A stretch of DNA of 54,590 nucleotides, taken from a virus (lineage: Duplodnaviria > Caudoviricetes). The stretch covers positions 1-54,590 of IMG/VR virus record IMGVR_UViG_3300043443_000432; one strand, given 5' to 3'. Under the pieces are notes generated by a model, which was not told the origin of the DNA, did no database searches, and saw only the letters and a list, made by a program, of their open reading frames with translations. The position numbers were made by a program, and so were the translations under genes. This document shows positions 1 through 54,590 of the stretch, piece after piece; position 1 is the stretch's first letter, and every line of letters starts with the position of its first letter.

Positions 1-379
1 GCCGCGCGGATCTTCAGGGCGACGTTTTCCAGGTTTCCGGCGTGGAAGGCCACCACGGTGCAGTAGTCCGTGGCCATGCGAATCGAGCAGCAGGTCGCCC
101 AACCCTCGGCGATCACCACGGTGTCTTTCGGCTTGCCTAAAACAGTGTATGCTCCGGCAGAGGGCGTTCCTTGAAGGAATTTCTTTGTCCCGTCGGATTT
201 GATGCGCTGCAGGCCCACCAGGCTGCCCGGGCCGTGGCGCATCGGAATCAGAAGCTCATCGCCCAGCATCCGGGCGCCTTCGGGGGTGATTTGCTTGCGC
301 GGCGGGTACGGGTGACCAGACGGGTCGACGGCGCGGGCCCACATCTCTGCGGCCTTCGTTGCCGCTGCCTCCCGCTCTC
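1..379. repeat. Terminal overlap, copy 1 (matches 54212-54590)
   Basis: Direct alignment at offset 54211 gives 369/379 identity. Mismatches at 69, 102, 129, 213, 216, 222, 223, 225, 228 and 252. Confidence 0.97.
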
Positions 380-785
380 GCTGCGCCTGCTCTGCCTCCG
401 CTTTAAGGCGCTCTTCGCGCTCTGCCATGCGGCGTGCTTTTTCCTCGGGGTCAATGGGCTTGCGGTCCTGGGCGCTTGATTTGTAGCCACCCTCCTTGGC
501 CAGGGCGATCAGCGTGCCGATTGTGGCGCGGTTGGATCCGGTGCCGGGCTTGCAGGACTTCCAGACGTCACGTGCGTCTCGGGGGTTGTAGTTTGAGCCC
601 TGTTGGCTCCAGGCGTCCCAGGCGTCGAAGGCTGGCTCGCCAAACTCCTCCTTCAGGATGAAGGCCATCTTCACCCAGGTGTCGCGGTCATCGACGCCGC
701 GAACGAAGGAAAGCATTTTTTCTGCTGTCTCGAGGGAAATGGGGTCCCTCTGCCCTGTTGTTTTTGTTCGTTGCATACCTGGCAT
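1..785 (-). CDS. N-terminal part of primase/helicase (PriCT-2-like domain); continues across the junction into 54211..52408, about 862 aa in total
   Basis: Manual translation from ATG 785 gives MPGMQRTK...DDRDTWVKMAFILKEEFGEPAFDAWDAWSQQGSNYNPRDARDVWKS, a PriCT-2-like pattern. In frame with MWARAVD at 344 (=54555). Missing from the ORF track because it runs off the window edge. Confidence 0.88.
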   Translation of the reverse strand, partial: MPGMQRTKTTGQRDPISLETAEKMLSFVRGVDDRDTWVKMAFILKEEFGEPAFDAWDAWSQQGSNYNPRDARDVWKSCKPGTGSNRATIGTLIALAKEGGYKSSAQDRKPIDPEEKARRMAEREERLKAEAEQAQREREAAATKAAEMWARAVDPSGHPYPPRKQITPEGARMLGDELLIPMRHGPGSLVGLQRIKSDGTKKFLQGTPSAGAYTVLGKPKDTVVIAEGWATCCSIRMATDYCTVVAFHAGNLENVALKIRA

Positions 786-792
786 GTGAAGG

Positions 793-867
793 CTGGCGAG
801 ATGAAAGGTGGGGCAGCCCTCGCCAGGGTCAGGCCTTGTCACCAGTGGATCAGACTGGTCAAGCCCC
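793..867 (-). ncRNA. Structured leader RNA upstream of the primase
   Basis: Closing stem GGGGC/GCCCC (863-867 with 810-814), hairpin ACCAGT/ACTGGT (854-859 with 841-846) and hairpin CCCT-GGCG-AGGG (817-828). An 8-nt complement of the second hairpin lies at 793-800. Confidence 0.5.
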
Positions 868-873
868 GAGAAC

Positions 874-904
874 AGTATAAATCGAAGTGAACGGAAAAAC
901 GCAA
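874..904 (-). promoter_or_regulatory. Putative sigma70 promoter for the primase
   Basis: TATACT at 874-879, with TTGCGT 19 nt upstream (long spacer). Confidence 0.4.
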
Positions 905-931
905 CGCCCGGGTAATAATTTTTGCGGGGGT

Positions 932-1243
932 TTACCCTGCAAGAACGCGCCTAGCATCCTCCACCGAGCGCACGATTCCGGCCAAGGCGCCGCGTTTTTT
1001 CATGGCTGATATGAAGGCCGCCTGCTCGGGTCTGACGCGCCCTGTGGCCGTTTTTACCTCGAGATAAAAAGCCCGAGCGTCGGCGTCCCGATGGCCGAAC
1101 AGATCGCTGAACCCTTTGGGTAGCCCCGTCTTAACGGGCCTGCCATCGGCGGTAAAAAACAGCCCCACGTTTGCACGCGCCACGAAGTGCCCGTCCTGGG
1201 ACAGCGCGACCATGATGGAGCGCATCAGGTCTGCCTCGGTCAT
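932..1243 (-). CDS. VRR-NUC domain nuclease
   Basis: MTEADL...RANVG...GLPKGFSDLFG...FYLEVKTATGRVRPEQAAF...GALAGIVRSVEDA. ATGA overlap with the upstream gene. Confidence 0.9.
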   Translation of the reverse strand: MTEADLMRSIMVALSQDGHFVARANVGLFFTADGRPVKTGLPKGFSDLFGHRDADARAFYLEVKTATGRVRPEQAAFISAMKKRGALAGIVRSVEDARRVLAG

Positions 1244-1515
1244 TTGCGCCCGTGCTCCCACACAGCGCGCACCAGGGCCTCGAGCTCCTGGCAGGCTTGC
1301 TCGCCGCGTATGTGTACGATGCCGCGCTTTACCGTTTTTCCATTTTCCTCCCGGCCGCGCAAGTACTCGCGCCGGGCGACCTTGTCCGGGATAGACAGGA
1401 TGTGCCGGGCCTCGCACTCGGACTTCCAAGCGGGACACCAAGTGCACACCACGGTGCCGTTAATCAGCGTAGCGACCTGGTCCGTTTCCAGGCGGTTGCA
1501 GCCGGCGCAGGTCAT
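1240..1515 (-). CDS. Hypothetical Cys-containing phage protein
   Basis: 91 aa with CxxC pairs; ATGA overlaps on both sides. Confidence 0.75.
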   Translation of the reverse strand: MTCAGCNRLETDQVATLINGTVVCTWCPAWKSECEARHILSIPDKVARREYLRGREENGKTVKRGIVHIRGEQACQELEALVRAVWEHGRK

Positions 1516-2933
1516 CGCTTCTGGGCCTCCTTAGCGGCGCGGGCGCGGAGCACGTGGCGGGCCCAAAGCTCAGGTCGCTTCATGCCCCGTGCGCGGCCGA
1601 TCCGGATCAGGTCCGATTCTGTTTGCGACCGCCCCTGCTCCATCTTGCGTTGCTTGATTGCTTGCGCCTTGGCCGCTTCTGTGATCTCTTTGAGCTCCCC
1701 GTCGACCTCATCAATTTCACGCGCTATTGGCTGGAAGTGGTGCCCGCACTGGCAGTCGGTCACGATGGACGGCACGGTGGCAAAGCACACGGGGCAGGTC
1801 TTGACGGGTATCTCGGACTTCTTGGAGTTCTTGCGCTTTTCGACGGCGTCAAGGGTCCATTCACGCGGGTCGGTTGGTAGTCCGTGTCGCTTTACGTTTC
1901 CAGCATGGTCGAGCACGATCAGGTCTGGCTTTCCTGGCGATATGCGCATACCTCGGCCAACGGACTGCAGGAACTTCACCACGGACTGCGTAGGGGTGAG
2001 CAAAATCACGCAGGCGATCGATGGCGCGTCAACGCCGGCCACCCAAAGCGCGCAGTTGCAGACCACATCCAGGCTGCCATCGCGCAGGCCTTGGAGCGCT
2101 GCATCGCGCTCGATTGCGTCTGAGTCGCCGCTAATAGCCACCGCGCGGTAGCCGGCTTGGCTGAATTGCTTTGCCACGTTGTTCGCGTGCTCTACGGTCA
2201 CGCAAAACGCCACGGCCGGTCGACCGTTGGCCAGCTTGCGGTAGTGCTCCACGGCGCTGCCGGTGATGACGGGCTTGTCCATCGCGGCCGCCAGCTCGCC
2301 CTGGTTGAAGTCCCCCGCGGTGGTGTGCACACCTGAGAGGTCCGGCTCGCTGGGCGCGTAATACCGGATGGGAGCGAGCAGACCTTCATCGATCAGGTCC
2401 TGCGTGCTGCAGGTTGGTACCAGGATGTCAGCGACCTCACCCATGCCTCGGCCATCGAGCCTTGTCGGCGTGGCTGTGAGGTGCAGCAGGTGCGCGCCAC
2501 CGGGGCGCTTAAATTTCGGGCCCGCGCCAGCCCACTCAAAGATCTGTTGATATGTGTTGGCCACCGCCAGGTGCGCCTCGTCCACGATGATGAGGTCCGG
2601 CGGCTGGTACCGGTCCAGGCGGCGCACCAGCGTTTGCACCATGGCCACCTGAACGGGTAGGCGGTGGTTTCCATCGCGGCCAGCGGCGATCCAGCCGTGC
2701 GCGATGTTCTCGTTGTCGAGCTTCTGGCTCGTGGCGATCAGAATTTCCTTCAGGTGCGCGATGAACCACACGCGTTTATTTTTTGCCAGGGCGCGGCGAA
2801 TCAGCGTGGCGCTGGTGTGAGTTTTGCCGAATCCGGTACTGGCTACGAGCACCGGTGCGCGGTAGCCGCGGCGGTACGCTTCTGTCAGGTCCTCGATGGC
2901 CTTCTGCTGGCGGGGGCGGAGGCTGCCATGCAT
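1512..2933 (-). CDS. SF2 DExH helicase (YejH/RadD-like) with C-terminal Zn finger
   Basis: ASTGFGKT, IIVDEAH, LTATP, QSVGRGMR, LDHAGN and CPVC...CQCGH motifs. ATG 2933 overlaps the upstream TAA (TAATG). Confidence 0.93.
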   Translation of the reverse strand: MHGSLRPRQQKAIEDLTEAYRRGYRAPVLVASTGFGKTHTSATLIRRALAKNKRVWFIAHLKEILIATSQKLDNENIAHGWIAAGRDGNHRLPVQVAMVQTLVRRLDRYQPPDLIIVDEAHLAVANTYQQIFEWAGAGPKFKRPGGAHLLHLTATPTRLDGRGMGEVADILVPTCSTQDLIDEGLLAPIRYYAPSEPDLSGVHTTAGDFNQGELAAAMDKPVITGSAVEHYRKLANGRPAVAFCVTVEHANNVAKQFSQAGYRAVAISGDSDAIERDAALQGLRDGSLDVVCNCALWVAGVDAPSIACVILLTPTQSVVKFLQSVGRGMRISPGKPDLIVLDHAGNVKRHGLPTDPREWTLDAVEKRKNSKKSEIPVKTCPVCFATVPSIVTDCQCGHHFQPIAREIDEVDGELKEITEAAKAQAIKQRKMEQGRSQTESDLIRIGRARGMKRPELWARHVLRARAAKEAQKR

Positions 2934-3112
2934 TAACGACCCCAAAACATCTGAAATGGAAAATCGCGTTCCGTGTAATCACGCTTTTCAAGACTTGGCG
3001 CATACTCCCATGCGTAAAAGTCACCCATCGACAAACCCTTCTCTGATGGCAAATAAAGCACACGACGATAGCCAATGAAATTCATCAGGTGCCAATAAAT
3101 CCATTCAATCAT
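2933..3112 (-). CDS. Small hypothetical protein, 59 aa (MIEWIYWHLMNFIGYRRV...)
   Basis: Manual translation. Fills the gap exactly and overlaps both neighbours. Confidence 0.6.
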   Translation of the reverse strand: MIEWIYWHLMNFIGYRRVLYLPSEKGLSMGDFYAWEYAPSLEKRDYTERDFPFQMFWGR

Positions 3113-3263
3113 CCTCGTCCTCCTGGTGCTCCTGAATCAACTGCGCCTTAACCAAATCGAGGCAGCCAAGCGCGGTCGGAAGCAGCATGGTCTCGTCGTA
3201 TTTATGGACAACGGCGAGCAGCTCGTTGACCAGGGCTTGGGTGATGGAGCCGTGGTAGTTCAT
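3105..3263 (-). CDS. Small hypothetical protein (MNYHGSITQ...)
   Basis: AGGAG RBS and ATGA overlap. Confidence 0.7.
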   Translation of the reverse strand: MNYHGSITQALVNELLAVVHKYDETMLLPTALGCLDLVKAQLIQEHQEDEDD

Positions 3264-3586
3264 GGTTGACTCCTGGCGCGGATGGCGTTGGCTAGATATT
3301 CGGCTGCGTATGTTTTCATTTCGTCGCCGTGTGTTTTCCAATCATTTCTAATGTCATCGCACACCTTCGCACACGCCTCACGCTCTGCGAATCTCCCCGC
3401 TTCAAAGCCTTCCTGATAAGACGTGAAGCTGGATGGGGTGTTGTTGGCGAGCGTATGCACGGCGACAAGGGCTGCAAAGCGTTCGATGGCTTTGTCGGAG
3501 GCAACCATGCAATCGTATAAGTCTGGGTTGTGGTGGCTGTTGAATCCAGCCTCCCGCGCCATGCGGGTGATTTCATCTCGGTTCAT
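3260..3586 (-). CDS. Hypothetical phage protein (MNRDEITRMAREAGF...EREACAKVC...AIRARS type)
   Basis: Motifs common in small proteobacterial phage proteins; ATGA overlaps. Confidence 0.8.
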   Translation of the reverse strand: MNRDEITRMAREAGFNSHHNPDLYDCMVASDKAIERFAALVAVHTLANNTPSSFTSYQEGFEAGRFAEREACAKVCDDIRNDWKTHGDEMKTYAAEYLANAIRARSQP

Positions 3587-3837
3587 GCCGCCCTCCGCAA
3601 AATTTTCTCGCGGCACTCAAGTGCTCCGCCGTTTTTAAGCCAAATGTCGTTGCAGATTTCTACGCACGTTCTGCGTTCTTCAAGCGCGGCGAGGTCGGCG
3701 ATTGTTTTTTCGTTTTGCGTGTATTTGTCGCGTTGCGCACATGCAATGATCAGTGCAAATGCAATTTCGCGTGCGCCGAATGTGCCCGGGTAGAACTCTT
3801 CGGCAATTTCTTTTATTTCATCTCGTGTCAGTCTCAT
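3583..3837 (-). CDS. Hypothetical phage protein
   Basis: 84 aa, GAGG RBS, coupled to neighbours. Confidence 0.7.
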   Translation of the reverse strand: MRLTRDEIKEIAEEFYPGTFGAREIAFALIIACAQRDKYTQNEKTIADLAALEERRTCVEICNDIWLKNGGALECREKILRRAA

Positions 3838-4053
3838 TCAGACCTCCGCTTTGTGTTTGCACCCCACACACTTTTGATCTGCCTGCCCGAGCGCGGTGTG
3901 GGTGTACTGGCACTGGGGCGACATGCGAAACGGGCTTGAAGTCATTTTGGCCATGCGGGTGTGGCCGTCGAGCCACCAGCCGTCTTGCACAGGGATCAGT
4001 TTGCGATACTCTGGGCGATTAAAGCAACCATAATTTGCAGATTTATTTTTCAT
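3838..4053 (-). CDS. Hypothetical Cys-rich protein
   Basis: 71 aa, coupled ORF. Confidence 0.7.
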   Translation of the reverse strand: MKNKSANYGCFNRPEYRKLIPVQDGWWLDGHTRMAKMTSSPFRMSPQCQYTHTALGQADQKCVGCKHKAEV

Positions 4054-4253
4054 GCGATTCTGGTTTGCTTGGATCGGTACAGAAAACAGGTCGGTCCGGG
4101 CACGCGCTCGAGGAGGCCAACGCGAATCAGGCGCCCCAAGGAGCCGTTGATGCGCCGCCGCCCCAGCCTGGCGGAGATGTCCCGCGGCAGCTCGTATTTC
4201 GTGGCCGAAATCACGGCCAAAACCAGGCGATCGCTAACGGGCTCGAGCCTCAT
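4050..4253 (-). CDS. Small putative winged-helix DNA-binding protein
   Basis: MRLEPVSDRL...LPRDISARLG...SLGRLIRVGLLERVPG; GGAG RBS. Confidence 0.55.
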   Translation of the reverse strand: MRLEPVSDRLVLAVISATKYELPRDISARLGRRRINGSLGRLIRVGLLERVPGPTCFLYRSKQTRIA

Positions 4254-4257
4254 GCGG

Positions 4258-4516
4258 TCAGCTCTCCGCCACGCGCAAGATGAGGTCCTCGGCGGTAAGC
4301 GGCAGCCCTCGCGCCTGCGCCATGGCCAGGATACGGCCTTGCAGCGCGGACGGTACGGCGCCGTTGCTGCCGCCCTCGTTTTTTGGCTTGCGCCAGCGCA
4401 CCACGGAGCTCGGGTTTCGCTCCAGGGCGCGGGCGAGCGCACGGACCCCGCCAAAGGCGTTTATGGCCTTGTCAGCGGGCGTTTCGGGGCTGTTTTTTAG
4501 GGTTTCTACGGTCATG
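4258..4516 (-). CDS. Cro-like HTH transcriptional regulator
   Basis: AINAFGGVRALARALERNPSSVVRWR is a Cro-type HTH; first gene of the leftward arm. Confidence 0.8.
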
Positions 4517-4641
4517 GCGGGTAAGTGTAGCGTAAAAAGCAACACTCGCCTAAAAATATCTTAAAAATATCCACTAAAACCCCTTGAAGCCCACGATTAG
4601 CTGTGGCAAGATGCAAATACCGCAACACCTAAGGGGTCAAA
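4517..4641. promoter_or_regulatory. Divergent AT-rich control region
   Basis: Strand switch point. TTGAAG-N17-CAAGAT on + from 4584, a TACACT -10-like element on -, and GCAACAC twice. Confidence 0.55.
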
Positions 4642-4890
4642 ATGCAGATCGAAACACGCATCTCAGGCATACCGTGCATGGTTGAGGTGACGCACTATTT
4701 CCGCCAGGAGCCGCACCGCGGCAGCGCCCACACCTGCGACAGCGACTGGGATTTTTACGGGTATACGGACTGCGATTTTGTGGTCCTCGACCGCCGCGGC
4801 CGCCCTGCAGCCTGGCTGGAAAAAAAGCTCACTGACACGGACCGCCAGCGCATCGAGCGCGAGATTCAGAATTACAAGGAGCCGCTATGA
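4642..4890 (+). CDS. Hypothetical phage protein
   Basis: 82 aa, AAGGGG RBS. Confidence 0.8.
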   Translation: MQIETRISGIPCMVEVTHYFRQEPHRGSAHTCDSDWDFYGYTDCDFVVLDRRGRPAAWLEKKLTDTDRQRIEREIQNYKEPL

Positions 4891-5141
4891 AAACCAAACT
4901 GCTGAAAACCGCCCGACGCCTTTGGTGCACGGGACACGCTGACCGAGAGACGCAACGATCGAATGTGCGCAAGTGGGTGCGATCGATTCGTTTCCTGGGC
5001 GACAAGTGGGTGGCAGCCGCGCAGCAAACGCGCCTTGAGACGCCAATGCCAGACGGCCAGATCAGCAGCCTGGTGCTGCCGTTTGCTTTGCGCACGCCAC
5101 GCAGCCTGGACGAGGCCTACGCAGCACGGAGGCAGGCATGA
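4887..5141 (+). CDS. Hypothetical phage protein
   Basis: AGGAG RBS and ATGA overlap. Confidence 0.75.
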   Translation: MKTKLLKTARRLWCTGHADRETQRSNVRKWVRSIRFLGDKWVAAAQQTRLETPMPDGQISSLVLPFALRTPRSLDEAYAARRQA

Positions 5142-5347
5142 GCAATAACACAGGTGGACCAGCGTTTCCTATCGAAATCAATAGCGAGATGACTTGTTTA
5201 GGCATGACCCTGCGAGACTACTTTGCGGCTAAGGCTATGTTGGCGATGCTTGCACACCCCAATAGCAGTGACACAGCGGGGCCGGAAAGTTTCGCTACTG
5301 CGGCCTACACGATGGCAGACGCAATGCTGAAAGCGAGGCAGGCATGA
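5138..5347 (+). CDS. GGPAFP/GMTLRDYFA family phage protein, paralog 1
   Basis: GGPAFP...GMTLRDYFAAKAM...AYTMADAMLKAR. Confidence 0.85.
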   Translation: MSNNTGGPAFPIEINSEMTCLGMTLRDYFAAKAMLAMLAHPNSSDTAGPESFATAAYTMADAMLKARQA

Positions 5348-5718
5348 CCACCGAGGTTCGCCAGCAGTACACCTGCAGCCGCTGCAACGGTACGGGGCGG
5401 TACAGCTTTAACCTGATGCATGGCACCAGGTGCTACGGCTGCAACGGCACGGGCAAGCAAAAAACGAAACCCAAGGCGCCGATGCCGAAGTGGGCGGTGT
5501 TTGGCCAGCATCGCGACACGGGTGCGTGGATGCGGCTGTACAACGTGGTGGCGAAAACGAAGGACGGCGCTATTGAGCAGGCTCACCGTGTGTACTCGCA
5601 GGCCAGCACCAGCTGGAAGGACACATACACACTCAGCGGCGCCAGGGCGTTAAAGTGGACCGACATGGCCAGCTTGGATGCGCTGAGCTGGGATGACGCA
5701 ACGAAGGAGAAGGTATGA
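5344..5718 (+). CDS. Zn-finger protein (CxxCxGxG twice)
   Basis: CSRCNGTG and CYGCNGTG. Confidence 0.8.
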   Translation: MTTEVRQQYTCSRCNGTGRYSFNLMHGTRCYGCNGTGKQKTKPKAPMPKWAVFGQHRDTGAWMRLYNVVAKTKDGAIEQAHRVYSQASTSWKDTYTLSGARALKWTDMASLDALSWDDATKEKV

Positions 5719-6014
5719 GCGACCAATGGAGCACCGCATTGAACGCCGATGATTTGCGAAAAATTCAAATGGACTATGAAAATCTGCAACGCAGTGTGAA
5801 TGCGTTGATGATAGCCAGCATAGCCGTCACGGAAGAAAACAACATCGCGGTGACGGAAGCTATCAGACACGTTCGCGGAAAAGGTGAGCGCTTGGCTAGA
5901 GAAATCGTGGCGCAAAGAAAAGCTGAAGTGCTGCAAGCCGAATTGCAAATGTTGTGTGAGGACTACCCTGGCGTGGCAAAAATGATCAAGGAGACTGAAT
6001 CATGGAAGTTTTGA
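5715..6014 (+). CDS. Hypothetical protein
   Basis: 99 aa, coupled ORF. Confidence 0.7.
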   Translation: MSDQWSTALNADDLRKIQMDYENLQRSVNALMIASIAVTEENNIAVTEAIRHVRGKGERLAREIVAQRKAEVLQAELQMLCEDYPGVAKMIKETESWKF

Positions 6015-6295
6015 ACGGTGGACCAGCGTTTCCACAAGTCGATCTCAAAGACCACTACGGAATGCTTGTGCCTGATCGACAGGCGGGCATGACCCTGCGC
6101 GACTACTTTGCGGTTAATGCAAATATCGGAGACGTCGACGAATTGACGCAACAACAAGGAAACGCAATTCTTGGGCGCAGATGTCCAAGCTATACGGATG
6201 ATTTGATTGGTTGCATGGCATGGTGGGCGGATTACCGCGCCGTCCTCCGCTACATTGAAGCTGACGCAATGCTTCGCGCTCGGGAGCAAAAATGA
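6002..6295 (+). CDS. GGPAFP/GMTLRDYFA family phage protein, paralog 2
   Basis: GGPAFP...GMTLRDYFA...ADAMLRAR; AAGGAG RBS. Confidence 0.85.
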   Translation: MEVLNGGPAFPQVDLKDHYGMLVPDRQAGMTLRDYFAVNANIGDVDELTQQQGNAILGRRCPSYTDDLIGCMAWWADYRAVLRYIEADAMLRAREQK

Positions 6296-6402
6296 CTAAA
6301 CCCGACCCGTACTGGCCTTTCCGTACTACTCCTGCGAAGCCGTACCAGGAGCCCAAGAATTTCAAACCGTATCCGTCTGATGCTGAGGAGGCGCCGATAT
6401 GA
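6292..6402 (+). CDS. 36-aa Pro-rich peptide (MTKPDPYWPF...)
   Basis: Manual translation; ATGA overlaps at both ends. Confidence 0.6.
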   Translation: MTKPDPYWPFRTTPAKPYQEPKNFKPYPSDAEEAPI

Positions 6403-6587
6403 AACCGACTAGCAGGCTGAGGTATGTGGAGCGGACTCAGGTTATGTATTCGCAATCAGACGGAAGCACTATCGGCAAAAAAATTATTCTTCTTCAGCAA
6501 TGGTGGGAAGATAAACCAGGCGATTACGAAGATGGCGTCACGGCATTTGGCGAATGGCGCAACGTACCTTTGGAGGCTGAGGAATGA
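6399..6587 (+). CDS. Hypothetical phage protein
   Basis: LRYVER...LQQWW...GEWRNVP; coupled. Confidence 0.75.
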   Translation: MKPTSRLRYVERTQVMYSQSDGSTIGKKIILLQQWWEDKPGDYEDGVTAFGEWRNVPLEAEE

Positions 6588-6817
6588 GCTCCAAATGGGT
6601 AGTCCACACCAAGGGCGGGTACACAACGGACGGCTTTGAGATCTGCGTGATCCGCGACAACAACAAGCACGGCAAGGAGTCCTACGGCTGGTTTGACAAA
6701 AACAAGATCATGGTCAGTGCAAGCGGTGGCCCGTGCAACAACAAAATTATCTGGGACGGCCTGGTTGAGCTGGCGCACAAAGTGGCAGACATACTGAACG
6801 AAGAGGAGCAATCATGA
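6584..6817 (+). CDS. Hypothetical protein
   Basis: Coupled ORF. Confidence 0.7.
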   Translation: MSSKWVVHTKGGYTTDGFEICVIRDNNKHGKESYGWFDKNKIMVSASGGPCNNKIIWDGLVELAHKVADILNEEEQS

Positions 6818-6948
6818 TTTACTTTGAAAAGAGTCAGCCGCACTTTTTTTTATGGCCAGCGCTTGCGTTTGGTCGTGATGAAATTTACGGCTTGTGGGTA
6901 GGCATCGGATGGCTAAACGTAGAAATTGGATGGAGAGAGAAAAAATGA
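6814..6948 (+). CDS. 44-aa Trp-rich peptide (MIYFEKSQPHFFLWP...)
   Basis: Manual translation; ATGA overlaps at both ends. Confidence 0.6.
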   Translation: MIYFEKSQPHFFLWPALAFGRDEIYGLWVGIGWLNVEIGWREKK

Positions 6949-7268
6949 AATACACCGCATTAATTCTGGCCATCTGCTGCACAGCTGCTCAGGCCGAGTT
7001 TCAAGACGGCAACAAGTTGCTAGGCAACCTGAAGGATTCAGCGTATTTTTCCCAAGGGTATGCCATGGGATACATCGCAGGAATTGCCGACATGGGCCTG
7101 GGTGTTGTGCACTGTGCGCCAGCCAACGTAACGGCGGGGCAGCTAAACGATATGGTGAAAAACTACCTGGAGAACACACCGGCCGAGCGGCACTTGTCTG
7201 GAGACATTTTGGTTAACCGAGTCTTAAAGACCGTGTGGCCGTGTGCAAAGAGGGGGAGTGCGCTGTGA
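6945..7268 (+). CDS. Rap1a/Tai-like immunity protein with signal peptide
   Basis: Signal peptide MKYTALILAICCTAAQA, then F.DGN.L...GYIAGIAD...HCAPANVTAGQ...VKNYLENTPAERH...VWPC, which fits the Rap1a pattern. Confidence 0.75.
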   Translation: MKYTALILAICCTAAQAEFQDGNKLLGNLKDSAYFSQGYAMGYIAGIADMGLGVVHCAPANVTAGQLNDMVKNYLENTPAERHLSGDILVNRVLKTVWPCAKRGSAL

Positions 7269-7846
7269 GCGCGTTGATTAAGGCCGCACGGCAGGCGCTG
7301 GAGGCGTTGGAATGGAACCTGCCTGTAATTGAAGATTACGGCGACAAAGAACAGTTAAACAGGCAACACAGAGCCATCACATCCCTACGCCAAGCAATAG
7401 AGCAGGCTGAGAAGCAGGAGCCGGTTGTAGCCGGTTCGCTGTCTGTGCGGTATTACCGAGGCAGCAAAGCCATGACCAACACCGATTTTGATTATTTCGG
7501 TGATTTACCAGAGGGCGACTACACCCTCTACACCACCCCACAACCTCAGCAGGCTGAGAAGCAGGAGCCGGTGGCGTGGGTTGCTGATGGCATTCTGATG
7601 AAGATTGGAATCCCCGAGAAATATACCGGATATCTCTACACCACCCCACCACCTTTAACCGGAGGTGATGACCGCCGTCACATCATCTGCCTGTGCCCTG
7701 ATTGCGTTGCCCCACAACCGCAGCGTGAATGGGTTGGGCTGACTCAGGAAGACATCGACATTGCCTTTGATGACACGCAAGAGGGCGGTGGGTTTAATGA
7801 GTTTGCCAGGGCGATTGAGCAGACATTGAGGAGAAAGAACACATGA
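7265..7846 (+). CDS. Modular phage protein (AEKQEPVA / LYTTP / PQREWVGLT blocks)
   Basis: GTGA overlap and internal repeats. Confidence 0.8.
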   Translation: MSALIKAARQALEALEWNLPVIEDYGDKEQLNRQHRAITSLRQAIEQAEKQEPVVAGSLSVRYYRGSKAMTNTDFDYFGDLPEGDYTLYTTPQPQQAEKQEPVAWVADGILMKIGIPEKYTGYLYTTPPPLTGGDDRRHIICLCPDCVAPQPQREWVGLTQEDIDIAFDDTQEGGGFNEFARAIEQTLRRKNT

Positions 7847-8108
7847 GCATAGAAGCAATGAAAGAAGCTCTTGATACTTTGGAAAAAGCCTATGTACTTC
7901 AAGAAATTGATGACATTATTCCAAAAGACGCTCCAATTAAGCAAACGGTTAATCGTTTACGCCAAGCCATAGAGCAGGCTGAGAAGCAGGAGCCGGTGGC
8001 AGATGTAACTGAAAACGGCATTTACAGAACACTTGCCGGAATAAATTTGCCAATCGGAACCAAACTCTACACCGCCCCACAACCACAGCGTGAATGGGTT
8101 GGGCTGAC
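7386..8108 (+). repeat. Dispersed coding repeats shared by two adjacent genes
   Basis: 7386-7425 vs 7958-7997 (39/40), with a 25-nt core copy at 7548-7572; 7709-7743 vs 8074-8108 (one mismatch). Confidence 0.9.
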
Positions 8109-8241
8109 GGAGGATGAAAGGGACGACATTTGGAATCGGTACTGCGACGAAATGGGTGAGGCATCGATCAACGATGCGCCCGACATTGTCCAAGCCATTG
8201 AGCAAGCCTTGAAGGAGAAGAACCATGAAAAAAATACCTGA
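7843..8241 (+). CDS. Modular phage protein, paralog of 7265..7846
   Basis: Same AEKQEPVA and PQREWVGLT blocks. Confidence 0.8.
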   Translation: MSIEAMKEALDTLEKAYVLQEIDDIIPKDAPIKQTVNRLRQAIEQAEKQEPVADVTENGIYRTLAGINLPIGTKLYTAPQPQREWVGLTEDERDDIWNRYCDEMGEASINDAPDIVQAIEQALKEKNHEKNT

Positions 8242-8551
8242 CCCGAATGCCTGGCGCGACCACGCCAGTGACTACGAGCGCGGATTCATTGACGGCATGC
8301 AAAAGCAAGCGCAGTCCAGCGTGGACCGGGCGATCAACGCATCACTGGACCGAACAGTCGACGCCATGGACGAGGTTGCCCACCGGTTTGCCCACCGGTT
8401 GGCGCTGGACCTGGAGTGCGTCTTGGCCAAGTACAGCGGCCCTTGGTACAACCAGGCTTGGGAAACGCTTAGCCAGTACCGGGCGGAGATGAACAAAATT
8501 CACGAACAGGTAAGCCCGACGTTTATGGGTGAGCCTCTCATTAAGGAGTAA
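8225..8551 (+). CDS. Hypothetical protein
   Basis: AAGGAG RBS, 108 aa. Confidence 0.75.
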   Translation: MKKIPDPNAWRDHASDYERGFIDGMQKQAQSSVDRAINASLDRTVDAMDEVAHRFAHRLALDLECVLAKYSGPWYNQAWETLSQYRAEMNKIHEQVSPTFMGEPLIKE

Positions 8552-8553
8552 CC

Positions 8554-8736
8554 ATGAATTGGACCCTGATTCTGTACATTTACGCTGGAGTGCTTGCAAG
8601 TGGCGACAGCGTTGCGCTAAACCACATCCCCGGTTTCAAGACTGAGCAACACTGCCAAGCGGCAGGAAGCGCAGCAAAACCGCTTGTAAAAGGCAGCGCT
8701 AAGGAAATTCGTTTTGTGTGTATTCGCCAGGAGTAA
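8554..8736 (+). CDS. Small secreted or membrane protein
   Basis: Hydrophobic N-terminus, two Cys, AAGGAG RBS. Confidence 0.7.
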   Translation: MNWTLILYIYAGVLASGDSVALNHIPGFKTEQHCQAAGSAAKPLVKGSAKEIRFVCIRQE

Positions 8737-8738
8737 CC

Positions 8739-8957
8739 ATGCCCCCGTTTGAACCTCATCCCACTGACCCCGACAAGCTGATCATGCGGCCTGGGAAATA
8801 CAACCTCCCCCAGCCCTGGCGCGATCTGACGCACGAGCAGCTCGAGGACATATACAGCAAGCACCACGACAGCGCTGGCAACCAGGTGTCGTCCGGTTTT
8901 TCCTACGAGCGGGCCATAGAGGCGGCTCTGCGCGCACAGAACGGGGGGGCGGAATGA
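8739..8957 (+). CDS. Hypothetical protein (MPPFEPHP...)
   Basis: AGGAG RBS; C-terminus resembles the RAIE..L tails of neighbouring genes. Confidence 0.7.
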   Translation: MPPFEPHPTDPDKLIMRPGKYNLPQPWRDLTHEQLEDIYSKHHDSAGNQVSSGFSYERAIEAALRAQNGGAE

Positions 8958-9118
8958 ACCAGCCCTGGTATATACGTCTTGGCTGGTGGCTGTGCGAGAA
9001 GCTCGGACATCCACTGCCGCGCAAAGGCTGGGTTTACGACGGCCAATACCACCGCGACTGCCGATTGTGCGGACGCATCGTGAGTGAACCGCTGCGAAAT
9101 AACGGAGCCCCCGAATGA
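8954..9118 (+). CDS. 54-aa C/H putative zinc-binding peptide
   Basis: Manual translation: CEKLGH...CRLCG; ATGA overlaps. Confidence 0.6.
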   Translation: MNQPWYIRLGWWLCEKLGHPLPRKGWVYDGQYHRDCRLCGRIVSEPLRNNGAPE

Positions 9119-9249
9119 ACACCTGCTCGAAATGCAACCGCGATCGCGTGCCCGAGGGCGGCGTGTTTTTGAACCCGACCAAGTGGGTGTGCGCCGAGTG
9201 CTGGCTGAAAATCTTAAACCACCGCCGCGCGGCCAAGGAGCTTGCATGA
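9115..9249 (+). CDS. 44-aa CxxC...CxxC peptide
   Basis: Manual translation: MNTCSKC...WVCAECW; ATGA overlaps. Confidence 0.65.
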   Translation: MNTCSKCNRDRVPEGGVFLNPTKWVCAECWLKILNHRRAAKELA

Positions 9250-9461
9250 GCTGCCCGCCAGGAATACTGTGTCACCACCAACCAGACTGCGCGGACAAAC
9301 GCTGCCCCGGTCGTTACAGTGGGCCAAAATTTTACTCAGGCCCCGCAAAACGAATACCAATGTATCGGCGTCCAATCAGTGACCACGCTGAAGTCATTGT
9401 GTTTTTGTCTGGAATTATCGTGGTTCTATTGGATGTGTTTGTTTTTAGAGCGAACATCTGA
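9246..9461 (+). CDS. Small Cys-rich protein with C-terminal TM helix
   Basis: MSCPPG...VIVFLSGIIVVLLDVFVF; AAGGAG RBS. Confidence 0.65.
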   Translation: MSCPPGILCHHQPDCADKRCPGRYSGPKFYSGPAKRIPMYRRPISDHAEVIVFLSGIIVVLLDVFVFRANI

Positions 9462-9505
9462 GCGTGATTTTTTGAAACCAAAACGGAAGCTGAAAGGAGC
9501 AACCT

Positions 9506-9820
9506 ATGAAACACACACCGGGGCCGTGGGAATTGTCCGAGGCTGAATACAAAGAGGGATTCGGCACGTACCGCCGCGTTGAACAAGTCGAGCAATTTGG
9601 GGACGTTGTTGCATCCGTCTGCATACGGCACGCAGTGAACCACACACTGGACGCCTGCGGGGACGCCAACGCCCGCCTGATAGCCGCCGCGCCTGAGCTG
9701 TTGGAGGCACTGGCATCGCTTACGGCAGTCGCACGACGTTACCTGCCGGACTACGACGAGCACCCGGAGGTACAGAAAGCCGACGCCGCCATCGCCAAAG
9801 CAACGGGGGGTGAGGCATGA
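9506..9820 (+). CDS. HTPGPW...ANARLIAAAPELLEAL family phage protein
   Basis: Characteristic motifs; AAAGGAG RBS. Confidence 0.85.
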   Translation: MKHTPGPWELSEAEYKEGFGTYRRVEQVEQFGDVVASVCIRHAVNHTLDACGDANARLIAAAPELLEALASLTAVARRYLPDYDEHPEVQKADAAIAKATGGEA

Positions 9821-9969
9821 TCAAGCAAAAAATCATCAGGGCCAACGGCTCAAAAGAAATTCAGCACGAGCTCGAAATTGCAATCACGATGGGCTGGCTT
9901 GTGCATTCGCTGACGGTCGATTCTCAACTGCACGTGTGGATCGCCGTTCTGTACCGGGAGGCAACATGA
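9817..9969 (+). CDS. 50-aa hypothetical protein (MIKQKIIRAN...)
   Basis: Manual translation; ATGA overlaps. Confidence 0.6.
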   Translation: MIKQKIIRANGSKEIQHELEIAITMGWLVHSLTVDSQLHVWIAVLYREAT

Positions 9970-10229
9970 CCACGGTTCACAAAGTAATCTGGTTCACCAG
10001 CGGCAGGGGCCTGGTGGGTATTGTTGAGGCCACGCAGGACGACGGCGAGCGCGGGTACTACATCGCGCCGTGCGACGGCTTCAACGAGGTGATCGACGCT
10101 AACCTGGTGGCTGCGCACGGGGCAAAGTTTCCAGAGGCTGCGGGGCGGGCGATCTTCGGACCGCTGGACCAAATCAGCGAGTCGCTTTCAGCGGCAGCCG
10201 CAAAAATCGGAGAACAAAATGGCAACTGA
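9966..10229 (+). CDS. Hypothetical protein (MTTVHKVIWFT...)
   Basis: GGAGG RBS; coupled. Confidence 0.7.
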   Translation: MTTVHKVIWFTSGRGLVGIVEATQDDGERGYYIAPCDGFNEVIDANLVAAHGAKFPEAAGRAIFGPLDQISESLSAAAAKIGEQNGN

Positions 10230-11175
10230 AATCATCGTCCCCAGCAATCAAGAACACTGGCTTGCCATGCGCAAGCAGGATGTCACGTCCACGGAATCAG
10301 CCGCGCTCTTTGGCATGTCGCCTTACGTCACGCACTTCGATCTGTGGCACCGCAAACGCACGGGCATCGTGCCTGAGTTCCAAACGAATGAGCGCATGAA
10401 GTGGGGCAACCGCCTCGAGGCCGCGATCGCCTACGGTATTGCAGAGGAGCAGGGCTGGGAGATCAAGCCTTTGAAGGAGTACTTTCGCGACCCCGACCTG
10501 CGCATGGGATCGAGTTTCGATTTCGTGATCACCAACCTGCCCGGCGGCCCGGTGCACCTAGAGATCAAGAACGTCGATTACCTGGCATTCAGAGATGGCT
10601 GGCTCGAGCACGAGGACGGCACGATCGAGGCCCCGGAGCATATTGAGATGCAGGTGCAGCACCAGATGGCGGTGTCGGGCTTTGAACGCGCGTTCATTGG
10701 GGCGTTTATTGGAGGCAACAGGGGTGTGGTGATCGAGCGCCACCGAGACGAGCCGGTGATCAAGGCAATCCGCGCACGCGTGGCCGCCTTCTGGAAAACG
10801 GTGGACGCAGGCCAGGAGCCCGATCCGGTGATGCCAGGAGATGCCGAGGTGATCATACGGCTCAACCAGTACGCCAAGCCGGGCAAGGTGCTAAGCGCCG
10901 ACGGGGACGACACGCTCGCCGCAATGCTCGAAGAATACAAAGTCGCCGCCGCTGCCGAGAAAAACGCCAAGGAGGACAAGGACGTTGCCAAGGCAAAAAT
11001 ATTCCTGCACATCGGAGACGCCGAGAAGGTGCTCACCAGCTCCTGGAGCGTGAGCTGCGCGATGCAGGCCGACACGCCGCCAACGCTGATCACAGCCGAC
11101 ATGGTGGGCAAAACCTACGGAGGCCGCGAGGGTTTCAGAAATCTTCGTTTATACCCACGCAAACCCACGAAATGA
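10219..11175 (+). CDS. YqaJ-like (lambda exo family) recombination exonuclease
   Basis: WLAMRKQDVTSTE...GNRLE...SSFDF...LEIKN...QVQHQMAV; adjacent to RecT. Confidence 0.92.
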   Translation: MATEIIVPSNQEHWLAMRKQDVTSTESAALFGMSPYVTHFDLWHRKRTGIVPEFQTNERMKWGNRLEAAIAYGIAEEQGWEIKPLKEYFRDPDLRMGSSFDFVITNLPGGPVHLEIKNVDYLAFRDGWLEHEDGTIEAPEHIEMQVQHQMAVSGFERAFIGAFIGGNRGVVIERHRDEPVIKAIRARVAAFWKTVDAGQEPDPVMPGDAEVIIRLNQYAKPGKVLSADGDDTLAAMLEEYKVAAAAEKNAKEDKDVAKAKIFLHIGDAEKVLTSSWSVSCAMQADTPPTLITADMVGKTYGGREGFRNLRLYPRKPTK

Positions 11176-11253
11176 TGGTACACTGGTTGGAAATTCCAAA
11201 CAGGAATCCACCCCGCCACCGGTCGGTTACCGGTATTTTTAGGAGTAATCCAG

Positions 11254-12096
11254 ATGAGTAATCTCCCCGCAGTACAAGAGGTGCGAGGCGCAATTGAAAA
11301 AATGGCCCCGCAATTTAAAGCCGCTTTGCCGGCGCATGTGAGCGTTGAAAAGTTTGTGCGCGTGACCCTCACCGCCGTGCAGACCAATCCCAACTTGCTT
11401 GAGGCTGACCGCCGCACGCTGTTTGCCGCCGCCACCAAGGCCGCGCAAATGGGCCTGCTGCCAGACGGCCGCGAGGGCGCAATTGTCACGTTTAAGAACC
11501 AGGCGCAGTGGATGCCGATGGTGGCCGGCATCATGAAGCTGGTGCGCAACTCGGGCGAGATCAGCACTTGGTCGGTCCAAGCGGTCTACGAGAACGACAA
11601 CTTCGACTTCTGCCTGGGCGACGAGGAGCACATCACGCACAAGCCCGCGCTTTTTAACCGCGGCAAGCTGATTGCGGTGTACTCGATCGTCACCATGAAG
11701 GACGGCGAGAAGTCCCGAGAAGTTATGTCGGTGGAGGATGTCAACCAGATCCGCGCGCGCAGCCGCTCCGGCCAGTCTGGCCCCTGGGTGTCCGACTTCG
11801 CTGAGATGGCCAAGAAAACGGTTGTGCGCCGCCACAGCAAGCGCCTGCCGCTCTCCACCGATATCGACGGCGTGATCAAAGAGGACGACGAGCTGTTCAT
11901 GCCTCCAGAGCCCGCCCAGGCCGCCCAGGAGGCGCCACAAGCCGATGAAAAGCCGTCTGCGGCCAAGCGCCCCAGCCGCTTAAATAAAGTCGCTGAGCAG
12001 GCGCCAGAGGGCGCCCCGATGCCTGATGATGACGGCGTGATCGACGTGCCGCACACCGAGGTGTCTCACGATCAAGAGGCGGATAGCCCGATCTAA
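11254..12096 (+). CDS. recT: RecT-family ssDNA annealing protein
   Basis: AQMGLLPDG...GIMKLVRNSG...PWVSDFAEMAKKTVVRRHSKRLPLS; acidic C-terminal tail. Confidence 0.93.
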   Translation: MSNLPAVQEVRGAIEKMAPQFKAALPAHVSVEKFVRVTLTAVQTNPNLLEADRRTLFAAATKAAQMGLLPDGREGAIVTFKNQAQWMPMVAGIMKLVRNSGEISTWSVQAVYENDNFDFCLGDEEHITHKPALFNRGKLIAVYSIVTMKDGEKSREVMSVEDVNQIRARSRSGQSGPWVSDFAEMAKKTVVRRHSKRLPLSTDIDGVIKEDDELFMPPEPAQAAQEAPQADEKPSAAKRPSRLNKVAEQAPEGAPMPDDDGVIDVPHTEVSHDQEADSPI

Positions 12097-12101
12097 AGTT
12101 T

Positions 12102-12222
12102 TGGGCCGAAAGCGGATGCTGTGAACCTGTGGCCGCGCGTGAAGTAACACGACTGAGCAGGGGTTGGAACCGGACTACTAAGCCGAATCCCCAACCATTC
12201 ACAGACGCAGCGAGTAGGCCCA
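12102..12222 (+). ncRNA. Candidate multi-branched structured RNA
   Basis: Nested stems TGGGCC/GGCCCA, CTGTGAA/TTCACAG, CCTG/CAGG, CGTG/CACG and GGTTGG/CCAACC, with a GAAA/GAGTA internal loop. Confidence 0.65.
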
Positions 12223-12239
12223 CCCAACAGGAGAAACGC

Positions 12240-12431
12240 ATGCGCGTCTACATAATCAAGCCCAAAGGCGATGGCGACATCAGGATGGTCATGGCAAAAA
12301 GCTATGCCCAGGCCATCCGTTACGCACTCCAGGATGTGTTCGAGGTATTCCCGGCCACAACCGCAGAGGTAGCCCAACTCGTGGCGGACAACTGTCCAAT
12401 CGAGGAAATCCAAACTGAAACTAAGGAGTAA
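12240..12431 (+). CDS. Hypothetical protein (MRVYIIKPKG...)
   Basis: AGGAG RBS directly after the structured RNA. Confidence 0.75.
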   Translation: MRVYIIKPKGDGDIRMVMAKSYAQAIRYALQDVFEVFPATTAEVAQLVADNCPIEEIQTETKE

Positions 12432-12434
12432 TCT

Positions 12435-12791
12435 ATGAGCGAGCAGAAACCAACCCCCATCAGCGTTGCGGCCGCAACCGATGTGTCCGAGTTCTTCACC
12501 GATCTGGACGGCGGAATCTTTGAGCGCAAGCTCTCGATCGCTTTGTCCCAGGTGGCAGCCGCCTGCACCGACCACGACAAGGTCGGCGAGGTAAACATCA
12601 AGCTGTCGTTTACGCAGATTCCTGGCACCGGCCAAGTGCGCTGCGAGCACACGCTCAAATTCGTGAAGCCCACGTTGGACGGCAAGTCTGGCGAGGAAGA
12701 AAAACGCGCCACCGTGCTGCACGTTGGCAAATACGGCGCCCTCTCGCTTGCTCAGCCTTCGCTGATGGGTAAGCAAGGTGAGCTGGTTTAA
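12435..12791 (+). CDS. YfdP-like prophage protein
   Basis: TDVSEFFTDLDGGIFERKLS...HTLKFVKPT; sits before a DUF2303-like gene as in prophage yfdP-yfdQ. Confidence 0.7.
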   Translation: MSEQKPTPISVAAATDVSEFFTDLDGGIFERKLSIALSQVAAACTDHDKVGEVNIKLSFTQIPGTGQVRCEHTLKFVKPTLDGKSGEEEKRATVLHVGKYGALSLAQPSLMGKQGELV

Positions 12792-12800
12792 GGAGTGGTC

Positions 12801-13610
12801 ATGTTTGATAAAGACACCCTTAAGTCATTGCAGGAAAGCCATGCAATTGATGCCGCAAATGACAGTATTCCTGTCGTTGGTGTGGCCGCGCTACCTTCAG
12901 ACTACAAAATTCACGACGTTGAAAAGTGGATGGAAAAGCGCCGCCGCGCAATTGGATCCATGAAAACAAGCGCGGTTGATGACTTCGCTGCCTACGTTGA
13001 CCAGCATGCCGAAACAGGCGCCACGGTATTTGTAAACGCAGAGGCCATGCGCGCAATTGCGGTGCTCAATCTGGGAGCTCCCGAGACGCCCGGCCACGCC
13101 GACAACACCGCCGAGTTTGCACCAAAGGCCACGGCCGCTTTTATGGCAATGAATCAAATTGCAAACGGCCAGCCGCGAAGCCAGCAAGAGGTGGCCGAGT
13201 TTATGGAGGACTGGCCAAGCCTGGTGTCTTGCTACAACGAAGAGGGCAACATTGCAAACCCTAAAGCAATCGCCGCTGTGCGCAAGGTCAGCATCGAGTC
13301 CATGCGCAAGATGGAAAGCCAGGAAAAGCAGCTATCTGCCAGCCGCAGCGCATTCGAAAGTGTGCAGGCCACCAGCACTGAGCCGCTGCCGACGCTGATT
13401 TATTTTGAGACCGTGCCTTACCACGGACTGCAAAGCCGCCTGTTTGTGATGCGCCTTGGCGTTCGCACTGGTGGCGAAAAACCGGCCATTACGTTGCGCA
13501 TCCAGAACATGGAGCAGCACAACGAAGAGATGGCCAAGGAGCTGACCGAGATCGTTGCCAGCGAAATTAAAGAAATTCCCGTGCTAATTGGCACATACAC
13601 AGCAAAGTGA
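12801..13610 (+). CDS. DUF2303 / YfdQ-like protein
   Basis: AIAVLNLG...PGHADNTA...SQQEVAEFMEDW...PYHGL. Confidence 0.8.
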   Translation: MFDKDTLKSLQESHAIDAANDSIPVVGVAALPSDYKIHDVEKWMEKRRRAIGSMKTSAVDDFAAYVDQHAETGATVFVNAEAMRAIAVLNLGAPETPGHADNTAEFAPKATAAFMAMNQIANGQPRSQQEVAEFMEDWPSLVSCYNEEGNIANPKAIAAVRKVSIESMRKMESQEKQLSASRSAFESVQATSTEPLPTLIYFETVPYHGLQSRLFVMRLGVRTGGEKPAITLRIQNMEQHNEEMAKELTEIVASEIKEIPVLIGTYTAK

Positions 13611-13822
13611 AAACCATGAACCAACCCACCCCCGAACAAACGCTGAACATCAAACTCACCATCGGCGAGTACAACTTTCTGCACGCCATCCTGAGCGACT
13701 TGCCCACCAGGAGCAACGCCTGGGTGCTGCGCAACAACATTGAGATGCAGGCAAAGGCGCAAGCTGAAGCGCAAAACATTCCGGTCGTGGATCCCAACAC
13801 TCCCGCGCCGGCTGCTGAGTAA
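13607..13822 (+). CDS. Hypothetical protein
   Basis: Coupled ORF. Confidence 0.65.
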   Translation: MKTMNQPTPEQTLNIKLTIGEYNFLHAILSDLPTRSNAWVLRNNIEMQAKAQAEAQNIPVVDPNTPAPAAE

Positions 13823-13825
13823 AAC

Positions 13826-13848
13826 AAGGACCGCTTTCGGGCGGTCCT
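13826..13848 (+). promoter_or_regulatory. Stable hairpin directly before the RBS of the HTH gene
   Basis: AGGACCGC-TTTCGG-GCGGTCCT followed by AAAGGAG. Confidence 0.5.
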
Positions 13849-13861
13849 AAAGGAGTACCGA

Positions 13862-14068
13862 ATGGAGAAATTTGAAAACCAAATGCTGACGCCGCAAGAG
13901 GTCTCCCAACTGATCAAAATTTCTGTCGGCACGCTGGAAAACTGGCGCCTGGCAGGCCGTGGACCTAAGTTTTTCAAAATTGGAGACGGACCTCGAGGCC
14001 ACGTTCGCTACCGCCTCCAAGACGTTGAGGATTGGATGTTTGAGGACGCCAAAGAGGGCAGCAAGTGA
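13862..14068 (+). CDS. Excisionase/AlpA-like HTH protein
   Basis: LTPQEVSQLIKISVGTLENWR..GRGPKF.KIG...VRYRLQDVEDW. Confidence 0.88.
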   Translation: MEKFENQMLTPQEVSQLIKISVGTLENWRLAGRGPKFFKIGDGPRGHVRYRLQDVEDWMFEDAKEGSK

Positions 14069-14304
14069 ACCAGTCCCGCACCGCCTCGCTGATCGAGTCC
14101 GTGTTCAATGTGGTGATTGGCTACGGCGTGGCGCTGGCAAGCCAATTGGTCATCTTCCCGATGTTTGGCATTCACATCCCGCTGTCGGACAACCTGGCGA
14201 TCGGCGCTTGGTTCACCCTCATCAGCCTGCTGCGCAGCTATGCGATCAGGCGCTGGTTTAACGCGCGGCTGCACAGAGCTGCGCAGAAACTTGCTGGAAT
14301 ATGA
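14065..14304 (+). CDS. Small two-TM phage protein (QSR..SLIES...RSYAIRRWF type)
   Basis: Two hydrophobic helices; coupled. Confidence 0.8.
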   Translation: MNQSRTASLIESVFNVVIGYGVALASQLVIFPMFGIHIPLSDNLAIGAWFTLISLLRSYAIRRWFNARLHRAAQKLAGI

Positions 14305-14825
14305 AACGCAAAAAACAGAACCGCAAAACCGTTCACATCTACCACTACAGCTTGATTGATGTGATGATGGCCAGCCCCAGCGAGCCGCTACCGAGCAGGC
14401 ACCGTGTGCACCAGCTTACACGCATGCACCAGGGGCTTGATGCGCTGGAAAAATCGCCCCATCCGACCAGGGACGACTGGCGCGTTGTAAGCGATGCGGT
14501 AAACATCATGGAGACGTTTATTACCCAGGGTCCATGGCTGGACTGCGATGGCGACTCAGTTGAAATAACGGATGCATCGGGCCTGCTGTCAGACGCTGTG
14601 CAGGCGCTTGCAACGGCTGGACGGCGTTATAAGGCCGGCGGTAACATTCGGCTAGACGGAGCCGGCATACAGGCCGTGCGAGCCGTTTTGGCGGACTACG
14701 GAGATCTGCTCGACGCGCTGCCCGCCAGGACAATGTTGCAAGCGCATAGAAAAACAGAAATCAGAATTCGTGAAATCCTGGACGGCAAGAAACGGCCGCA
14801 TGACGTGGAGGTGATGGACCTATGA
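14301..14825 (+). CDS. Hypothetical phage protein
   Basis: 174 aa, coupled. Confidence 0.75.
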   Translation: MKRKKQNRKTVHIYHYSLIDVMMASPSEPLPSRHRVHQLTRMHQGLDALEKSPHPTRDDWRVVSDAVNIMETFITQGPWLDCDGDSVEITDASGLLSDAVQALATAGRRYKAGGNIRLDGAGIQAVRAVLADYGDLLDALPARTMLQAHRKTEIRIREILDGKKRPHDVEVMDL

Positions 14826-15025
14826 AGCAATTTGATTCACAGAGTCTTATCAACGGACTCGACAAAACAACCGTTGACGGTTTGGCCGAAGCGTTACTGA
14901 TTGCTGTGACAAGTCTTAAAGACGATCATGGACGGTATCTCATAATTCGGTTTGATCCAGACCCAATAATCAACATCAAACATGCCAAAAGCGTTGCGGC
15001 CATGCTGCTTGGAGGCGCAAAGTGA
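14822..15025 (+). CDS. Hypothetical protein
   Basis: Coupled ORF. Confidence 0.65.
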   Translation: MKQFDSQSLINGLDKTTVDGLAEALLIAVTSLKDDHGRYLIIRFDPDPIINIKHAKSVAAMLLGGAK

Positions 15026-15312
15026 CCCCAGAAGAGATGCAACTCGACATGATGGTGGCCGACCTGGACTACGAGAACCGCCTCCTGCGCGCGAGAGCTG
15101 ATCGCTTGACGAAGGAAAACGAATCGCTGGCCGAGCAGATCAAGAAACTGCACGCAGAGATCGACGCGTATCGCGTGCAGGCGTATCCCAGCACACTCAG
15201 ACGCCGTGAAGAAGATCCATGCCTTGGATGTCGAAAAGGTGGCGTCTGTCGCACACTAAATTGCGGCCGTCTCAAACTACCAGAGAATCATCCGTACCGT
15301 GTCGGAAACTAA
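15022..15312 (+). CDS. Coiled-coil plus Cys-cluster protein
   Basis: Heptad segment and CLGC...C...C. Confidence 0.7.
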   Translation: MTPEEMQLDMMVADLDYENRLLRARADRLTKENESLAEQIKKLHAEIDAYRVQAYPSTLRRREEDPCLGCRKGGVCRTLNCGRLKLPENHPYRVGN

Positions 15313-15490
15313 CTCGCCCTGGCCTTACATCCGAGCCATTCTGGGGCCCGGGCTGCACTGGTCGAAATCTCCGGAGATGCTGGAGGCGGCTATCAAACGC
15401 GCCGAGCGTGACGGCCAGCACGCGGCGGCGGATCACCTGCGCATCATCCTCGACCAGATCAAGATCGTTGGATTCGTGCTCCCGAAGTAA
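15299..15490 (+). CDS. Hypothetical protein, last of the rightward arm
   Basis: Ends at the convergent terminator. Confidence 0.6.
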   Translation: MSETNSPWPYIRAILGPGLHWSKSPEMLEAAIKRAERDGQHAAADHLRIILDQIKIVGFVLPK

Positions 15491-15518
15491 AAAAAACCCC
15501 GCCGGGTTAGGGCGGGGT
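15489..15518 (-). terminator. Rho-independent terminator of the late arm, at the convergence point
   Basis: Minus strand reads ACCCCGCC-CTAACCC-GGCGGGGT followed by a T run. Confidence 0.85.
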
Positions 15519-15544
15519 GAACCTTCACAGGGAGACAACTGCAA

Positions 15545-17551
15545 TCATTCCAGGCTCGCCGGTAGGCCGCCTCTGGGTTTTTGAGTCTTGAGCCACTCTT
15601 GCTCGAGTTCGTTTGATGGCTCGCTGCGTGTGCCGATTTCCGACTCAATTGTTGAGGAGTCCTCGCCTTGAACGGAAGGCGGGTTGAAGATCGAGGTTGT
15701 TGCGCCCATCACCGTGCCGCGCTCGCCGGCGGTGGACTTAACCGCCTTGGGCACCTGACCCGCGGCGTGCTGCTCGAGGAACCTCACCACGGCGGCCACC
15801 TCAGCGGGGTCTTTTGCCATCAGCATGTCGGCGAGCTTGTCGGCCACCTGGGGCGTCATGGTCGACTTGCTGGCTAAGCGTGCGGCCATGCTGGTCAGAG
15901 CGGGCCAGAATCCGCCGGTAATCGATTGAACCATGGCCTGGCCAACGCCGGGCTCTTCCTCGAGCGATTCCTTCAGCGCGCCGCGCTTTGCGGTTTGTGA
16001 GCCGGCCAGGATCTTGTTGGACTGAGAAAACAACTGCGCCTCGCGCTCGAGCGCTGCCTTGAACAGGCGGAAGTGGGACGGGTCATCGAACAACGGCTGC
16101 AGCTTGGCGGCCGTTTCGGGCGAGTTGATGATTCGGCTCGCCGCGTTGAAGTTTGTCGACGGGTCCATGATCTGCCCGTACAGGTTGCGAGCAACGCCCG
16201 TGCGGAAGGCGGTTTTCTCAGCCTCTCCCATGCCAGAGACCATTTTGATGATCTGCTCGTGGTCGAGCTTGCGGAAGTCTGCCATACCAGCGCGCATGGC
16301 GTCCAGGACCTCCATGTCGCCCGCGTAGGCCTTGCGGGCATCGCGGTAGGCGGGGACGTTATCGTCGATCGCGTCTACAAACACTTTGCGCAGGTCACGC
16401 AGTGCGCTGGCCTCTGCGGTGGACATGCCTTGCCCCTTAAAGCCGGACTCAATCGTGGCGTCGATGCCGCGCTTGATGTAGTCCAACGTTCTAACGTCCG
16501 GCAGCTTTGTCAGCTCCATAATTTCCGCGCCGCTTTCGGTGAATCGACCGCTGGGCTTGTAGATCTCGGGCAGCGCAAACCGGCTGGGGTCCTCGCCTCG
16601 CAGCTTGGCCGCTTGGGCCTCCGTGTCGGCGATGCTGCGGGCCTTGGCGAAGAACTCCTGAAACCTCGGATTTTTCAGGGCTTCCACGATACGCGGATCG
16701 TCCACATCGCCGTGGGCGTAGGCGTTTTCATAAACCGTGTCGGCTTTTGTGCGCAGATCTTTGACCATTTTGGCCTCGTCTGCGTAGAAATCGCCTGGCT
16801 GCAGGCCCTTCTGGACCTGCTGGTAGGTGCGCTCACGTGCGCCGGTTTTTTGCTGGGTGAGCGTTTTCTCCACCTTGCGGGTGCCCTTGCCCGTGCGCTG
16901 GGCCACAGCCTCGGCCAGATCGGCCATGGCGGCGTCAACGTTGGCTAGGGTACTGGGTACCCCCATGGCGCGGTCCTGGGCCGCTATGCGCTCGATTTGC
17001 TGGGGCGTGAGGTTTGACTCGCGCATGGCCTGGGTGAACTTCTCGCCCGCACGTTGGGACACAACGGCCTCCGTAGGCGCTAGGCGCTCACGCAGCCACT
17101 GGCCGGCCCCCTTGGCGCCACGCAAGACAACGGGCGTTCCCACGCCGATGGCGGTACCAAGCGTGCCGCCAACAAGAGCTCCCGTGCCCCGCTCCCCATC
17201 CGTGGCCGATCCAGCCCCGGAGATGGCGCCTGTGGTACCGCCAAGGGCCGCCAGACGGCCAAGGGTGCCAAGGGTTGAGCGCTGCATCTGAGCGGCAGCG
17301 GCTGGCTGGGCGCCGGGCACAAACATCATGCCGATTGCAGGCGCCATGCCACCGGCAAATTCTGCCGCCATGGCCGTGCCAGGGTTTTCCCTTGCATATT
17401 GAGCGTACTCTTGGCGAATTTGCTGCAGCGCTTGCTCGTAGGGCTGATTACCGAGCTTGGAGCGCAGCCAAGCCTCGCCCTCGTCGCCCCAGCCCATGCC
17501 CAGGCCCTGGCCCAGGAAGGCCCGGGCTGCGTTGGTGATGCCGTCAGCCAT
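15545..17551 (-). CDS. Putative ejection (DNA injection) protein
   Basis: 668 aa, Gly/Ala-rich hydrophobic N-terminal part; last gene of the podovirus-type ejection cluster. Confidence 0.7.
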   Translation of the reverse strand: MADGITNAARAFLGQGLGMGWGDEGEAWLRSKLGNQPYEQALQQIRQEYAQYARENPGTAMAAEFAGGMAPAIGMMFVPGAQPAAAAQMQRSTLGTLGRLAALGGTTGAISGAGSATDGERGTGALVGGTLGTAIGVGTPVVLRGAKGAGQWLRERLAPTEAVVSQRAGEKFTQAMRESNLTPQQIERIAAQDRAMGVPSTLANVDAAMADLAEAVAQRTGKGTRKVEKTLTQQKTGARERTYQQVQKGLQPGDFYADEAKMVKDLRTKADTVYENAYAHGDVDDPRIVEALKNPRFQEFFAKARSIADTEAQAAKLRGEDPSRFALPEIYKPSGRFTESGAEIMELTKLPDVRTLDYIKRGIDATIESGFKGQGMSTAEASALRDLRKVFVDAIDDNVPAYRDARKAYAGDMEVLDAMRAGMADFRKLDHEQIIKMVSGMGEAEKTAFRTGVARNLYGQIMDPSTNFNAASRIINSPETAAKLQPLFDDPSHFRLFKAALEREAQLFSQSNKILAGSQTAKRGALKESLEEEPGVGQAMVQSITGGFWPALTSMAARLASKSTMTPQVADKLADMLMAKDPAEVAAVVRFLEQHAAGQVPKAVKSTAGERGTVMGATTSIFNPPSVQGEDSSTIESEIGTRSEPSNELEQEWLKTQKPRGGLPASLE

Positions 17552-18807
17552 TACTCAAGCCCTCCTGCCGGGGATGTGTTGCGATACAAACCCTGGTTGA
17601 TTTCGTTCATGCGCTTTTGCAGCTTGTCATAGCCGCGCTGCAGGGCACCGTAGGCGTTTACCATGATGCGCTTGCGCTCCTCCTGGTTCTTGGCCTTGGC
17701 GCCGGACACCATTTGCAGCAGCTTAATGTCCGAGTCGGACAGCACGCCCTTCATCTTCTCGGACGCGGAGCTGATCATCTGATCGGTCAGCAGGTTTTCC
17801 AGCTCTTGCGTGTTGAGCAAAATTGGGTCTTTGGATCCTGCGGCCTCCAAGACAGCGCGCGAGGCCTTGTCGACCAGCGATCCGGACATGCTGTTTTTGT
17901 TCAGATCGAAGGCGCGTTTCAAGATTCCCATGGAGCCCTGAATTGTGCTGAGCGAGTCCTCGGTGTCTGTTTTCAACTTCACCTCGGGAGCGGTCAGCTT
18001 GGTGGCTTGCTCCTGCTGGAAGCCAAACTTCTGCTGAGCGAGCAGCATGTTTGCTTGAGCGGTAGACACGTTTGCAAGAGCGGCGTTGATTTGCGCCATC
18101 TGCTTGTCAATGTTCATGTCCGAAATCGCCTGAACGCGCTTTTGGAACTCGGGCGTTCCGGGCGTCAAACCCTCGTCCTGAGCCTGTTTTCCAGCGGTGG
18201 ATGAAGGCTGGCCGGACTTCACATAGTCCTTGATAAGCTCCGTGGCGATCGTGCGCTTGTCCTTCATGCCTTCGGCGGACAGTTGGCGCAGCGTGGCCAG
18301 GTCCTCCTTGGCGCCTGTCATGCGCAGCTTTTGCGCCTCCAGGCCAAGCTGCAACTGGCGATTGCGCTCTGCAAGCATCGATTCGCGCTGCTCTTTGTTG
18401 ATCGCAGCCGCCGTTTCGCCGGCCTTGCCCAGCGACTCCATGAAATGGCCCGTCTTGGTCGGAGCGCCAAAAGCGGCGGCAAGGCGGAAATACATTTCGG
18501 CCTTGCTGGGACCCGTCTCAGCCGGCTGCCTCATGGCGTCTTGCAGCATTTTGTTGAACGCCTCGGACTCCCTGGTCATCGTCTGACGGGCAGCACGAAG
18601 CTCCTGGCTGTAGTCGTCTCCCTGCGGAAAGTACCGACCGAGGAGGGACAGCAACTGCTGGTTTCCACCAGGTTGCACAGGAATTACAGGTTCGGCAACG
18701 GGGGCAGCAACGGGAGCCGCAACGATGGGAGCGTTTTGGACGGGCAGAGAAATACTAGGCTCACTGCCCATGTCGTAATTCGAAGCCAGGTCGTAGATCG
18801 ATGGCAT
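17551..18807 (-). CDS. Putative ejection protein (coiled-coil)
   Basis: Helical, position in the cluster, GGAGG RBS before ATG 18807. Confidence 0.7.
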   Translation of the reverse strand: MPSIYDLASNYDMGSEPSISLPVQNAPIVAAPVAAPVAEPVIPVQPGGNQQLLSLLGRYFPQGDDYSQELRAARQTMTRESEAFNKMLQDAMRQPAETGPSKAEMYFRLAAAFGAPTKTGHFMESLGKAGETAAAINKEQRESMLAERNRQLQLGLEAQKLRMTGAKEDLATLRQLSAEGMKDKRTIATELIKDYVKSGQPSSTAGKQAQDEGLTPGTPEFQKRVQAISDMNIDKQMAQINAALANVSTAQANMLLAQQKFGFQQEQATKLTAPEVKLKTDTEDSLSTIQGSMGILKRAFDLNKNSMSGSLVDKASRAVLEAAGSKDPILLNTQELENLLTDQMISSASEKMKGVLSDSDIKLLQMVSGAKAKNQEERKRIMVNAYGALQRGYDKLQKRMNEINQGLYRNTSPAGGLE

Positions 18808-18825
18808 GTGAGCCTCCAAAAATTA

Positions 18826-20364
18826 TTAACCAAGCATTTTGCTCAGGCCCGCCCCTGCGGACAACCCGGTAGCCAGCTGCTGCAGAGGTGATGCAGAGTA
18901 GGTAGCTCCCGTGGTCGTTCCGCTTTGCGTTTGCTGCGTCTGCACGTTCGGCGCCATGCCGCGCACCTGGGTAGACAGCCAGTCGAGCTGCGTCTTGGGA
19001 TAGTTCAATCCGATCAGGTACTGCTGGTACGCGGCATCTGCTTGACGCTGTGCAAGCTGCTGCTGAGCCGAGCCTGCGGCCTCGAGGGCGGCTACGTCTT
19101 GCGTGCGCATTTGCTGTCCCTGCTGCGCCATAGTGGCCAACTGCTGCAACGCAGACTGCTGACGAGCCAAATCGGTCTGAGCCAGTTGGCCAGACTGAGC
19201 GCCAAGAGAGGCCAGCATCTGTTGCTGCTGTCCCGTCAAGGCTCCGGTCTGCTGAGCGGTGCTTAAAAGAGCTTGCTGCTGTTGACCGGTAAGTGAACCC
19301 GTTTGTTGCGCGGCGCTCAAAAGTGCCTGTTGCTGCGCCTGGGTCAAGCCTCCAAGCTGCGTGCCAACTTGTCCCAACGCTTGTGCTCGCGCCATTTCCT
19401 GCTGCGCGGCCTGCTGCTGAGCCGATGAGAGAGCCTGACCGCCTGCCATGATGGCTTGCTGCTGAGCGGTTCCAAGGCTGCCAGCCGTTGAGGCCAGACC
19501 TGCTTGGCGCTGTGCCTCTTGCTGAGCAGCAGACAACGCTTGGCCGTAGCCGGATTGCATAGCCTGAGCCTGTTGATTCAAAATCGATTCCTGCGTGTCA
19601 CGCAAAGCGCGAGCGCCAAACTCGCCCATGCGAGTGCCGCCAAACTGACCGGCACGAATGAACGAATCGGACACGGCTGGCAGTAAGTTCTCCGACAGGT
19701 TTCGAGCGCCAAGCCGAGCAATTTGATTGGTAACTGACTCCGTGTACGGATTCATGTACTGCGCAATATCCTGCGCAGATGTTTGCGCCGCCTGTTGCAT
19801 ATACGGAGCAGCAGCCGTCAATCCAGATCCCTGCAGGCTGGCTTGGACGTAAGGCGACAAAGTGCGAGCTCCGGCGCCTGTATCAATACCGCCAAGGGCC
19901 TGAGCCTGTTGCGTCAAATACGGTTGCGCAGCTCCAACGCCGCTGGTAGCCGTTGCTTGAGACAAAAGCGGCTGAGCCGCTTGCAGCGCATTTGTACCCG
20001 CTGCTTGGCTCAAAAGAGGCTGAGCCGCTTGCATAGGGTTCATTGCGGCCGCTTGCGCCAGGTAAGGCGCGGCAGCGTTTGTTGCACCCATGCCGGTCGT
20101 CATGGCTTGAATTCCGCCCTGAGCCTGGCTAAAAGGCTGTAGCCACGCGTTCTGGTTAGCCGTTACAGCGTTCCAGGCTAGTTGCTGCTGAGGTGTAGAC
20201 CCTGATACCAACGTTCCGCTGTACGGCGTGTACGGCGTATTGGCCACATTTGTAGCCTGGTAGATCTGGTTATAAATTGCATCCTGCAGCCACTTCGGTG
20301 TCTCAGTGGTGCTGGTGACGTAGGAGGTGGCTTTTTGGGGATCGCCTTGAAACAGACCTGGCAT
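18826..20364 (-). CDS. Putative ejection/pilot protein with Gln/Ala repeats
   Basis: Q/A-rich; YMNPY and GQFGGTR segments; 16-aa and 18-aa repeats. Confidence 0.75.
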   Translation of the reverse strand: MPGLFQGDPQKATSYVTSTTETPKWLQDAIYNQIYQATNVANTPYTPYSGTLVSGSTPQQQLAWNAVTANQNAWLQPFSQAQGGIQAMTTGMGATNAAAPYLAQAAAMNPMQAAQPLLSQAAGTNALQAAQPLLSQATATSGVGAAQPYLTQQAQALGGIDTGAGARTLSPYVQASLQGSGLTAAAPYMQQAAQTSAQDIAQYMNPYTESVTNQIARLGARNLSENLLPAVSDSFIRAGQFGGTRMGEFGARALRDTQESILNQQAQAMQSGYGQALSAAQQEAQRQAGLASTAGSLGTAQQQAIMAGGQALSSAQQQAAQQEMARAQALGQVGTQLGGLTQAQQQALLSAAQQTGSLTGQQQQALLSTAQQTGALTGQQQQMLASLGAQSGQLAQTDLARQQSALQQLATMAQQGQQMRTQDVAALEAAGSAQQQLAQRQADAAYQQYLIGLNYPKTQLDWLSTQVRGMAPNVQTQQTQSGTTTGATYSASPLQQLATGLSAGAGLSKMLG

Positions 20365-20394
20365 GTTATACGCTCTCTTTCATCTGAGCGTCCA

Positions 20395-22272
20395 TTAGGA
20401 CGCATCTTTCAGATATGACAACGGCGATTTGGCGTTCGCGCTGAACTTGCCCCGTGCCATGGATTTGCCTTTGTGTTGTCGGATTTTAGCCCGCATCTCA
20501 TCTAAACGGCGAGCCCCATCTTTCGTTGATCCATCGCCCAACAAGGCCACGGTCTCGGCGTCCATCACGTACTCGCCGTCCGACAGGCGCGCTGGGATGG
20601 TGTCATCGCGGCCAGATCCGCCGCCTCGAGCCAAGCGAGAAAGCGGTCCGCCTTGTGCAAGATTTTGCGTTGGCTCGACCGGGTTGTCGTAACTGCCCCG
20701 GCTTAATTTGTCCCAGTTTTGCGCCACAAAAATTCCGATCGGAACTCCCTGCATCTTCGCCGCAGCTCCAATCGTGTCCCAATTCCAGGTGCGCAGCGGG
20801 CGGTTAAAGTACTCCTGCTGCTCGGGCGTCATTTTTGCCACAACCTGCTGCACCTCCTCCGGCGTTTGGGCGGAGCTGAACATGGAGAGAAGGGGCAGAA
20901 TGCTGGCCGCCGAGGAAAGACCACTCATCCCCATCTTGTTTCCTGATGAGGACGCTGGCTTTCCAACGGAATCCGCTGCCATGGAGCTAAGCGGAGATTT
21001 TTGGATTCCGGTGCCCAGATCTGGCTGCGCAGAACCGCTGAGGCCTGATGGTTTTGTCAGCGAGTAGTCGACAGAGAGCTCAGACGGCCCGGAGTATTGG
21101 GGTGTTTGAAATTTATTCAGCGAGTAATTTGGCGTCAAGCCCATTTCGGGAATGCTGCTCAAATTCATCTGCGGAGCCCGCAGCCCCTCAACGGCAATGT
21201 CTGAGGGCGCCTTAAGCCCAAGGCCGCCAGAGCTTGAGGGCGTAATGTCGTACATCGGATTTGTGTACGTCATGCCCCTGGCCAGCCCCGTCAATGCCCC
21301 TTGAGCCAAGGCCTCTTGAGGCGTGGCCCCCATGGTCAGCGCGTTGCCCACCTGAGAGCCAGCGGATTGAAGGCCCGCGCCCATCAAGCCCCCTACATTC
21401 TGTGCGGCGCCGGACAACGTGCTGCCCAGGTACCCGCCCGTTGCGCCTTGCAAAGCGCCTGCCGTGGCCCCCTGGCCGCTCAATGCGCCCTGAGCCGCCC
21501 CTGCCAAGGTGCTGCCCACAACGTTTTGTGCTGTGGATCCCAAGCCAAGGCCTGCCGCATCGCTGATACCTTTGCCAAGAGCGCCCGCGCCACCAGCGCC
21601 TAAAGCGCCGCCAATTGCGCCTTTGAGTGGGTCGCCACCAGCCATGGCGGACGATGCACCGCCGATAACGGCCCCACCGAGGGCGCTGGCAGCTAATCCA
21701 GAGGCCCCAAGGGCGGATCCGATTGCCGTTCCAATACCGGGCGCCACGATCGACAGCACAACCGGCGCCACAGCGGCCACCAGCTTGCCAACGCCGCCCT
21801 TGAACTCGACCAGGCCCGTTGTGGGGTTTACGGTACCGCCGCCGCCCATACGGCTCAAAATGGCCGCCTCGCGAGGGTTGATGTGCGCGAGCATGGTGTC
21901 GCCGCCACGACCAGCAGCGGCCATTTCACGCGCGGCGCGAGCCAAGCCGCCACGGGCAAACGCCTGCGAGGCTCCGGATCTGTAGCGGGCCTGAACCTCG
22001 TACAGGGCCACCAGCATGGACAGGATCAGTGTCGGATCAAACTCTTGCGGGAAATCCTCCTCTGAGCCAAAGCCGGCACGAATGGCGGCCTCGCGGACTT
22101 TCGAGTATTCCTGCGGGCTTTGCAGCACATACTCCAGCGTTGCGACCAGCTGGTCCACCATCTGCTCGGTAATACCAGGCATGCTGGCAATACGAGATTC
22201 AATGATGTCGGCAGCTTGCTGCACCTGCGGGTTGTTGGCCGCCATCGCCATGATCGTTTGCTTGTCCATCAT
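20395..22272 (-). CDS. Putative internal virion/ejection protein with glycine-zipper region and xxGG motifs
   Basis: GRGGDTMLAHINP..VNPTTGL, Gly-zipper, DDTIPARLSDGEYV; FARGG, LAQGG and LARGG. Confidence 0.75.
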   Translation of the reverse strand: MMDKQTIMAMAANNPQVQQAADIIESRIASMPGITEQMVDQLVATLEYVLQSPQEYSKVREAAIRAGFGSEEDFPQEFDPTLILSMLVALYEVQARYRSGASQAFARGGLARAAREMAAAGRGGDTMLAHINPREAAILSRMGGGGTVNPTTGLVEFKGGVGKLVAAVAPVVLSIVAPGIGTAIGSALGASGLAASALGGAVIGGASSAMAGGDPLKGAIGGALGAGGAGALGKGISDAAGLGLGSTAQNVVGSTLAGAAQGALSGQGATAGALQGATGGYLGSTLSGAAQNVGGLMGAGLQSAGSQVGNALTMGATPQEALAQGALTGLARGMTYTNPMYDITPSSSGGLGLKAPSDIAVEGLRAPQMNLSSIPEMGLTPNYSLNKFQTPQYSGPSELSVDYSLTKPSGLSGSAQPDLGTGIQKSPLSSMAADSVGKPASSSGNKMGMSGLSSAASILPLLSMFSSAQTPEEVQQVVAKMTPEQQEYFNRPLRTWNWDTIGAAAKMQGVPIGIFVAQNWDKLSRGSYDNPVEPTQNLAQGGPLSRLARGGGSGRDDTIPARLSDGEYVMDAETVALLGDGSTKDGARRLDEMRAKIRQHKGKSMARGKFSANAKSPLSYLKDAS

Positions 22273-22715
22273 TTACTCCTGCGATTCCATTTGTGTTGAT
22301 CGTAATCTTCGCGCAAGAAACCGTAGACGCAAAGATCGTCGTCCTTGAAGGCTCGTCGCATCACGCCTTCAAGTTGAAAACCAAGGTGCTCATCGAATCG
22401 ACGAGCCGCAACATTTTTAGCTCTTACAAGACCGGTCACGCGCTGCACCATGTAGTGCTCAAAGGCGAATTTGAACACGCCGCGGAACATTTCCAAAGCG
22501 GCACGGGGCGTTGCCCATTCCGCTCCTGGTTTTGCAGCCGTATGCATGTCAACGTTTGTCTCGGTAAAGTTTGAAAGCACAACCACAAACGCAAAATCGC
22601 CGCTTGAATCAACCGCCGACAAAGCCCGACAAAACCCAACGGGGTGCTCGATGCCGAGTACGTTTTTTGCCCAATCGATTGCTTCTTGCTCACGTTGCGT
22701 TCCGATGTATTTCAT
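22269..22715 (-). CDS. GNAT acetyltransferase-like protein
   Basis: RVTGLVRAKNVAARRFDEHLGFQLEG; lies between the nozzle and ejection genes, as is usual in podoviruses. Confidence 0.85.
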   Translation of the reverse strand: MKYIGTQREQEAIDWAKNVLGIEHPVGFCRALSAVDSSGDFAFVVVLSNFTETNVDMHTAAKPGAEWATPRAALEMFRGVFKFAFEHYMVQRVTGLVRAKNVAARRFDEHLGFQLEGVMRRAFKDDDLCVYGFLREDYDQHKWNRRSK

Positions 22716-22939
22716 GACAACGAGCCCACCATCCGCTCGGCCCATTCGCGCCAGTCGGTGAAGCCGTAAGGATTGGGCAAGTTTCTGCCAATCGTGGTGT
22801 TGTTCAAAAACTGCACGCCCCAGTCCTGCCAACGATTCGGGTCATCCAATCGCCCAAAGGTGCCATAAGGGTCCAGGTCAAGATTGATCTGTGACGCCCA
22901 ATCGAGCAGCTCCATTCCGGTGGGCAGCGTGATGATCAT
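22712..22939 (-). CDS. Small Trp-rich putative structural protein
   Basis: Coupled ORF in the tail cluster. Confidence 0.75.
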   Translation of the reverse strand: MIITLPTGMELLDWASQINLDLDPYGTFGRLDDPNRWQDWGVQFLNNTTIGRNLPNPYGFTDWREWAERMVGSLS

Positions 22940-24765
22940 CCCAGCACCGTCTTGTCCCCGGTCTCGAGATGACCGATGATCTGACCCATCTGGTAGTCGC
23001 CGTACAGCGCGTTGGACTCAAAGCGCAGGCGCAACTCGCGGCGCTGTTCTTTGAGCATGACGATCTGCTCGTAAGGCTGGCTTGCCTGGTCCGGGAATGT
23101 GAAAAACGAGCTGTAGACCTCTGGTGCACGGGCGTTTGCGCGGCCGGTTACCTGGACGGTCATGGGCCCGTTTTGCACGAAATCGGGCTCAATTGCTGAG
23201 ATGCGCAGGTACTCGTTCGTTCCCTGCGCGGTGGGTGAGAGGTCTGCCGTCTCAAAGTACGACTGAATCGGGGCGGCCAGGGTGCCGTCAATTTCATCCA
23301 CGCCCTGCTCGTGCACCCAGGTGCGGTATCCGCTGGCAGAAGGCACAGCGTCGACTAGGATCGGGGCGGCAAACCCGTTGTTGTACCCACCGGCAGAGCG
23401 GCCAGCGGAGGGCAGAGCCGTGTCGTACCAAGTGTTTTCTCGCACGTTGTAGATCACGGCGTGCGTGCACTCTGTGGCGTCACCGCGAGGGTATGCCCAC
23501 CAGATTTCGCCGTAACGCGGGACCTTCCAGGCGAAAACCTTGCTGTGCTGCTGCGGGTTCAAGCCGTCGAGAAAGTAGTTTATGTTCAGCTGGTTTGGCA
23601 CGTCGCGCACCACGCCGTTGAACATAAAGAACCGGTCCACGCCGGCCCAGAAAAACACGCCGTCGTAATCCACGACCGAGTCGGCCGAAAGGATCGAGGT
23701 GTCTGTGGCGATCGTGTCAAACTGAAACACCGTGGCGCCGCCCGTGAAGGTGGCACGAATCACCGCGTCGTAGGCCCAAAAGAGTCCTGCCGGGGCGGAG
23801 CCAGAGCCTGCGCGAAGGGGCATGCCTTTCACGATCTTCTGGCTCCACACGCGGGCGATTCCAGAGCCAGAGCCGGACAGGTCGGTAGGCTCTCCGGCCA
23901 CGGACCAGCCGATGATGCCCGCCGTGCCGTAGTAGAACAAATACGGGTGCAGGGCCACGATGCCGCCCGTTGCGTTTGCACCGGCGGGGAGTTTCACGCT
24001 CCGCAAACGCGCCGTGCCAAGCAGATCGCCGTAGAAAATCTGGCCGCCAACGTCGTTACACAGGCACTGTCCGTTTGGCGCAACGTGCGCAAGGAGGGCG
24101 TTGTAAGAGGTGGAGGAGTCGAAAATCGCCTGGAACATCCATCGATTTGCGCTGGACGATACCAAGGCGTCAGATCCACCGGCCATGTTGGTGGATGTAG
24201 CCGTGATCGTTGTCGTGGTTGCGGCCACCACATACCCATCCGTTCCCGTGCCAGGCGTGACCGCCGTGATGGTGATTACCGTGCCAACGGCCGCAGCCGT
24301 GTAGTCCGGGGTGGATGTGTGCAGGTTAATGTTTGTTGCAACAGCCGTAGCCGTTGTGGCCAAGTCCGTAGTGAAGGACACAGCTCCGGACATGATCTGA
24401 ACGCCGTTTACCGTGATCCCGTCCACGGAGCCTGCTGCGCCGCCTGTGAGCGTCACGGTACCGGTGGCAGAAATGTTAATCGGCGTGCGGTTGGTAACAA
24501 CGCTTGCATTTTTGCTTGCGTCGATCGTGAACCGCTCCAGCGTGCTTGGACCGCCGCTGTGGCAGTACTGCAGCAGCTGCTGGGTAAAGCTCATGAAGCC
24601 GCGGGAAATTTCGGTCAGGTATTTTGCGACAGACCTGTATCCGCCGATCTTACGAGGCAAGCCACGCTGAAAACGGACCCACTGGCCGTCGGTGTAGAAC
24701 TCACCGTCGAACTTGGTGCCGTCGCGCTTAATGCCGGGCTGGGAGCGGAGGATTGCGGTTGGCAT
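22936..24765 (-). CDS. Tail nozzle / stabilisation protein (P22 gp10 / T7 gp12 analog)
   Basis: Beta-rich; GEIWWAYP...VIYNVRENTW; size and position fit. Confidence 0.75.
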   Translation of the reverse strand: MPTAILRSQPGIKRDGTKFDGEFYTDGQWVRFQRGLPRKIGGYRSVAKYLTEISRGFMSFTQQLLQYCHSGGPSTLERFTIDASKNASVVTNRTPINISATGTVTLTGGAAGSVDGITVNGVQIMSGAVSFTTDLATTATAVATNINLHTSTPDYTAAAVGTVITITAVTPGTGTDGYVVAATTTTITATSTNMAGGSDALVSSSANRWMFQAIFDSSTSYNALLAHVAPNGQCLCNDVGGQIFYGDLLGTARLRSVKLPAGANATGGIVALHPYLFYYGTAGIIGWSVAGEPTDLSGSGSGIARVWSQKIVKGMPLRAGSGSAPAGLFWAYDAVIRATFTGGATVFQFDTIATDTSILSADSVVDYDGVFFWAGVDRFFMFNGVVRDVPNQLNINYFLDGLNPQQHSKVFAWKVPRYGEIWWAYPRGDATECTHAVIYNVRENTWYDTALPSAGRSAGGYNNGFAAPILVDAVPSASGYRTWVHEQGVDEIDGTLAAPIQSYFETADLSPTAQGTNEYLRISAIEPDFVQNGPMTVQVTGRANARAPEVYSSFFTFPDQASQPYEQIVMLKEQRRELRLRFESNALYGDYQMGQIIGHLETGDKTVLG

Positions 24766-24767
24766 GA

Positions 24768-25967
24768 TCAGAACGTCCCGCCAACGACAACGCCCGAGGG
24801 CGCTATGCCAAGGGCCGCGTAGGCGGCGTTTCCGTCTACAGCCGTGAAAACGGCGTCACCCACAGCCGTTGCGCCCAGGTTGATTCGAGCTCCACCGGCC
24901 GTTGTCGAACCCGTGCCGCCGTCAACAATGGCAACGGGAATGGCGATGCCGCCCGTGTTGGCGCTCACCACATTCGTGCCGTCGCAGTACAAAATCGTGC
25001 GAGAGCCAGCAGCGACAATTACACCGGTGCCAGCAGACGTTTTCACCCTGAAAGTGTAGGCGCCAGTTGTGTCGTTTGTGACCCAGTACTGCTGAACGGT
25101 GGCGGGAACAATAATGTCACGATTTCCGGTTAACACACCGGTAAAACCGTAAGCAATTCTGTTTAACTCCGTCCCCGTCAGCGTGTAGTTTCCGGATCCG
25201 GCCACGTTGATGGAGGTGTAGTCGAAGGCGAATGTGGCCGACTGGCCAAAGCCGATGGTGTAGTACGCCGTGCCGTCCGTGGCAATGATGGCCGATTCAC
25301 CTGGCTGGAAGGACAGCGTTGCTGCGCCGTCGATCAGGACGGTGCCAGCCGGGTCAGCCGCAATTGCGCCGGAGCCTGCGTTTCGGAGGTAGCAGAACCA
25401 GTTGTTTCCAACGGTTGTGGCCGCGGGCAGCGTGATAGTGCCCCCTGCCCCGGTCCACACGAACATCCGGGCTCGGTCGCTGTCGCCTGCCGTGTAGTTG
25501 GTGTTGAAGGACGTGATGGGCACAGACTGCGAGAGCAGCGTGCCAACGGCCACGATACCCGTTCCGGCCAGCGAGGAGGCGTTTACCTGGGATGTTGAGG
25601 CTCCGTACTGGAGCGACACCCAGGTGCCGGCTGCATCGCTGTTGTCGGTGAGGTAGACCTGCCAGAGCTCGCCGGCTGCGATGGTGACGACCTGCACGTC
25701 ATCGGCGTCTTTTACCGTGAAGGTGTGGGCGCCTTTGTTGTTGAACAGGATGGTCTGGCCAGTCCCCGTTTTATCGGCGGGGGGCAGAAGGACGGACAGG
25801 CCAGCGGAGGCCGGCGTGACGTCCATGATCTTCGTGGCCAAGTTCAGGCTGGTCGATGTCTCATCGGGCCAGCTCAGCTCGGTATCAACGGCCAGCGCAA
25901 GGGCGCTGTAGTCGATTTCGCTGGGGTAGATATTCGCCCCGCCAAAAACGTCAGTGTATGTGGTCAT
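24768..25967 (-). CDS. Tail structural / fibre-associated protein
   Basis: T/G/A-rich beta repeats; GGTGSTTAGGARINLG. Confidence 0.75.
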   Translation of the reverse strand: MTTYTDVFGGANIYPSEIDYSALALAVDTELSWPDETSTSLNLATKIMDVTPASAGLSVLLPPADKTGTGQTILFNNKGAHTFTVKDADDVQVVTIAAGELWQVYLTDNSDAAGTWVSLQYGASTSQVNASSLAGTGIVAVGTLLSQSVPITSFNTNYTAGDSDRARMFVWTGAGGTITLPAATTVGNNWFCYLRNAGSGAIAADPAGTVLIDGAATLSFQPGESAIIATDGTAYYTIGFGQSATFAFDYTSINVAGSGNYTLTGTELNRIAYGFTGVLTGNRDIIVPATVQQYWVTNDTTGAYTFRVKTSAGTGVIVAAGSRTILYCDGTNVVSANTGGIAIPVAIVDGGTGSTTAGGARINLGATAVGDAVFTAVDGNAAYAALGIAPSGVVVGGTF

Positions 25968-26027
25968 GCTTCAGTCCTTTGGGCGCGGTTTTTTATGGCA
26001 GCACTCATGCTTCGGTCCTTTGGGCGC
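25964..26027 (-). repeat. 23-bp direct repeat enclosing a 14-aa mini-ORF (25964..26008)
   Basis: 25964-25986 vs 26005-26027 (22/23). Mini-ORF reads MSAAIKNRAQRTEA. Confidence 0.85.
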
Positions 26028-26634
26028 TGCGGTCCATGATGCGCTTCAAATCTTCGCCGTTCAACGCCTGGGCCGCGCGGTCGTACATCTGCTGCCAAGT
26101 GCCGATGCGCTCGTCTTTTTTCAGGAATGGCGTAGCCTCGAGCAGCGTTGCGTACAGCAGCAGGTCCGGCGCGTACTCGGTCAGCCAGTTGGTCTGGAAG
26201 TCCTCGCCCAAGAAGCGCGGCTGCTCGTAGTAGACGATCTCCAGGTTGCTGTCCGCGTCCGGGGTGGGCGTGATCAGCCAGTGGTTGTAATCGTAGTCGG
26301 CGTAAAACTGCGGTGCTCCCATTTCGGCCTCATCGGGCCAGTATGAGCGGCAGTACTCGTAGGAGCGGGCAAAAATCGGGGATCCGTTGACGGTCATGCT
26401 CACCGTGTCGCGCCAGCGGTCTGGCTTTCGGTAGGTGGCAACGCCGGTTTGCAGCGGCGTGGTGACGGCTCGTATGAAGCCTTGGATTTTCAGCTCACGC
26501 GAAATGCGGCGCTCGCCGAGGGTGACTAGGCGAGGGAGTTGCTCGTAGACGATCTGGTCGCTCTCAGCGGTGAAACCCCGCTCGAGGTAGCGGCGCACAT
26601 CTTCTAGCAGGCTGCTGTACGTCATCGTGTACAT
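26005..26634 (-). CDS. Tail adaptor (tubular protein A-like)
   Basis: P.FYADY...LITPTPD...TNWLTEYAPDLLLYATLLEA. Confidence 0.8.
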   Translation of the reverse strand: MYTMTYSSLLEDVRRYLERGFTAESDQIVYEQLPRLVTLGERRISRELKIQGFIRAVTTPLQTGVATYRKPDRWRDTVSMTVNGSPIFARSYEYCRSYWPDEAEMGAPQFYADYDYNHWLITPTPDADSNLEIVYYEQPRFLGEDFQTNWLTEYAPDLLLYATLLEATPFLKKDERIGTWQQMYDRAAQALNGEDLKRIMDRSAQRTEA

Positions 26635-26686
26635 GGGGACTCCAGGTGGGTTGAAGCCGCTGCTACAGCCGGCGCTGTGTTGCAGA

Positions 26687-26715
26687 ATTATAGGCGGGTG
26701 GAGGGATCAGGGCAA
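26687..26715 (-). promoter_or_regulatory. Sigma70-like promoter
   Basis: TTGCCC-N17-TATAAT. Confidence 0.65.
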
Positions 26716-26719
26716 ACCA

Positions 26720-27148
26720 TCAAGAAAAGGCTCTGGTGCCCTGTTTGTCGATGATAAGCGCCTGTCGCCTGGGTGTTCCGCTGACCGAGCTTGGAACGCT
26801 GATGTGGGTCCAGCGATCGAACTCGCGAATGATCTGGTCGTATCCCAGGCCGGCCGCTATGACGGCGCGCACGACCTCGTCTGGCGTCATGCCGGGTACC
26901 CGAATGTCAGCAGCGCAGCCGATACGATGCTGAGAAGTATCTTTACTGCCCACAGCATCATTGACCTGTTTGGATCTAAAAGCGCTGTTGACCATGATGG
27001 GCTTGCCGCCCAGGACGGTTTTGACCTGCTCCAAAAGCTCGGCCAAGCGTTTGAGGTTGTTTTTTTCAGAATCATTGGGGGTGTTGTCGAACTCACGGTG
27101 GTCCGTGATCGTCATCTCTTCGAGCGTGAAATGCGGAGTCAGATTCAT
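26720..27148 (-). CDS. Endolysin, peptidase M15A family
   Basis: LTPHFTLEE...NSAFRS..VNDAVG...SQHRIGCAADI...WTHIS. Confidence 0.9.
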   Translation of the reverse strand: MNLTPHFTLEEMTITDHREFDNTPNDSEKNNLKRLAELLEQVKTVLGGKPIMVNSAFRSKQVNDAVGSKDTSQHRIGCAADIRVPGMTPDEVVRAVIAAGLGYDQIIREFDRWTHISVPSSVSGTPRRQALIIDKQGTRAFS

Positions 27149-27648
27149 TTTTTCTCCGACAAGGCTTGGGTTTTTGCGGCGCTACCGGATGAAGAACCAA
27201 AGTAGTAATACACAACGGCCATCAGGACTGCATCTAAAGTGCCCAACATCCGAATGACCAGCTCTCGCGCCTCGGTTGGAACAACCCGGGTAAGGACGTG
27301 GTACTGGATTATTCCCCAAACGATAAACACCAGCAGTGCAATGATTCGCGGCGTCCAGACGTCCCCGGTCTTGGCGGCCATGTCGCGGGCTGAAGCGCGG
27401 TCGCCGGCGTGGATTTTCTCCATGTCGATGTCGAGCTGCTTGACCTTTAGCACCAGATCCGCCTCGGCCTGCTTGATGGCGGCCATCTGCTCTGCGTTGA
27501 TCGTTCCAGAGGTCAGGATGCCTTTGACCTGGTCCTTTGTGGCGTCCGACATGCCGAGCGCTTTGCCGATAGCGTCAACGGCCATGCCGGCGAGTGGGCC
27601 GCCAAGAAGCGTGGCTGCTGTGGGGGCGATTTGCTTGAGCCAGTCCAT
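27145..27648 (-). CDS. Putative holin
   Basis: DRASAR motif, two TM helices, YYFGSS; next to the endolysin. Confidence 0.75.
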   Translation of the reverse strand: MDWLKQIAPTAATLLGGPLAGMAVDAIGKALGMSDATKDQVKGILTSGTINAEQMAAIKQAEADLVLKVKQLDIDMEKIHAGDRASARDMAAKTGDVWTPRIIALLVFIVWGIIQYHVLTRVVPTEARELVIRMLGTLDAVLMAVVYYYFGSSSGSAAKTQALSEKK

Positions 27649-27650
27649 GA

Positions 27651-28058
27651 TCAGTCCTTTTTTGCTGTGACGATGTCCTCGCCTTTACGAACGGTCACGC
27701 GGTCGCCTTCGACATCAACGCGCATGGGCTGCTCGGCACGGTCGAGCTTGTCGAGTTTGTCAATCAGGTGTTTTATCACCTCAAACTCCGGCTTTTCCTG
27801 CTTCGGGTTTGCGCCTGCGATGCCGTTGAGCATAGAGATCAGTGCGGTAAGGGCGGCTGACACCAAGCCAATCACCGCGGCAATTTTTGACTCCTCAAGG
27901 GCAAGGCTTGCGCCGACGCCCACCACAACGATAGCTGTGATGTACGCCAGGCCGTGCTTGCCAATTGCTTTTCCGGCAACTTCTTTGGCGGTGCTCTCGG
28001 CCTCGAGGCGATTTAGCTCAGCCTTGGCCTGAGCTTTCAGCATTTGCAGCTCGTCCAT
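27651..28058 (-). CDS. Two-TM membrane protein (holin/antiholin-like)
   Basis: Two hydrophobic helices inside the lysis cluster. Confidence 0.6.
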   Translation of the reverse strand: MDELQMLKAQAKAELNRLEAESTAKEVAGKAIGKHGLAYITAIVVVGVGASLALEESKIAAVIGLVSAALTALISMLNGIAGANPKQEKPEFEVIKHLIDKLDKLDRAEQPMRVDVEGDRVTVRKGEDIVTAKKD

Positions 28059-28103
28059 CAGATTTCCCCGTCAGAAAATTACCATAAGATGGTAAAAAAC
28101 CCC

Positions 28104-28334
28104 TTATTTGTTGGCAGCGATAGCAGCGTTCAGAGGAGCCAGATCCTGGTCCTGCATGAAGTCCTTGGCCACCATGATCTCCAGGTGAGCCACGTTGCGG
28201 GCGACGGTATCCGCCCACTCAGCGTCTTCCATTCCTTCAGGTTTACCGGCGTTCAGCAGGTTCACGCTGTCCATGGCGGCGCTGTAGTGGCGCGCGATCT
28301 CTTCTGCGGTGAGGGTGTCAATGATGTCGGTCAT
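28104..28334 (-). CDS. Putative tail-fibre assembly protein
   Basis: Small acidic ORF directly after the fibre gene. Confidence 0.6.
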   Translation of the reverse strand: MTDIIDTLTAEEIARHYSAAMDSVNLLNAGKPEGMEDAEWADTVARNVAHLEIMVAKDFMQDQDLAPLNAAIAANK

Positions 28335-28335
28335 T

Positions 28336-30378
28336 TCAGTTTCCTTTCAGGGTTGCGATTTCAGCCTTGGCTGCGTCGAGTTCGGTCTTGAGTTCTTTGA
28401 TGGCGGCGACAAGCAGGGGAATGATGCTGTTGTATTGCACTCCCATCATTGCAGGAGACCCATCTTTCTCAGTTGCACCTTCGCCAGGAACTTCAACGGC
28501 CTGTGGCAATACAGCAAGAACGTCTTGAGCAATCAAGCCAACTTGAGGTTTTGCGGTTTCATCGGACTTCCAAGTGTATTCAGCGGCTCGTAATGAGCAA
28601 ACTTTGTTAAGCCCATTCTGAATTTCGCCTGTGATATTTTTCAAGCGTTCGTCAGAGCTGTTGGTCCACGAAGTGCCGTTTTGCGCAAGATACGGACCGT
28701 TTGTCGTTCCTGAGTACGTTTGCAAACGCAACAGGCTGTTGTCCCACCAAATAGCGGCCTTCGTACTGAAGGCGTTCAGCCAAGTGAGCTGCGTGTATGT
28801 TGCACCAGACGCTGCATTGACAAAGTGCCCGGTGTTTGACGCAAACCCCAATAACGGAGTGCCATCCCCATCCGACAGAATGACGTTTCCGTTGGAAGTG
28901 CGAATATCTAGGTTACCTTGGTTGCCGGAGTAAACTCCAATAATGGTGTTCCTAGAGCCTGTTGTTACAGCATAGCCAGAATCTCTACCAATAAAAGTAT
29001 TTTGAAATCCTGTTGTATTGCTATATCCCGCTTGGTATCCAACTATAGTATTTGAATATCCTGTTGTAGTGCTATAAGCAGTCTGATACCCCACAGCGGT
29101 GTTGTTAGCGCCTGTGGTGTTGAATCGAAGCGCCTCACGCCCAACTGCGGTGTTGTAGCCGCCTGTGGTTGTGGAATATAAAGAAACCGCGCCAATACCT
29201 ACGTTAAATACGCCAGTGGTGTTGGAATACAAGGCCGCATAACCAAACGCATCGTTTGTTTGACCAGTCGTGTTGCTATACCCTGCCTGATAACCAACAG
29301 CGGTGTTGGAAGAGGCGGTGGTGTTGGCCGCAAGAGCAGACGTACCAATTGCAACGTTGTAGGAACCGGTAGTGTTGGAGTTCAACGCACCATTAGTGGA
29401 GTTATCGTTGCTACCAACGGCCGTGTTTGCGGTGCCGCTAGAGTTATTACGCAGAACATAAGCACCGATACCGATGTTACCTGCACCAGTAAACGTTCCA
29501 AGGTCTCCAGCGTTAGAACCGATGAGTGTGTTTCGTACTCCGGTAGTTGCAGTGTATCCAGCGCGATAACCAAGCGCAGTCAGTTCAGTGGCGGTGCTTG
29601 CATAAAGCGATTGGTACCCCACAGCAGTGTTGTTGCTTGCTGTGGTGTTTTGAGAAAGTGCGCCCCCACCCAATGCAACGTTGTAATTACCAGTCGTGTT
29701 ATTGCGGCCAGTTGCTTGGCCGTTGTTGAATTCAAGGCCACCAACCCATGTGTTGTAAGCGCCCGTGGTGTTGCTTCGACCGACTTCGTAACCCACTGCC
29801 GTGTTGTAAGAGGCCGTGGTGTTGGAATAGAGGGCAGAATTGCCAAGCGAAGTGTTGTATGCGCCGGTTGTATTTAAGCGCATCGCATTTGCGCCAATAG
29901 CCGTGTTGTAGCCTCCTGTTGTATTGGTAAGCATTGCACGACTTCCCATCGCCGTGTTTTGGGTTGCGGCACCTGTAGAGACAATAAGTGCGTTAAATCC
30001 AATTGCGGTATTGCTTGCCCCGGTCAAAGAACCATCTGCCAAAGCACTCGCACCCACCGCAGTGTTGGTGGCCACACCGCCCGCACCACGGCCTACGGTA
30101 ACTCCATAAACCGAGATCTGAGAGCCGTCAAACGTGAAGTTAGCAGAGCCTGCTAGCGCACCGTTATTGTTGTATTGAACCTGCGTGTTAGACCCGCCAA
30201 TCGTGCCAGAACCTTTCGACGCCAGCGTCTGCACCACGCCGCCGTTGTCCTTGTAGAACAGCTTGCCGTCCGTGATGTTAATCGCCAGCTCCCCGTTGGC
30301 CAGGTTACCTGCGGAGGGCGTTGCCGCGGCGGTGGTGGAGTAGTAGAGCTGGATGGGTGTGTAGCCTGCTTGGGACAT
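28336..30378 (-). CDS. Tail fibre with beta-roll repeats and C-terminal S74 intramolecular chaperone
   Basis: About 16-aa NTAVG...SNTTG repeats; SSDERLKNI autocleavage motif; GLIAQDV; terminal coiled coil. Confidence 0.9.
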   Translation of the reverse strand: MSQAGYTPIQLYYSTTAAATPSAGNLANGELAINITDGKLFYKDNGGVVQTLASKGSGTIGGSNTQVQYNNNGALAGSANFTFDGSQISVYGVTVGRGAGGVATNTAVGASALADGSLTGASNTAIGFNALIVSTGAATQNTAMGSRAMLTNTTGGYNTAIGANAMRLNTTGAYNTSLGNSALYSNTTASYNTAVGYEVGRSNTTGAYNTWVGGLEFNNGQATGRNNTTGNYNVALGGGALSQNTTASNNTAVGYQSLYASTATELTALGYRAGYTATTGVRNTLIGSNAGDLGTFTGAGNIGIGAYVLRNNSSGTANTAVGSNDNSTNGALNSNTTGSYNVAIGTSALAANTTASSNTAVGYQAGYSNTTGQTNDAFGYAALYSNTTGVFNVGIGAVSLYSTTTGGYNTAVGREALRFNTTGANNTAVGYQTAYSTTTGYSNTIVGYQAGYSNTTGFQNTFIGRDSGYAVTTGSRNTIIGVYSGNQGNLDIRTSNGNVILSDGDGTPLLGFASNTGHFVNAASGATYTQLTWLNAFSTKAAIWWDNSLLRLQTYSGTTNGPYLAQNGTSWTNSSDERLKNITGEIQNGLNKVCSLRAAEYTWKSDETAKPQVGLIAQDVLAVLPQAVEVPGEGATEKDGSPAMMGVQYNSIIPLLVAAIKELKTELDAAKAEIATLKGN

Positions 30379-30396
30379 TTTCTTTCCTCTCGAAAC

Positions 30397-32868
30397 TTAG
30401 AACGTGCCGCCCGAAATACCGGACCACACTGGGGTGCCTGCGCCAGCAGACGTTAAAACTTGACCGGCCGTGCCGTTGGCAATGAACGACGTTGCGCCTG
30501 CACCGGTCTGATACGGGATCTGGGAGGCCGCGCCTCCTGCCAGGTTCGTAGCCGACGTGGCGTTCCCCGACAGCGAGGCGGTGATCGTGCCCGCGCTGAA
30601 GTTGCCAGACGCGTCACGCGCAACAACCTTTGAGGCCGTGTTCGCGTCCGTGGCATCCACGGCAAACGTGCGGGCCACAGAGCCGTCAAACGTACCGGTT
30701 GACGTCAGGTAGCTGCCCGCTGTCAGCGCGTTGACAACAGAGCCGGCTTGCGTTGCATACCCAACAGAGAGCGTAGACTGCGTTCTGTTTTCCCATCGTT
30801 GGTCCACGGAGTCGTAAACAATTACATCTCCGTTGGCTAGCGTGCCAAACTGCACGTTTCCGTCCGTTCCCCCCAGCACAGATCCAAAGGTCGGACGCAC
30901 GAACAAAATACCGTTTGAGACGCCAACGTTCACCACAGCGGCCACGATGGCGATCGCGTTGGGCGTATTGGGCTTTGTCTTTGTGAGTCCGCCCGCCACC
31001 GCAGGATCAAAGTACAGTGTCTGCCCCTGAGTCCAAGCCTCTGCACCACCCGTGGTGTCGATGTTTTTCACCTCACCAAACTCAACGACCGTGATCCAGT
31101 CGTTTGTCGTGCCCGTTTGCATGGCCACGCCAAGAATATAGTTCGACTGATCTGGCTGCAATCCCGTTGCGGGCGCGGATGTCAATCCTCCGCTTGCACC
31201 CAGTGTGCCGGTGAACATCATCACCTGGCCTTTGGTGGCCGGAGCGCTGAGCTTCACGCGGTAGTAAATTTCCTCGCCAACGTGCTGAATCACTGCACCA
31301 TTCATCTGGAAGGCCAGCGTCTGGTACATATCCGAGTCGTCGTAGTACAAACGACCCGTGGCATCTGTCACGGTGGCCGTGGTGTCAAACTGGATAAAAT
31401 CAGGCGAAGAAATGCCACCCGTCACCCCGGTCATGGATGTGATATCGCCATTGGCCCCAAGCACTGCGGCCGACAGGTTTGCACGCGCTCCAGACGCATC
31501 TGTGGCCCCGGTGCCGCCGTTGGCCACAACCAGGGTGCCAGCCAGCGTCACCGCGCCCGTGGTGGCCGTGGCGGGTGTCAATCCGGTGGTGCCGCCGCTG
31601 AACGAAAGAACGCCCGTGTTGGTGATCGTCACCGCAGCGCTGCCGTTGTATGACGTTCCGGACAGGCCCGAGCCAATGGTCAGCGCATAAGGGTTGGCGG
31701 CGGTGACCGTTGCCGATCCGCCCAAAGGTATCCCTGTCCCGTTGACGGTGATCGTGCTGTAACTCAGCGCCGCATTCGGGATATTCGACAGCGTGTTAAA
31801 CGATGCATCGATTGTCTTGTTCGTGAGTGTCTGCGATCCGGTCAGAGACACCGCATCCGTGATCCCGTAGCCCGCAACCGTGGTGGGCGTGCTGGTAATG
31901 CTGGACCAGGCCGGCGTGACCGTTGTCGTGCTTGCACCCGTGATAACACCCTTGCTGTTTACCACCAGCACGGGCACCTGCGTCCCAGAGCCGTAGGTGT
32001 TCGCCACAACCCCCGAGGCGGGCAAATCGGCGTTCACCAAGGCGCGGAAAACAGGATCCGCGTTGCCACCGGCCGTTGGGCCCGCAAACATCGTGTTGGC
32101 CGCAACGGGGGCCACGATGAGCGTTGAGCCCCAGGTCGGAGCGCCGGTACCGCCGGACACCAAAACCTGCCCAACGGTGCCCGCCGTGCCCACATAAAAA
32201 CCGTCTGAGCCGGACCAAATAATCCCGCCCGGGTTCATCACCAAACTGCGACCGGTACCGCCGTTGGCGACCCCTAGAACACTGTCTACCTGGACATCTG
32301 CCGCCAAATTGACAGACGGATGGCGGTGGTCGGCACGGGACACATTGGTAGAAACCCCAGCGCTACCGCCCGCAACGAGCGACAGCGGCGTGGAGTTGCT
32401 AAGGTTCACATTCAGCGTCACGTTGCCGTTTAACGCGCCACCACCGTTTAAGCCCGTGCCGGCAATCACCTCAGTGCTTGTAGGTACAAACCCGCTAACG
32501 CTAAACGGGAAGCTCGTTGCGGCCGTCACCCGGCCAGTGGCGTCAACGGTGATCTGCGGAAACGAGCTTGCGCTGCCGTACACGCCAGGCGTCACGCCCG
32601 AGGCGGCCAGTTGCGAGGTGCCAATGCCGCCAGGGGCAACGGACAGCGTCACGTTCGATGATAGCGCCCCGCCGCCCGTAAGGCCCGTGCCAGCAATCAC
32701 CTGGCGCGAGGTCGGTACACCGGCCACCTGCAGCAGGTCACCGGCGCGGATTTTGTAGGTCACGCCCTGGTAGACGCCGACCAGCAGCGTATCCTCCGAC
32801 GGCGCAGACACGGGAACCGGCAGGTTCGTGATCGCGATCGGGATGAGGTTGGATGGGACTTGTGCCAT
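30397..32868 (-). CDS. Tail fibre protein
   Basis: AGTGLTGGG, ITVDATGRVT, PTTVAGYGITDA and VARDASGNFSAG fibre motifs. Confidence 0.85.
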   Translation of the reverse strand: MAQVPSNLIPIAITNLPVPVSAPSEDTLLVGVYQGVTYKIRAGDLLQVAGVPTSRQVIAGTGLTGGGALSSNVTLSVAPGGIGTSQLAASGVTPGVYGSASSFPQITVDATGRVTAATSFPFSVSGFVPTSTEVIAGTGLNGGGALNGNVTLNVNLSNSTPLSLVAGGSAGVSTNVSRADHRHPSVNLAADVQVDSVLGVANGGTGRSLVMNPGGIIWSGSDGFYVGTAGTVGQVLVSGGTGAPTWGSTLIVAPVAANTMFAGPTAGGNADPVFRALVNADLPASGVVANTYGSGTQVPVLVVNSKGVITGASTTTVTPAWSSITSTPTTVAGYGITDAVSLTGSQTLTNKTIDASFNTLSNIPNAALSYSTITVNGTGIPLGGSATVTAANPYALTIGSGLSGTSYNGSAAVTITNTGVLSFSGGTTGLTPATATTGAVTLAGTLVVANGGTGATDASGARANLSAAVLGANGDITSMTGVTGGISSPDFIQFDTTATVTDATGRLYYDDSDMYQTLAFQMNGAVIQHVGEEIYYRVKLSAPATKGQVMMFTGTLGASGGLTSAPATGLQPDQSNYILGVAMQTGTTNDWITVVEFGEVKNIDTTGGAEAWTQGQTLYFDPAVAGGLTKTKPNTPNAIAIVAAVVNVGVSNGILFVRPTFGSVLGGTDGNVQFGTLANGDVIVYDSVDQRWENRTQSTLSVGYATQAGSVVNALTAGSYLTSTGTFDGSVARTFAVDATDANTASKVVARDASGNFSAGTITASLSGNATSATNLAGGAASQIPYQTGAGATSFIANGTAGQVLTSAGAGTPVWSGISGGTF

Positions 32869-32871
32869 TTT

Positions 32872-33186
32872 TTAATCCACAACGAACAGGAAGCGCTGCC
32901 CGTCCTCAGAAACGATGAATTGCGTGCCGTCCTGCGAGATCAGGCCAGAGGGGTTTGTCGTCAAAGGCAGATCAGGACGCACAAACGGCAGCACAACCTG
33001 ATCCTCGGCGCGTGGTGCCAAGCGGTACGGGTCGTAATCGTCCGTGTCCTCTTTGCACACCATAAGCGCCGGATAGTTCGGATCCGGATTGAGCTCGGCG
33101 ATCTTGAACTTGCGGGAGCAACGCGCACAGATTCCAATCCCGTATGTCGGGTCGCTGGAGCCTGGGACGATGAACTTTCCGCTCAT
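32872..33186 (-). CDS. Small Cys-containing putative virion protein
   Basis: MSGKF...ICARCSRKF...VC; ATGA overlap. Confidence 0.75.
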   Translation of the reverse strand: MSGKFIVPGSSDPTYGIGICARCSRKFKIAELNPDPNYPALMVCKEDTDDYDPYRLAPRAEDQVVLPFVRPDLPLTTNPSGLISQDGTQFIVSEDGQRFLFVVD

Positions 33187-34175
33187 TTCGTGTAGCAGCC
33201 AATGCCAGGGTTGATGAATGTCGGCGAACCGTCGTTGTCCCCGTCCCAAGCCGCCTGGCGAGCGGCGTACCACTTCTGATCCAAAATCGGTATCAGGTCA
33301 GGTGCAACGGAAGGCGTCTCGGCCGCCACACGAGATGACAAACCAGCCGTAATCGCCTCGAGCCAGCGCTGAGGCACCTCAACGTCCTGCTGCAGGTTCT
33401 GCGTGTCCATGATGTGGCGATGGCGCCAGACGATCAGCTGCTGGTGCTCCGCTGCGGCATTCGGCGACGGCCAGAGATTCATCACGGGCTGGGGCAGGTC
33501 GCGCTGAAACCAGTAGGTCAGGGGTCGACCCAAAAACACCTTGTTGCTCTGCGCCACATAGGTGTCCCGGTTCAGCGATCCCATCGGGATTTCCTGCGGC
33601 AGCGTACCCAGGTACACCTCGCTTATCAGCATCGGTCCGGTGCTGGTGATTCGGAAAAACTCGCGAGCCATCGCGGGCACAATGTCCGTCCAGGTCCACT
33701 CGCCAGCCGTGGCCGCCGTTGTCTGACTTCCGACAGTGGTCCATGTCAAACCGTCGACAGATGTCTGAAAAGTGACGTTCACCGCAGCGCCCGTCCACTT
33801 CATGCCGACCGTGTTCACGGTACCAACGCCACCGTCCTGGTCCGTGAAGTCAACGGTGTAGCTCGTTGGAAGAGAAACGGTTGTGCCGGTCAGCTCCTGC
33901 AGCGTGCGCAGGTTTGCGTTCAAAACCTCCACCGTCCCTGTGTCCAGGGTAACGATCGGCTGCCCCTCATAGAAGGGGTAAATCTGGCGCTGAATACACC
34001 AGCTGGGGGTCTTGGTATTGGCGAGCTCGCTTAGCAGCAGGTACAGGGACTCGAGCGCATAAGCGTGCATCTCAGACGTGATGGCCTGGGCAGGCAGGCG
34101 GCAACGCCGGAAGGCGTGATCGACGACCTTCAGGGCGTTGAATGTTGTTGCGCTGATGCTGCCGGAAAAGGCCAT
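33183..34175 (-). CDS. Head-tail adaptor / head completion protein
   Basis: HAFRRC...SLYLLLSELAN...GRPLTYW...LWPSP...VPQRWLEAI. Confidence 0.7.
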   Translation of the reverse strand: MAFSGSISATTFNALKVVDHAFRRCRLPAQAITSEMHAYALESLYLLLSELANTKTPSWCIQRQIYPFYEGQPIVTLDTGTVEVLNANLRTLQELTGTTVSLPTSYTVDFTDQDGGVGTVNTVGMKWTGAAVNVTFQTSVDGLTWTTVGSQTTAATAGEWTWTDIVPAMAREFFRITSTGPMLISEVYLGTLPQEIPMGSLNRDTYVAQSNKVFLGRPLTYWFQRDLPQPVMNLWPSPNAAAEHQQLIVWRHRHIMDTQNLQQDVEVPQRWLEAITAGLSSRVAAETPSVAPDLIPILDQKWYAARQAAWDGDNDGSPTFINPGIGCYTK

Positions 34176-34235
34176 GCTAACTCCGTTTGTCGTCGTCAGA
34201 TGGCCGCCGATTCAGCGCGCCCTTGGGTTGGGGGA

Positions 34236-34273
34236 ATTGTAGATCATGGGTGGCCGGAGAACAATCCGGCCAC
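34236..34273 (-). promoter_or_regulatory. Sigma70-like promoter with its -35 in the loop of a 9-bp inverted repeat
   Basis: TTGTTC-N17-TACAAT; GTGGCCGGA/TCCGGCCAC arms at 34250-34258 and 34265-34273. Confidence 0.55.
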
Positions 34274-34281
34274 GCGCTTAA

Positions 34282-34986
34282 TCATCGTTTCGCTGCTTTT
34301 CGACCTTCGGACAAAGCGATCGCGATTGCTTGCTTCGGTTTTGTCACGACCGGACCGTTTTTCCCCGAGTGCAGATCGCCGGACTTGAACTCGCCCATCA
34401 CCTTGCCGACCTTGGCTTGACTGACCTTGCCGCCGGTTTTCATGGCCAGCATCGGCTCACGGGGAGCGACCGGAACCATCTTGCGAGAAGGCGCCTCAAC
34501 CTTGCGGCTCATCATGGAGGCCTCACGGCGCATGGTCGGAGTCATGGCCATTTCGCGCTTGTCCATTGCTTCCATGCGGGGCATCTTAGCCATGCCTCCC
34601 TTGGCCAGCTTCAACGTGGGCAGATCCGGCGCCACAGGCTTGGAGCCCTTGATGCCAGGGTTTTTGTTGCCCTTGATGCCCAAAGAGCTGGTGTCCTTGA
34701 TCATGGTCTGGCCAACGAAGCCAGGCGCCTCGACCTTACCGCCGCGGGCCAGCTTGGTCAGGGGCTCACCCTTGTGCAGAGCCTTCTCGTGCTTGTGCAC
34801 GGCGGCTTTGACCATCGCCTTGTCCTGTTTCATGTCGGCCTTCACGCTGCCGCCCTCAGCATAGCAAGCGCCGCCCTTGGCGTAGCCGGTGACCTTGCCG
34901 CCCATGGCGTATTTCACCGAGCCGTCTTTGCCCTTGGTGCCGAAATCAAACTCTTTGACGTACTTGCAGCCCATTTTGGCCTCCAT
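34282..34986 (-). CDS. Basic K/M-rich protein with six xxGG motifs and a DUF6496-like C-terminus
   Basis: YAMGG, YAKGG, YAEGG, LARGG, LAKGG and MKTGG; KVMGEFKSGDLHSG...KQAIAIALSE. Confidence 0.8.
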   Translation of the reverse strand: MEAKMGCKYVKEFDFGTKGKDGSVKYAMGGKVTGYAKGGACYAEGGSVKADMKQDKAMVKAAVHKHEKALHKGEPLTKLARGGKVEAPGFVGQTMIKDTSSLGIKGNKNPGIKGSKPVAPDLPTLKLAKGGMAKMPRMEAMDKREMAMTPTMRREASMMSRKVEAPSRKMVPVAPREPMLAMKTGGKVSQAKVGKVMGEFKSGDLHSGKNGPVVTKPKQAIAIALSEGRKAAKR

Positions 34987-35229
34987 TCATTCCCGGTCTT
35001 TCAGACCTTTGAGGTTGTCGATCTTGCGCTCCAGGCGATCAAATCTGTCGATCAACTGTTGCATATCTGCGCGAAATTCAGCCCTGGTAATGTGGTCGCG
35101 AGCCACTTCCTCGCGGGTGCGGTTGAGCAGAATGCCGAGTCTTGAGACCTCGTCAAACTTTCCCTTCAGCAGAAAACCCATCAAAGCCACAACGGCGCTC
35201 AGAATAATATTCCAGACCATCATTTCCAT
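34987..35229 (-). CDS. Single-TM coiled-coil protein
   Basis: N-terminal TM helix followed by a coiled coil. Confidence 0.75.
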   Translation of the reverse strand: MEMMVWNIILSAVVALMGFLLKGKFDEVSRLGILLNRTREEVARDHITRAEFRADMQQLIDRFDRLERKIDNLKGLKDRE

Positions 35230-35255
35230 GACGCAAAACCTCCAGCGTCAGAAAA

Positions 35256-35519
35256 TTAGGTGTAGGCAACGTTCACCGTCCCGGCAGCCACGACCACCAG
35301 TCCGTTGTTCGCTGCAATACCGTGGCTTGCCCAGGTGGCAATGTCACCGGCCACCATGGTCTTGGTGTACAGGATGTTTCCGCTTGCGGCAGAGGCGCTG
35401 TCGTAGACGGTCACAGCACCACCAACGATGCAGGTGATCGAGAAAAGTCCAGCGGGTGTCGGCTTGATCACAGTTGTTGCGGCGGCAACCTGCTGATAGC
35501 CTAATTTGTCGGTCATCAT
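35256..35519 (-). CDS. Small beta-rich putative virion protein
   Basis: Position and composition. Confidence 0.7.
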   Translation of the reverse strand: MMTDKLGYQQVAAATTVIKPTPAGLFSITCIVGGAVTVYDSASAASGNILYTKTMVAGDIATWASHGIAANNGLVVVAAGTVNVAYT

Positions 35520-35582
35520 GAGGTGATCTCCTGTTTTAAATGAAACCCCACCGGTCGGCAGGGTGCGTCATAACGCAGGAAA

Positions 35583-35792
35583 TCAGCTCAGAGCTGCACC
35601 GATGGCGGTCACCCAGGCAGAGCCGGTGCTGATGACGACACAGTACTCATTGTCGCCAGCGCCGTTGTCGGAAATGACATAAGCAGTGCCAGCGGCAACG
35701 CTGGTGGCGGCAGGCAGGTTGGCCGTGGTGGTCACGGGGAACAGGAAACCGGCGTTAGATTTGACCGGGCCGGAAAAAGTGGTTTGTGCCAT
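35583..35792 (-). CDS. Small capsid-associated/decoration protein
   Basis: MAQTTFSGPVKS start, directly downstream of the capsid gene. Confidence 0.75.
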   Translation of the reverse strand: MAQTTFSGPVKSNAGFLFPVTTTANLPAATSVAAGTAYVISDNGAGDNEYCVVISTGSAWVTAIGAALS

Positions 35793-35799
35793 GATATGT

Positions 35800-35863
35800 C
35801 CTCACATGCGAGTTTCGCGCAGCCGTCTGCATGTCGTCGGCCAGGGCGGGCCGTCTGCTGCAC
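35800..35863 (-). ncRNA. Pseudoknotted element downstream of the capsid gene (candidate Mu-gpT-DE RNA motif)
   Basis: P1 GTGCAGC/GCTGCGC, P2 CGGCC/GGCCG, and a crossing ACATGC/GCATGT pair next to the GAGG RBS; lies after a Mu gpT-like capsid gene. Confidence 0.6.
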
Positions 35864-35874
35864 TGGATTAAAGG

Positions 35875-35920
35875 TGCCCAACAAAGCCCCCGCCTTGTGA
35901 GCAGGGGCTTCAGTTGGCAT
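35875..35920 (-). terminator. Long hairpin / leaky terminator after the capsid gene
   Basis: AAGCCCC...GGGGCTT followed by TGTT; extended by CCAAC/GTTGG. Confidence 0.6.
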
Positions 35921-35921
35921 C

Positions 35922-36836
35922 TTAGACGCCAGCGGTACCGTACACGCCGCGCGGGTCGGTCCAGCCGAGCACATAACGCTCGGTGGCCTTATATCGCATG
36001 CTGTCGGTCTCGAAGTCGCCTTCCATGGATTTCTCCAGGCCGCGGCGCATCAACAGCTTCAGACCTTCGGGAGCGTCGGTCTGCACCCACCAAGCGGTGG
36101 TGCTGGTGATACGAGACAGGTTGGCTTGACCTTCGGCCAGCAGACCCATCGACTTCACCGGGTTGATGTCGTTGTCAGCCGTGCCGGTACGCAGCACAGA
36201 CTTCAACAGCACCTCAGCCTGGAACACGTTGGAAGGACCGGAGACGATCTTCTTCGGGGTCAGGCGGATACGCTTGCCGTTGTTGTCCACAGCGTTGCGG
36301 ATCTGAATCAGGATCTGCTCGAGGGACGTTTGCGACAAGGCAGCGGCGGTCGTCAGCTGATTGCTGAACGTGCCGTTGACGATGGGGTGAGCCGTGGAAA
36401 CCAGGGACACGCCGTCACCGCCCGTGTATGCGCCGTTGAAAGCGCGGTTCAGGATGTTGGCTGCCAGGGTCTCTTTGGTCTCGATCAGCGACTGCGCCAG
36501 GTGCTTGGCGTAGGTCTGACCGATACGGATGTGGTCACCGTCCTCGACCAGCACTTTGGTCAGGGCGAAGGCCAGGCCGTACACCTTGTACAGATAGCGC
36601 TGCAGGAACAGGACGCCACCGGATTGGTAGGTCACTGCCATGCCGTCAGGCAGCTCAGGCGCAGCACCGAAGCCGTACAGGACGGGTTCTTCGTGGTAGT
36701 TGCGCGGAATGCCTTTTTGCTCGCGGAACACTTGTTTCCACTCGTCGGCACGCTGCTCGTAAACGCCATCGAACACTTCGTTGAGGATAGGCTCAACAAC
36801 GGACCGGAAGTCCGTACTACGCATTGGGGTTGCCAT
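35922..36836 (-). CDS. Major capsid protein (Mu gpT-like, HK97 fold)
   Basis: ANILNRAFN..YTGGDGVSL.STAHP...MEGDFETDSMRYKATERY..GWTDPRG. Confidence 0.9.
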   Translation of the reverse strand: MATPMRSTDFRSVVEPILNEVFDGVYEQRADEWKQVFREQKGIPRNYHEEPVLYGFGAAPELPDGMAVTYQSGGVLFLQRYLYKVYGLAFALTKVLVEDGDHIRIGQTYAKHLAQSLIETKETLAANILNRAFNGAYTGGDGVSLVSTAHPIVNGTFSNQLTTAAALSQTSLEQILIQIRNAVDNNGKRIRLTPKKIVSGPSNVFQAEVLLKSVLRTGTADNDINPVKSMGLLAEGQANLSRITSTTAWWVQTDAPEGLKLLMRRGLEKSMEGDFETDSMRYKATERYVLGWTDPRGVYGTAGV

Positions 36837-36849
36837 GTTTCAGCCCTCC

Positions 36850-37449
36850 TTAGATGCTGTTGACGGCAGCCTTGTAGGCGTGTTCGTTGATGCGAACAGT
36901 GGCCACAACGTAAGCGTCGGTCAGCGAGTCGTTGATGTTGTATCCAAAGCCGGTGATCTGGAACTGGCCAGAGGTGGTTTGGATGGCGGTGAGGTAGGTG
37001 TTGCTCAGACCGGTTTGGGTCGAGCCACCGGGGGAGGCAACGCGCCAGTCGCACTCCTCGCCCACAGCGCTCTGCACCGAGTCGGTGCCGGGCGTGCCGG
37101 GGTTGGCGTACTGAACGTCGAACAGCGTTTCCGGATCGTCGTACACCCAAGCCACGATGTTCGTAGCGGTGACGCCCGAGGGCCAGAAGGGGCTGATCGT
37201 GGGCTTGCCGGTGGCGTCCAGGTACTGGCAGCCGGCGAAAATACCCAGGAGGGTAATGCCGTCGGTGGTGCCAGAGCGGGTGCCGTCAGAGGTGCCCAGC
37301 TGAATAACGCCAGCATCCGTCAACTTCACGGGGTCGCCCGAGAAAATGTTGGCGGCATAGGCGCTCGCAATGGTGTAGGCTTTCGGACGCATCTGACCAC
37401 TGTTGTGGTAAGAAGCACGGAAGCCAAAAGGTGCGCTAGTCGAGGACAT
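36850..37449 (-). CDS. Capsid cement/decoration-like protein
   Basis: APFGFR...IFSGDPV...GIFAGCQY...VYDDP; sits before the capsid gene. Confidence 0.7.
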   Translation of the reverse strand: MSSTSAPFGFRASYHNSGQMRPKAYTIASAYAANIFSGDPVKLTDAGVIQLGTSDGTRSGTTDGITLLGIFAGCQYLDATGKPTISPFWPSGVTATNIVAWVYDDPETLFDVQYANPGTPGTDSVQSAVGEECDWRVASPGGSTQTGLSNTYLTAIQTTSGQFQITGFGYNINDSLTDAYVVATVRINEHAYKAAVNSI

Positions 37450-37487
37450 AGAGCTTACTCCTTAAGGGATTGAATGGACTTGCGTGT

Positions 37488-38018
37488 TCAGGTCAGCTCA
37501 AACTGAGCTTTCCGTTTTTGTCCAATTTCCGTCATGCCATCGCCTGCGTCAACGCGTGAACCAGAAGCGCGCGCTTGTTGCTCCATGAACTCAGCAGTGT
37601 CGGTGAGCTTTTCCTCTTCGCGCATCGGCGCGTCGTGGTGAGCCTCCTGCATGTACTTTTCGTACAAGCTGATCGGGAGTTTGAACGCAAGCATCTCGTT
37701 AACCCCAATAAAGCCCTGCCACTCACCGGTTTTCACGGTGACGTAGTCCCAGCCAGGCACGTCGCTCGGCTTCAGGGGCTCGTAACCCAAACGCATACGC
37801 ATATGGATGGAGTCACGGGGGTTGGTTGTGGTCAGCCAGCAACAATGCCAGCCGTCGAGTTTTGGCAAGTCCGGAAGTGAGGACTGGTGGAACTGCTGTC
37901 GGAACATTTCAACCCGCTCGTCGTCGGACAGGGCACGTGATTCACTTGCAACGCGATCTACCATCGCGCGGCTCTCACGGTTGTCACCAGCAGATTTCTT
38001 CAGGCGTTCGTCAGACAT
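37488..38018 (-). CDS. Head-module hypothetical protein
   Basis: 176 aa, AAAGGAG RBS. Confidence 0.75.
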   Translation of the reverse strand: MSDERLKKSAGDNRESRAMVDRVASESRALSDDERVEMFRQQFHQSSLPDLPKLDGWHCCWLTTTNPRDSIHMRMRLGYEPLKPSDVPGWDYVTVKTGEWQGFIGVNEMLAFKLPISLYEKYMQEAHHDAPMREEEKLTDTAEFMEQQARASGSRVDAGDGMTEIGQKRKAQFELT

Positions 38019-38046
38019 TTCTCGCTCCTTTCAGCGATTGGGAAAA

Positions 38047-38074
38047 ATTATAAGTTGAATTCAAAAAAACACAA
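38047..38074 (-). promoter_or_regulatory. Sigma70-like promoter for the capsid genes
   Basis: TTGTGT-N16-TATAAT in an AT-rich gap. Confidence 0.6.
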
Positions 38075-38083
38075 CGCTCTTTT

Positions 38084-39076
38084 TTAAGCGCGGTTGTTGC
38101 GGTCGTATTCCGCATACCGTTTCACATACTTCTGGCGCAGGACGGGATCATCCCAAACGCCAGCGTCAATCAGGGCCTGCTTGCGCTCCGGGCTGATGTA
38201 CACCTCCGTGCGGGTGCTCGTTGGCGCATGCTCACGGCCAGAGCCGATCGCCGGGCCGCCACGCTGCTGGCGCTGGGGCTGGGGCTGGCCTTGTTGCTGA
38301 CGCTGGTTGCCTTGGGCAGACCCTGCGGGCTTGAAGCGCTCAGGCAGTCGAACGGCGGCACGCTCACGCAGCTCGTCCCAGAACTCTTCCGTGTCGGGGC
38401 GGTAGCCCTCGCGGAACAGAGCGCCGTCGATCGCCAAAATGATCGCGCTTGCCTCGTCTGAGCCTTTGGTGTCATACCAAGGGTTTTCCTTGATGAACTC
38501 GCTGGCGTAGTGCACCGCCATGTCGTCCATTTTTTCCTCTTGCGCGGGCTTTTGCTGGGCCACCTGCTGCTTGGCAAAAGCCAGCTGCTGGGCTTTTTGC
38601 ATCGCCTGGTCGCGGTAGCGCATGGCCTGGGCCACGTCCTCACCGTTTCCGGCTGCCACGGCCTTGGCAATCACGCGCTCGGCCATCTCCGCCTCGTTGC
38701 GCGCTTGCATGATCTGCGCATCGATCTGCGACAGGTCGGCTTGGTGCGTGCGCTGCTCAACGGAGCCCAGGCGGCGCTCGAGGTCGTCGTTGCGCTTGCG
38801 CAGGAAGTTCAGCTCGAGCTTGTCGCGGCTGATCGCCTCCTCGCGGCGCTTTTTGCGCTCAGCCTTCTCCAGGCGGCGGCGCTCTCGAATCGCCTCCCGC
38901 TCGGCGTCGTTGCCATCGTCTTGTTGGCCATCGTCGTCGTTTCCAGACAGGCGCGCATCGCCGTCGTCATCGTCATCCTGGATCTGATTCTGCGGCTGAT
39001 CCTCAACGATCACCAGCTCTTCATTGCTGTTTTGATCGTCGTTTGGCTTGCCGTCATCTTCAATCATCGTTGCCAT
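38084..39076 (-). CDS. Putative capsid scaffolding protein
   Basis: Acidic N-terminus, long coiled coil, ENPWY; lies between portal and capsid genes. Confidence 0.75.
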   Translation of the reverse strand: MATMIEDDGKPNDDQNSNEELVIVEDQPQNQIQDDDDDGDARLSGNDDDGQQDDGNDAEREAIRERRRLEKAERKKRREEAISRDKLELNFLRKRNDDLERRLGSVEQRTHQADLSQIDAQIMQARNEAEMAERVIAKAVAAGNGEDVAQAMRYRDQAMQKAQQLAFAKQQVAQQKPAQEEKMDDMAVHYASEFIKENPWYDTKGSDEASAIILAIDGALFREGYRPDTEEFWDELRERAAVRLPERFKPAGSAQGNQRQQQGQPQPQRQQRGGPAIGSGREHAPTSTRTEVYISPERKQALIDAGVWDDPVLRQKYVKRYAEYDRNNRA

Positions 39077-39089
39077 TTTTTAGCTCCAG

Positions 39090-39488
39090 TTAAATAAAAG
39101 CCCGAATGGCCAGCGGATCGCCGATCACCTGGCCAATGATGTCTAGGTCGTTGAAAATCACGAACAGGGCGGAATCGCCGTCTTTCAACGGAACCTCCCA
39201 GCGGTCGCCGCCGTATTTCGGCACGCGAACGTAGTCGCCTGGGCCGCACCAGCTACCCTCGGGCCAGGACTCCATCGTGTTTCTGTTCTTGAAGGCAAGG
39301 GCCCCAACGGAGACAACGCGCGCCACCTGGGTGTTCCATTTCTCAGTGTCCCGAGAGCCGTTGTCGATGATGATTCCGGAGGCCGTTTTGGTCTTGGGGG
39401 TGCGAATTTGCACCAGGACCCGGCTACCGAAGGGGATGATGCCGGGATCGGCATCGGGGAACGCCTCAATCAGCGCTGCAGCTGTCAT
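39090..39488 (-). CDS. GroES-like co-chaperonin
   Basis: PFGSRVLVQ...KTASGIII...VVSVG...GDYVRVPKYGG...FNDLDIIG. Confidence 0.85.
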   Translation of the reverse strand: MTAAALIEAFPDADPGIIPFGSRVLVQIRTPKTKTASGIIIDNGSRDTEKWNTQVARVVSVGALAFKNRNTMESWPEGSWCGPGDYVRVPKYGGDRWEVPLKDGDSALFVIFNDLDIIGQVIGDPLAIRAFI

Positions 39489-39561
39489 CTTCTGCTCCTT
39501 TCAGCAGGTGTAGGCGGCCAGGATGGCCACCTTCAAAAAAATCTTTACAGACCCGTGCAAA

Positions 39562-39759
39562 TCACAGGTCTCGGTCGCCGTGTCGCTCGTCGTCCAGAAG
39601 ATCTAGCAGGGCTTTTATGGCCGCTTCGTAACCAGCGACCATGCCCACGCGGTATCCGTACTCGAAAGCATCGCGATCGACCGGGCGCTTGAGGGCTTCA
39701 AGCGCAAAAGCCTGCTGGTCGCTTTTCAGCTTTCCAAGCAGGCGGTCCTCAATAGCCAT
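39562..39759 (-). CDS. Small head-module protein
   Basis: Coupled ORF. Confidence 0.7.
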   Translation of the reverse strand: MAIEDRLLGKLKSDQQAFALEALKRPVDRDAFEYGYRVGMVAGYEAAIKALLDLLDDERHGDRDL

Positions 39760-39896
39760 CAGCAGGGCGTCTTGGGCAGGTTAGGGGCGGCCGGTTGCGT
39801 TTGGCCGTTCACGGGCTGGCCAGCGGCCATGCGGTGGTGCTGTTTCACCAGCGCTCCGGTCATGGGAACGGTGCCAGGGGTGGGTTTGTCGCTCAT
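39759..39896 (-). CDS. 45-aa Pro-rich peptide (MSDKPTPG...)
   Basis: Manual translation; AAAGGAG RBS and TGATG overlap. Confidence 0.6.
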   Translation of the reverse strand: MSDKPTPGTVPMTGALVKQHHRMAAGQPVNGQTQPAAPNLPKTPC

Positions 39897-39916
39897 GGGT
39901 GACTCCTTTGGTTAAT

Positions 39917-42457
39917 TTAACGTGTGCCGGGGTTGATCCCGGTGCCGGTGCTCACGGCAATTTTTTCACCGGAGGCAATTTCTGCCGCCGCCAAACGCAT
40001 GGCCGTCACGTTATCGGCCGTGTTCATTTCAACACGGGCGTTAATTTCGGCGGCTGTTCGTTGATTTTCTGCAAGCTCTTGCATCTGATCGGCCTGGAAC
40101 TGCTCTGCGCGAGCCTGCTGCGCATCTGCCAGCTTGGACTGGTCAACGGCGAGCTTGGCTCGGTCCATTTGCAGACTTTGCTCCGCCTTCTGATGCTCAA
40201 GTTGCAAACGCGCTTGATCCGTCTGAGCGCGCTGCTGCAGAGCCATCTGCTGCACCTGCGCATTCAGCGCCGCAATCTGCATGCTGTTGTCGGGCGGCAT
40301 CGGCGGCTGAGGCTTGAACTGCTCGGCCAACTTGTCGATTTCAGCCAACTCCTGCGCAAACTGAGCGAGCTGCTGCTCGATGATCTGCTGCACGCGAACA
40401 ATCAGCCCGGCTTGAGCGTTTGCATCGTCCGTGATCAAGCTCTCTCGCTCAGCGCGCTGCACAGCTTGGTGCGCTTGCGTGAGGTAAAAGTTCAGCAAGT
40501 GGTCCCGCAGGTGCTGCGCCATCGGGTACAGGTACGTTTTCACGATCGCCGGATTCATGCCAAACATCGGCGACTTCAAAAACGCCATGTGAGTTTTTAT
40601 GTGGCCAATATGGTCCTGCTTTGGCAGCACATAAACCGGACGACCCATCGAGGCGGCCACGTTTTCACTCACCGGGTCCACGTTGTCCTGGCCAGGCTGA
40701 GGCTGCAGCACATCTTCCGGGCTGAGCTTCAGGTTGCGCAGGAACATCTCCTCGACCTTGCGCAGGTCGTACATCTGCGGCATGACCGCGGCGCGAGCCT
40801 GAACGGCCTGGACCTGGGCAAAGCGCTGCGCCTCGCTAAAAATGGCCGGGTCGGACACGGGCACAACGTCCATCGGTCCGTCGAAGTCCTCGGGCTTTAC
40901 ATCCAGGCCGTTTTCCATGGCCTCGATGTCCTCTTCCGTCAAGTAAGCGCTGTTGATGCGGTGCAGGATGGTAAACACCCGTGCCATGCTGTTGTGCAGG
41001 CGCGCATGAATCGAGCTGAAAACCACCATGCCCTGCTCGATGAGGGCCAAGGTCGTGCCAACCGGCGCGTTGGGGTTTTGGTCCGACAGCTTCTCAAACG
41101 AGGTCTGCACCACGCCTTTGCCGGCGTCGACCAGGAAGCCCAGCAGCTGGAACAGCGTGGGGCTCGGGCCGTTGAACGGCAGGGCCATGGCCAGCTTGCG
41201 AATGTCGTCGACCAGCGCGCCGCCCTCCATCTCCACCACTTCGGTCGGCTGCACGTTGATCGTCTGGCCGCCAGGGCCGCCTTTGAGCTTCAGCAGCGTC
41301 GGGATGTTCTGGATGTGAGCTGAGTCCATCAGCGCACGCAGGGCGCCAGTGGCCGCGCCGGAGAGGCCGCCGATCATGTGCGTCAAGCCAATCGGGTATG
41401 CGCCGCGCCAGGGCACAAACGGGAACTCGACAATCCAGTCCAGCTCCTTGCGGCGTTTGTCCTCGGGCTCCCAGTTGCGGTACAGCGAAAGCGCCTTGCG
41501 CGTGGACTTGTCGATGCTGATGATGTACGGCTCCATGCCGTCACCAAAGTCCAGGTGGGTGTAAATCTCGAAGATGGTCCGCAGGCCGTCCTCGTTATAG
41601 CTGGTGTCCTCTCGACCCTCGATCTTGTCGTTGGCAATGGTGGACTTGCTGAACTCGACCTGGTCGGGCGAGCCAACGTCAACCTCAGCGTACATGCCCG
41701 CCTTCATGCGGCGGTTGAACTCGGCCTTGGTGACGTACTGCACGTGCGTCTTTCGCTCGGCAGAGTAGAAGTTCGTGGCCGCAAACGGCAGGTAGATGTC
41801 GTCGATTGCGATGAACTCAGCCGTTGGACGATTCCACTGCGGCGACCACATCATCTTCAGGTACTGGCCACCGCCAAGAGGCAGCTGAGTTGACAGCTGC
41901 TCGAGCTCGCCGCGCAACTCGGGCATTTGCTGCGTGGTCTGCCAATTCATAAACTCGGCTTTGCGGCGAGCCTTGTCCAGCTTCTCGGGCTCAGCCTTGC
42001 CCATAATCTTGGACTTCACCGGGCCGGAGGGCGGGAAAACCTCCTTCATGAAGCGGGCGCTGAAGTCAACGCAGGCCTCAACCAGCATCGGGTGCACGAC
42101 CTTGTTGGCGCCGGAGAACTGCGCGCCCCCTGGAGCGTCGTCGCCCAGGCCGGTACGGCGCAAACCTTCTTCGTACAACTTGTCGCGTTTGGCGCGGGCG
42201 TCTTTGTCGCGCTCGATCTTGTCGATCAAGTCAACAACTGCCTCGCTCAACATGCTGCGATCGACCTCGTCAACGATGTTGGCGAAGTGGGCCTTCTTGT
42301 CGGCCACGTCCTGCTCGTTTTTCAATCGAACAACGGCGCCGCCGTCATCCGTATCCTCGACCTCCATGTCGTCTTCGGGCAGAGTGACGGTTTCTCCGCG
42401 CTGCTCATCCTCGCCGGGGTTTTGATCTTCGCCTTGGTTTAGGAGTTCGTCAGCCAT
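39917..42457 (-). CDS. Portal protein
   Basis: 846 aa; VVHPMLVEACVDF, NAPVGTTLALIEQG; Q-rich C-terminal barrel (P22-like). Confidence 0.88.
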   Translation of the reverse strand: MADELLNQGEDQNPGEDEQRGETVTLPEDDMEVEDTDDGGAVVRLKNEQDVADKKAHFANIVDEVDRSMLSEAVVDLIDKIERDKDARAKRDKLYEEGLRRTGLGDDAPGGAQFSGANKVVHPMLVEACVDFSARFMKEVFPPSGPVKSKIMGKAEPEKLDKARRKAEFMNWQTTQQMPELRGELEQLSTQLPLGGGQYLKMMWSPQWNRPTAEFIAIDDIYLPFAATNFYSAERKTHVQYVTKAEFNRRMKAGMYAEVDVGSPDQVEFSKSTIANDKIEGREDTSYNEDGLRTIFEIYTHLDFGDGMEPYIISIDKSTRKALSLYRNWEPEDKRRKELDWIVEFPFVPWRGAYPIGLTHMIGGLSGAATGALRALMDSAHIQNIPTLLKLKGGPGGQTINVQPTEVVEMEGGALVDDIRKLAMALPFNGPSPTLFQLLGFLVDAGKGVVQTSFEKLSDQNPNAPVGTTLALIEQGMVVFSSIHARLHNSMARVFTILHRINSAYLTEEDIEAMENGLDVKPEDFDGPMDVVPVSDPAIFSEAQRFAQVQAVQARAAVMPQMYDLRKVEEMFLRNLKLSPEDVLQPQPGQDNVDPVSENVAASMGRPVYVLPKQDHIGHIKTHMAFLKSPMFGMNPAIVKTYLYPMAQHLRDHLLNFYLTQAHQAVQRAERESLITDDANAQAGLIVRVQQIIEQQLAQFAQELAEIDKLAEQFKPQPPMPPDNSMQIAALNAQVQQMALQQRAQTDQARLQLEHQKAEQSLQMDRAKLAVDQSKLADAQQARAEQFQADQMQELAENQRTAAEINARVEMNTADNVTAMRLAAAEIASGEKIAVSTGTGINPGTR

Positions 42458-42462
42458 TGTGT

Positions 42463-45400
42463 TCAGCCTGCGTTCATGGCGTGGAGCTGGTCCACGATGG
42501 AGTCGATTCTAGCCGGGTCAAAGTCATCTGTGGGGAAATTCGCACCGGACACCAAACCGCCGGCTGCGTAGTTCACCGTTCGACCAGGGTTCATGAAGCG
42601 ACGGTATGCATCCTGAGCCTGGTATGTGAGCGGCACCTGACCTTTTGGGAAATCAGACGACGTGAGCTTGCCAGGCGGCAGGTCCCGCGGATCAAGACGC
42701 GTTGTGCGCTCGACCGTGCTGGCGTTCCACATGGCCGCGGCCAACGGGTCGTTTAGAACCTTTTGCTGAAACACGGGGTCTTTTGCAAGGTCGATGTTTT
42801 GGTTGAACTGGAAGCTCTGCAGGTCTGCCATGCGCTCGCTCAAAGGCGTGTTGGCTCTTGCATCGTAAGCGCCTTGGTAGCCGTACTTTTCTTGCAGGTA
42901 GGGAATGGTCGAGCCGATGTTTTGATTGAACTCGCGCATGAATCCAGGGGATCCAGGATATGCATCTTTGCCGGGCTGCTTCACGTGGTACAGCTCGTGG
43001 CCAAGCGTTTGAGCAGCCTGGGCTGGGGTGAAGTCACCAGAGTTCACCAGCATCACCGTGTCCTTGGTGCCGGGGTAATACCGGTTCGGAACGTAAGCGT
43101 TCGCCTTGTCCTCGCCCATGTTGATCGGAGGCTGGTTGCTGGCCATGATCTGCACGTCGGGACGGTACGTTGCCCAGGCCGGGTTCATGTAACCGCTCTC
43201 CGCTGCGTTGATGAACCGCTGAACATAGTTGTCCTTCCCGATCGTCTCGAACACGGGCAGGTTTTCGTATCGCGCCCGCATGCTGCCTTCAGGCGCTGCG
43301 TTGGCAAAACGGCCAACTTGATCGGGGCTGGCTACGCTGAACGTTCCGGGAATTCCTGAATATGGCGCAGGACCCGTGGCGCCCTTCTGGCTTCCAAACG
43401 GAGCGGCCAGGATTCCGCCTTCCTCTTCCACCTCTGTTTTCGAGGGACCAAATGCCATCGAGGCCTGTTGCTGCAAATTCGGAATGTCGTACTTGCTCGC
43501 AAGGCTAGACAGCAAAGTCTTGCCGATGTTTGATCCCTGTATTCCGCCCGTCAAAGCGGATCTGGCAACGTTTCCGCCCATCATGGCGGCCGGCACAGCT
43601 GCGCCAACGGCGCCTTTGACAGCGTTGGCGGCTCCGCCCGTCAAGCCGAGCGACTCAGATGCAATACCGCCAAGCTGCGATCCGCCGAATCCGGAGATCC
43701 CGCCGAGCGCTCCCTGCAGCGCATCTCCGCCGCTGGATGTGGATCCGCCCATGCCCTGCAAAGCAGCGCCGGTCAGACCGCCAAGGCTGGTACCGTATCC
43801 GCCAAGCGCTCCGCCTATTGCGCCAGGCAACACGCCAGCACCGCTTACCGCGCCCTGCGCCGCGCCGGTCAGGGCACCGCCAAGCACTTGAGAGCCGGTA
43901 GACCCAAGGCCGAGGTTCATAGCTTCGTTGGCCGCTCCTCCAACCGCCGTGCCCAGGCCGCCGCCGATCGCGCCTCCCAGGGCGCCTTTGAGCGCGTTGC
44001 CGCCTGATGCGGCGGAGCTAAGACCTCCGATGACCGCGCCGCCAAGAGCGCTGGCTGCAGCGCCTGATGCGCCAAGGGCAGCGCCAATTGCGGTGCCAAC
44101 GCCGGGGGCAACAATACTCAAAGCGATCGGCGCGATAGCCTTAATCAATCTGCCTGCGCCGCCTTTGAACTCGGTTAAGCCGGTGGTCGGGTTGACCGTT
44201 CCGCCTCCACCCATGTTGGTCAGGAGCCTTACCGACTCGGGCGAGAGGTGAGCCAACATCGTATCGCCACCGCGGCCGGCGGCGGCAACGGCGTTGACAG
44301 CGCCACCCTTGGCGTATTTTTGACCCTGCATTCTGTCGAGCAGTTTGTAAAGCAAAACAAGCAGCGACATAACGATCTGAGGATCGTACTGCTCAGGCAA
44401 ATCGCCTGGCTGGGCATAGCCCTCCTCGATGGCTTTGGCGCGGACCTCTGGGTAGCTGGACGGGTTTTGAACAACCCGCTCGAGCTCGTGGACCATCGAC
44501 TCGATCACCTCCGGCGTTACGCCAGGAGCGTTTGCCAGTCGAGCCTCGGCAACGTCAACGCCTCGGGCAATCTGAGGATCTGAGCCAATGCTCTCACTGC
44601 GCAGAAGATCGAGCAGATCTTTTGAATTCTTTGGAGCCCGCGCCACGGGACCACCGTCGGCGTACTTCTGGACCAAGCCGCCAAGCGCGTATGCGGGAAC
44701 GTTGCCCGCAAAGCCGCCGTCGGAAAACTTGTAAGCAGAGGTCGGGTCCTGCTTGGCATCGCTGTTGTACATGTTCGCTTGGTTCATGTTCGACTGGTTC
44801 ATGACCACGCCTCCTTCTGCGTATTTGTTAACCAGGCCGCCTAAAGAAAAGTCGCCCGGGTTTTGAGATTGCATTTTCAAAAACTCTTCATTCGTCAAGA
44901 AGCGTTGACCCGTGGTGCGCAGACCCTCTTCGCCAAGATCAACCAGGTTGGTGTTTCCAAGATCGCTAACGCGACCCCAGTTGCCCGAGCGCACAAAGTC
45001 TTGCACGAACGGCAGCAGGTGTGCGTCCGGTTCGTCCTTGTACCCAGCGCTCTTTACGCGCAAGCGCTGGCCGGGATCCTTCTTGCCGGAGCCTTTGATC
45101 TGGACGATTTCGGGCTCGAAAGGGCCGAGTTCAGGAACGTAGTAATTGCGATCTGGATCAAAACGCCAACGGAAGTTCGGATCAAGAATATTTCGTCTCT
45201 TTAAATCTTCGTAAACATCCGGGGGGAGCTCACTCTCGCGAAGCAAGCCTTCTGCGTTTTTACCAGGCTTGACCTCAATCGTCACATGCGGCTGGCCATT
45301 CTCATCGCGCAGGCTGTAAATTCGGCTGCGTCCCTCTGAAACGTCCGGGCAGTACCCGCCAACGCAGTGGCCCATGGTCTCGCCTTCGTACTTGAGGGCG

Positions 45401-46788
45401 TCTTCGAGGGCTTGATTGTTGATGGTTTTATGTAAATGTTTTACAGCTTGTTCTTCGGATTTAAGACCAGTGGTGATGTATTTACCGGATTCTTTGTCAA
45501 ATATTGCAAGCGTTTCCGAGCTTGGAGTTGGGCGTCGAATCTCGTAACGATCGGGGGCGGACCAACCGCTAGGCATCTCTTGATTTTTGAGCTCCACCCA
45601 CTTGTACCCCTGGTCCGGGTACTCCTTCACAACCTGCGTGGCTGGGTTCATAGCACGAGCCATGTCGGCCTCGGCTTTTTGCGCCGCACGCCACTCGTTG
45701 ATCTTTGCCACGCGCTCAACGGCCTGGGGAACGGTCACCTTGTCGAGGTCGGAGTACTTCCAGCTCAGGTGCGCTGGCAAACCGGAGTTGGGGTTGACAG
45801 CGTTGCGAAGCTCGTCAACGAGGTGCGGGAAGCCGAGCGCGCCACCGGAATCACTGTAAGCGCCATACGTCATTGTTTCTGGTGGAACTTTAAGAAGCCA
45901 TGGGTTTTCAGCTTCAATACCTTGTGTTGTAAGACGATTTTTTGCAGGAAGATTGTGCAGCGCATAATCTGCCGCAGCCTCCCAGCGCTTGGCCTCTTCG
46001 GACTGACCAAAACCTTTAGCGGGAAAGCCAGCAGACTCTCGGCGAAGGGCCATTGTGTCGCCAAGGTAAGTATTTAAAGGCGCAACTTCTGAGTGCGTGA
46101 CGCCCTGCTCAGCCAACGCACGCAGAGGGTCTTCTGGGGTACCCATCTCGTTGCGCATATATTTGGCCAGTTTGGTTTCAAGCCATCGGTTCAAAGCCGA
46201 ATTCTGGTTATGCATGTCCAGAAAATATTTTGTTCCCTGAACTTTGTCAGCCGAAAACATATCCGGGTTATTGACAATGTTGCGCATTTCCTCGAATTGC
46301 CGAGCGGGAAGCTCGTTAAGACGCATCGGCTCAATTGCTCGCTCAACGCTTCCAGCCAGCCAGTTACCCCCCTTCGGCTTCACCACATGCGCTCCAGACT
46401 GCCCGGCCGCCAGCGCAAAGTCTCGAGCGGCTCGGCTGACCGCGGAGGGGAGGCCTGCAATCGCACGCAGAGGAGAGCCAGGACCGGTGTAAAAACCGCC
46501 GCCAAGCTGGCCCGCCGTTGTAAACGCCCGCCCGGCCGGAGTCTCGCTGACCGATCGCATCGGCAGGCGCTTTTCCACGTCCTCGCTGGTGGGAAGCACA
46601 GTCTGCTCGGACAGGCCGGGCAGCATGCGAATCAGCGACTCGATGTCGCCAGGCGCTCCCAGCACGCCGGATACCGCGCCGCGGGCCAGGGCAACAGGCA
46701 CGTCAGCCGCTGCACGGCGATCATTCAGCTCGGGGCGGCGGCGACCGGCAGAGCGGTAGCCAATGTATGCGCTCAGATCATCGGCCAC
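42463..46788 (-). CDS. Large multidomain (polyvalent-type) protein: PcfJ-like domain, xxGG linker, ejection-module paralog and HExxH domain
   Basis: EGETMGHCVGGY...IYSLRD..GQPHVTIEV; seven xxGG motifs; a block homologous to 20395..22272; LGHELYH. Confidence 0.8.
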   Translation of the reverse strand: MADDLSAYIGYRSAGRRRPELNDRRAAADVPVALARGAVSGVLGAPGDIESLIRMLPGLSEQTVLPTSEDVEKRLPMRSVSETPAGRAFTTAGQLGGGFYTGPGSPLRAIAGLPSAVSRAARDFALAAGQSGAHVVKPKGGNWLAGSVERAIEPMRLNELPARQFEEMRNIVNNPDMFSADKVQGTKYFLDMHNQNSALNRWLETKLAKYMRNEMGTPEDPLRALAEQGVTHSEVAPLNTYLGDTMALRRESAGFPAKGFGQSEEAKRWEAAADYALHNLPAKNRLTTQGIEAENPWLLKVPPETMTYGAYSDSGGALGFPHLVDELRNAVNPNSGLPAHLSWKYSDLDKVTVPQAVERVAKINEWRAAQKAEADMARAMNPATQVVKEYPDQGYKWVELKNQEMPSGWSAPDRYEIRRPTPSSETLAIFDKESGKYITTGLKSEEQAVKHLHKTINNQALEDALKYEGETMGHCVGGYCPDVSEGRSRIYSLRDENGQPHVTIEVKPGKNAEGLLRESELPPDVYEDLKRRNILDPNFRWRFDPDRNYYVPELGPFEPEIVQIKGSGKKDPGQRLRVKSAGYKDEPDAHLLPFVQDFVRSGNWGRVSDLGNTNLVDLGEEGLRTTGQRFLTNEEFLKMQSQNPGDFSLGGLVNKYAEGGVVMNQSNMNQANMYNSDAKQDPTSAYKFSDGGFAGNVPAYALGGLVQKYADGGPVARAPKNSKDLLDLLRSESIGSDPQIARGVDVAEARLANAPGVTPEVIESMVHELERVVQNPSSYPEVRAKAIEEGYAQPGDLPEQYDPQIVMSLLVLLYKLLDRMQGQKYAKGGAVNAVAAAGRGGDTMLAHLSPESVRLLTNMGGGGTVNPTTGLTEFKGGAGRLIKAIAPIALSIVAPGVGTAIGAALGASGAAASALGGAVIGGLSSAASGGNALKGALGGAIGGGLGTAVGGAANEAMNLGLGSTGSQVLGGALTGAAQGAVSGAGVLPGAIGGALGGYGTSLGGLTGAALQGMGGSTSSGGDALQGALGGISGFGGSQLGGIASESLGLTGGAANAVKGAVGAAVPAAMMGGNVARSALTGGIQGSNIGKTLLSSLASKYDIPNLQQQASMAFGPSKTEVEEEGGILAAPFGSQKGATGPAPYSGIPGTFSVASPDQVGRFANAAPEGSMRARYENLPVFETIGKDNYVQRFINAAESGYMNPAWATYRPDVQIMASNQPPINMGEDKANAYVPNRYYPGTKDTVMLVNSGDFTPAQAAQTLGHELYHVKQPGKDAYPGSPGFMREFNQNIGSTIPYLQEKYGYQGAYDARANTPLSERMADLQSFQFNQNIDLAKDPVFQQKVLNDPLAAAMWNASTVERTTRLDPRDLPPGKLTSSDFPKGQVPLTYQAQDAYRRFMNPGRTVNYAAGGLVSGANFPTDDFDPARIDSIVDQLHAMNAG

Positions 46789-47593
46789 GGTTGCACTCCT
46801 TGATGTAGTTGAGGGGGCCTTGAACTACGCCGCCTTGTTTAAATTTTTTGGACTTCAGGAACTCCAAAGCCGGCCCCTCTAGGCGGCGGAACAGCTCAAC
46901 GTCGGTCACATCGGGATCTGGAGCCAGTTGCTTTCTCCCGAGCTCAAGCTCATGACGGCCAAGTCCTTTGCCAGCTTGGTACCGCATCATCAGCAACGGC
47001 GCCGCCTCTTCAAGCAGGATGCTGATATCGTCGTCGCCTTCCAGGTAGGAACGCATGATCGGGTCGTCCAGAAGGCCACGCAGCGAACCGGAAGGTCGAG
47101 CGGCAAATTGAAGCTCCTGGCGAGCCTTACTGAACGTTTTGGGGTCCAGGACATTGACTGGATCCCGCGTGGCAAAAAAGTTGTAAGCACTTTGGCGCAG
47201 GCCGCTTTGTCGGTTGGCCGGAGTGGCAATCAGCGTTCGCACATCGCGGCCCGCGGTCGGCCCCCACTCGGTCGTATAGAACTCCAGGTCGGGTCGGCTT
47301 GGATTGACAGAAAACGCGCCACCTGCGCCACCCGGGTGCGTGTGGAAGTCAACGATGGCCGGAGCGCCTGGTGCTCGACGAGCAGCACTGATGTCAAATC
47401 GATTTGGCGTGACGGCGGACTCTTTGCCGCGGGTAATGGCGGATGCGCCGCCTTCGTCAGCCAGTCCGATGACCGAGTGCTCGCGACCAGTCTGCGCAGT
47501 CTGGCGCAGCGCCTCACGAATCACATCAGCTTGCTGAGGAGCCTCGCGAGCTAACAGAGCGCGAAGTTTTGCGAGAGCGGATAAGCCTGGCAT
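46778..47593 (-). CDS. JAB/MPN-like metalloprotease with C-terminal FKQGG motif
   Basis: GREHS...DFHTHPGG...PSRPD, matching E...HxH...SxxD. Confidence 0.65.
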   Translation of the reverse strand: MPGLSALAKLRALLAREAPQQADVIREALRQTAQTGREHSVIGLADEGGASAITRGKESAVTPNRFDISAARRAPGAPAIVDFHTHPGGAGGAFSVNPSRPDLEFYTTEWGPTAGRDVRTLIATPANRQSGLRQSAYNFFATRDPVNVLDPKTFSKARQELQFAARPSGSLRGLLDDPIMRSYLEGDDDISILLEEAAPLLMMRYQAGKGLGRHELELGRKQLAPDPDVTDVELFRRLEGPALEFLKSKKFKQGGVVQGPLNYIKECNRGR

Positions 47594-47597
47594 AGCC

Positions 47598-47873
47598 TCA
47601 CCACTTCACTTTGTTCGCCCAGTACGCCGCGCTCGACGGGCCCTTGGCGATATTCGACGCATGCCGCGCCTTAAACGAGGCCCGCTTGTCCTTCGTGGCC
47701 TGCGACTCACCTGGCTTGGGCTTGCCAGCCGTCTTGGCTCCCTGCTCGCCGAATCGGATCACCTTCTCGGTGCCGTCATAGCAGGCTTTGACGATGTGGG
47801 ACTTCTTCGGATGGTCCGGCGTGCGCTTCGGTTGATTGCAAGCCATCTCGGATTTCTTGGCGGTCTTTGTCAT
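47598..47873 (-). CDS. Small basic phage protein
   Basis: KVIRFG...RASFKARH...SAAYWA motif. Confidence 0.8.
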   Translation of the reverse strand: MTKTAKKSEMACNQPKRTPDHPKKSHIVKACYDGTEKVIRFGEQGAKTAGKPKPGESQATKDKRASFKARHASNIAKGPSSAAYWANKVKW

Positions 47874-48046
47874 TTAGACCTCCGAGCGGCACGAATGTTG
47901 TCGACCATGTTCGGGTACGGACGACCCGCCTTCTCCGCGGCGCGCTTCGCACTCGACTTTGCACTCGAAGACAACGCCTTCGGTGCGCCCAGGGAGCTGG
48001 GGCGCTTCTTGTCCCAGATCGGCTTTGCTGACGGTTTAGACGGCAT
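47870..48046 (-). CDS. 58-aa basic peptide (MPSKPSAKPIWDKKRP...YPNMVDN)
   Basis: Manual translation; overlaps the TerL end and has an ATGA overlap with the next gene. Confidence 0.7.
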   Translation of the reverse strand: MPSKPSAKPIWDKKRPSSLGAPKALSSSAKSSAKRAAEKAGRPYPNMVDNIRAARRSK

Positions 48047-49616
48047 ACGGGTTTACCCTTCCTTCGCGACGATGGGGCCGATCTTCGTCAACGTCGCGTG
48101 CTTGTGGCAGCTCGAACCAGCCGTCGTTTTTCAGGTAGATGACCGCCTGCGTGAGAGTGTCCACGTAGTCGTCATGTTCCGCGACGGGGAACTTTGCCAC
48201 TTGGTTCAAGAACGGCTGCGCCCAACTCACAGGCTGGCCGGGGTTCTTTGACGACTCCGGGATCCACAGCAGTCCAAGCTCCAACGTCGGCGCGGTCTGG
48301 TGCGCCCTCGACACCTTGTCCGCTTGTCCGGGATTGTAGCCAACGGCGGGCACTTTGGCCAACCTCAAATCTTGCAGCAAGGACTGGCCCGAAGCCTTGG
48401 CCTCCACCAGAAGCCGATCCGGACGCCTGCCCTTGGTCGGCATGCCCGCCTTGGGCGACTTGTCCGCCCCGTACTCGCTCGTCCAGTCCCGGATCACTTT
48501 TGCGCGAAGCTCCGGGTAACCCAGGTGCTCGTCCCAGGCGTCAAGCAGCATCGCGTTTCGCAGGCCGCGGTGCGTAAACACGCCCCAAACCGTGCAGGCC
48601 GTTGGGTCACCCGTGGTCCGCTCGGTGAACGCGCAGTCGTAGCTTTGCAGGATGTACTCAAACTGCGGCAAGCGTTGCGCGGTGGGCCAGAGGTTGAACC
48701 TGTCGGTTTTCAAGATTCCACCCTCTGCGGGCGAAGGCTCCTGCTGAAGCTGCCCGGCCGTGCCGTAGGTGCCAAGCAGTTGCTTGAGCTTCGTGATCTC
48801 CGCCTCTCCGAAGCGTGCGGGGCAGATCAGCTCGCCCTTCTCGCGCCGCGGGTCATAGGGGCCAAGCATCGTTTGACGGCTCTTTCCGTCCCACTCGGCC
48901 GGGATGCAGATATGCTCCCACCCACCGATGTCGTTCAGGATGTGGCCGCTGACGTCCTTCTCGTGCAGGCGCTGCATGACCGTAACCATGGCGTCGGTCT
49001 TAGGATTGTTCAGTCGGGTGGACCAGACCATGTCGAACCACTCGAGGGCGCTTTCACGCATCGTGTCCGACTGCGCATCCTGGGCGCCGTGCGGGTCGTC
49101 GAGGATTAGGCGCGAGCCACCCTCACCGGTTGCGGTACCGCCAACGGACGTGGCCAAGCGGTAGCCGGTCTTGTCGTTCTCGAAGCGCTGCTTGGCGTTC
49201 TGATCGCCCGAGAGCGAAAACATGTGGCCCCAGCGTTCCTGGTACCAGGGCGACTGGATCAAGCGCCTAGCCTTCAGGTTGTCGCGAATGGACAGCGTGC
49301 CGGAGTACGAGGCGGCGAGGAACTTCTGCTCGGGCTGGGCAATCCACTCCCAGGCACACCAAGCCACCGACACGATCGTCGACTTCGAATGCCGCGGCGG
49401 AATATTGATCAAAAGCCGCTGAATGTCGCCCGAGCTTACGGCCTCCAGGTGCTCGCAAATCAGCTCGATGTGCCAGCTCGGCACAAACGGGACGCCGGGC
49501 TCCATGACGTGCCAAGCCTGCTGCACGAACTCGTACAAGCTGGCGCTGGCCTTTCGCCTGGCCTGCTCTTTGGCGATCAGGTCCAGCACAACGGCGGGGG
49601 ACATCGGGGCGTTCAT
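48036..49616 (-). CDS. terL: Terminase large subunit
   Basis: INIPPRHSKS, ILDDPH, MQRLHEKD, QSYDCA, VEAKASG and HDDYVD. Confidence 0.95.
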   Translation of the reverse strand: MNAPMSPAVVLDLIAKEQARRKASASLYEFVQQAWHVMEPGVPFVPSWHIELICEHLEAVSSGDIQRLLINIPPRHSKSTIVSVAWCAWEWIAQPEQKFLAASYSGTLSIRDNLKARRLIQSPWYQERWGHMFSLSGDQNAKQRFENDKTGYRLATSVGGTATGEGGSRLILDDPHGAQDAQSDTMRESALEWFDMVWSTRLNNPKTDAMVTVMQRLHEKDVSGHILNDIGGWEHICIPAEWDGKSRQTMLGPYDPRREKGELICPARFGEAEITKLKQLLGTYGTAGQLQQEPSPAEGGILKTDRFNLWPTAQRLPQFEYILQSYDCAFTERTTGDPTACTVWGVFTHRGLRNAMLLDAWDEHLGYPELRAKVIRDWTSEYGADKSPKAGMPTKGRRPDRLLVEAKASGQSLLQDLRLAKVPAVGYNPGQADKVSRAHQTAPTLELGLLWIPESSKNPGQPVSWAQPFLNQVAKFPVAEHDDYVDTLTQAVIYLKNDGWFELPQARDVDEDRPHRREGRVNPYAV

Positions 49617-49810
49617 TGAACGAAGATTTCCCCGCGCTCGAGCTTATCGCGCTGGTCCATGGCGTTGTGCAGAATCACGCGGTCGTCCTCCTCGTCCGGT
49701 TGAGGGTGGCACCAGCACTGGCAGCTCGGCTCATGATCTCGCCAGTCGTTGATCGGGATGATGTGCCAGCGCTCAACGTCGTCACCTGGCGCAACCGACG
49801 ACGCCGTCAT
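49613..49810 (-). CDS. Small His/Cys protein
   Basis: H...H...CQCWCHP...H; coupled. Confidence 0.7.
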   Translation of the reverse strand: MTASSVAPGDDVERWHIIPINDWRDHEPSCQCWCHPQPDEEDDRVILHNAMDQRDKLERGEIFVQ

Positions 49811-50088
49811 CCGTGGCTGATCGCTTCTTGCAGCAGGCGGACGGCATCGAGCTGCGCGTTCAAGGTCCGCGTATCAACGTGGCCCGTCTCGGTAAGCGCC
49901 GAAGCCTGCGCCACGCACTGTTTCCCGAACGCGTCCAACAGCGCCACAATTCGCGCGCGCTCGTAGACGATTAGGGTTTCCCCGTATTCGGTCACCATGT
50001 CCTCGGGATACAGCGCCTGGAAGCGCCCGCCGTGGTCCAGCAGCGCGTCGATCGGGGATTCGGGCAAGGTTGGTTTTTCGAGCGTCAT
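49807..50088 (-). CDS. Hypothetical protein
   Basis: Coupled ORF. Confidence 0.65.
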   Translation of the reverse strand: MTLEKPTLPESPIDALLDHGGRFQALYPEDMVTEYGETLIVYERARIVALLDAFGKQCVAQASALTETGHVDTRTLNAQLDAVRLLQEAISHG

Positions 50089-50363
50089 TCGTTGCTCCAG
50101 TTAAAGCGCGCGCACTGTTCATCGGTGGCAAGTAAATCGTCCGGCATGTCAACGCGATCAATCCATGTGTCAAGCAAAACATGCAAAAAAGCGCGGTTGC
50201 GCTGACCAACCGTAAAGCCGTTGCTTGTCTTCAGCGGGTCGTTTATCAAGCCGCTAAATTCTGAATCGCGTTTGATTGAAAACTCGTCGCGGTCAGAATC
50301 GATATGCGCGTATGAGCTTGGGCGATTAAATCCGGAAATGATGGTGTAGCCTTGTTTTTTCAT
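50085..50363 (-). CDS. Hypothetical protein (more AT-rich)
   Basis: ATGA overlaps on both sides. Confidence 0.6.
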   Translation of the reverse strand: MKKQGYTIISGFNRPSSYAHIDSDRDEFSIKRDSEFSGLINDPLKTSNGFTVGQRNRAFLHVLLDTWIDRVDMPDDLLATDEQCARFNWSNE

Positions 50364-50842
50364 TCGTTGGGACCTTTCGCTTTGGACATCAGGGCTTGCA
50401 TTTGAGCGAGCTCAGCATCGCTCAGGTTTTTGAAGTCGACACTGGCCACGGTAATCGCGCCGCCGTCCTTGCCGGTGTGCTCCACGTGCTGCGTCTCGCG
50501 CCAGCCTAGCTGCGTGGCGCCCCAGTACCGCATCATGCCGGAGTCGCCAGCCAAAACCTTCTGAAAAATGCTTTTGGTCACCTGGGCATTTGCCTTGGCC
50601 TTGCCCCTGACCAACTCGTCTCGAAAATGCTCGCGCAAGGTGTCCAGGCTAATTCCATCACGAATCAACGCGCAAATGTGGTCCTGAGAAAGACCGTAAC
50701 CCGACAACGCCTCGACCTGACGCCGCTCTTGTTCGGTCGGCACAAACGCCGGACGACCAGCGCCAGACCGCGCTCCACCATGCGATTTAGGGACCCCGTG
50801 GGGGTTAGTGGGTTTTTCAAGTCTCGGCTTTTTGGTCGCCAT
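50360..50842 (-). CDS. terS: Terminase small subunit
   Basis: GGARSGAGRP, an HTH, GWRETQHVEHTGKDGGAI; lies upstream of TerL. Confidence 0.8.
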   Translation of the reverse strand: MATKKPRLEKPTNPHGVPKSHGGARSGAGRPAFVPTEQERRQVEALSGYGLSQDHICALIRDGISLDTLREHFRDELVRGKAKANAQVTKSIFQKVLAGDSGMMRYWGATQLGWRETQHVEHTGKDGGAITVASVDFKNLSDAELAQMQALMSKAKGPNE

Positions 50843-52118
50843 TTTTCACCTCAGCAAAAGTTTGTCCGGTCTCAGCCAAAGTGGCCTGTTTCCCGGTGAA
50901 CTGCTCCCAGCGCGTCACGATGACGTCGCAGTATTTTGGATCCAACTCCATCAACCGTGCAACCCGTCCGTTTTTCTCGGCCGCGATCACGGTGGTTCCA
51001 GACCCCCCAAAGCTGTCGAGCACCAGGTCACCGCCTTTGGTGTTGTTGAGCATCTGGTACTCGAACAACGCAACGGGCTTCATGGTCGGGTGCTCGCCGT
51101 TTCTGGACGGCTTGTCGAATTCCAGGATTGTCGTCTGTTTGCGGTCTGCTGCCCAGAGGTGGCCGGCGCCTTCTTTCCATCCGTAGAGGCATGGCTCGTG
51201 CTTCCAGTGGTAGTCCTGGCGTCCCATGACCATCGACGACTTCATCCAGATGAGGCACTGACGCACGGTCCAGCCTGCGTCTTTTGCTGCACCGCGGAAG
51301 TTGTAGCCCTCAGAGTCTGCGTGCCAAATGTAGAAAACTGCTCCGGGTTTCATAACCGAATCTGCTGCAGTGTAAGCATCGCGCAAAAACTGCCTGAATT
51401 GCTCGTCCCCCATTTCGTCGTTCTTAATTGTGAGGGATTCTTTTGTTTTGCCCTCATAAGCCACGTTGTACGGGGGGTCGGTCAGCCACATATCCACAAG
51501 CTGTCCTTCGCACAATTTGGCAAGGTCGTCCATGCTGGTTGAGTCCCCGCAAAGCAGCCTATGCTTGCCCATGACCCAGATGTCGCCTGGTTTTGTGACG
51601 GGATCCGGCGGTACCGGTGGAGCCTCGTCGGGGTCGGTCAGTCCGTCGGTAAGCTCCTCGGGCATGAGGGCGTCGATTTCGTCCTGGGTGAAGCCGGTAA
51701 GCTCCATGTCGAAGCCTTGCTCGAGCAGGTCTTTGAACTCGAGGGCGAGCATTTCGTTGTCCCAGCCGGCATTGAGGGCGAGTTTGTTGTCGGCGAGGAC
51801 GTATGCGCGTTTTTTGGCGTCGGACCAGCCTCGGGCTACCATGACCGGCACCTGGGTCATTTTGAGGCGCTGTGCGGCCATTGTGCGGCCGTGTCCGGCG
51901 ATTATTCCGCCCTCCTCGTCCACCAAGATTGGCGTAGTCCAACCCCACTCCTTGATCGAGGCAACCAGCTGTGCGATTTGCTCGTCGGAATGGGTGCGAC
52001 TGTTGCGTGCGTAAGGGATCAGTTTTTCGATCGGCCACTGCTCGATTTTGTCAGCCGGATTTCCGGTGAGTTTTTCGGCGGTGATTTCTGTGTTAATTTC
52101 AGCGGGCTGTTTTTTCAT
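50817..52118 (-). CDS. ParB-like domain fused to a class beta DNA amino-methyltransferase
   Basis: PYARNSRTHS...GHGR...ADNKL, then DPPY (motif IV) before LDSFGGSG (motif I), and HPTMKP. Likely start is ATG 52118. Confidence 0.92.
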   Translation of the reverse strand: MKKQPAEINTEITAEKLTGNPADKIEQWPIEKLIPYARNSRTHSDEQIAQLVASIKEWGWTTPILVDEEGGIIAGHGRTMAAQRLKMTQVPVMVARGWSDAKKRAYVLADNKLALNAGWDNEMLALEFKDLLEQGFDMELTGFTQDEIDALMPEELTDGLTDPDEAPPVPPDPVTKPGDIWVMGKHRLLCGDSTSMDDLAKLCEGQLVDMWLTDPPYNVAYEGKTKESLTIKNDEMGDEQFRQFLRDAYTAADSVMKPGAVFYIWHADSEGYNFRGAAKDAGWTVRQCLIWMKSSMVMGRQDYHWKHEPCLYGWKEGAGHLWAADRKQTTILEFDKPSRNGEHPTMKPVALFEYQMLNNTKGGDLVLDSFGGSGTTVIAAEKNGRVARLMELDPKYCDVIVTRWEQFTGKQATLAETGQTFAEVKNGDQKAET

Positions 52119-52177
52119 GCGTGCTCCGGTTTTTGAGGGGGTTGTAATTGAGTTGTGAATTATGCAACAGTTGTGCT

Positions 52178-52525
52178 TGGCACAGGATGGCACAGGTGGA
52201 ACAGGATAAAAGCAGACATTTTCACCGTATTCTTTCTTGCGCGTGTGTGTGCGTGTGTGCATGTGAATATATGCGTTTTATCCTGTGCCATCCTGTGCCA
52301 AAGTTAAAAAATATAATGAAATCAAAGGGTTATGAGTTTTTTTGATCCTGTGCCAAAACGATTTATCCTGTGCCGGCACAAGATGCATCCTGTGCCAAAC
52401 GTGAAAATCAGAAAGGTTCACCATCCGATTCCCAATCGTGACGCAGCCGAACGCCGGTGTAAAGGTTCAATCTTGTGCCAGAACCGTCCGTGGCACAGGA
52501 TTCTTCGCCTCCTGATCCTGTGCCA
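52178..52525. repeat. Iteron cluster (ATCCTGTGCCA, 12 copies in both orientations); putative replication origin
   Basis: Forward copies at 52280, 52290, 52345, 52365, 52387, 52470 and 52515. Reverse copies at 52178, 52188, 52197, 52374 and 52491. Some copies carry 1-2 mismatches; spacers are AT-rich. Confidence 0.8.
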
Positions 52526-54590
52526 GAAGGCCGCGGCTGACTGCGTTTGATGTCCGGAAAAGCCGCCGACAAATGCCGTCCAAACGTCACTTTTGTGCCC
52601 GCGTGATCCCGGCCTTGAGCCTCGCACCACTTCTTCCAGGCCTTGAAAAGCTCCCCGCGATCGACCTGCGCCTGCTCGCTGAGAACGCACATCTCGTCCA
52701 CAAAAGCCCGGATCGGGCTGGTCTGATCGACCAGGTCGGAGGCCAGCTCGTCGGCTGATTTGGGCCGCTGGAAGTACCCGCGCTGGTTGAGCCGGGTCAA
52801 GCCTTCGAGGGCCCACAGGACGATGCCAGGCAGCTCTTTTAGCAACCGGGCGGTAAGGCCATGGTCTTCCTTGCCCAGAAAGCTCGTGTTGAACTTGAAG
52901 GGCAAAAAACGGTTCGCCAGGGCGGCGGAGGCGTCGGAGAAAGCCGGCAGCTCGTTAGAGGCCAGCACGAAGCGGATGGCCATCTTGCCAGACCATGCGG
53001 TCATGTTCTTTCGGTCGATCGTGATGGTGTCCTCGCCGGATATTCTCAACAGGTTTTCCACAATCGGTTGCTGGTCCGCGCGGCCGGACAAACGGGCGTC
53101 CGAAATCATGGCCAGGCGCTTGCCGATCAGGGGCTGCAGGCCGAATTGCGTGCCGATGGACGCCAGACTCGGGCTCACCCGGTTGGCATATCCAACCAGG
53201 GCCTCCAGGACGCGCAGGATCGTGCCCTTGCCGCAACGGGGTGGGCCGATCAGCATGAACATCTTTTGCTGGCTTGTGTCGTCGGTCAGGAGGTAGCCAA
53301 AAACCTCGGCCAGCGTGCTGATGGACTCGGGGTCGTCGGGCCACAGGCTGTGCAGAAATTTCAGCCACTCAGCGGGCTCGTTGGCGCTTGGGTCGTAGTC
53401 GAAGTCCAGGCTCGAGATGCAAAAAAGCCGGTCGGTGGACGGCATGATGGTGCGCGTCGGATGGTGCAAGAACCCGTTTTGGAAGGCCACGATCTCGTGC
53501 GCGGGAAAGTCCGTGGGCTTTGGATCGATCCAGACCTGGGGCTCGGGCAGATCGGCGTAGCAGACCGCGCGCAAGGCGTGGGCGACGTCGTTGACGGTTG
53601 AGGTTTTGGGGTTGAACGCCACGGTCTCTGAGAGCTTCGTTTTTGGGTCGGTCCGAAGCGTCACGCACCGTGCCATGAAATGGTACAGCCGCTGATCGAT
53701 ATATACCCGGTCCCGGGTGACGTAGCGGGTGGTGTCCCAGCTGTAGAACTCCCCCCGCCAGTGGATGATGCGACCCTTCTCGGGCAGCGTCTCGTGGAAA
53801 AGCTCCGCCGTTTTCATAGGCGAGCTCGAGAAAATCATCGGCTGGTCATAGGTGTCCGGCGGTATATCGTCCGGCCCATCGTTGGGTGAGGGCTCGAATA
53901 TGGGGGCGTCGTCCTCGAAATATGGGGGCGAATATAGGGGCTCCTCGATTTCGGGGTCCGGCTCGGGAGGAGGTTCTGGGGGTGGCTCATCCGGTGAGCC
54001 TGCCTTAAGGATTGAATCCTCGACCGCCATCAGGCCCTCGGCCACGTGCAGGTCGTTGAAGTCGGTACCGGTACCGCGATCGCCCGACCACAAGGGGATG
54101 GCCAGAAGGGCGCCGGTGGCCTTGGCGGCCTTGCGTGCGTGGGTCACGCCCGGGTTGCCTTTGGTCTGAAAGTCGTCGTCTGCGGCAATGATGAGCCGCA
54201 CATCGGGCAGCGCCGCGCGGATCTTCAGGGCGACGTTTTCCAGGTTTCCGGCGTGGAAGGCCACCACGGTGCAGTAGTCTGTGGCCATGCGAATCGAGCA
54301 GCAGGTCGCCCAGCCCTCGGCGATCACCACGGTGTCTTTGGGCTTGCCTAAAACAGTGTATGCTCCGGCAGAGGGCGTTCCTTGAAGGAATTTCTTTGTC
54401 CCGTCGGATTTGATGCGCTGCAGTCCGACCAGATTTCCGGGGCCGTGGCGCATCGGAATCAGGAGCTCATCGCCCAGCATCCGGGCGCCTTCGGGGGTGA
54501 TTTGCTTGCGCGGCGGGTACGGGTGACCAGACGGGTCGACGGCGCGGGCCCACATCTCTGCGGCCTTCGTTGCCGCTGCCTCCCGCTCTC
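52408..54590 (-). CDS. Primase/helicase C-terminal part (Toprim + D5/P4-alpha SF3 helicase + probable winged helix)
   Basis: IAEGWAT, IIAADDD and TDFND (Toprim); GPPRCGKGT, ISD and ASNELP (SF3). The N-terminus continues at 1..785. Confidence 0.93.
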   Translation of the reverse strand, partial: EREAAATKAAEMWARAVDPSGHPYPPRKQITPEGARMLGDELLIPMRHGPGNLVGLQRIKSDGTKKFLQGTPSAGAYTVLGKPKDTVVIAEGWATCCSIRMATDYCTVVAFHAGNLENVALKIRAALPDVRLIIAADDDFQTKGNPGVTHARKAAKATGALLAIPLWSGDRGTGTDFNDLHVAEGLMAVEDSILKAGSPDEPPPEPPPEPDPEIEEPLYSPPYFEDDAPIFEPSPNDGPDDIPPDTYDQPMIFSSSPMKTAELFHETLPEKGRIIHWRGEFYSWDTTRYVTRDRVYIDQRLYHFMARCVTLRTDPKTKLSETVAFNPKTSTVNDVAHALRAVCYADLPEPQVWIDPKPTDFPAHEIVAFQNGFLHHPTRTIMPSTDRLFCISSLDFDYDPSANEPAEWLKFLHSLWPDDPESISTLAEVFGYLLTDDTSQQKMFMLIGPPRCGKGTILRVLEALVGYANRVSPSLASIGTQFGLQPLIGKRLAMISDARLSGRADQQPIVENLLRISGEDTITIDRKNMTAWSGKMAIRFVLASNELPAFSDASAALANRFLPFKFNTSFLGKEDHGLTARLLKELPGIVLWALEGLTRLNQRGYFQRPKSADELASDLVDQTSPIRAFVDEMCVLSEQAQVDRGELFKAWKKWCEAQGRDHAGTKVTFGRHLSAAFPDIKRSQPRPSGTGSGGEESCATDGSGTRLNLYTGVRLRHDWESDGEPF
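54212..54590. repeat. Terminal overlap, copy 2 (matches 1-379)
   Basis: Direct alignment. Confidence 0.97.

Follow-up and report, generated by a model that had tools for sequence, protein, structure and literature searches.

A polyvalent phage protein with an ejection-type module and a zincin-like domain set between its PcfJ-containing core and its C-terminal tail

The gene ahead of the portal gene

By the window we mean the whole stretch of DNA analysed, 54,590 nt in length; its source is a freshwater phage, and the 54.6-kb genome record is rated complete. The genes of interest follow the order TerS, TerL, ORF91, ORF271, P0001, portal. P0001, which comprises at least five modules, starts with GTG and has AAGGAG just ahead of this codon. 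The initial annotation had placed the gene between terminase and portal. This is correct on the portal side, where only 5 nt separate the two genes, but P0001 does not adjoin the large terminase gene, as a 91-aa ORF and the 271-aa ORF (ORF271, 46778-47593) stand between them. The features of P0001 are as follows.

42463..46788, minus strand: P0001, 1441-aa polyvalent protein; whole ORF including the stop codon, a single open frame
44869..46788, minus strand: PcfJ-containing core, residues 1-640, with nearly invariant H474, C475, C480, H501 and E505
46399..46788, minus strand: residues 1-130, where the family core is most conserved (~80% identity to relatives)
44650..44850, minus strand: five [FY][AS]xGG motifs in the linker that follows the core, residues 647-713
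43693..44580, minus strand: residues 737-1032, a block with BLASTP homology to the N-terminal part of P0002
44323..44580, minus strand: four-helix domain, residues 737-822 (residues 1-86 of the AF2 cassette model, pLDDT 80-96)
44158..44277, minus strand: conserved GRGGDTMLAH ... NPTTGLTEFKGG signature, residues 838-877, with low pLDDT in the monomer model
44023..44148, minus strand: hydrophobic glycine-zipper segment, residues 881-922, a candidate membrane segment judged by its sequence
43489..44076, minus strand: Gly/Ala/Ser-rich region, residues 905-1100 (60% G+A+S)
42586..43383, minus strand: zincin-like HExxH domain, residues 1136-1401, with H1264, E1265 and H1268, and E1318 as candidate third ligand
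42466..42570, minus strand: terminal YAAGG motif and conserved C-terminal tail, residues 1407-1441, common to members of the family that lack the cassette

An orthologue, P0003, shares 84% identity with P0001 over 100% of its length and has an identical architecture. In run X5, from another study, an unbroken 7761-nt contig covers window positions 42300-45108 and spans the portal start, tail, zincin, Gly region, ejection module, linker and core end. Together these contradict the idea that the ORF is an assembly chimera. P0001 is a genuine single gene encoding a polyvalent protein, and on balance we favor the view that this protein is packaged in the head and injected. We infer packaging and injection from the family of the protein and from the position of its gene, next to the portal gene in the terminase interval.

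A variable family with a PcfJ-containing core

P0001 has 482 homologous proteins at E<=1e-3. The ~640-aa core is present in 118 of the 120 homologues listed, accompanied by variable extra modules, which agrees with the earlier suggestion that this is a polyvalent kind of protein. Homologues range from 800 to 2100 aa and differ in their add-ons and in module order; Pfam add-ons (ART-PolyVal, LPD23, DUF6973, ASCH and DUF4214) were found in six of nine scanned relatives. Residues 1-130 are matched in 99 of the 120 listed proteins, with 78-82% identity in the best 24 matches after the orthologue P0003. The sole Pfam match in P0001 itself is PcfJ (PF14284), at residues 464-509 (window 45262-45399). 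It scores 28.4 bits against a gathering threshold of 25 and covers just profile positions 76-123 of 147, and it confirms the PcfJ-like domain predicted at about 45270-45400.

The core is always encoded in a variable interval from the large terminase gene to the portal gene. We identified 66 distinct IMG/VR intervals of this kind with the core, the JAB module (see below) or both between TerL and portal. When the core was the query, 51 distinct complete intervals were retrieved, and in these the distance from TerL to portal is 2.1-7.6 kb.

An ejection-type module within P0001

The module after the linker has a counterpart elsewhere in the window.

20395..22272, minus strand: P0002, 625-aa canonical ejection-type protein, with its N-module (residues 14-331) at 21280-22233

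BLASTP aligned residues 737-1032 of P0001 with residues 14-331 of P0002 at 51% identity (165 of 321 residues, E 4e-74). The homology noted in the initial annotation, a block of about 270 aa, is thus real and somewhat longer than described. Nor is it limited to low-complexity sequence, as about 165 residues of the shared block (737-900, including the helical domain, GRGGDTMLAH and NPTTGLTEFKGG) are not of the Gly/Ala type. Used alone as a query, residues 737-900 matched 2087 cluster representatives at E<=1e-3, and the best 150 matches almost always involved residues ~13-190 of proteins of 550-650 aa. The signature has the general form GDTxLAH...NPxTGLxEF. Within the glycine-zipper segment, the AF2 cassette model predicts a helix at model residues 145-168.

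The P0002 gene is downstream of the tail genes, and in phage DSL-LC04 its homologue is flanked by genes annotated as "stabilization protein" and "DNA transfer protein." Comparison of P0001 and P0002 with solved ejection proteins gave no PDB sequence match at E<=0.01. Ejection proteins of the T7/P22 type diverge to 7-20% identity (Swanson et al., 2022, PMC8954989).

We considered whether the internal copy could be a recent duplication of the 5′ part of P0002 within this genome, or a chimera of the two loci made in assembly. A careful tree does place the P0001 module, with P0153, as sister to the pair P0154 and P0002 (support 99/97). However, the two gene copies share only 67% DNA identity over 329 nt, with a longest exact match of 11 nt, the P0001 module is nearer to P0153 of another phage (64%) than to P0002 (about 49-51%), and both P0003 and the contig of the other study show the architecture again. 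Such an origin is very improbable, and the sequences point to an old paralogy with no recent duplication. Modules attached to a zincin do not form a single clade (AU test p 0.014), and the evidence supports an ejection-type N-module that behaves as a recombining unit.

The zincin-like domain and the insertion of the cassette

Following the Gly-rich region, HELYH occurs at residues 1264-1268 (window 42985-42999), matching the HExxH domain (GHELYH) that had been reported at about 42984-43002. H1264, E1265, H1268 and E1318 are invariant in all 14 aligned sequences, and E1318 is a candidate zinc ligand. The AF2 model predicts a folded domain (pLDDT 83-97) as part of a 705-residue model. Its nearest structural neighbors all have zincin/HExxH folds, though the matches are weak (Z 4-6). 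Among them, 8s5f scores highest (Z 6.0, rmsd 5.2, 164 aligned), ahead of anthrax lethal factor, matched in its catalytic domain (Z about 5), and of PPEP-1/Zmp1 (Z 4.2-4.6). Foldseek returned no match at E<=1e-3, and no peptidase family was matched in Pfam (polyvalent models included) or PHROG. The invariant residues, the model and its fold neighbors support the assignment of residues 1136-1401 as a conserved zincin-like domain.

A complete ejection-module-plus-zincin gene (the cassette) is inserted in frame, with the core ahead of it and the conserved C-terminal tail after it, and its zincin replaces the canonical C-terminal domain of P0002-type proteins. The insertion point is evident from P0013, which lacks the cassette and reads ...YKFADGGFAGSVPGYAAGGVVSGANF, where P0001 reads ...YKFSDGGFAGNVPAYALGGLV, then the cassette, then NYAAGGLVSGANF. 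A single contig of run X3 joins window position 44713 to 42544. The terminal YAAGG described previously was found at residues 1407-1411 (window 42556-42570).

The cassette also occurs in other settings. Proteins of 708-837 aa consist of the module plus zincin as standalone genes (P0153, P0068, P0301-303 and P0305), and in P0004-8 and P0010-11 the cassette is N-terminal to the core (module 18-290, zincin 449-729, core from ~720). In a more distant phage, L052, it lies in the ejection-protein locus, where a zincin-bearing 1624-aa ORF comes after a homologue of window ORF 22936-24765. Across related loci the cassette is standalone, N-terminal or internal. We conclude that module and zincin are a single self-contained gene, later fused to the polyvalent core.

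It had also been proposed that the ejection module is a reusable carrier of enzymes. The recombining N-module fits this proposal, but the range of enzymes does not: 113 of the 152 module-bearing proteins examined have the canonical C-terminal domain and six have the zincin. Among 147 representatives, 34 are without the canonical domain; of these, one has the zincin and the rest are mostly shorter than 500 aa. Pfam scans of nine long module-bearing members found no domain in any of them. With two C-terminal types in 152 proteins, a carrier that resembles polymorphic toxins in having many alternative C-terminal enzymes is not supported.

The neighboring JAB/MPN+ protein and the GG motif

Two further proteins bear on how P0001 may be processed or packaged.

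46778..47593, minus strand: ORF271, predicted JAB/MPN+ (JAMM) metalloprotease module, overlapping the P0001 start by 11 nt
34282..34986, minus strand: P0368, encoded downstream of the capsid gene, a Lys-rich protein of 234 aa whose first 130 residues hold five copies of the motif

ORF271 matched no Pfam family at E<=0.01 and no PHROG below E 0.05. Its AF2 model (pLDDT 88.8) has BubCD as best fold match (9ea4, Z 8.5, rmsd 3.3, 128 aligned), and the Rpn11 homologue 6fno is also matched (Z 6.7). At Z>=5 there were 42 of 998 chains, and among the matches listed almost all are MPN domains; the top Foldseek match is BRCC36 (E 2.8e-4). E38, H84, H86, S99 and D102 are the same in all 24 sequences. By these residues and its fold, ORF271 is a predicted, unannotated JAB/MPN+ metalloprotease.

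The motif G-[YF]-A-x-G-G-x-V stands at every module border. In 118 proteins it was observed 224 times compared with 12.6 expected, at a density, per 1000 aa, of 0.14 within the core and 4.16 outside it. P0001 has seven copies (0.29 expected; none of 2000 shuffles reached seven), and the five GG motifs reported from about 44640-44850 were located at residues 647, 656, 688, 700 and 709. The last motif is 30-39 residues from the C-terminus in 66 of the 103 motif-bearing family proteins. Whatever the module, the last one ahead of the portal gene always ends in the motif and tail, and the tail is sometimes duplicated. At these junctions the motif may be a signal for cutting or for packaging.

JAMM/MPN+ deubiquitinase-like enzymes cut after a C-terminal Gly-Gly. 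By analogy with the action of such enzymes on ubiquitin-like precursors, P0001 could be a true polyprotein whose motifs are cleavage sites at which ORF271 cuts after GG, and separate virion proteins would be freed, namely the core, the ejection module with its zincin, and the tail. The conserved JAMM residues, confident model and fold matches of ORF271 suit this reading, as does the presence of a motif at every module border, with standalone modules ending like precursor tails 10-30 residues past a GG. The JAB module is also inside the terminase-portal interval in all 42 loci that were found with the JAB query and have a portal match, either as its own ORF or, in other phages, fused before or after the core. 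On the other hand, it is present in only 12 of the 51 distinct complete intervals that the core query retrieved, and phage DSL-LC04, whose genome is complete, has motif-bearing proteins and no JAB match in a search that recovered the window's own JAB as positive control. One DSL-LC04 protein has three motifs in its first 60 residues, which makes poor sense for cleavage sites. Relatives in runs X4 and X5 retain the sequence on either side of the JAB ORF, with ~394 other letters in place of the JAB, and the X5 contig that lacks it also bears the cassette-containing P0001 region. We regard the polyprotein as unlikely.

A somewhat better prospect, though still short of even odds, is that the motif serves, by itself or together with the (Y)DPxx[IV]DxI helix that follows it, as a signal for head incorporation or portal docking that is common to all proteins packed inside the capsid. 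It would then border modules only because each was once a separate packaged protein ending with the motif. Among 25 large ORFs scanned in the window, the only carriers are P0001, ORF271, P0002 and P0368, all plausible internal virion proteins, and the other 21 are without it. The motif persists where there is no JAB or zincin, and both its usual distance from the C-terminus and the constant close of the final module ahead of the portal gene are in keeping with such a signal. Against this, the motif regions have low pLDDT in monomer models, the likeness to T4 (below) is an analogy, and the same observations are compatible with cleavage after targeting.

If P0001 is packaged and injected, as we favor, its core, tail and motifs would bring it into the capsid beside the portal, and it would exit with the DNA at infection. 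The glycine-zipper module could then enter the cell envelope or join the ejection channel, carrying the zincin (and the core) along, and the zincin might trim the polyprotein or attack host proteins.

Comparison with known systems

ORF271 shares the E...HxH...S..D residues and the fold with JAMM/MPN+ enzymes (Citrobacter BubCD, Rpn11, BRCC36, AMSH and archaeal JAMM1) and differs from them in an added C-terminal half, helical at residues 145-248 of the AF2 model. Near ORF271, no ubiquitin-like domain, E1 or E2 was seen. The HExxH and downstream Glu of gluzincin metallopeptidases are both present in the sequence of residues 1136-1401.

T4 internal proteins, which are packed in the head and injected, have a capsid-targeting sequence, a short N-terminal peptide signal that is removed by the prohead protease. 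The putative signal described here would be alike in being a short peptide common to packed proteins, but it is repeated and stands internally or at the C-terminus, and no prohead protease was recognized in this phage. As in polymorphic toxins, an enzyme at the C-terminus follows a conserved N-terminal part for delivery; however, C-terminal diversity is low here, and delivery would be by virion ejection, whereas polymorphic toxins use secretion.

P0001 resembles polyvalent proteins (Iyer et al., 2017, PMC5512222) in being a very large, many-module protein encoded among virion packaging genes. Its family has many unrelated modules and architectures that vary among homologues, and its interval is common to the 66 distinct loci. 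Of the hallmark domains (MPTase-PolyVal, ART-PolyVal and the LPD families), ART-PolyVal and LPD23 occur in relatives of P0001, and the zincin is recognized only through its motif and through weak fold matches. Among the modules of polyvalent proteins, zincin peptidases occur most often, and autoproteolysis or an effector role was proposed for such peptidases (Iyer et al., 2017). The terms "PcfJ" and "glycine" are absent from the main text of that paper, and its passages on these proteins do not describe a module paralogous to an ejection protein, a junction motif or a classical (non-RadC) JAB.

In short-tailed phages, the ejection-protein genes stand after the tail genes (Swanson et al., 2022), and this late-operon position fits P0002; the P0001 copy differs, as it is encoded within the head module, on the stretch from terminase to portal. 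The ejection proteins T7 gp14/15/16 and P22 gp7/16/20 have hydrophobic or transmembrane segments, and the P0001 module has a candidate counterpart in its hydrophobic glycine-zipper stretch, predicted to be partly helical. Ejection proteins are also mosaic and exchange enzymatic domains, such as the lysozyme that moves between gp16 and gp15 homologues (Swanson et al., 2022). Where T7/P22 ejection proteins carry a cell-wall hydrolase, the P0001 module carries a putative HExxH zincin instead.

An ejection-type module inside a protein encoded between terminase and portal

The initial annotation described a block in the 1441-aa polyvalent protein P0001 as homologous to the N-terminal part of P0002, a 625-aa ejection-type protein. 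BLASTP bore this out: P0001 residues 737-1032 matched P0002 residues 14-331 with 165 of 321 positions identical (E 4e-74). The five GG motifs, the PcfJ match, HELYH and the terminal YAAGG were likewise all found where first placed. The first 165 residues of the shared block are not of low complexity, and as sole query they retrieved 2087 cluster representatives at E<=1e-3 and 396 at 1e-10 (of 1.84 billion). At the DNA level the two copies share only 67% identity over 329 nt, with a longest exact match of 11 nt, and a recent duplication of the P0002 region was therefore rejected.

The virus record comprises 54,590 bases and is rated 100% complete. Nearly all large genes of the window are on the minus strand, in the following order:

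primase
50817-52262, minus strand: ParB-like nuclease fused to a DNA methyltransferase (PHROG 498, E 2e-179), adjoining the small terminase
small terminase, then large terminase
91-aa ORF
46778-47593, minus strand: ORF271, 271 aa, without annotation
42463-46788, minus strand: P0001
portal, starting 5 nt past the P0001 end, then capsid-like protein and tail fibres
22269-22832, minus strand: GNAT acetyltransferase (PHROG 4470), with a 4-nt overlap with the P0002 start, within the presumed ejection-protein operon
20395-22272, minus strand: P0002
three further large proteins without a family match

Between 28000 and 30000, over a 680-aa tail-fibre gene (28336-30378), GC content drops to 0.507 from ~0.59 elsewhere, which suggests an exchanged host-recognition module.

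Three lines of evidence establish that the P0001 ORF is a real gene. P0003, from a second protein cluster, has the same architecture, with 84% identity over the full length. The start codon, a GTG, lies seven bases after AAGGAG and the ORF overlaps the end of ORF271 by 11 nt. Finally, contigs from four sequencing runs, each of another study, were compared with positions 42300-47700. In run X5, a single 7761-nt contig spans 42300-45108 unbroken, from the portal start through the tail, zincin, Gly-rich region, ejection module and linker into the core, and in run X4 shorter contigs bridge 44580 and 44869. Stretches that no contig covered were given no weight. The contig comparison, together with the DNA comparison of the two copies, led us to reject an assembly chimera.

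The polyvalent family and its core

With the whole of P0001 as query, 7999 candidates were scored and 482 of them proved homologous at E<=1e-3. Among the best 120 of these, 118 have residues 131-660 and 99 have residues 1-130, the latter at ~80% identity. Family members range from about 800 to 2100 aa and vary in their extra parts. Scanning nine proteins against Pfam (seven family members, the standalone P0068 and ORF271) revealed DUF6973, ART-PolyVal, LPD23, ASCH and DUF4214 domains before or after the core. The genomic position is also shared: phage DSL-LC04 has an 825-aa “PcfJ-like protein” between the large terminase and portal, and in 66 distinct IMG/VR loci with both the terminase gene end and the portal gene start, the interval between them holds the core, the JAB module (described below) or both. 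The interval measures 2.1 to 7.6 kb in the 51 loci fetched with the core as query.

In the PcfJ region, the family alignment has a nearly invariant H474-C475...C480...H501, which we speculate could be a thiol-peptidase site in every family member. The surrounding segment (45271-45372, minus strand; P0001 residues 473-506) reads GHCVGGYC ... SLRD ... PHVTIEV, nearly invariant, and resembles a Cys/His catalytic pair. Sequence searches of solved structures with P0001, the core profile (A4), ORF271, P0002 and the cassette profile (A2) returned nothing significant; a bromodomain-like match to P0002 residues 25-76 (E 0.2) was not trusted. Literature searches for “PcfJ-like” proteins in phage found nothing relevant, the term “PcfJ” being swamped by C. 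elegans plasmid names.

An inserted cassette with a zincin-like domain

Residues about 706-1411 of P0001 behave as one inserted gene. Standalone proteins of 708-837 aa on other contigs (P0153, P0068, P0301-303 and P0305) consist of the ejection-type module, a Gly-rich region and a zincin, and nothing more; we refer to this unit as the cassette. P0004-8 and P0010-11 carry the cassette at the N-terminus, ahead of the core. At locus L003 the cassette ORF begins 8 nt before the JAB ORF end, directly past the terminase gene. L052 belongs to a phage that is less closely related; there, a 1624-aa ORF containing a Gly-rich region, a zincin and a GYAAGG motif is placed after a homologue of window ORF 22936-24765, that is, in the ejection-protein locus.

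Cassette-less relatives read ...YKFADGGFAGSVPGYAAGGVVSGANF-tail, whereas P0001 reads ...YKFSDGGFAGNVPAYALGGLV-[cassette]-NYAAGGLVSGANF-tail. In run X3, a contig runs from 44713 straight to 42544 and thus lacks the cassette entirely. The insertion is therefore flanked by the GG motif on both sides. In X5 the motif linker has 15 extra nt behind 44794. Within a single type of habitat, the stretch around the JAB ORF and the cassette is a hot spot where modules come and go.

An AF2 model of the cassette, based on 38 sequences, has a mean pLDDT of 70.6 and comprises, in P0001 numbering:

residues 737-822: four-helix domain, confident
after 737-822: stretch with KYAKGG and a GRGGDTMLAH...NPTTGLTEFKGG signature, low confidence
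within residues 881-922: hydrophobic glycine-zipper helix
after the glycine-zipper helix: Gly-rich helices, loosely predicted
residues 1136-1401: zincin-like domain, confident (pLDDT 83-97)
after 1136-1401: terminal helix

H1264, E1265, H1268 and E1318 are invariant in 14 aligned sequences. Foldseek found no match for the model in PDB or BFVD at E<=1e-3. The top ranks of a second aligner were HExxH folds only: 8s5f (Z 6.0), the anthrax lethal factor catalytic domain (about 5), PPEP-1/Zmp1 (4.2-4.6) and Wss1 (4.2). The model thus points to a zincin-like metallopeptidase domain of no assigned family. A wide structure search with VIA yielded nothing but helix bundles of a generic kind (MazG-like, Z 6.7) and TIM22/23-like membrane subunits (Z 5.4-6.0), the latter matching the Gly-rich helices; all lie within the tool's stated noise. 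Pfam and PHROGs had no match for the zincin, for ORF271 or, apart from a weak hit to PHROG 2423, for the Lys-rich protein P0368. In the Protein Atlas, the zincin part reached LPD23 clusters at 0.77-0.78, below lead level, and P0002 reached unnamed viral clusters only.

Exchange of the N-terminal module

Among the best 150 of the 2087 representatives, the module almost always occupies residues ~13-190 of 550-650-aa proteins. Within the 152 module-bearing proteins compared, 113 have the P0002-type C-terminal domain and six have the zincin, and a Pfam scan of nine long members found no domain; the module thus has essentially two partners. The canonical domain is absent from 34 of 147 representatives; one is the zincin protein P0153, most others are shorter than 500 aa, and seven end in a GGLA-type tail. 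In P0002, the canonical domain comprises residues 557-621 (20410-20604) with IPARLSDGEYV, and it also matches annotated tape measure proteins of Caulobacter phages (61.5% identity over 65 residues).

A careful tree was built from 46 modules, of which 11 are zincin-linked and the other 35, selected from about 135, are canonical. In it the P0001 module pairs with that of P0153 (100/99). The sister group of this pair comprises P0154 and P0002 of the window itself (99/97), and the remaining zincin-linked modules form a separate clade (99/97). A single zincin-linked clade was rejected by the AU test (lnL difference 38.8, p 0.014), and a quick tree of 151 rows agrees. Identities to P0001 are also discordant: its zincin is 62, 59 and 60% identical to those of P0153, P0068 and P0004, and its module 64, 37 and 43% identical, respectively, and 49-51% identical to its own P0002. 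Given the trees and identities, the N-module has been exchanged between zincin-linked and canonical proteins at least once, long ago. The proposal that the module is a reusable carrier for enzymes is supported in part: the N-module recombines, but its partners are essentially two, not many.

A GG motif at module junctions

In 118 family proteins, the strict motif [FYW][AS]xGG occurs 224 times, against 12.6 expected by shuffling, and its density is 0.14 per 1000 residues inside the core versus 4.16 outside. The consensus is G-[YF]-A-x-G-G-x-V. Wherever domains could be placed, the motif lies at module borders, as in:

P0027: core, motifs 770 and 779, ART 819-955, motif 962, ..., 1130 tail
P0072: core, motif 709, DUF6973, motif 860, ART, motifs 1319 and 1345, DUF4214, motif 1570
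P0028: JAB, motif 252, core

In all six core–JAB fusions inspected, the motif occurs between core and JAB and again after JAB, and in four of them also before the core. Standalone JAB, standalone cassette and short ejection-type proteins end 10-20 residues past such a GG. The last module before the portal gene, of whatever type, ends in the motif and a (Y)DPxx[IV]DxI helix; the core–JAB fusions of IMG/VR loci L031 and L035 have this unit (there YDPxxVDxI) twice in tandem at the C-terminus.

Among the 25 large ORFs scanned in the window, only P0001, ORF271, P0002 and P0368 have the motif. The seven copies in P0001 were reached by none of 2000 shuffles. P0368 (34282-34986, minus strand; 234 aa), downstream of the capsid gene, has five xAxGG copies in its first 130 residues and may be an internal head protein; the PHROG 2423 hit falls in a short conserved stretch at its C-terminus. 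The motif copies were also compared as DNA, and with only 10-23 of 36 nt identical, microhomology serving as a recombination signal was not supported. Searches of the literature for the motif strings found nothing relevant.

We tentatively favor the motif being a packaging or docking signal. P0001 would be packaged inside the head, close to the portal, and leave the capsid with the DNA; the glycine-zipper module would then enter the envelope or join the ejection channel, bringing the zincin and core along. That the motif is a cleavage site, with JAB as the enzyme, seems less probable, and it could also serve both roles.

A JAB/MPN+ module as candidate reader of the motif

ORF271 has homologues in four family proteins, where they form the N-terminal 258 residues and are fused to the core. 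E38, D82, H84, H86, P87, P98, S99 and D102 are invariant in 24 aligned sequences. Its model (pLDDT 88.8) has JAB/MPN+ proteins as best fold neighbors, namely BubCD (Z 8.5) and an Rpn11 homologue (6.7), followed by CSN5, BRCC36, JAMM1 and AMSH at Z 5-6. The invariant residues and fold neighbors indicate that ORF271 is a JAMM-type metalloprotease module that profile libraries missed.

As JAMM-type enzymes cut after Gly-Gly, ORF271 is the obvious candidate reader of the motif. However, its distribution argues against JAB as a general reader. Only 12 of the 51 distinct, complete intervals that the core query retrieved contain a JAB, and in the complete DSL-LC04 genome, which has motif-rich proteins, no JAB was found. 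In the X4 and X5 relatives the JAB ORF (754 nt, 46834-47589) is replaced by about 394 other letters with the flanks kept, and in X5 the JAB-less contig is the one bearing the cassette-containing P0001 region. Complex prediction for ORF271 with P0001 residues 640-740 scored 0.00, which, as a run without controls, is evidence neither way. ORF271 could equally be an injected enzyme acting against host ubiquitin-like defense systems.

A broader reading, which we consider doubtful, is that proteins injected by phages generally use G-[YF]-A-x-G-G-x-V as a code for their junctions. Polyvalent and ejection modules would be synthesized as polyproteins and cleaved behind GG, by the phage-borne JAB/MPN+ where present and elsewhere perhaps by Cys475/His501, which would make the PcfJ core a thiol peptidase. 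If so, the motif would both let modules be shuffled freely and control their release, whether in the capsid or in the host.

Implications for polyvalent proteins

Polyvalent proteins are regarded as the earliest phage weapons to reach the inside of the cell. For their packing, processing and release, the P0001 family offers three experimental handles. The junction motif is short and statistically strong, and it lends itself to mutation or transplantation. Beside it lie two enzymes that are candidates for processing, the JAB protease and the zincin. Finally, there are natural variants in which these modules stand apart, are joined in either order or are missing. Of the new points, the most useful are this motif and the JAB module, which had escaped annotation. 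P0001 also has an ejection module, putatively membrane-entering, recruited into a polyvalent protein, which would tie the envelope-opening machinery to the enzymes that follow the DNA.

P0001 fits the polyvalent-protein pattern as described by Iyer et al. (2017; PMC5512222), whose main text names neither PcfJ nor a glycine motif and whose supplementary domain tables may list the family. The feature is real and well defined, and what is new in it is a variant within the polyvalent proteins.
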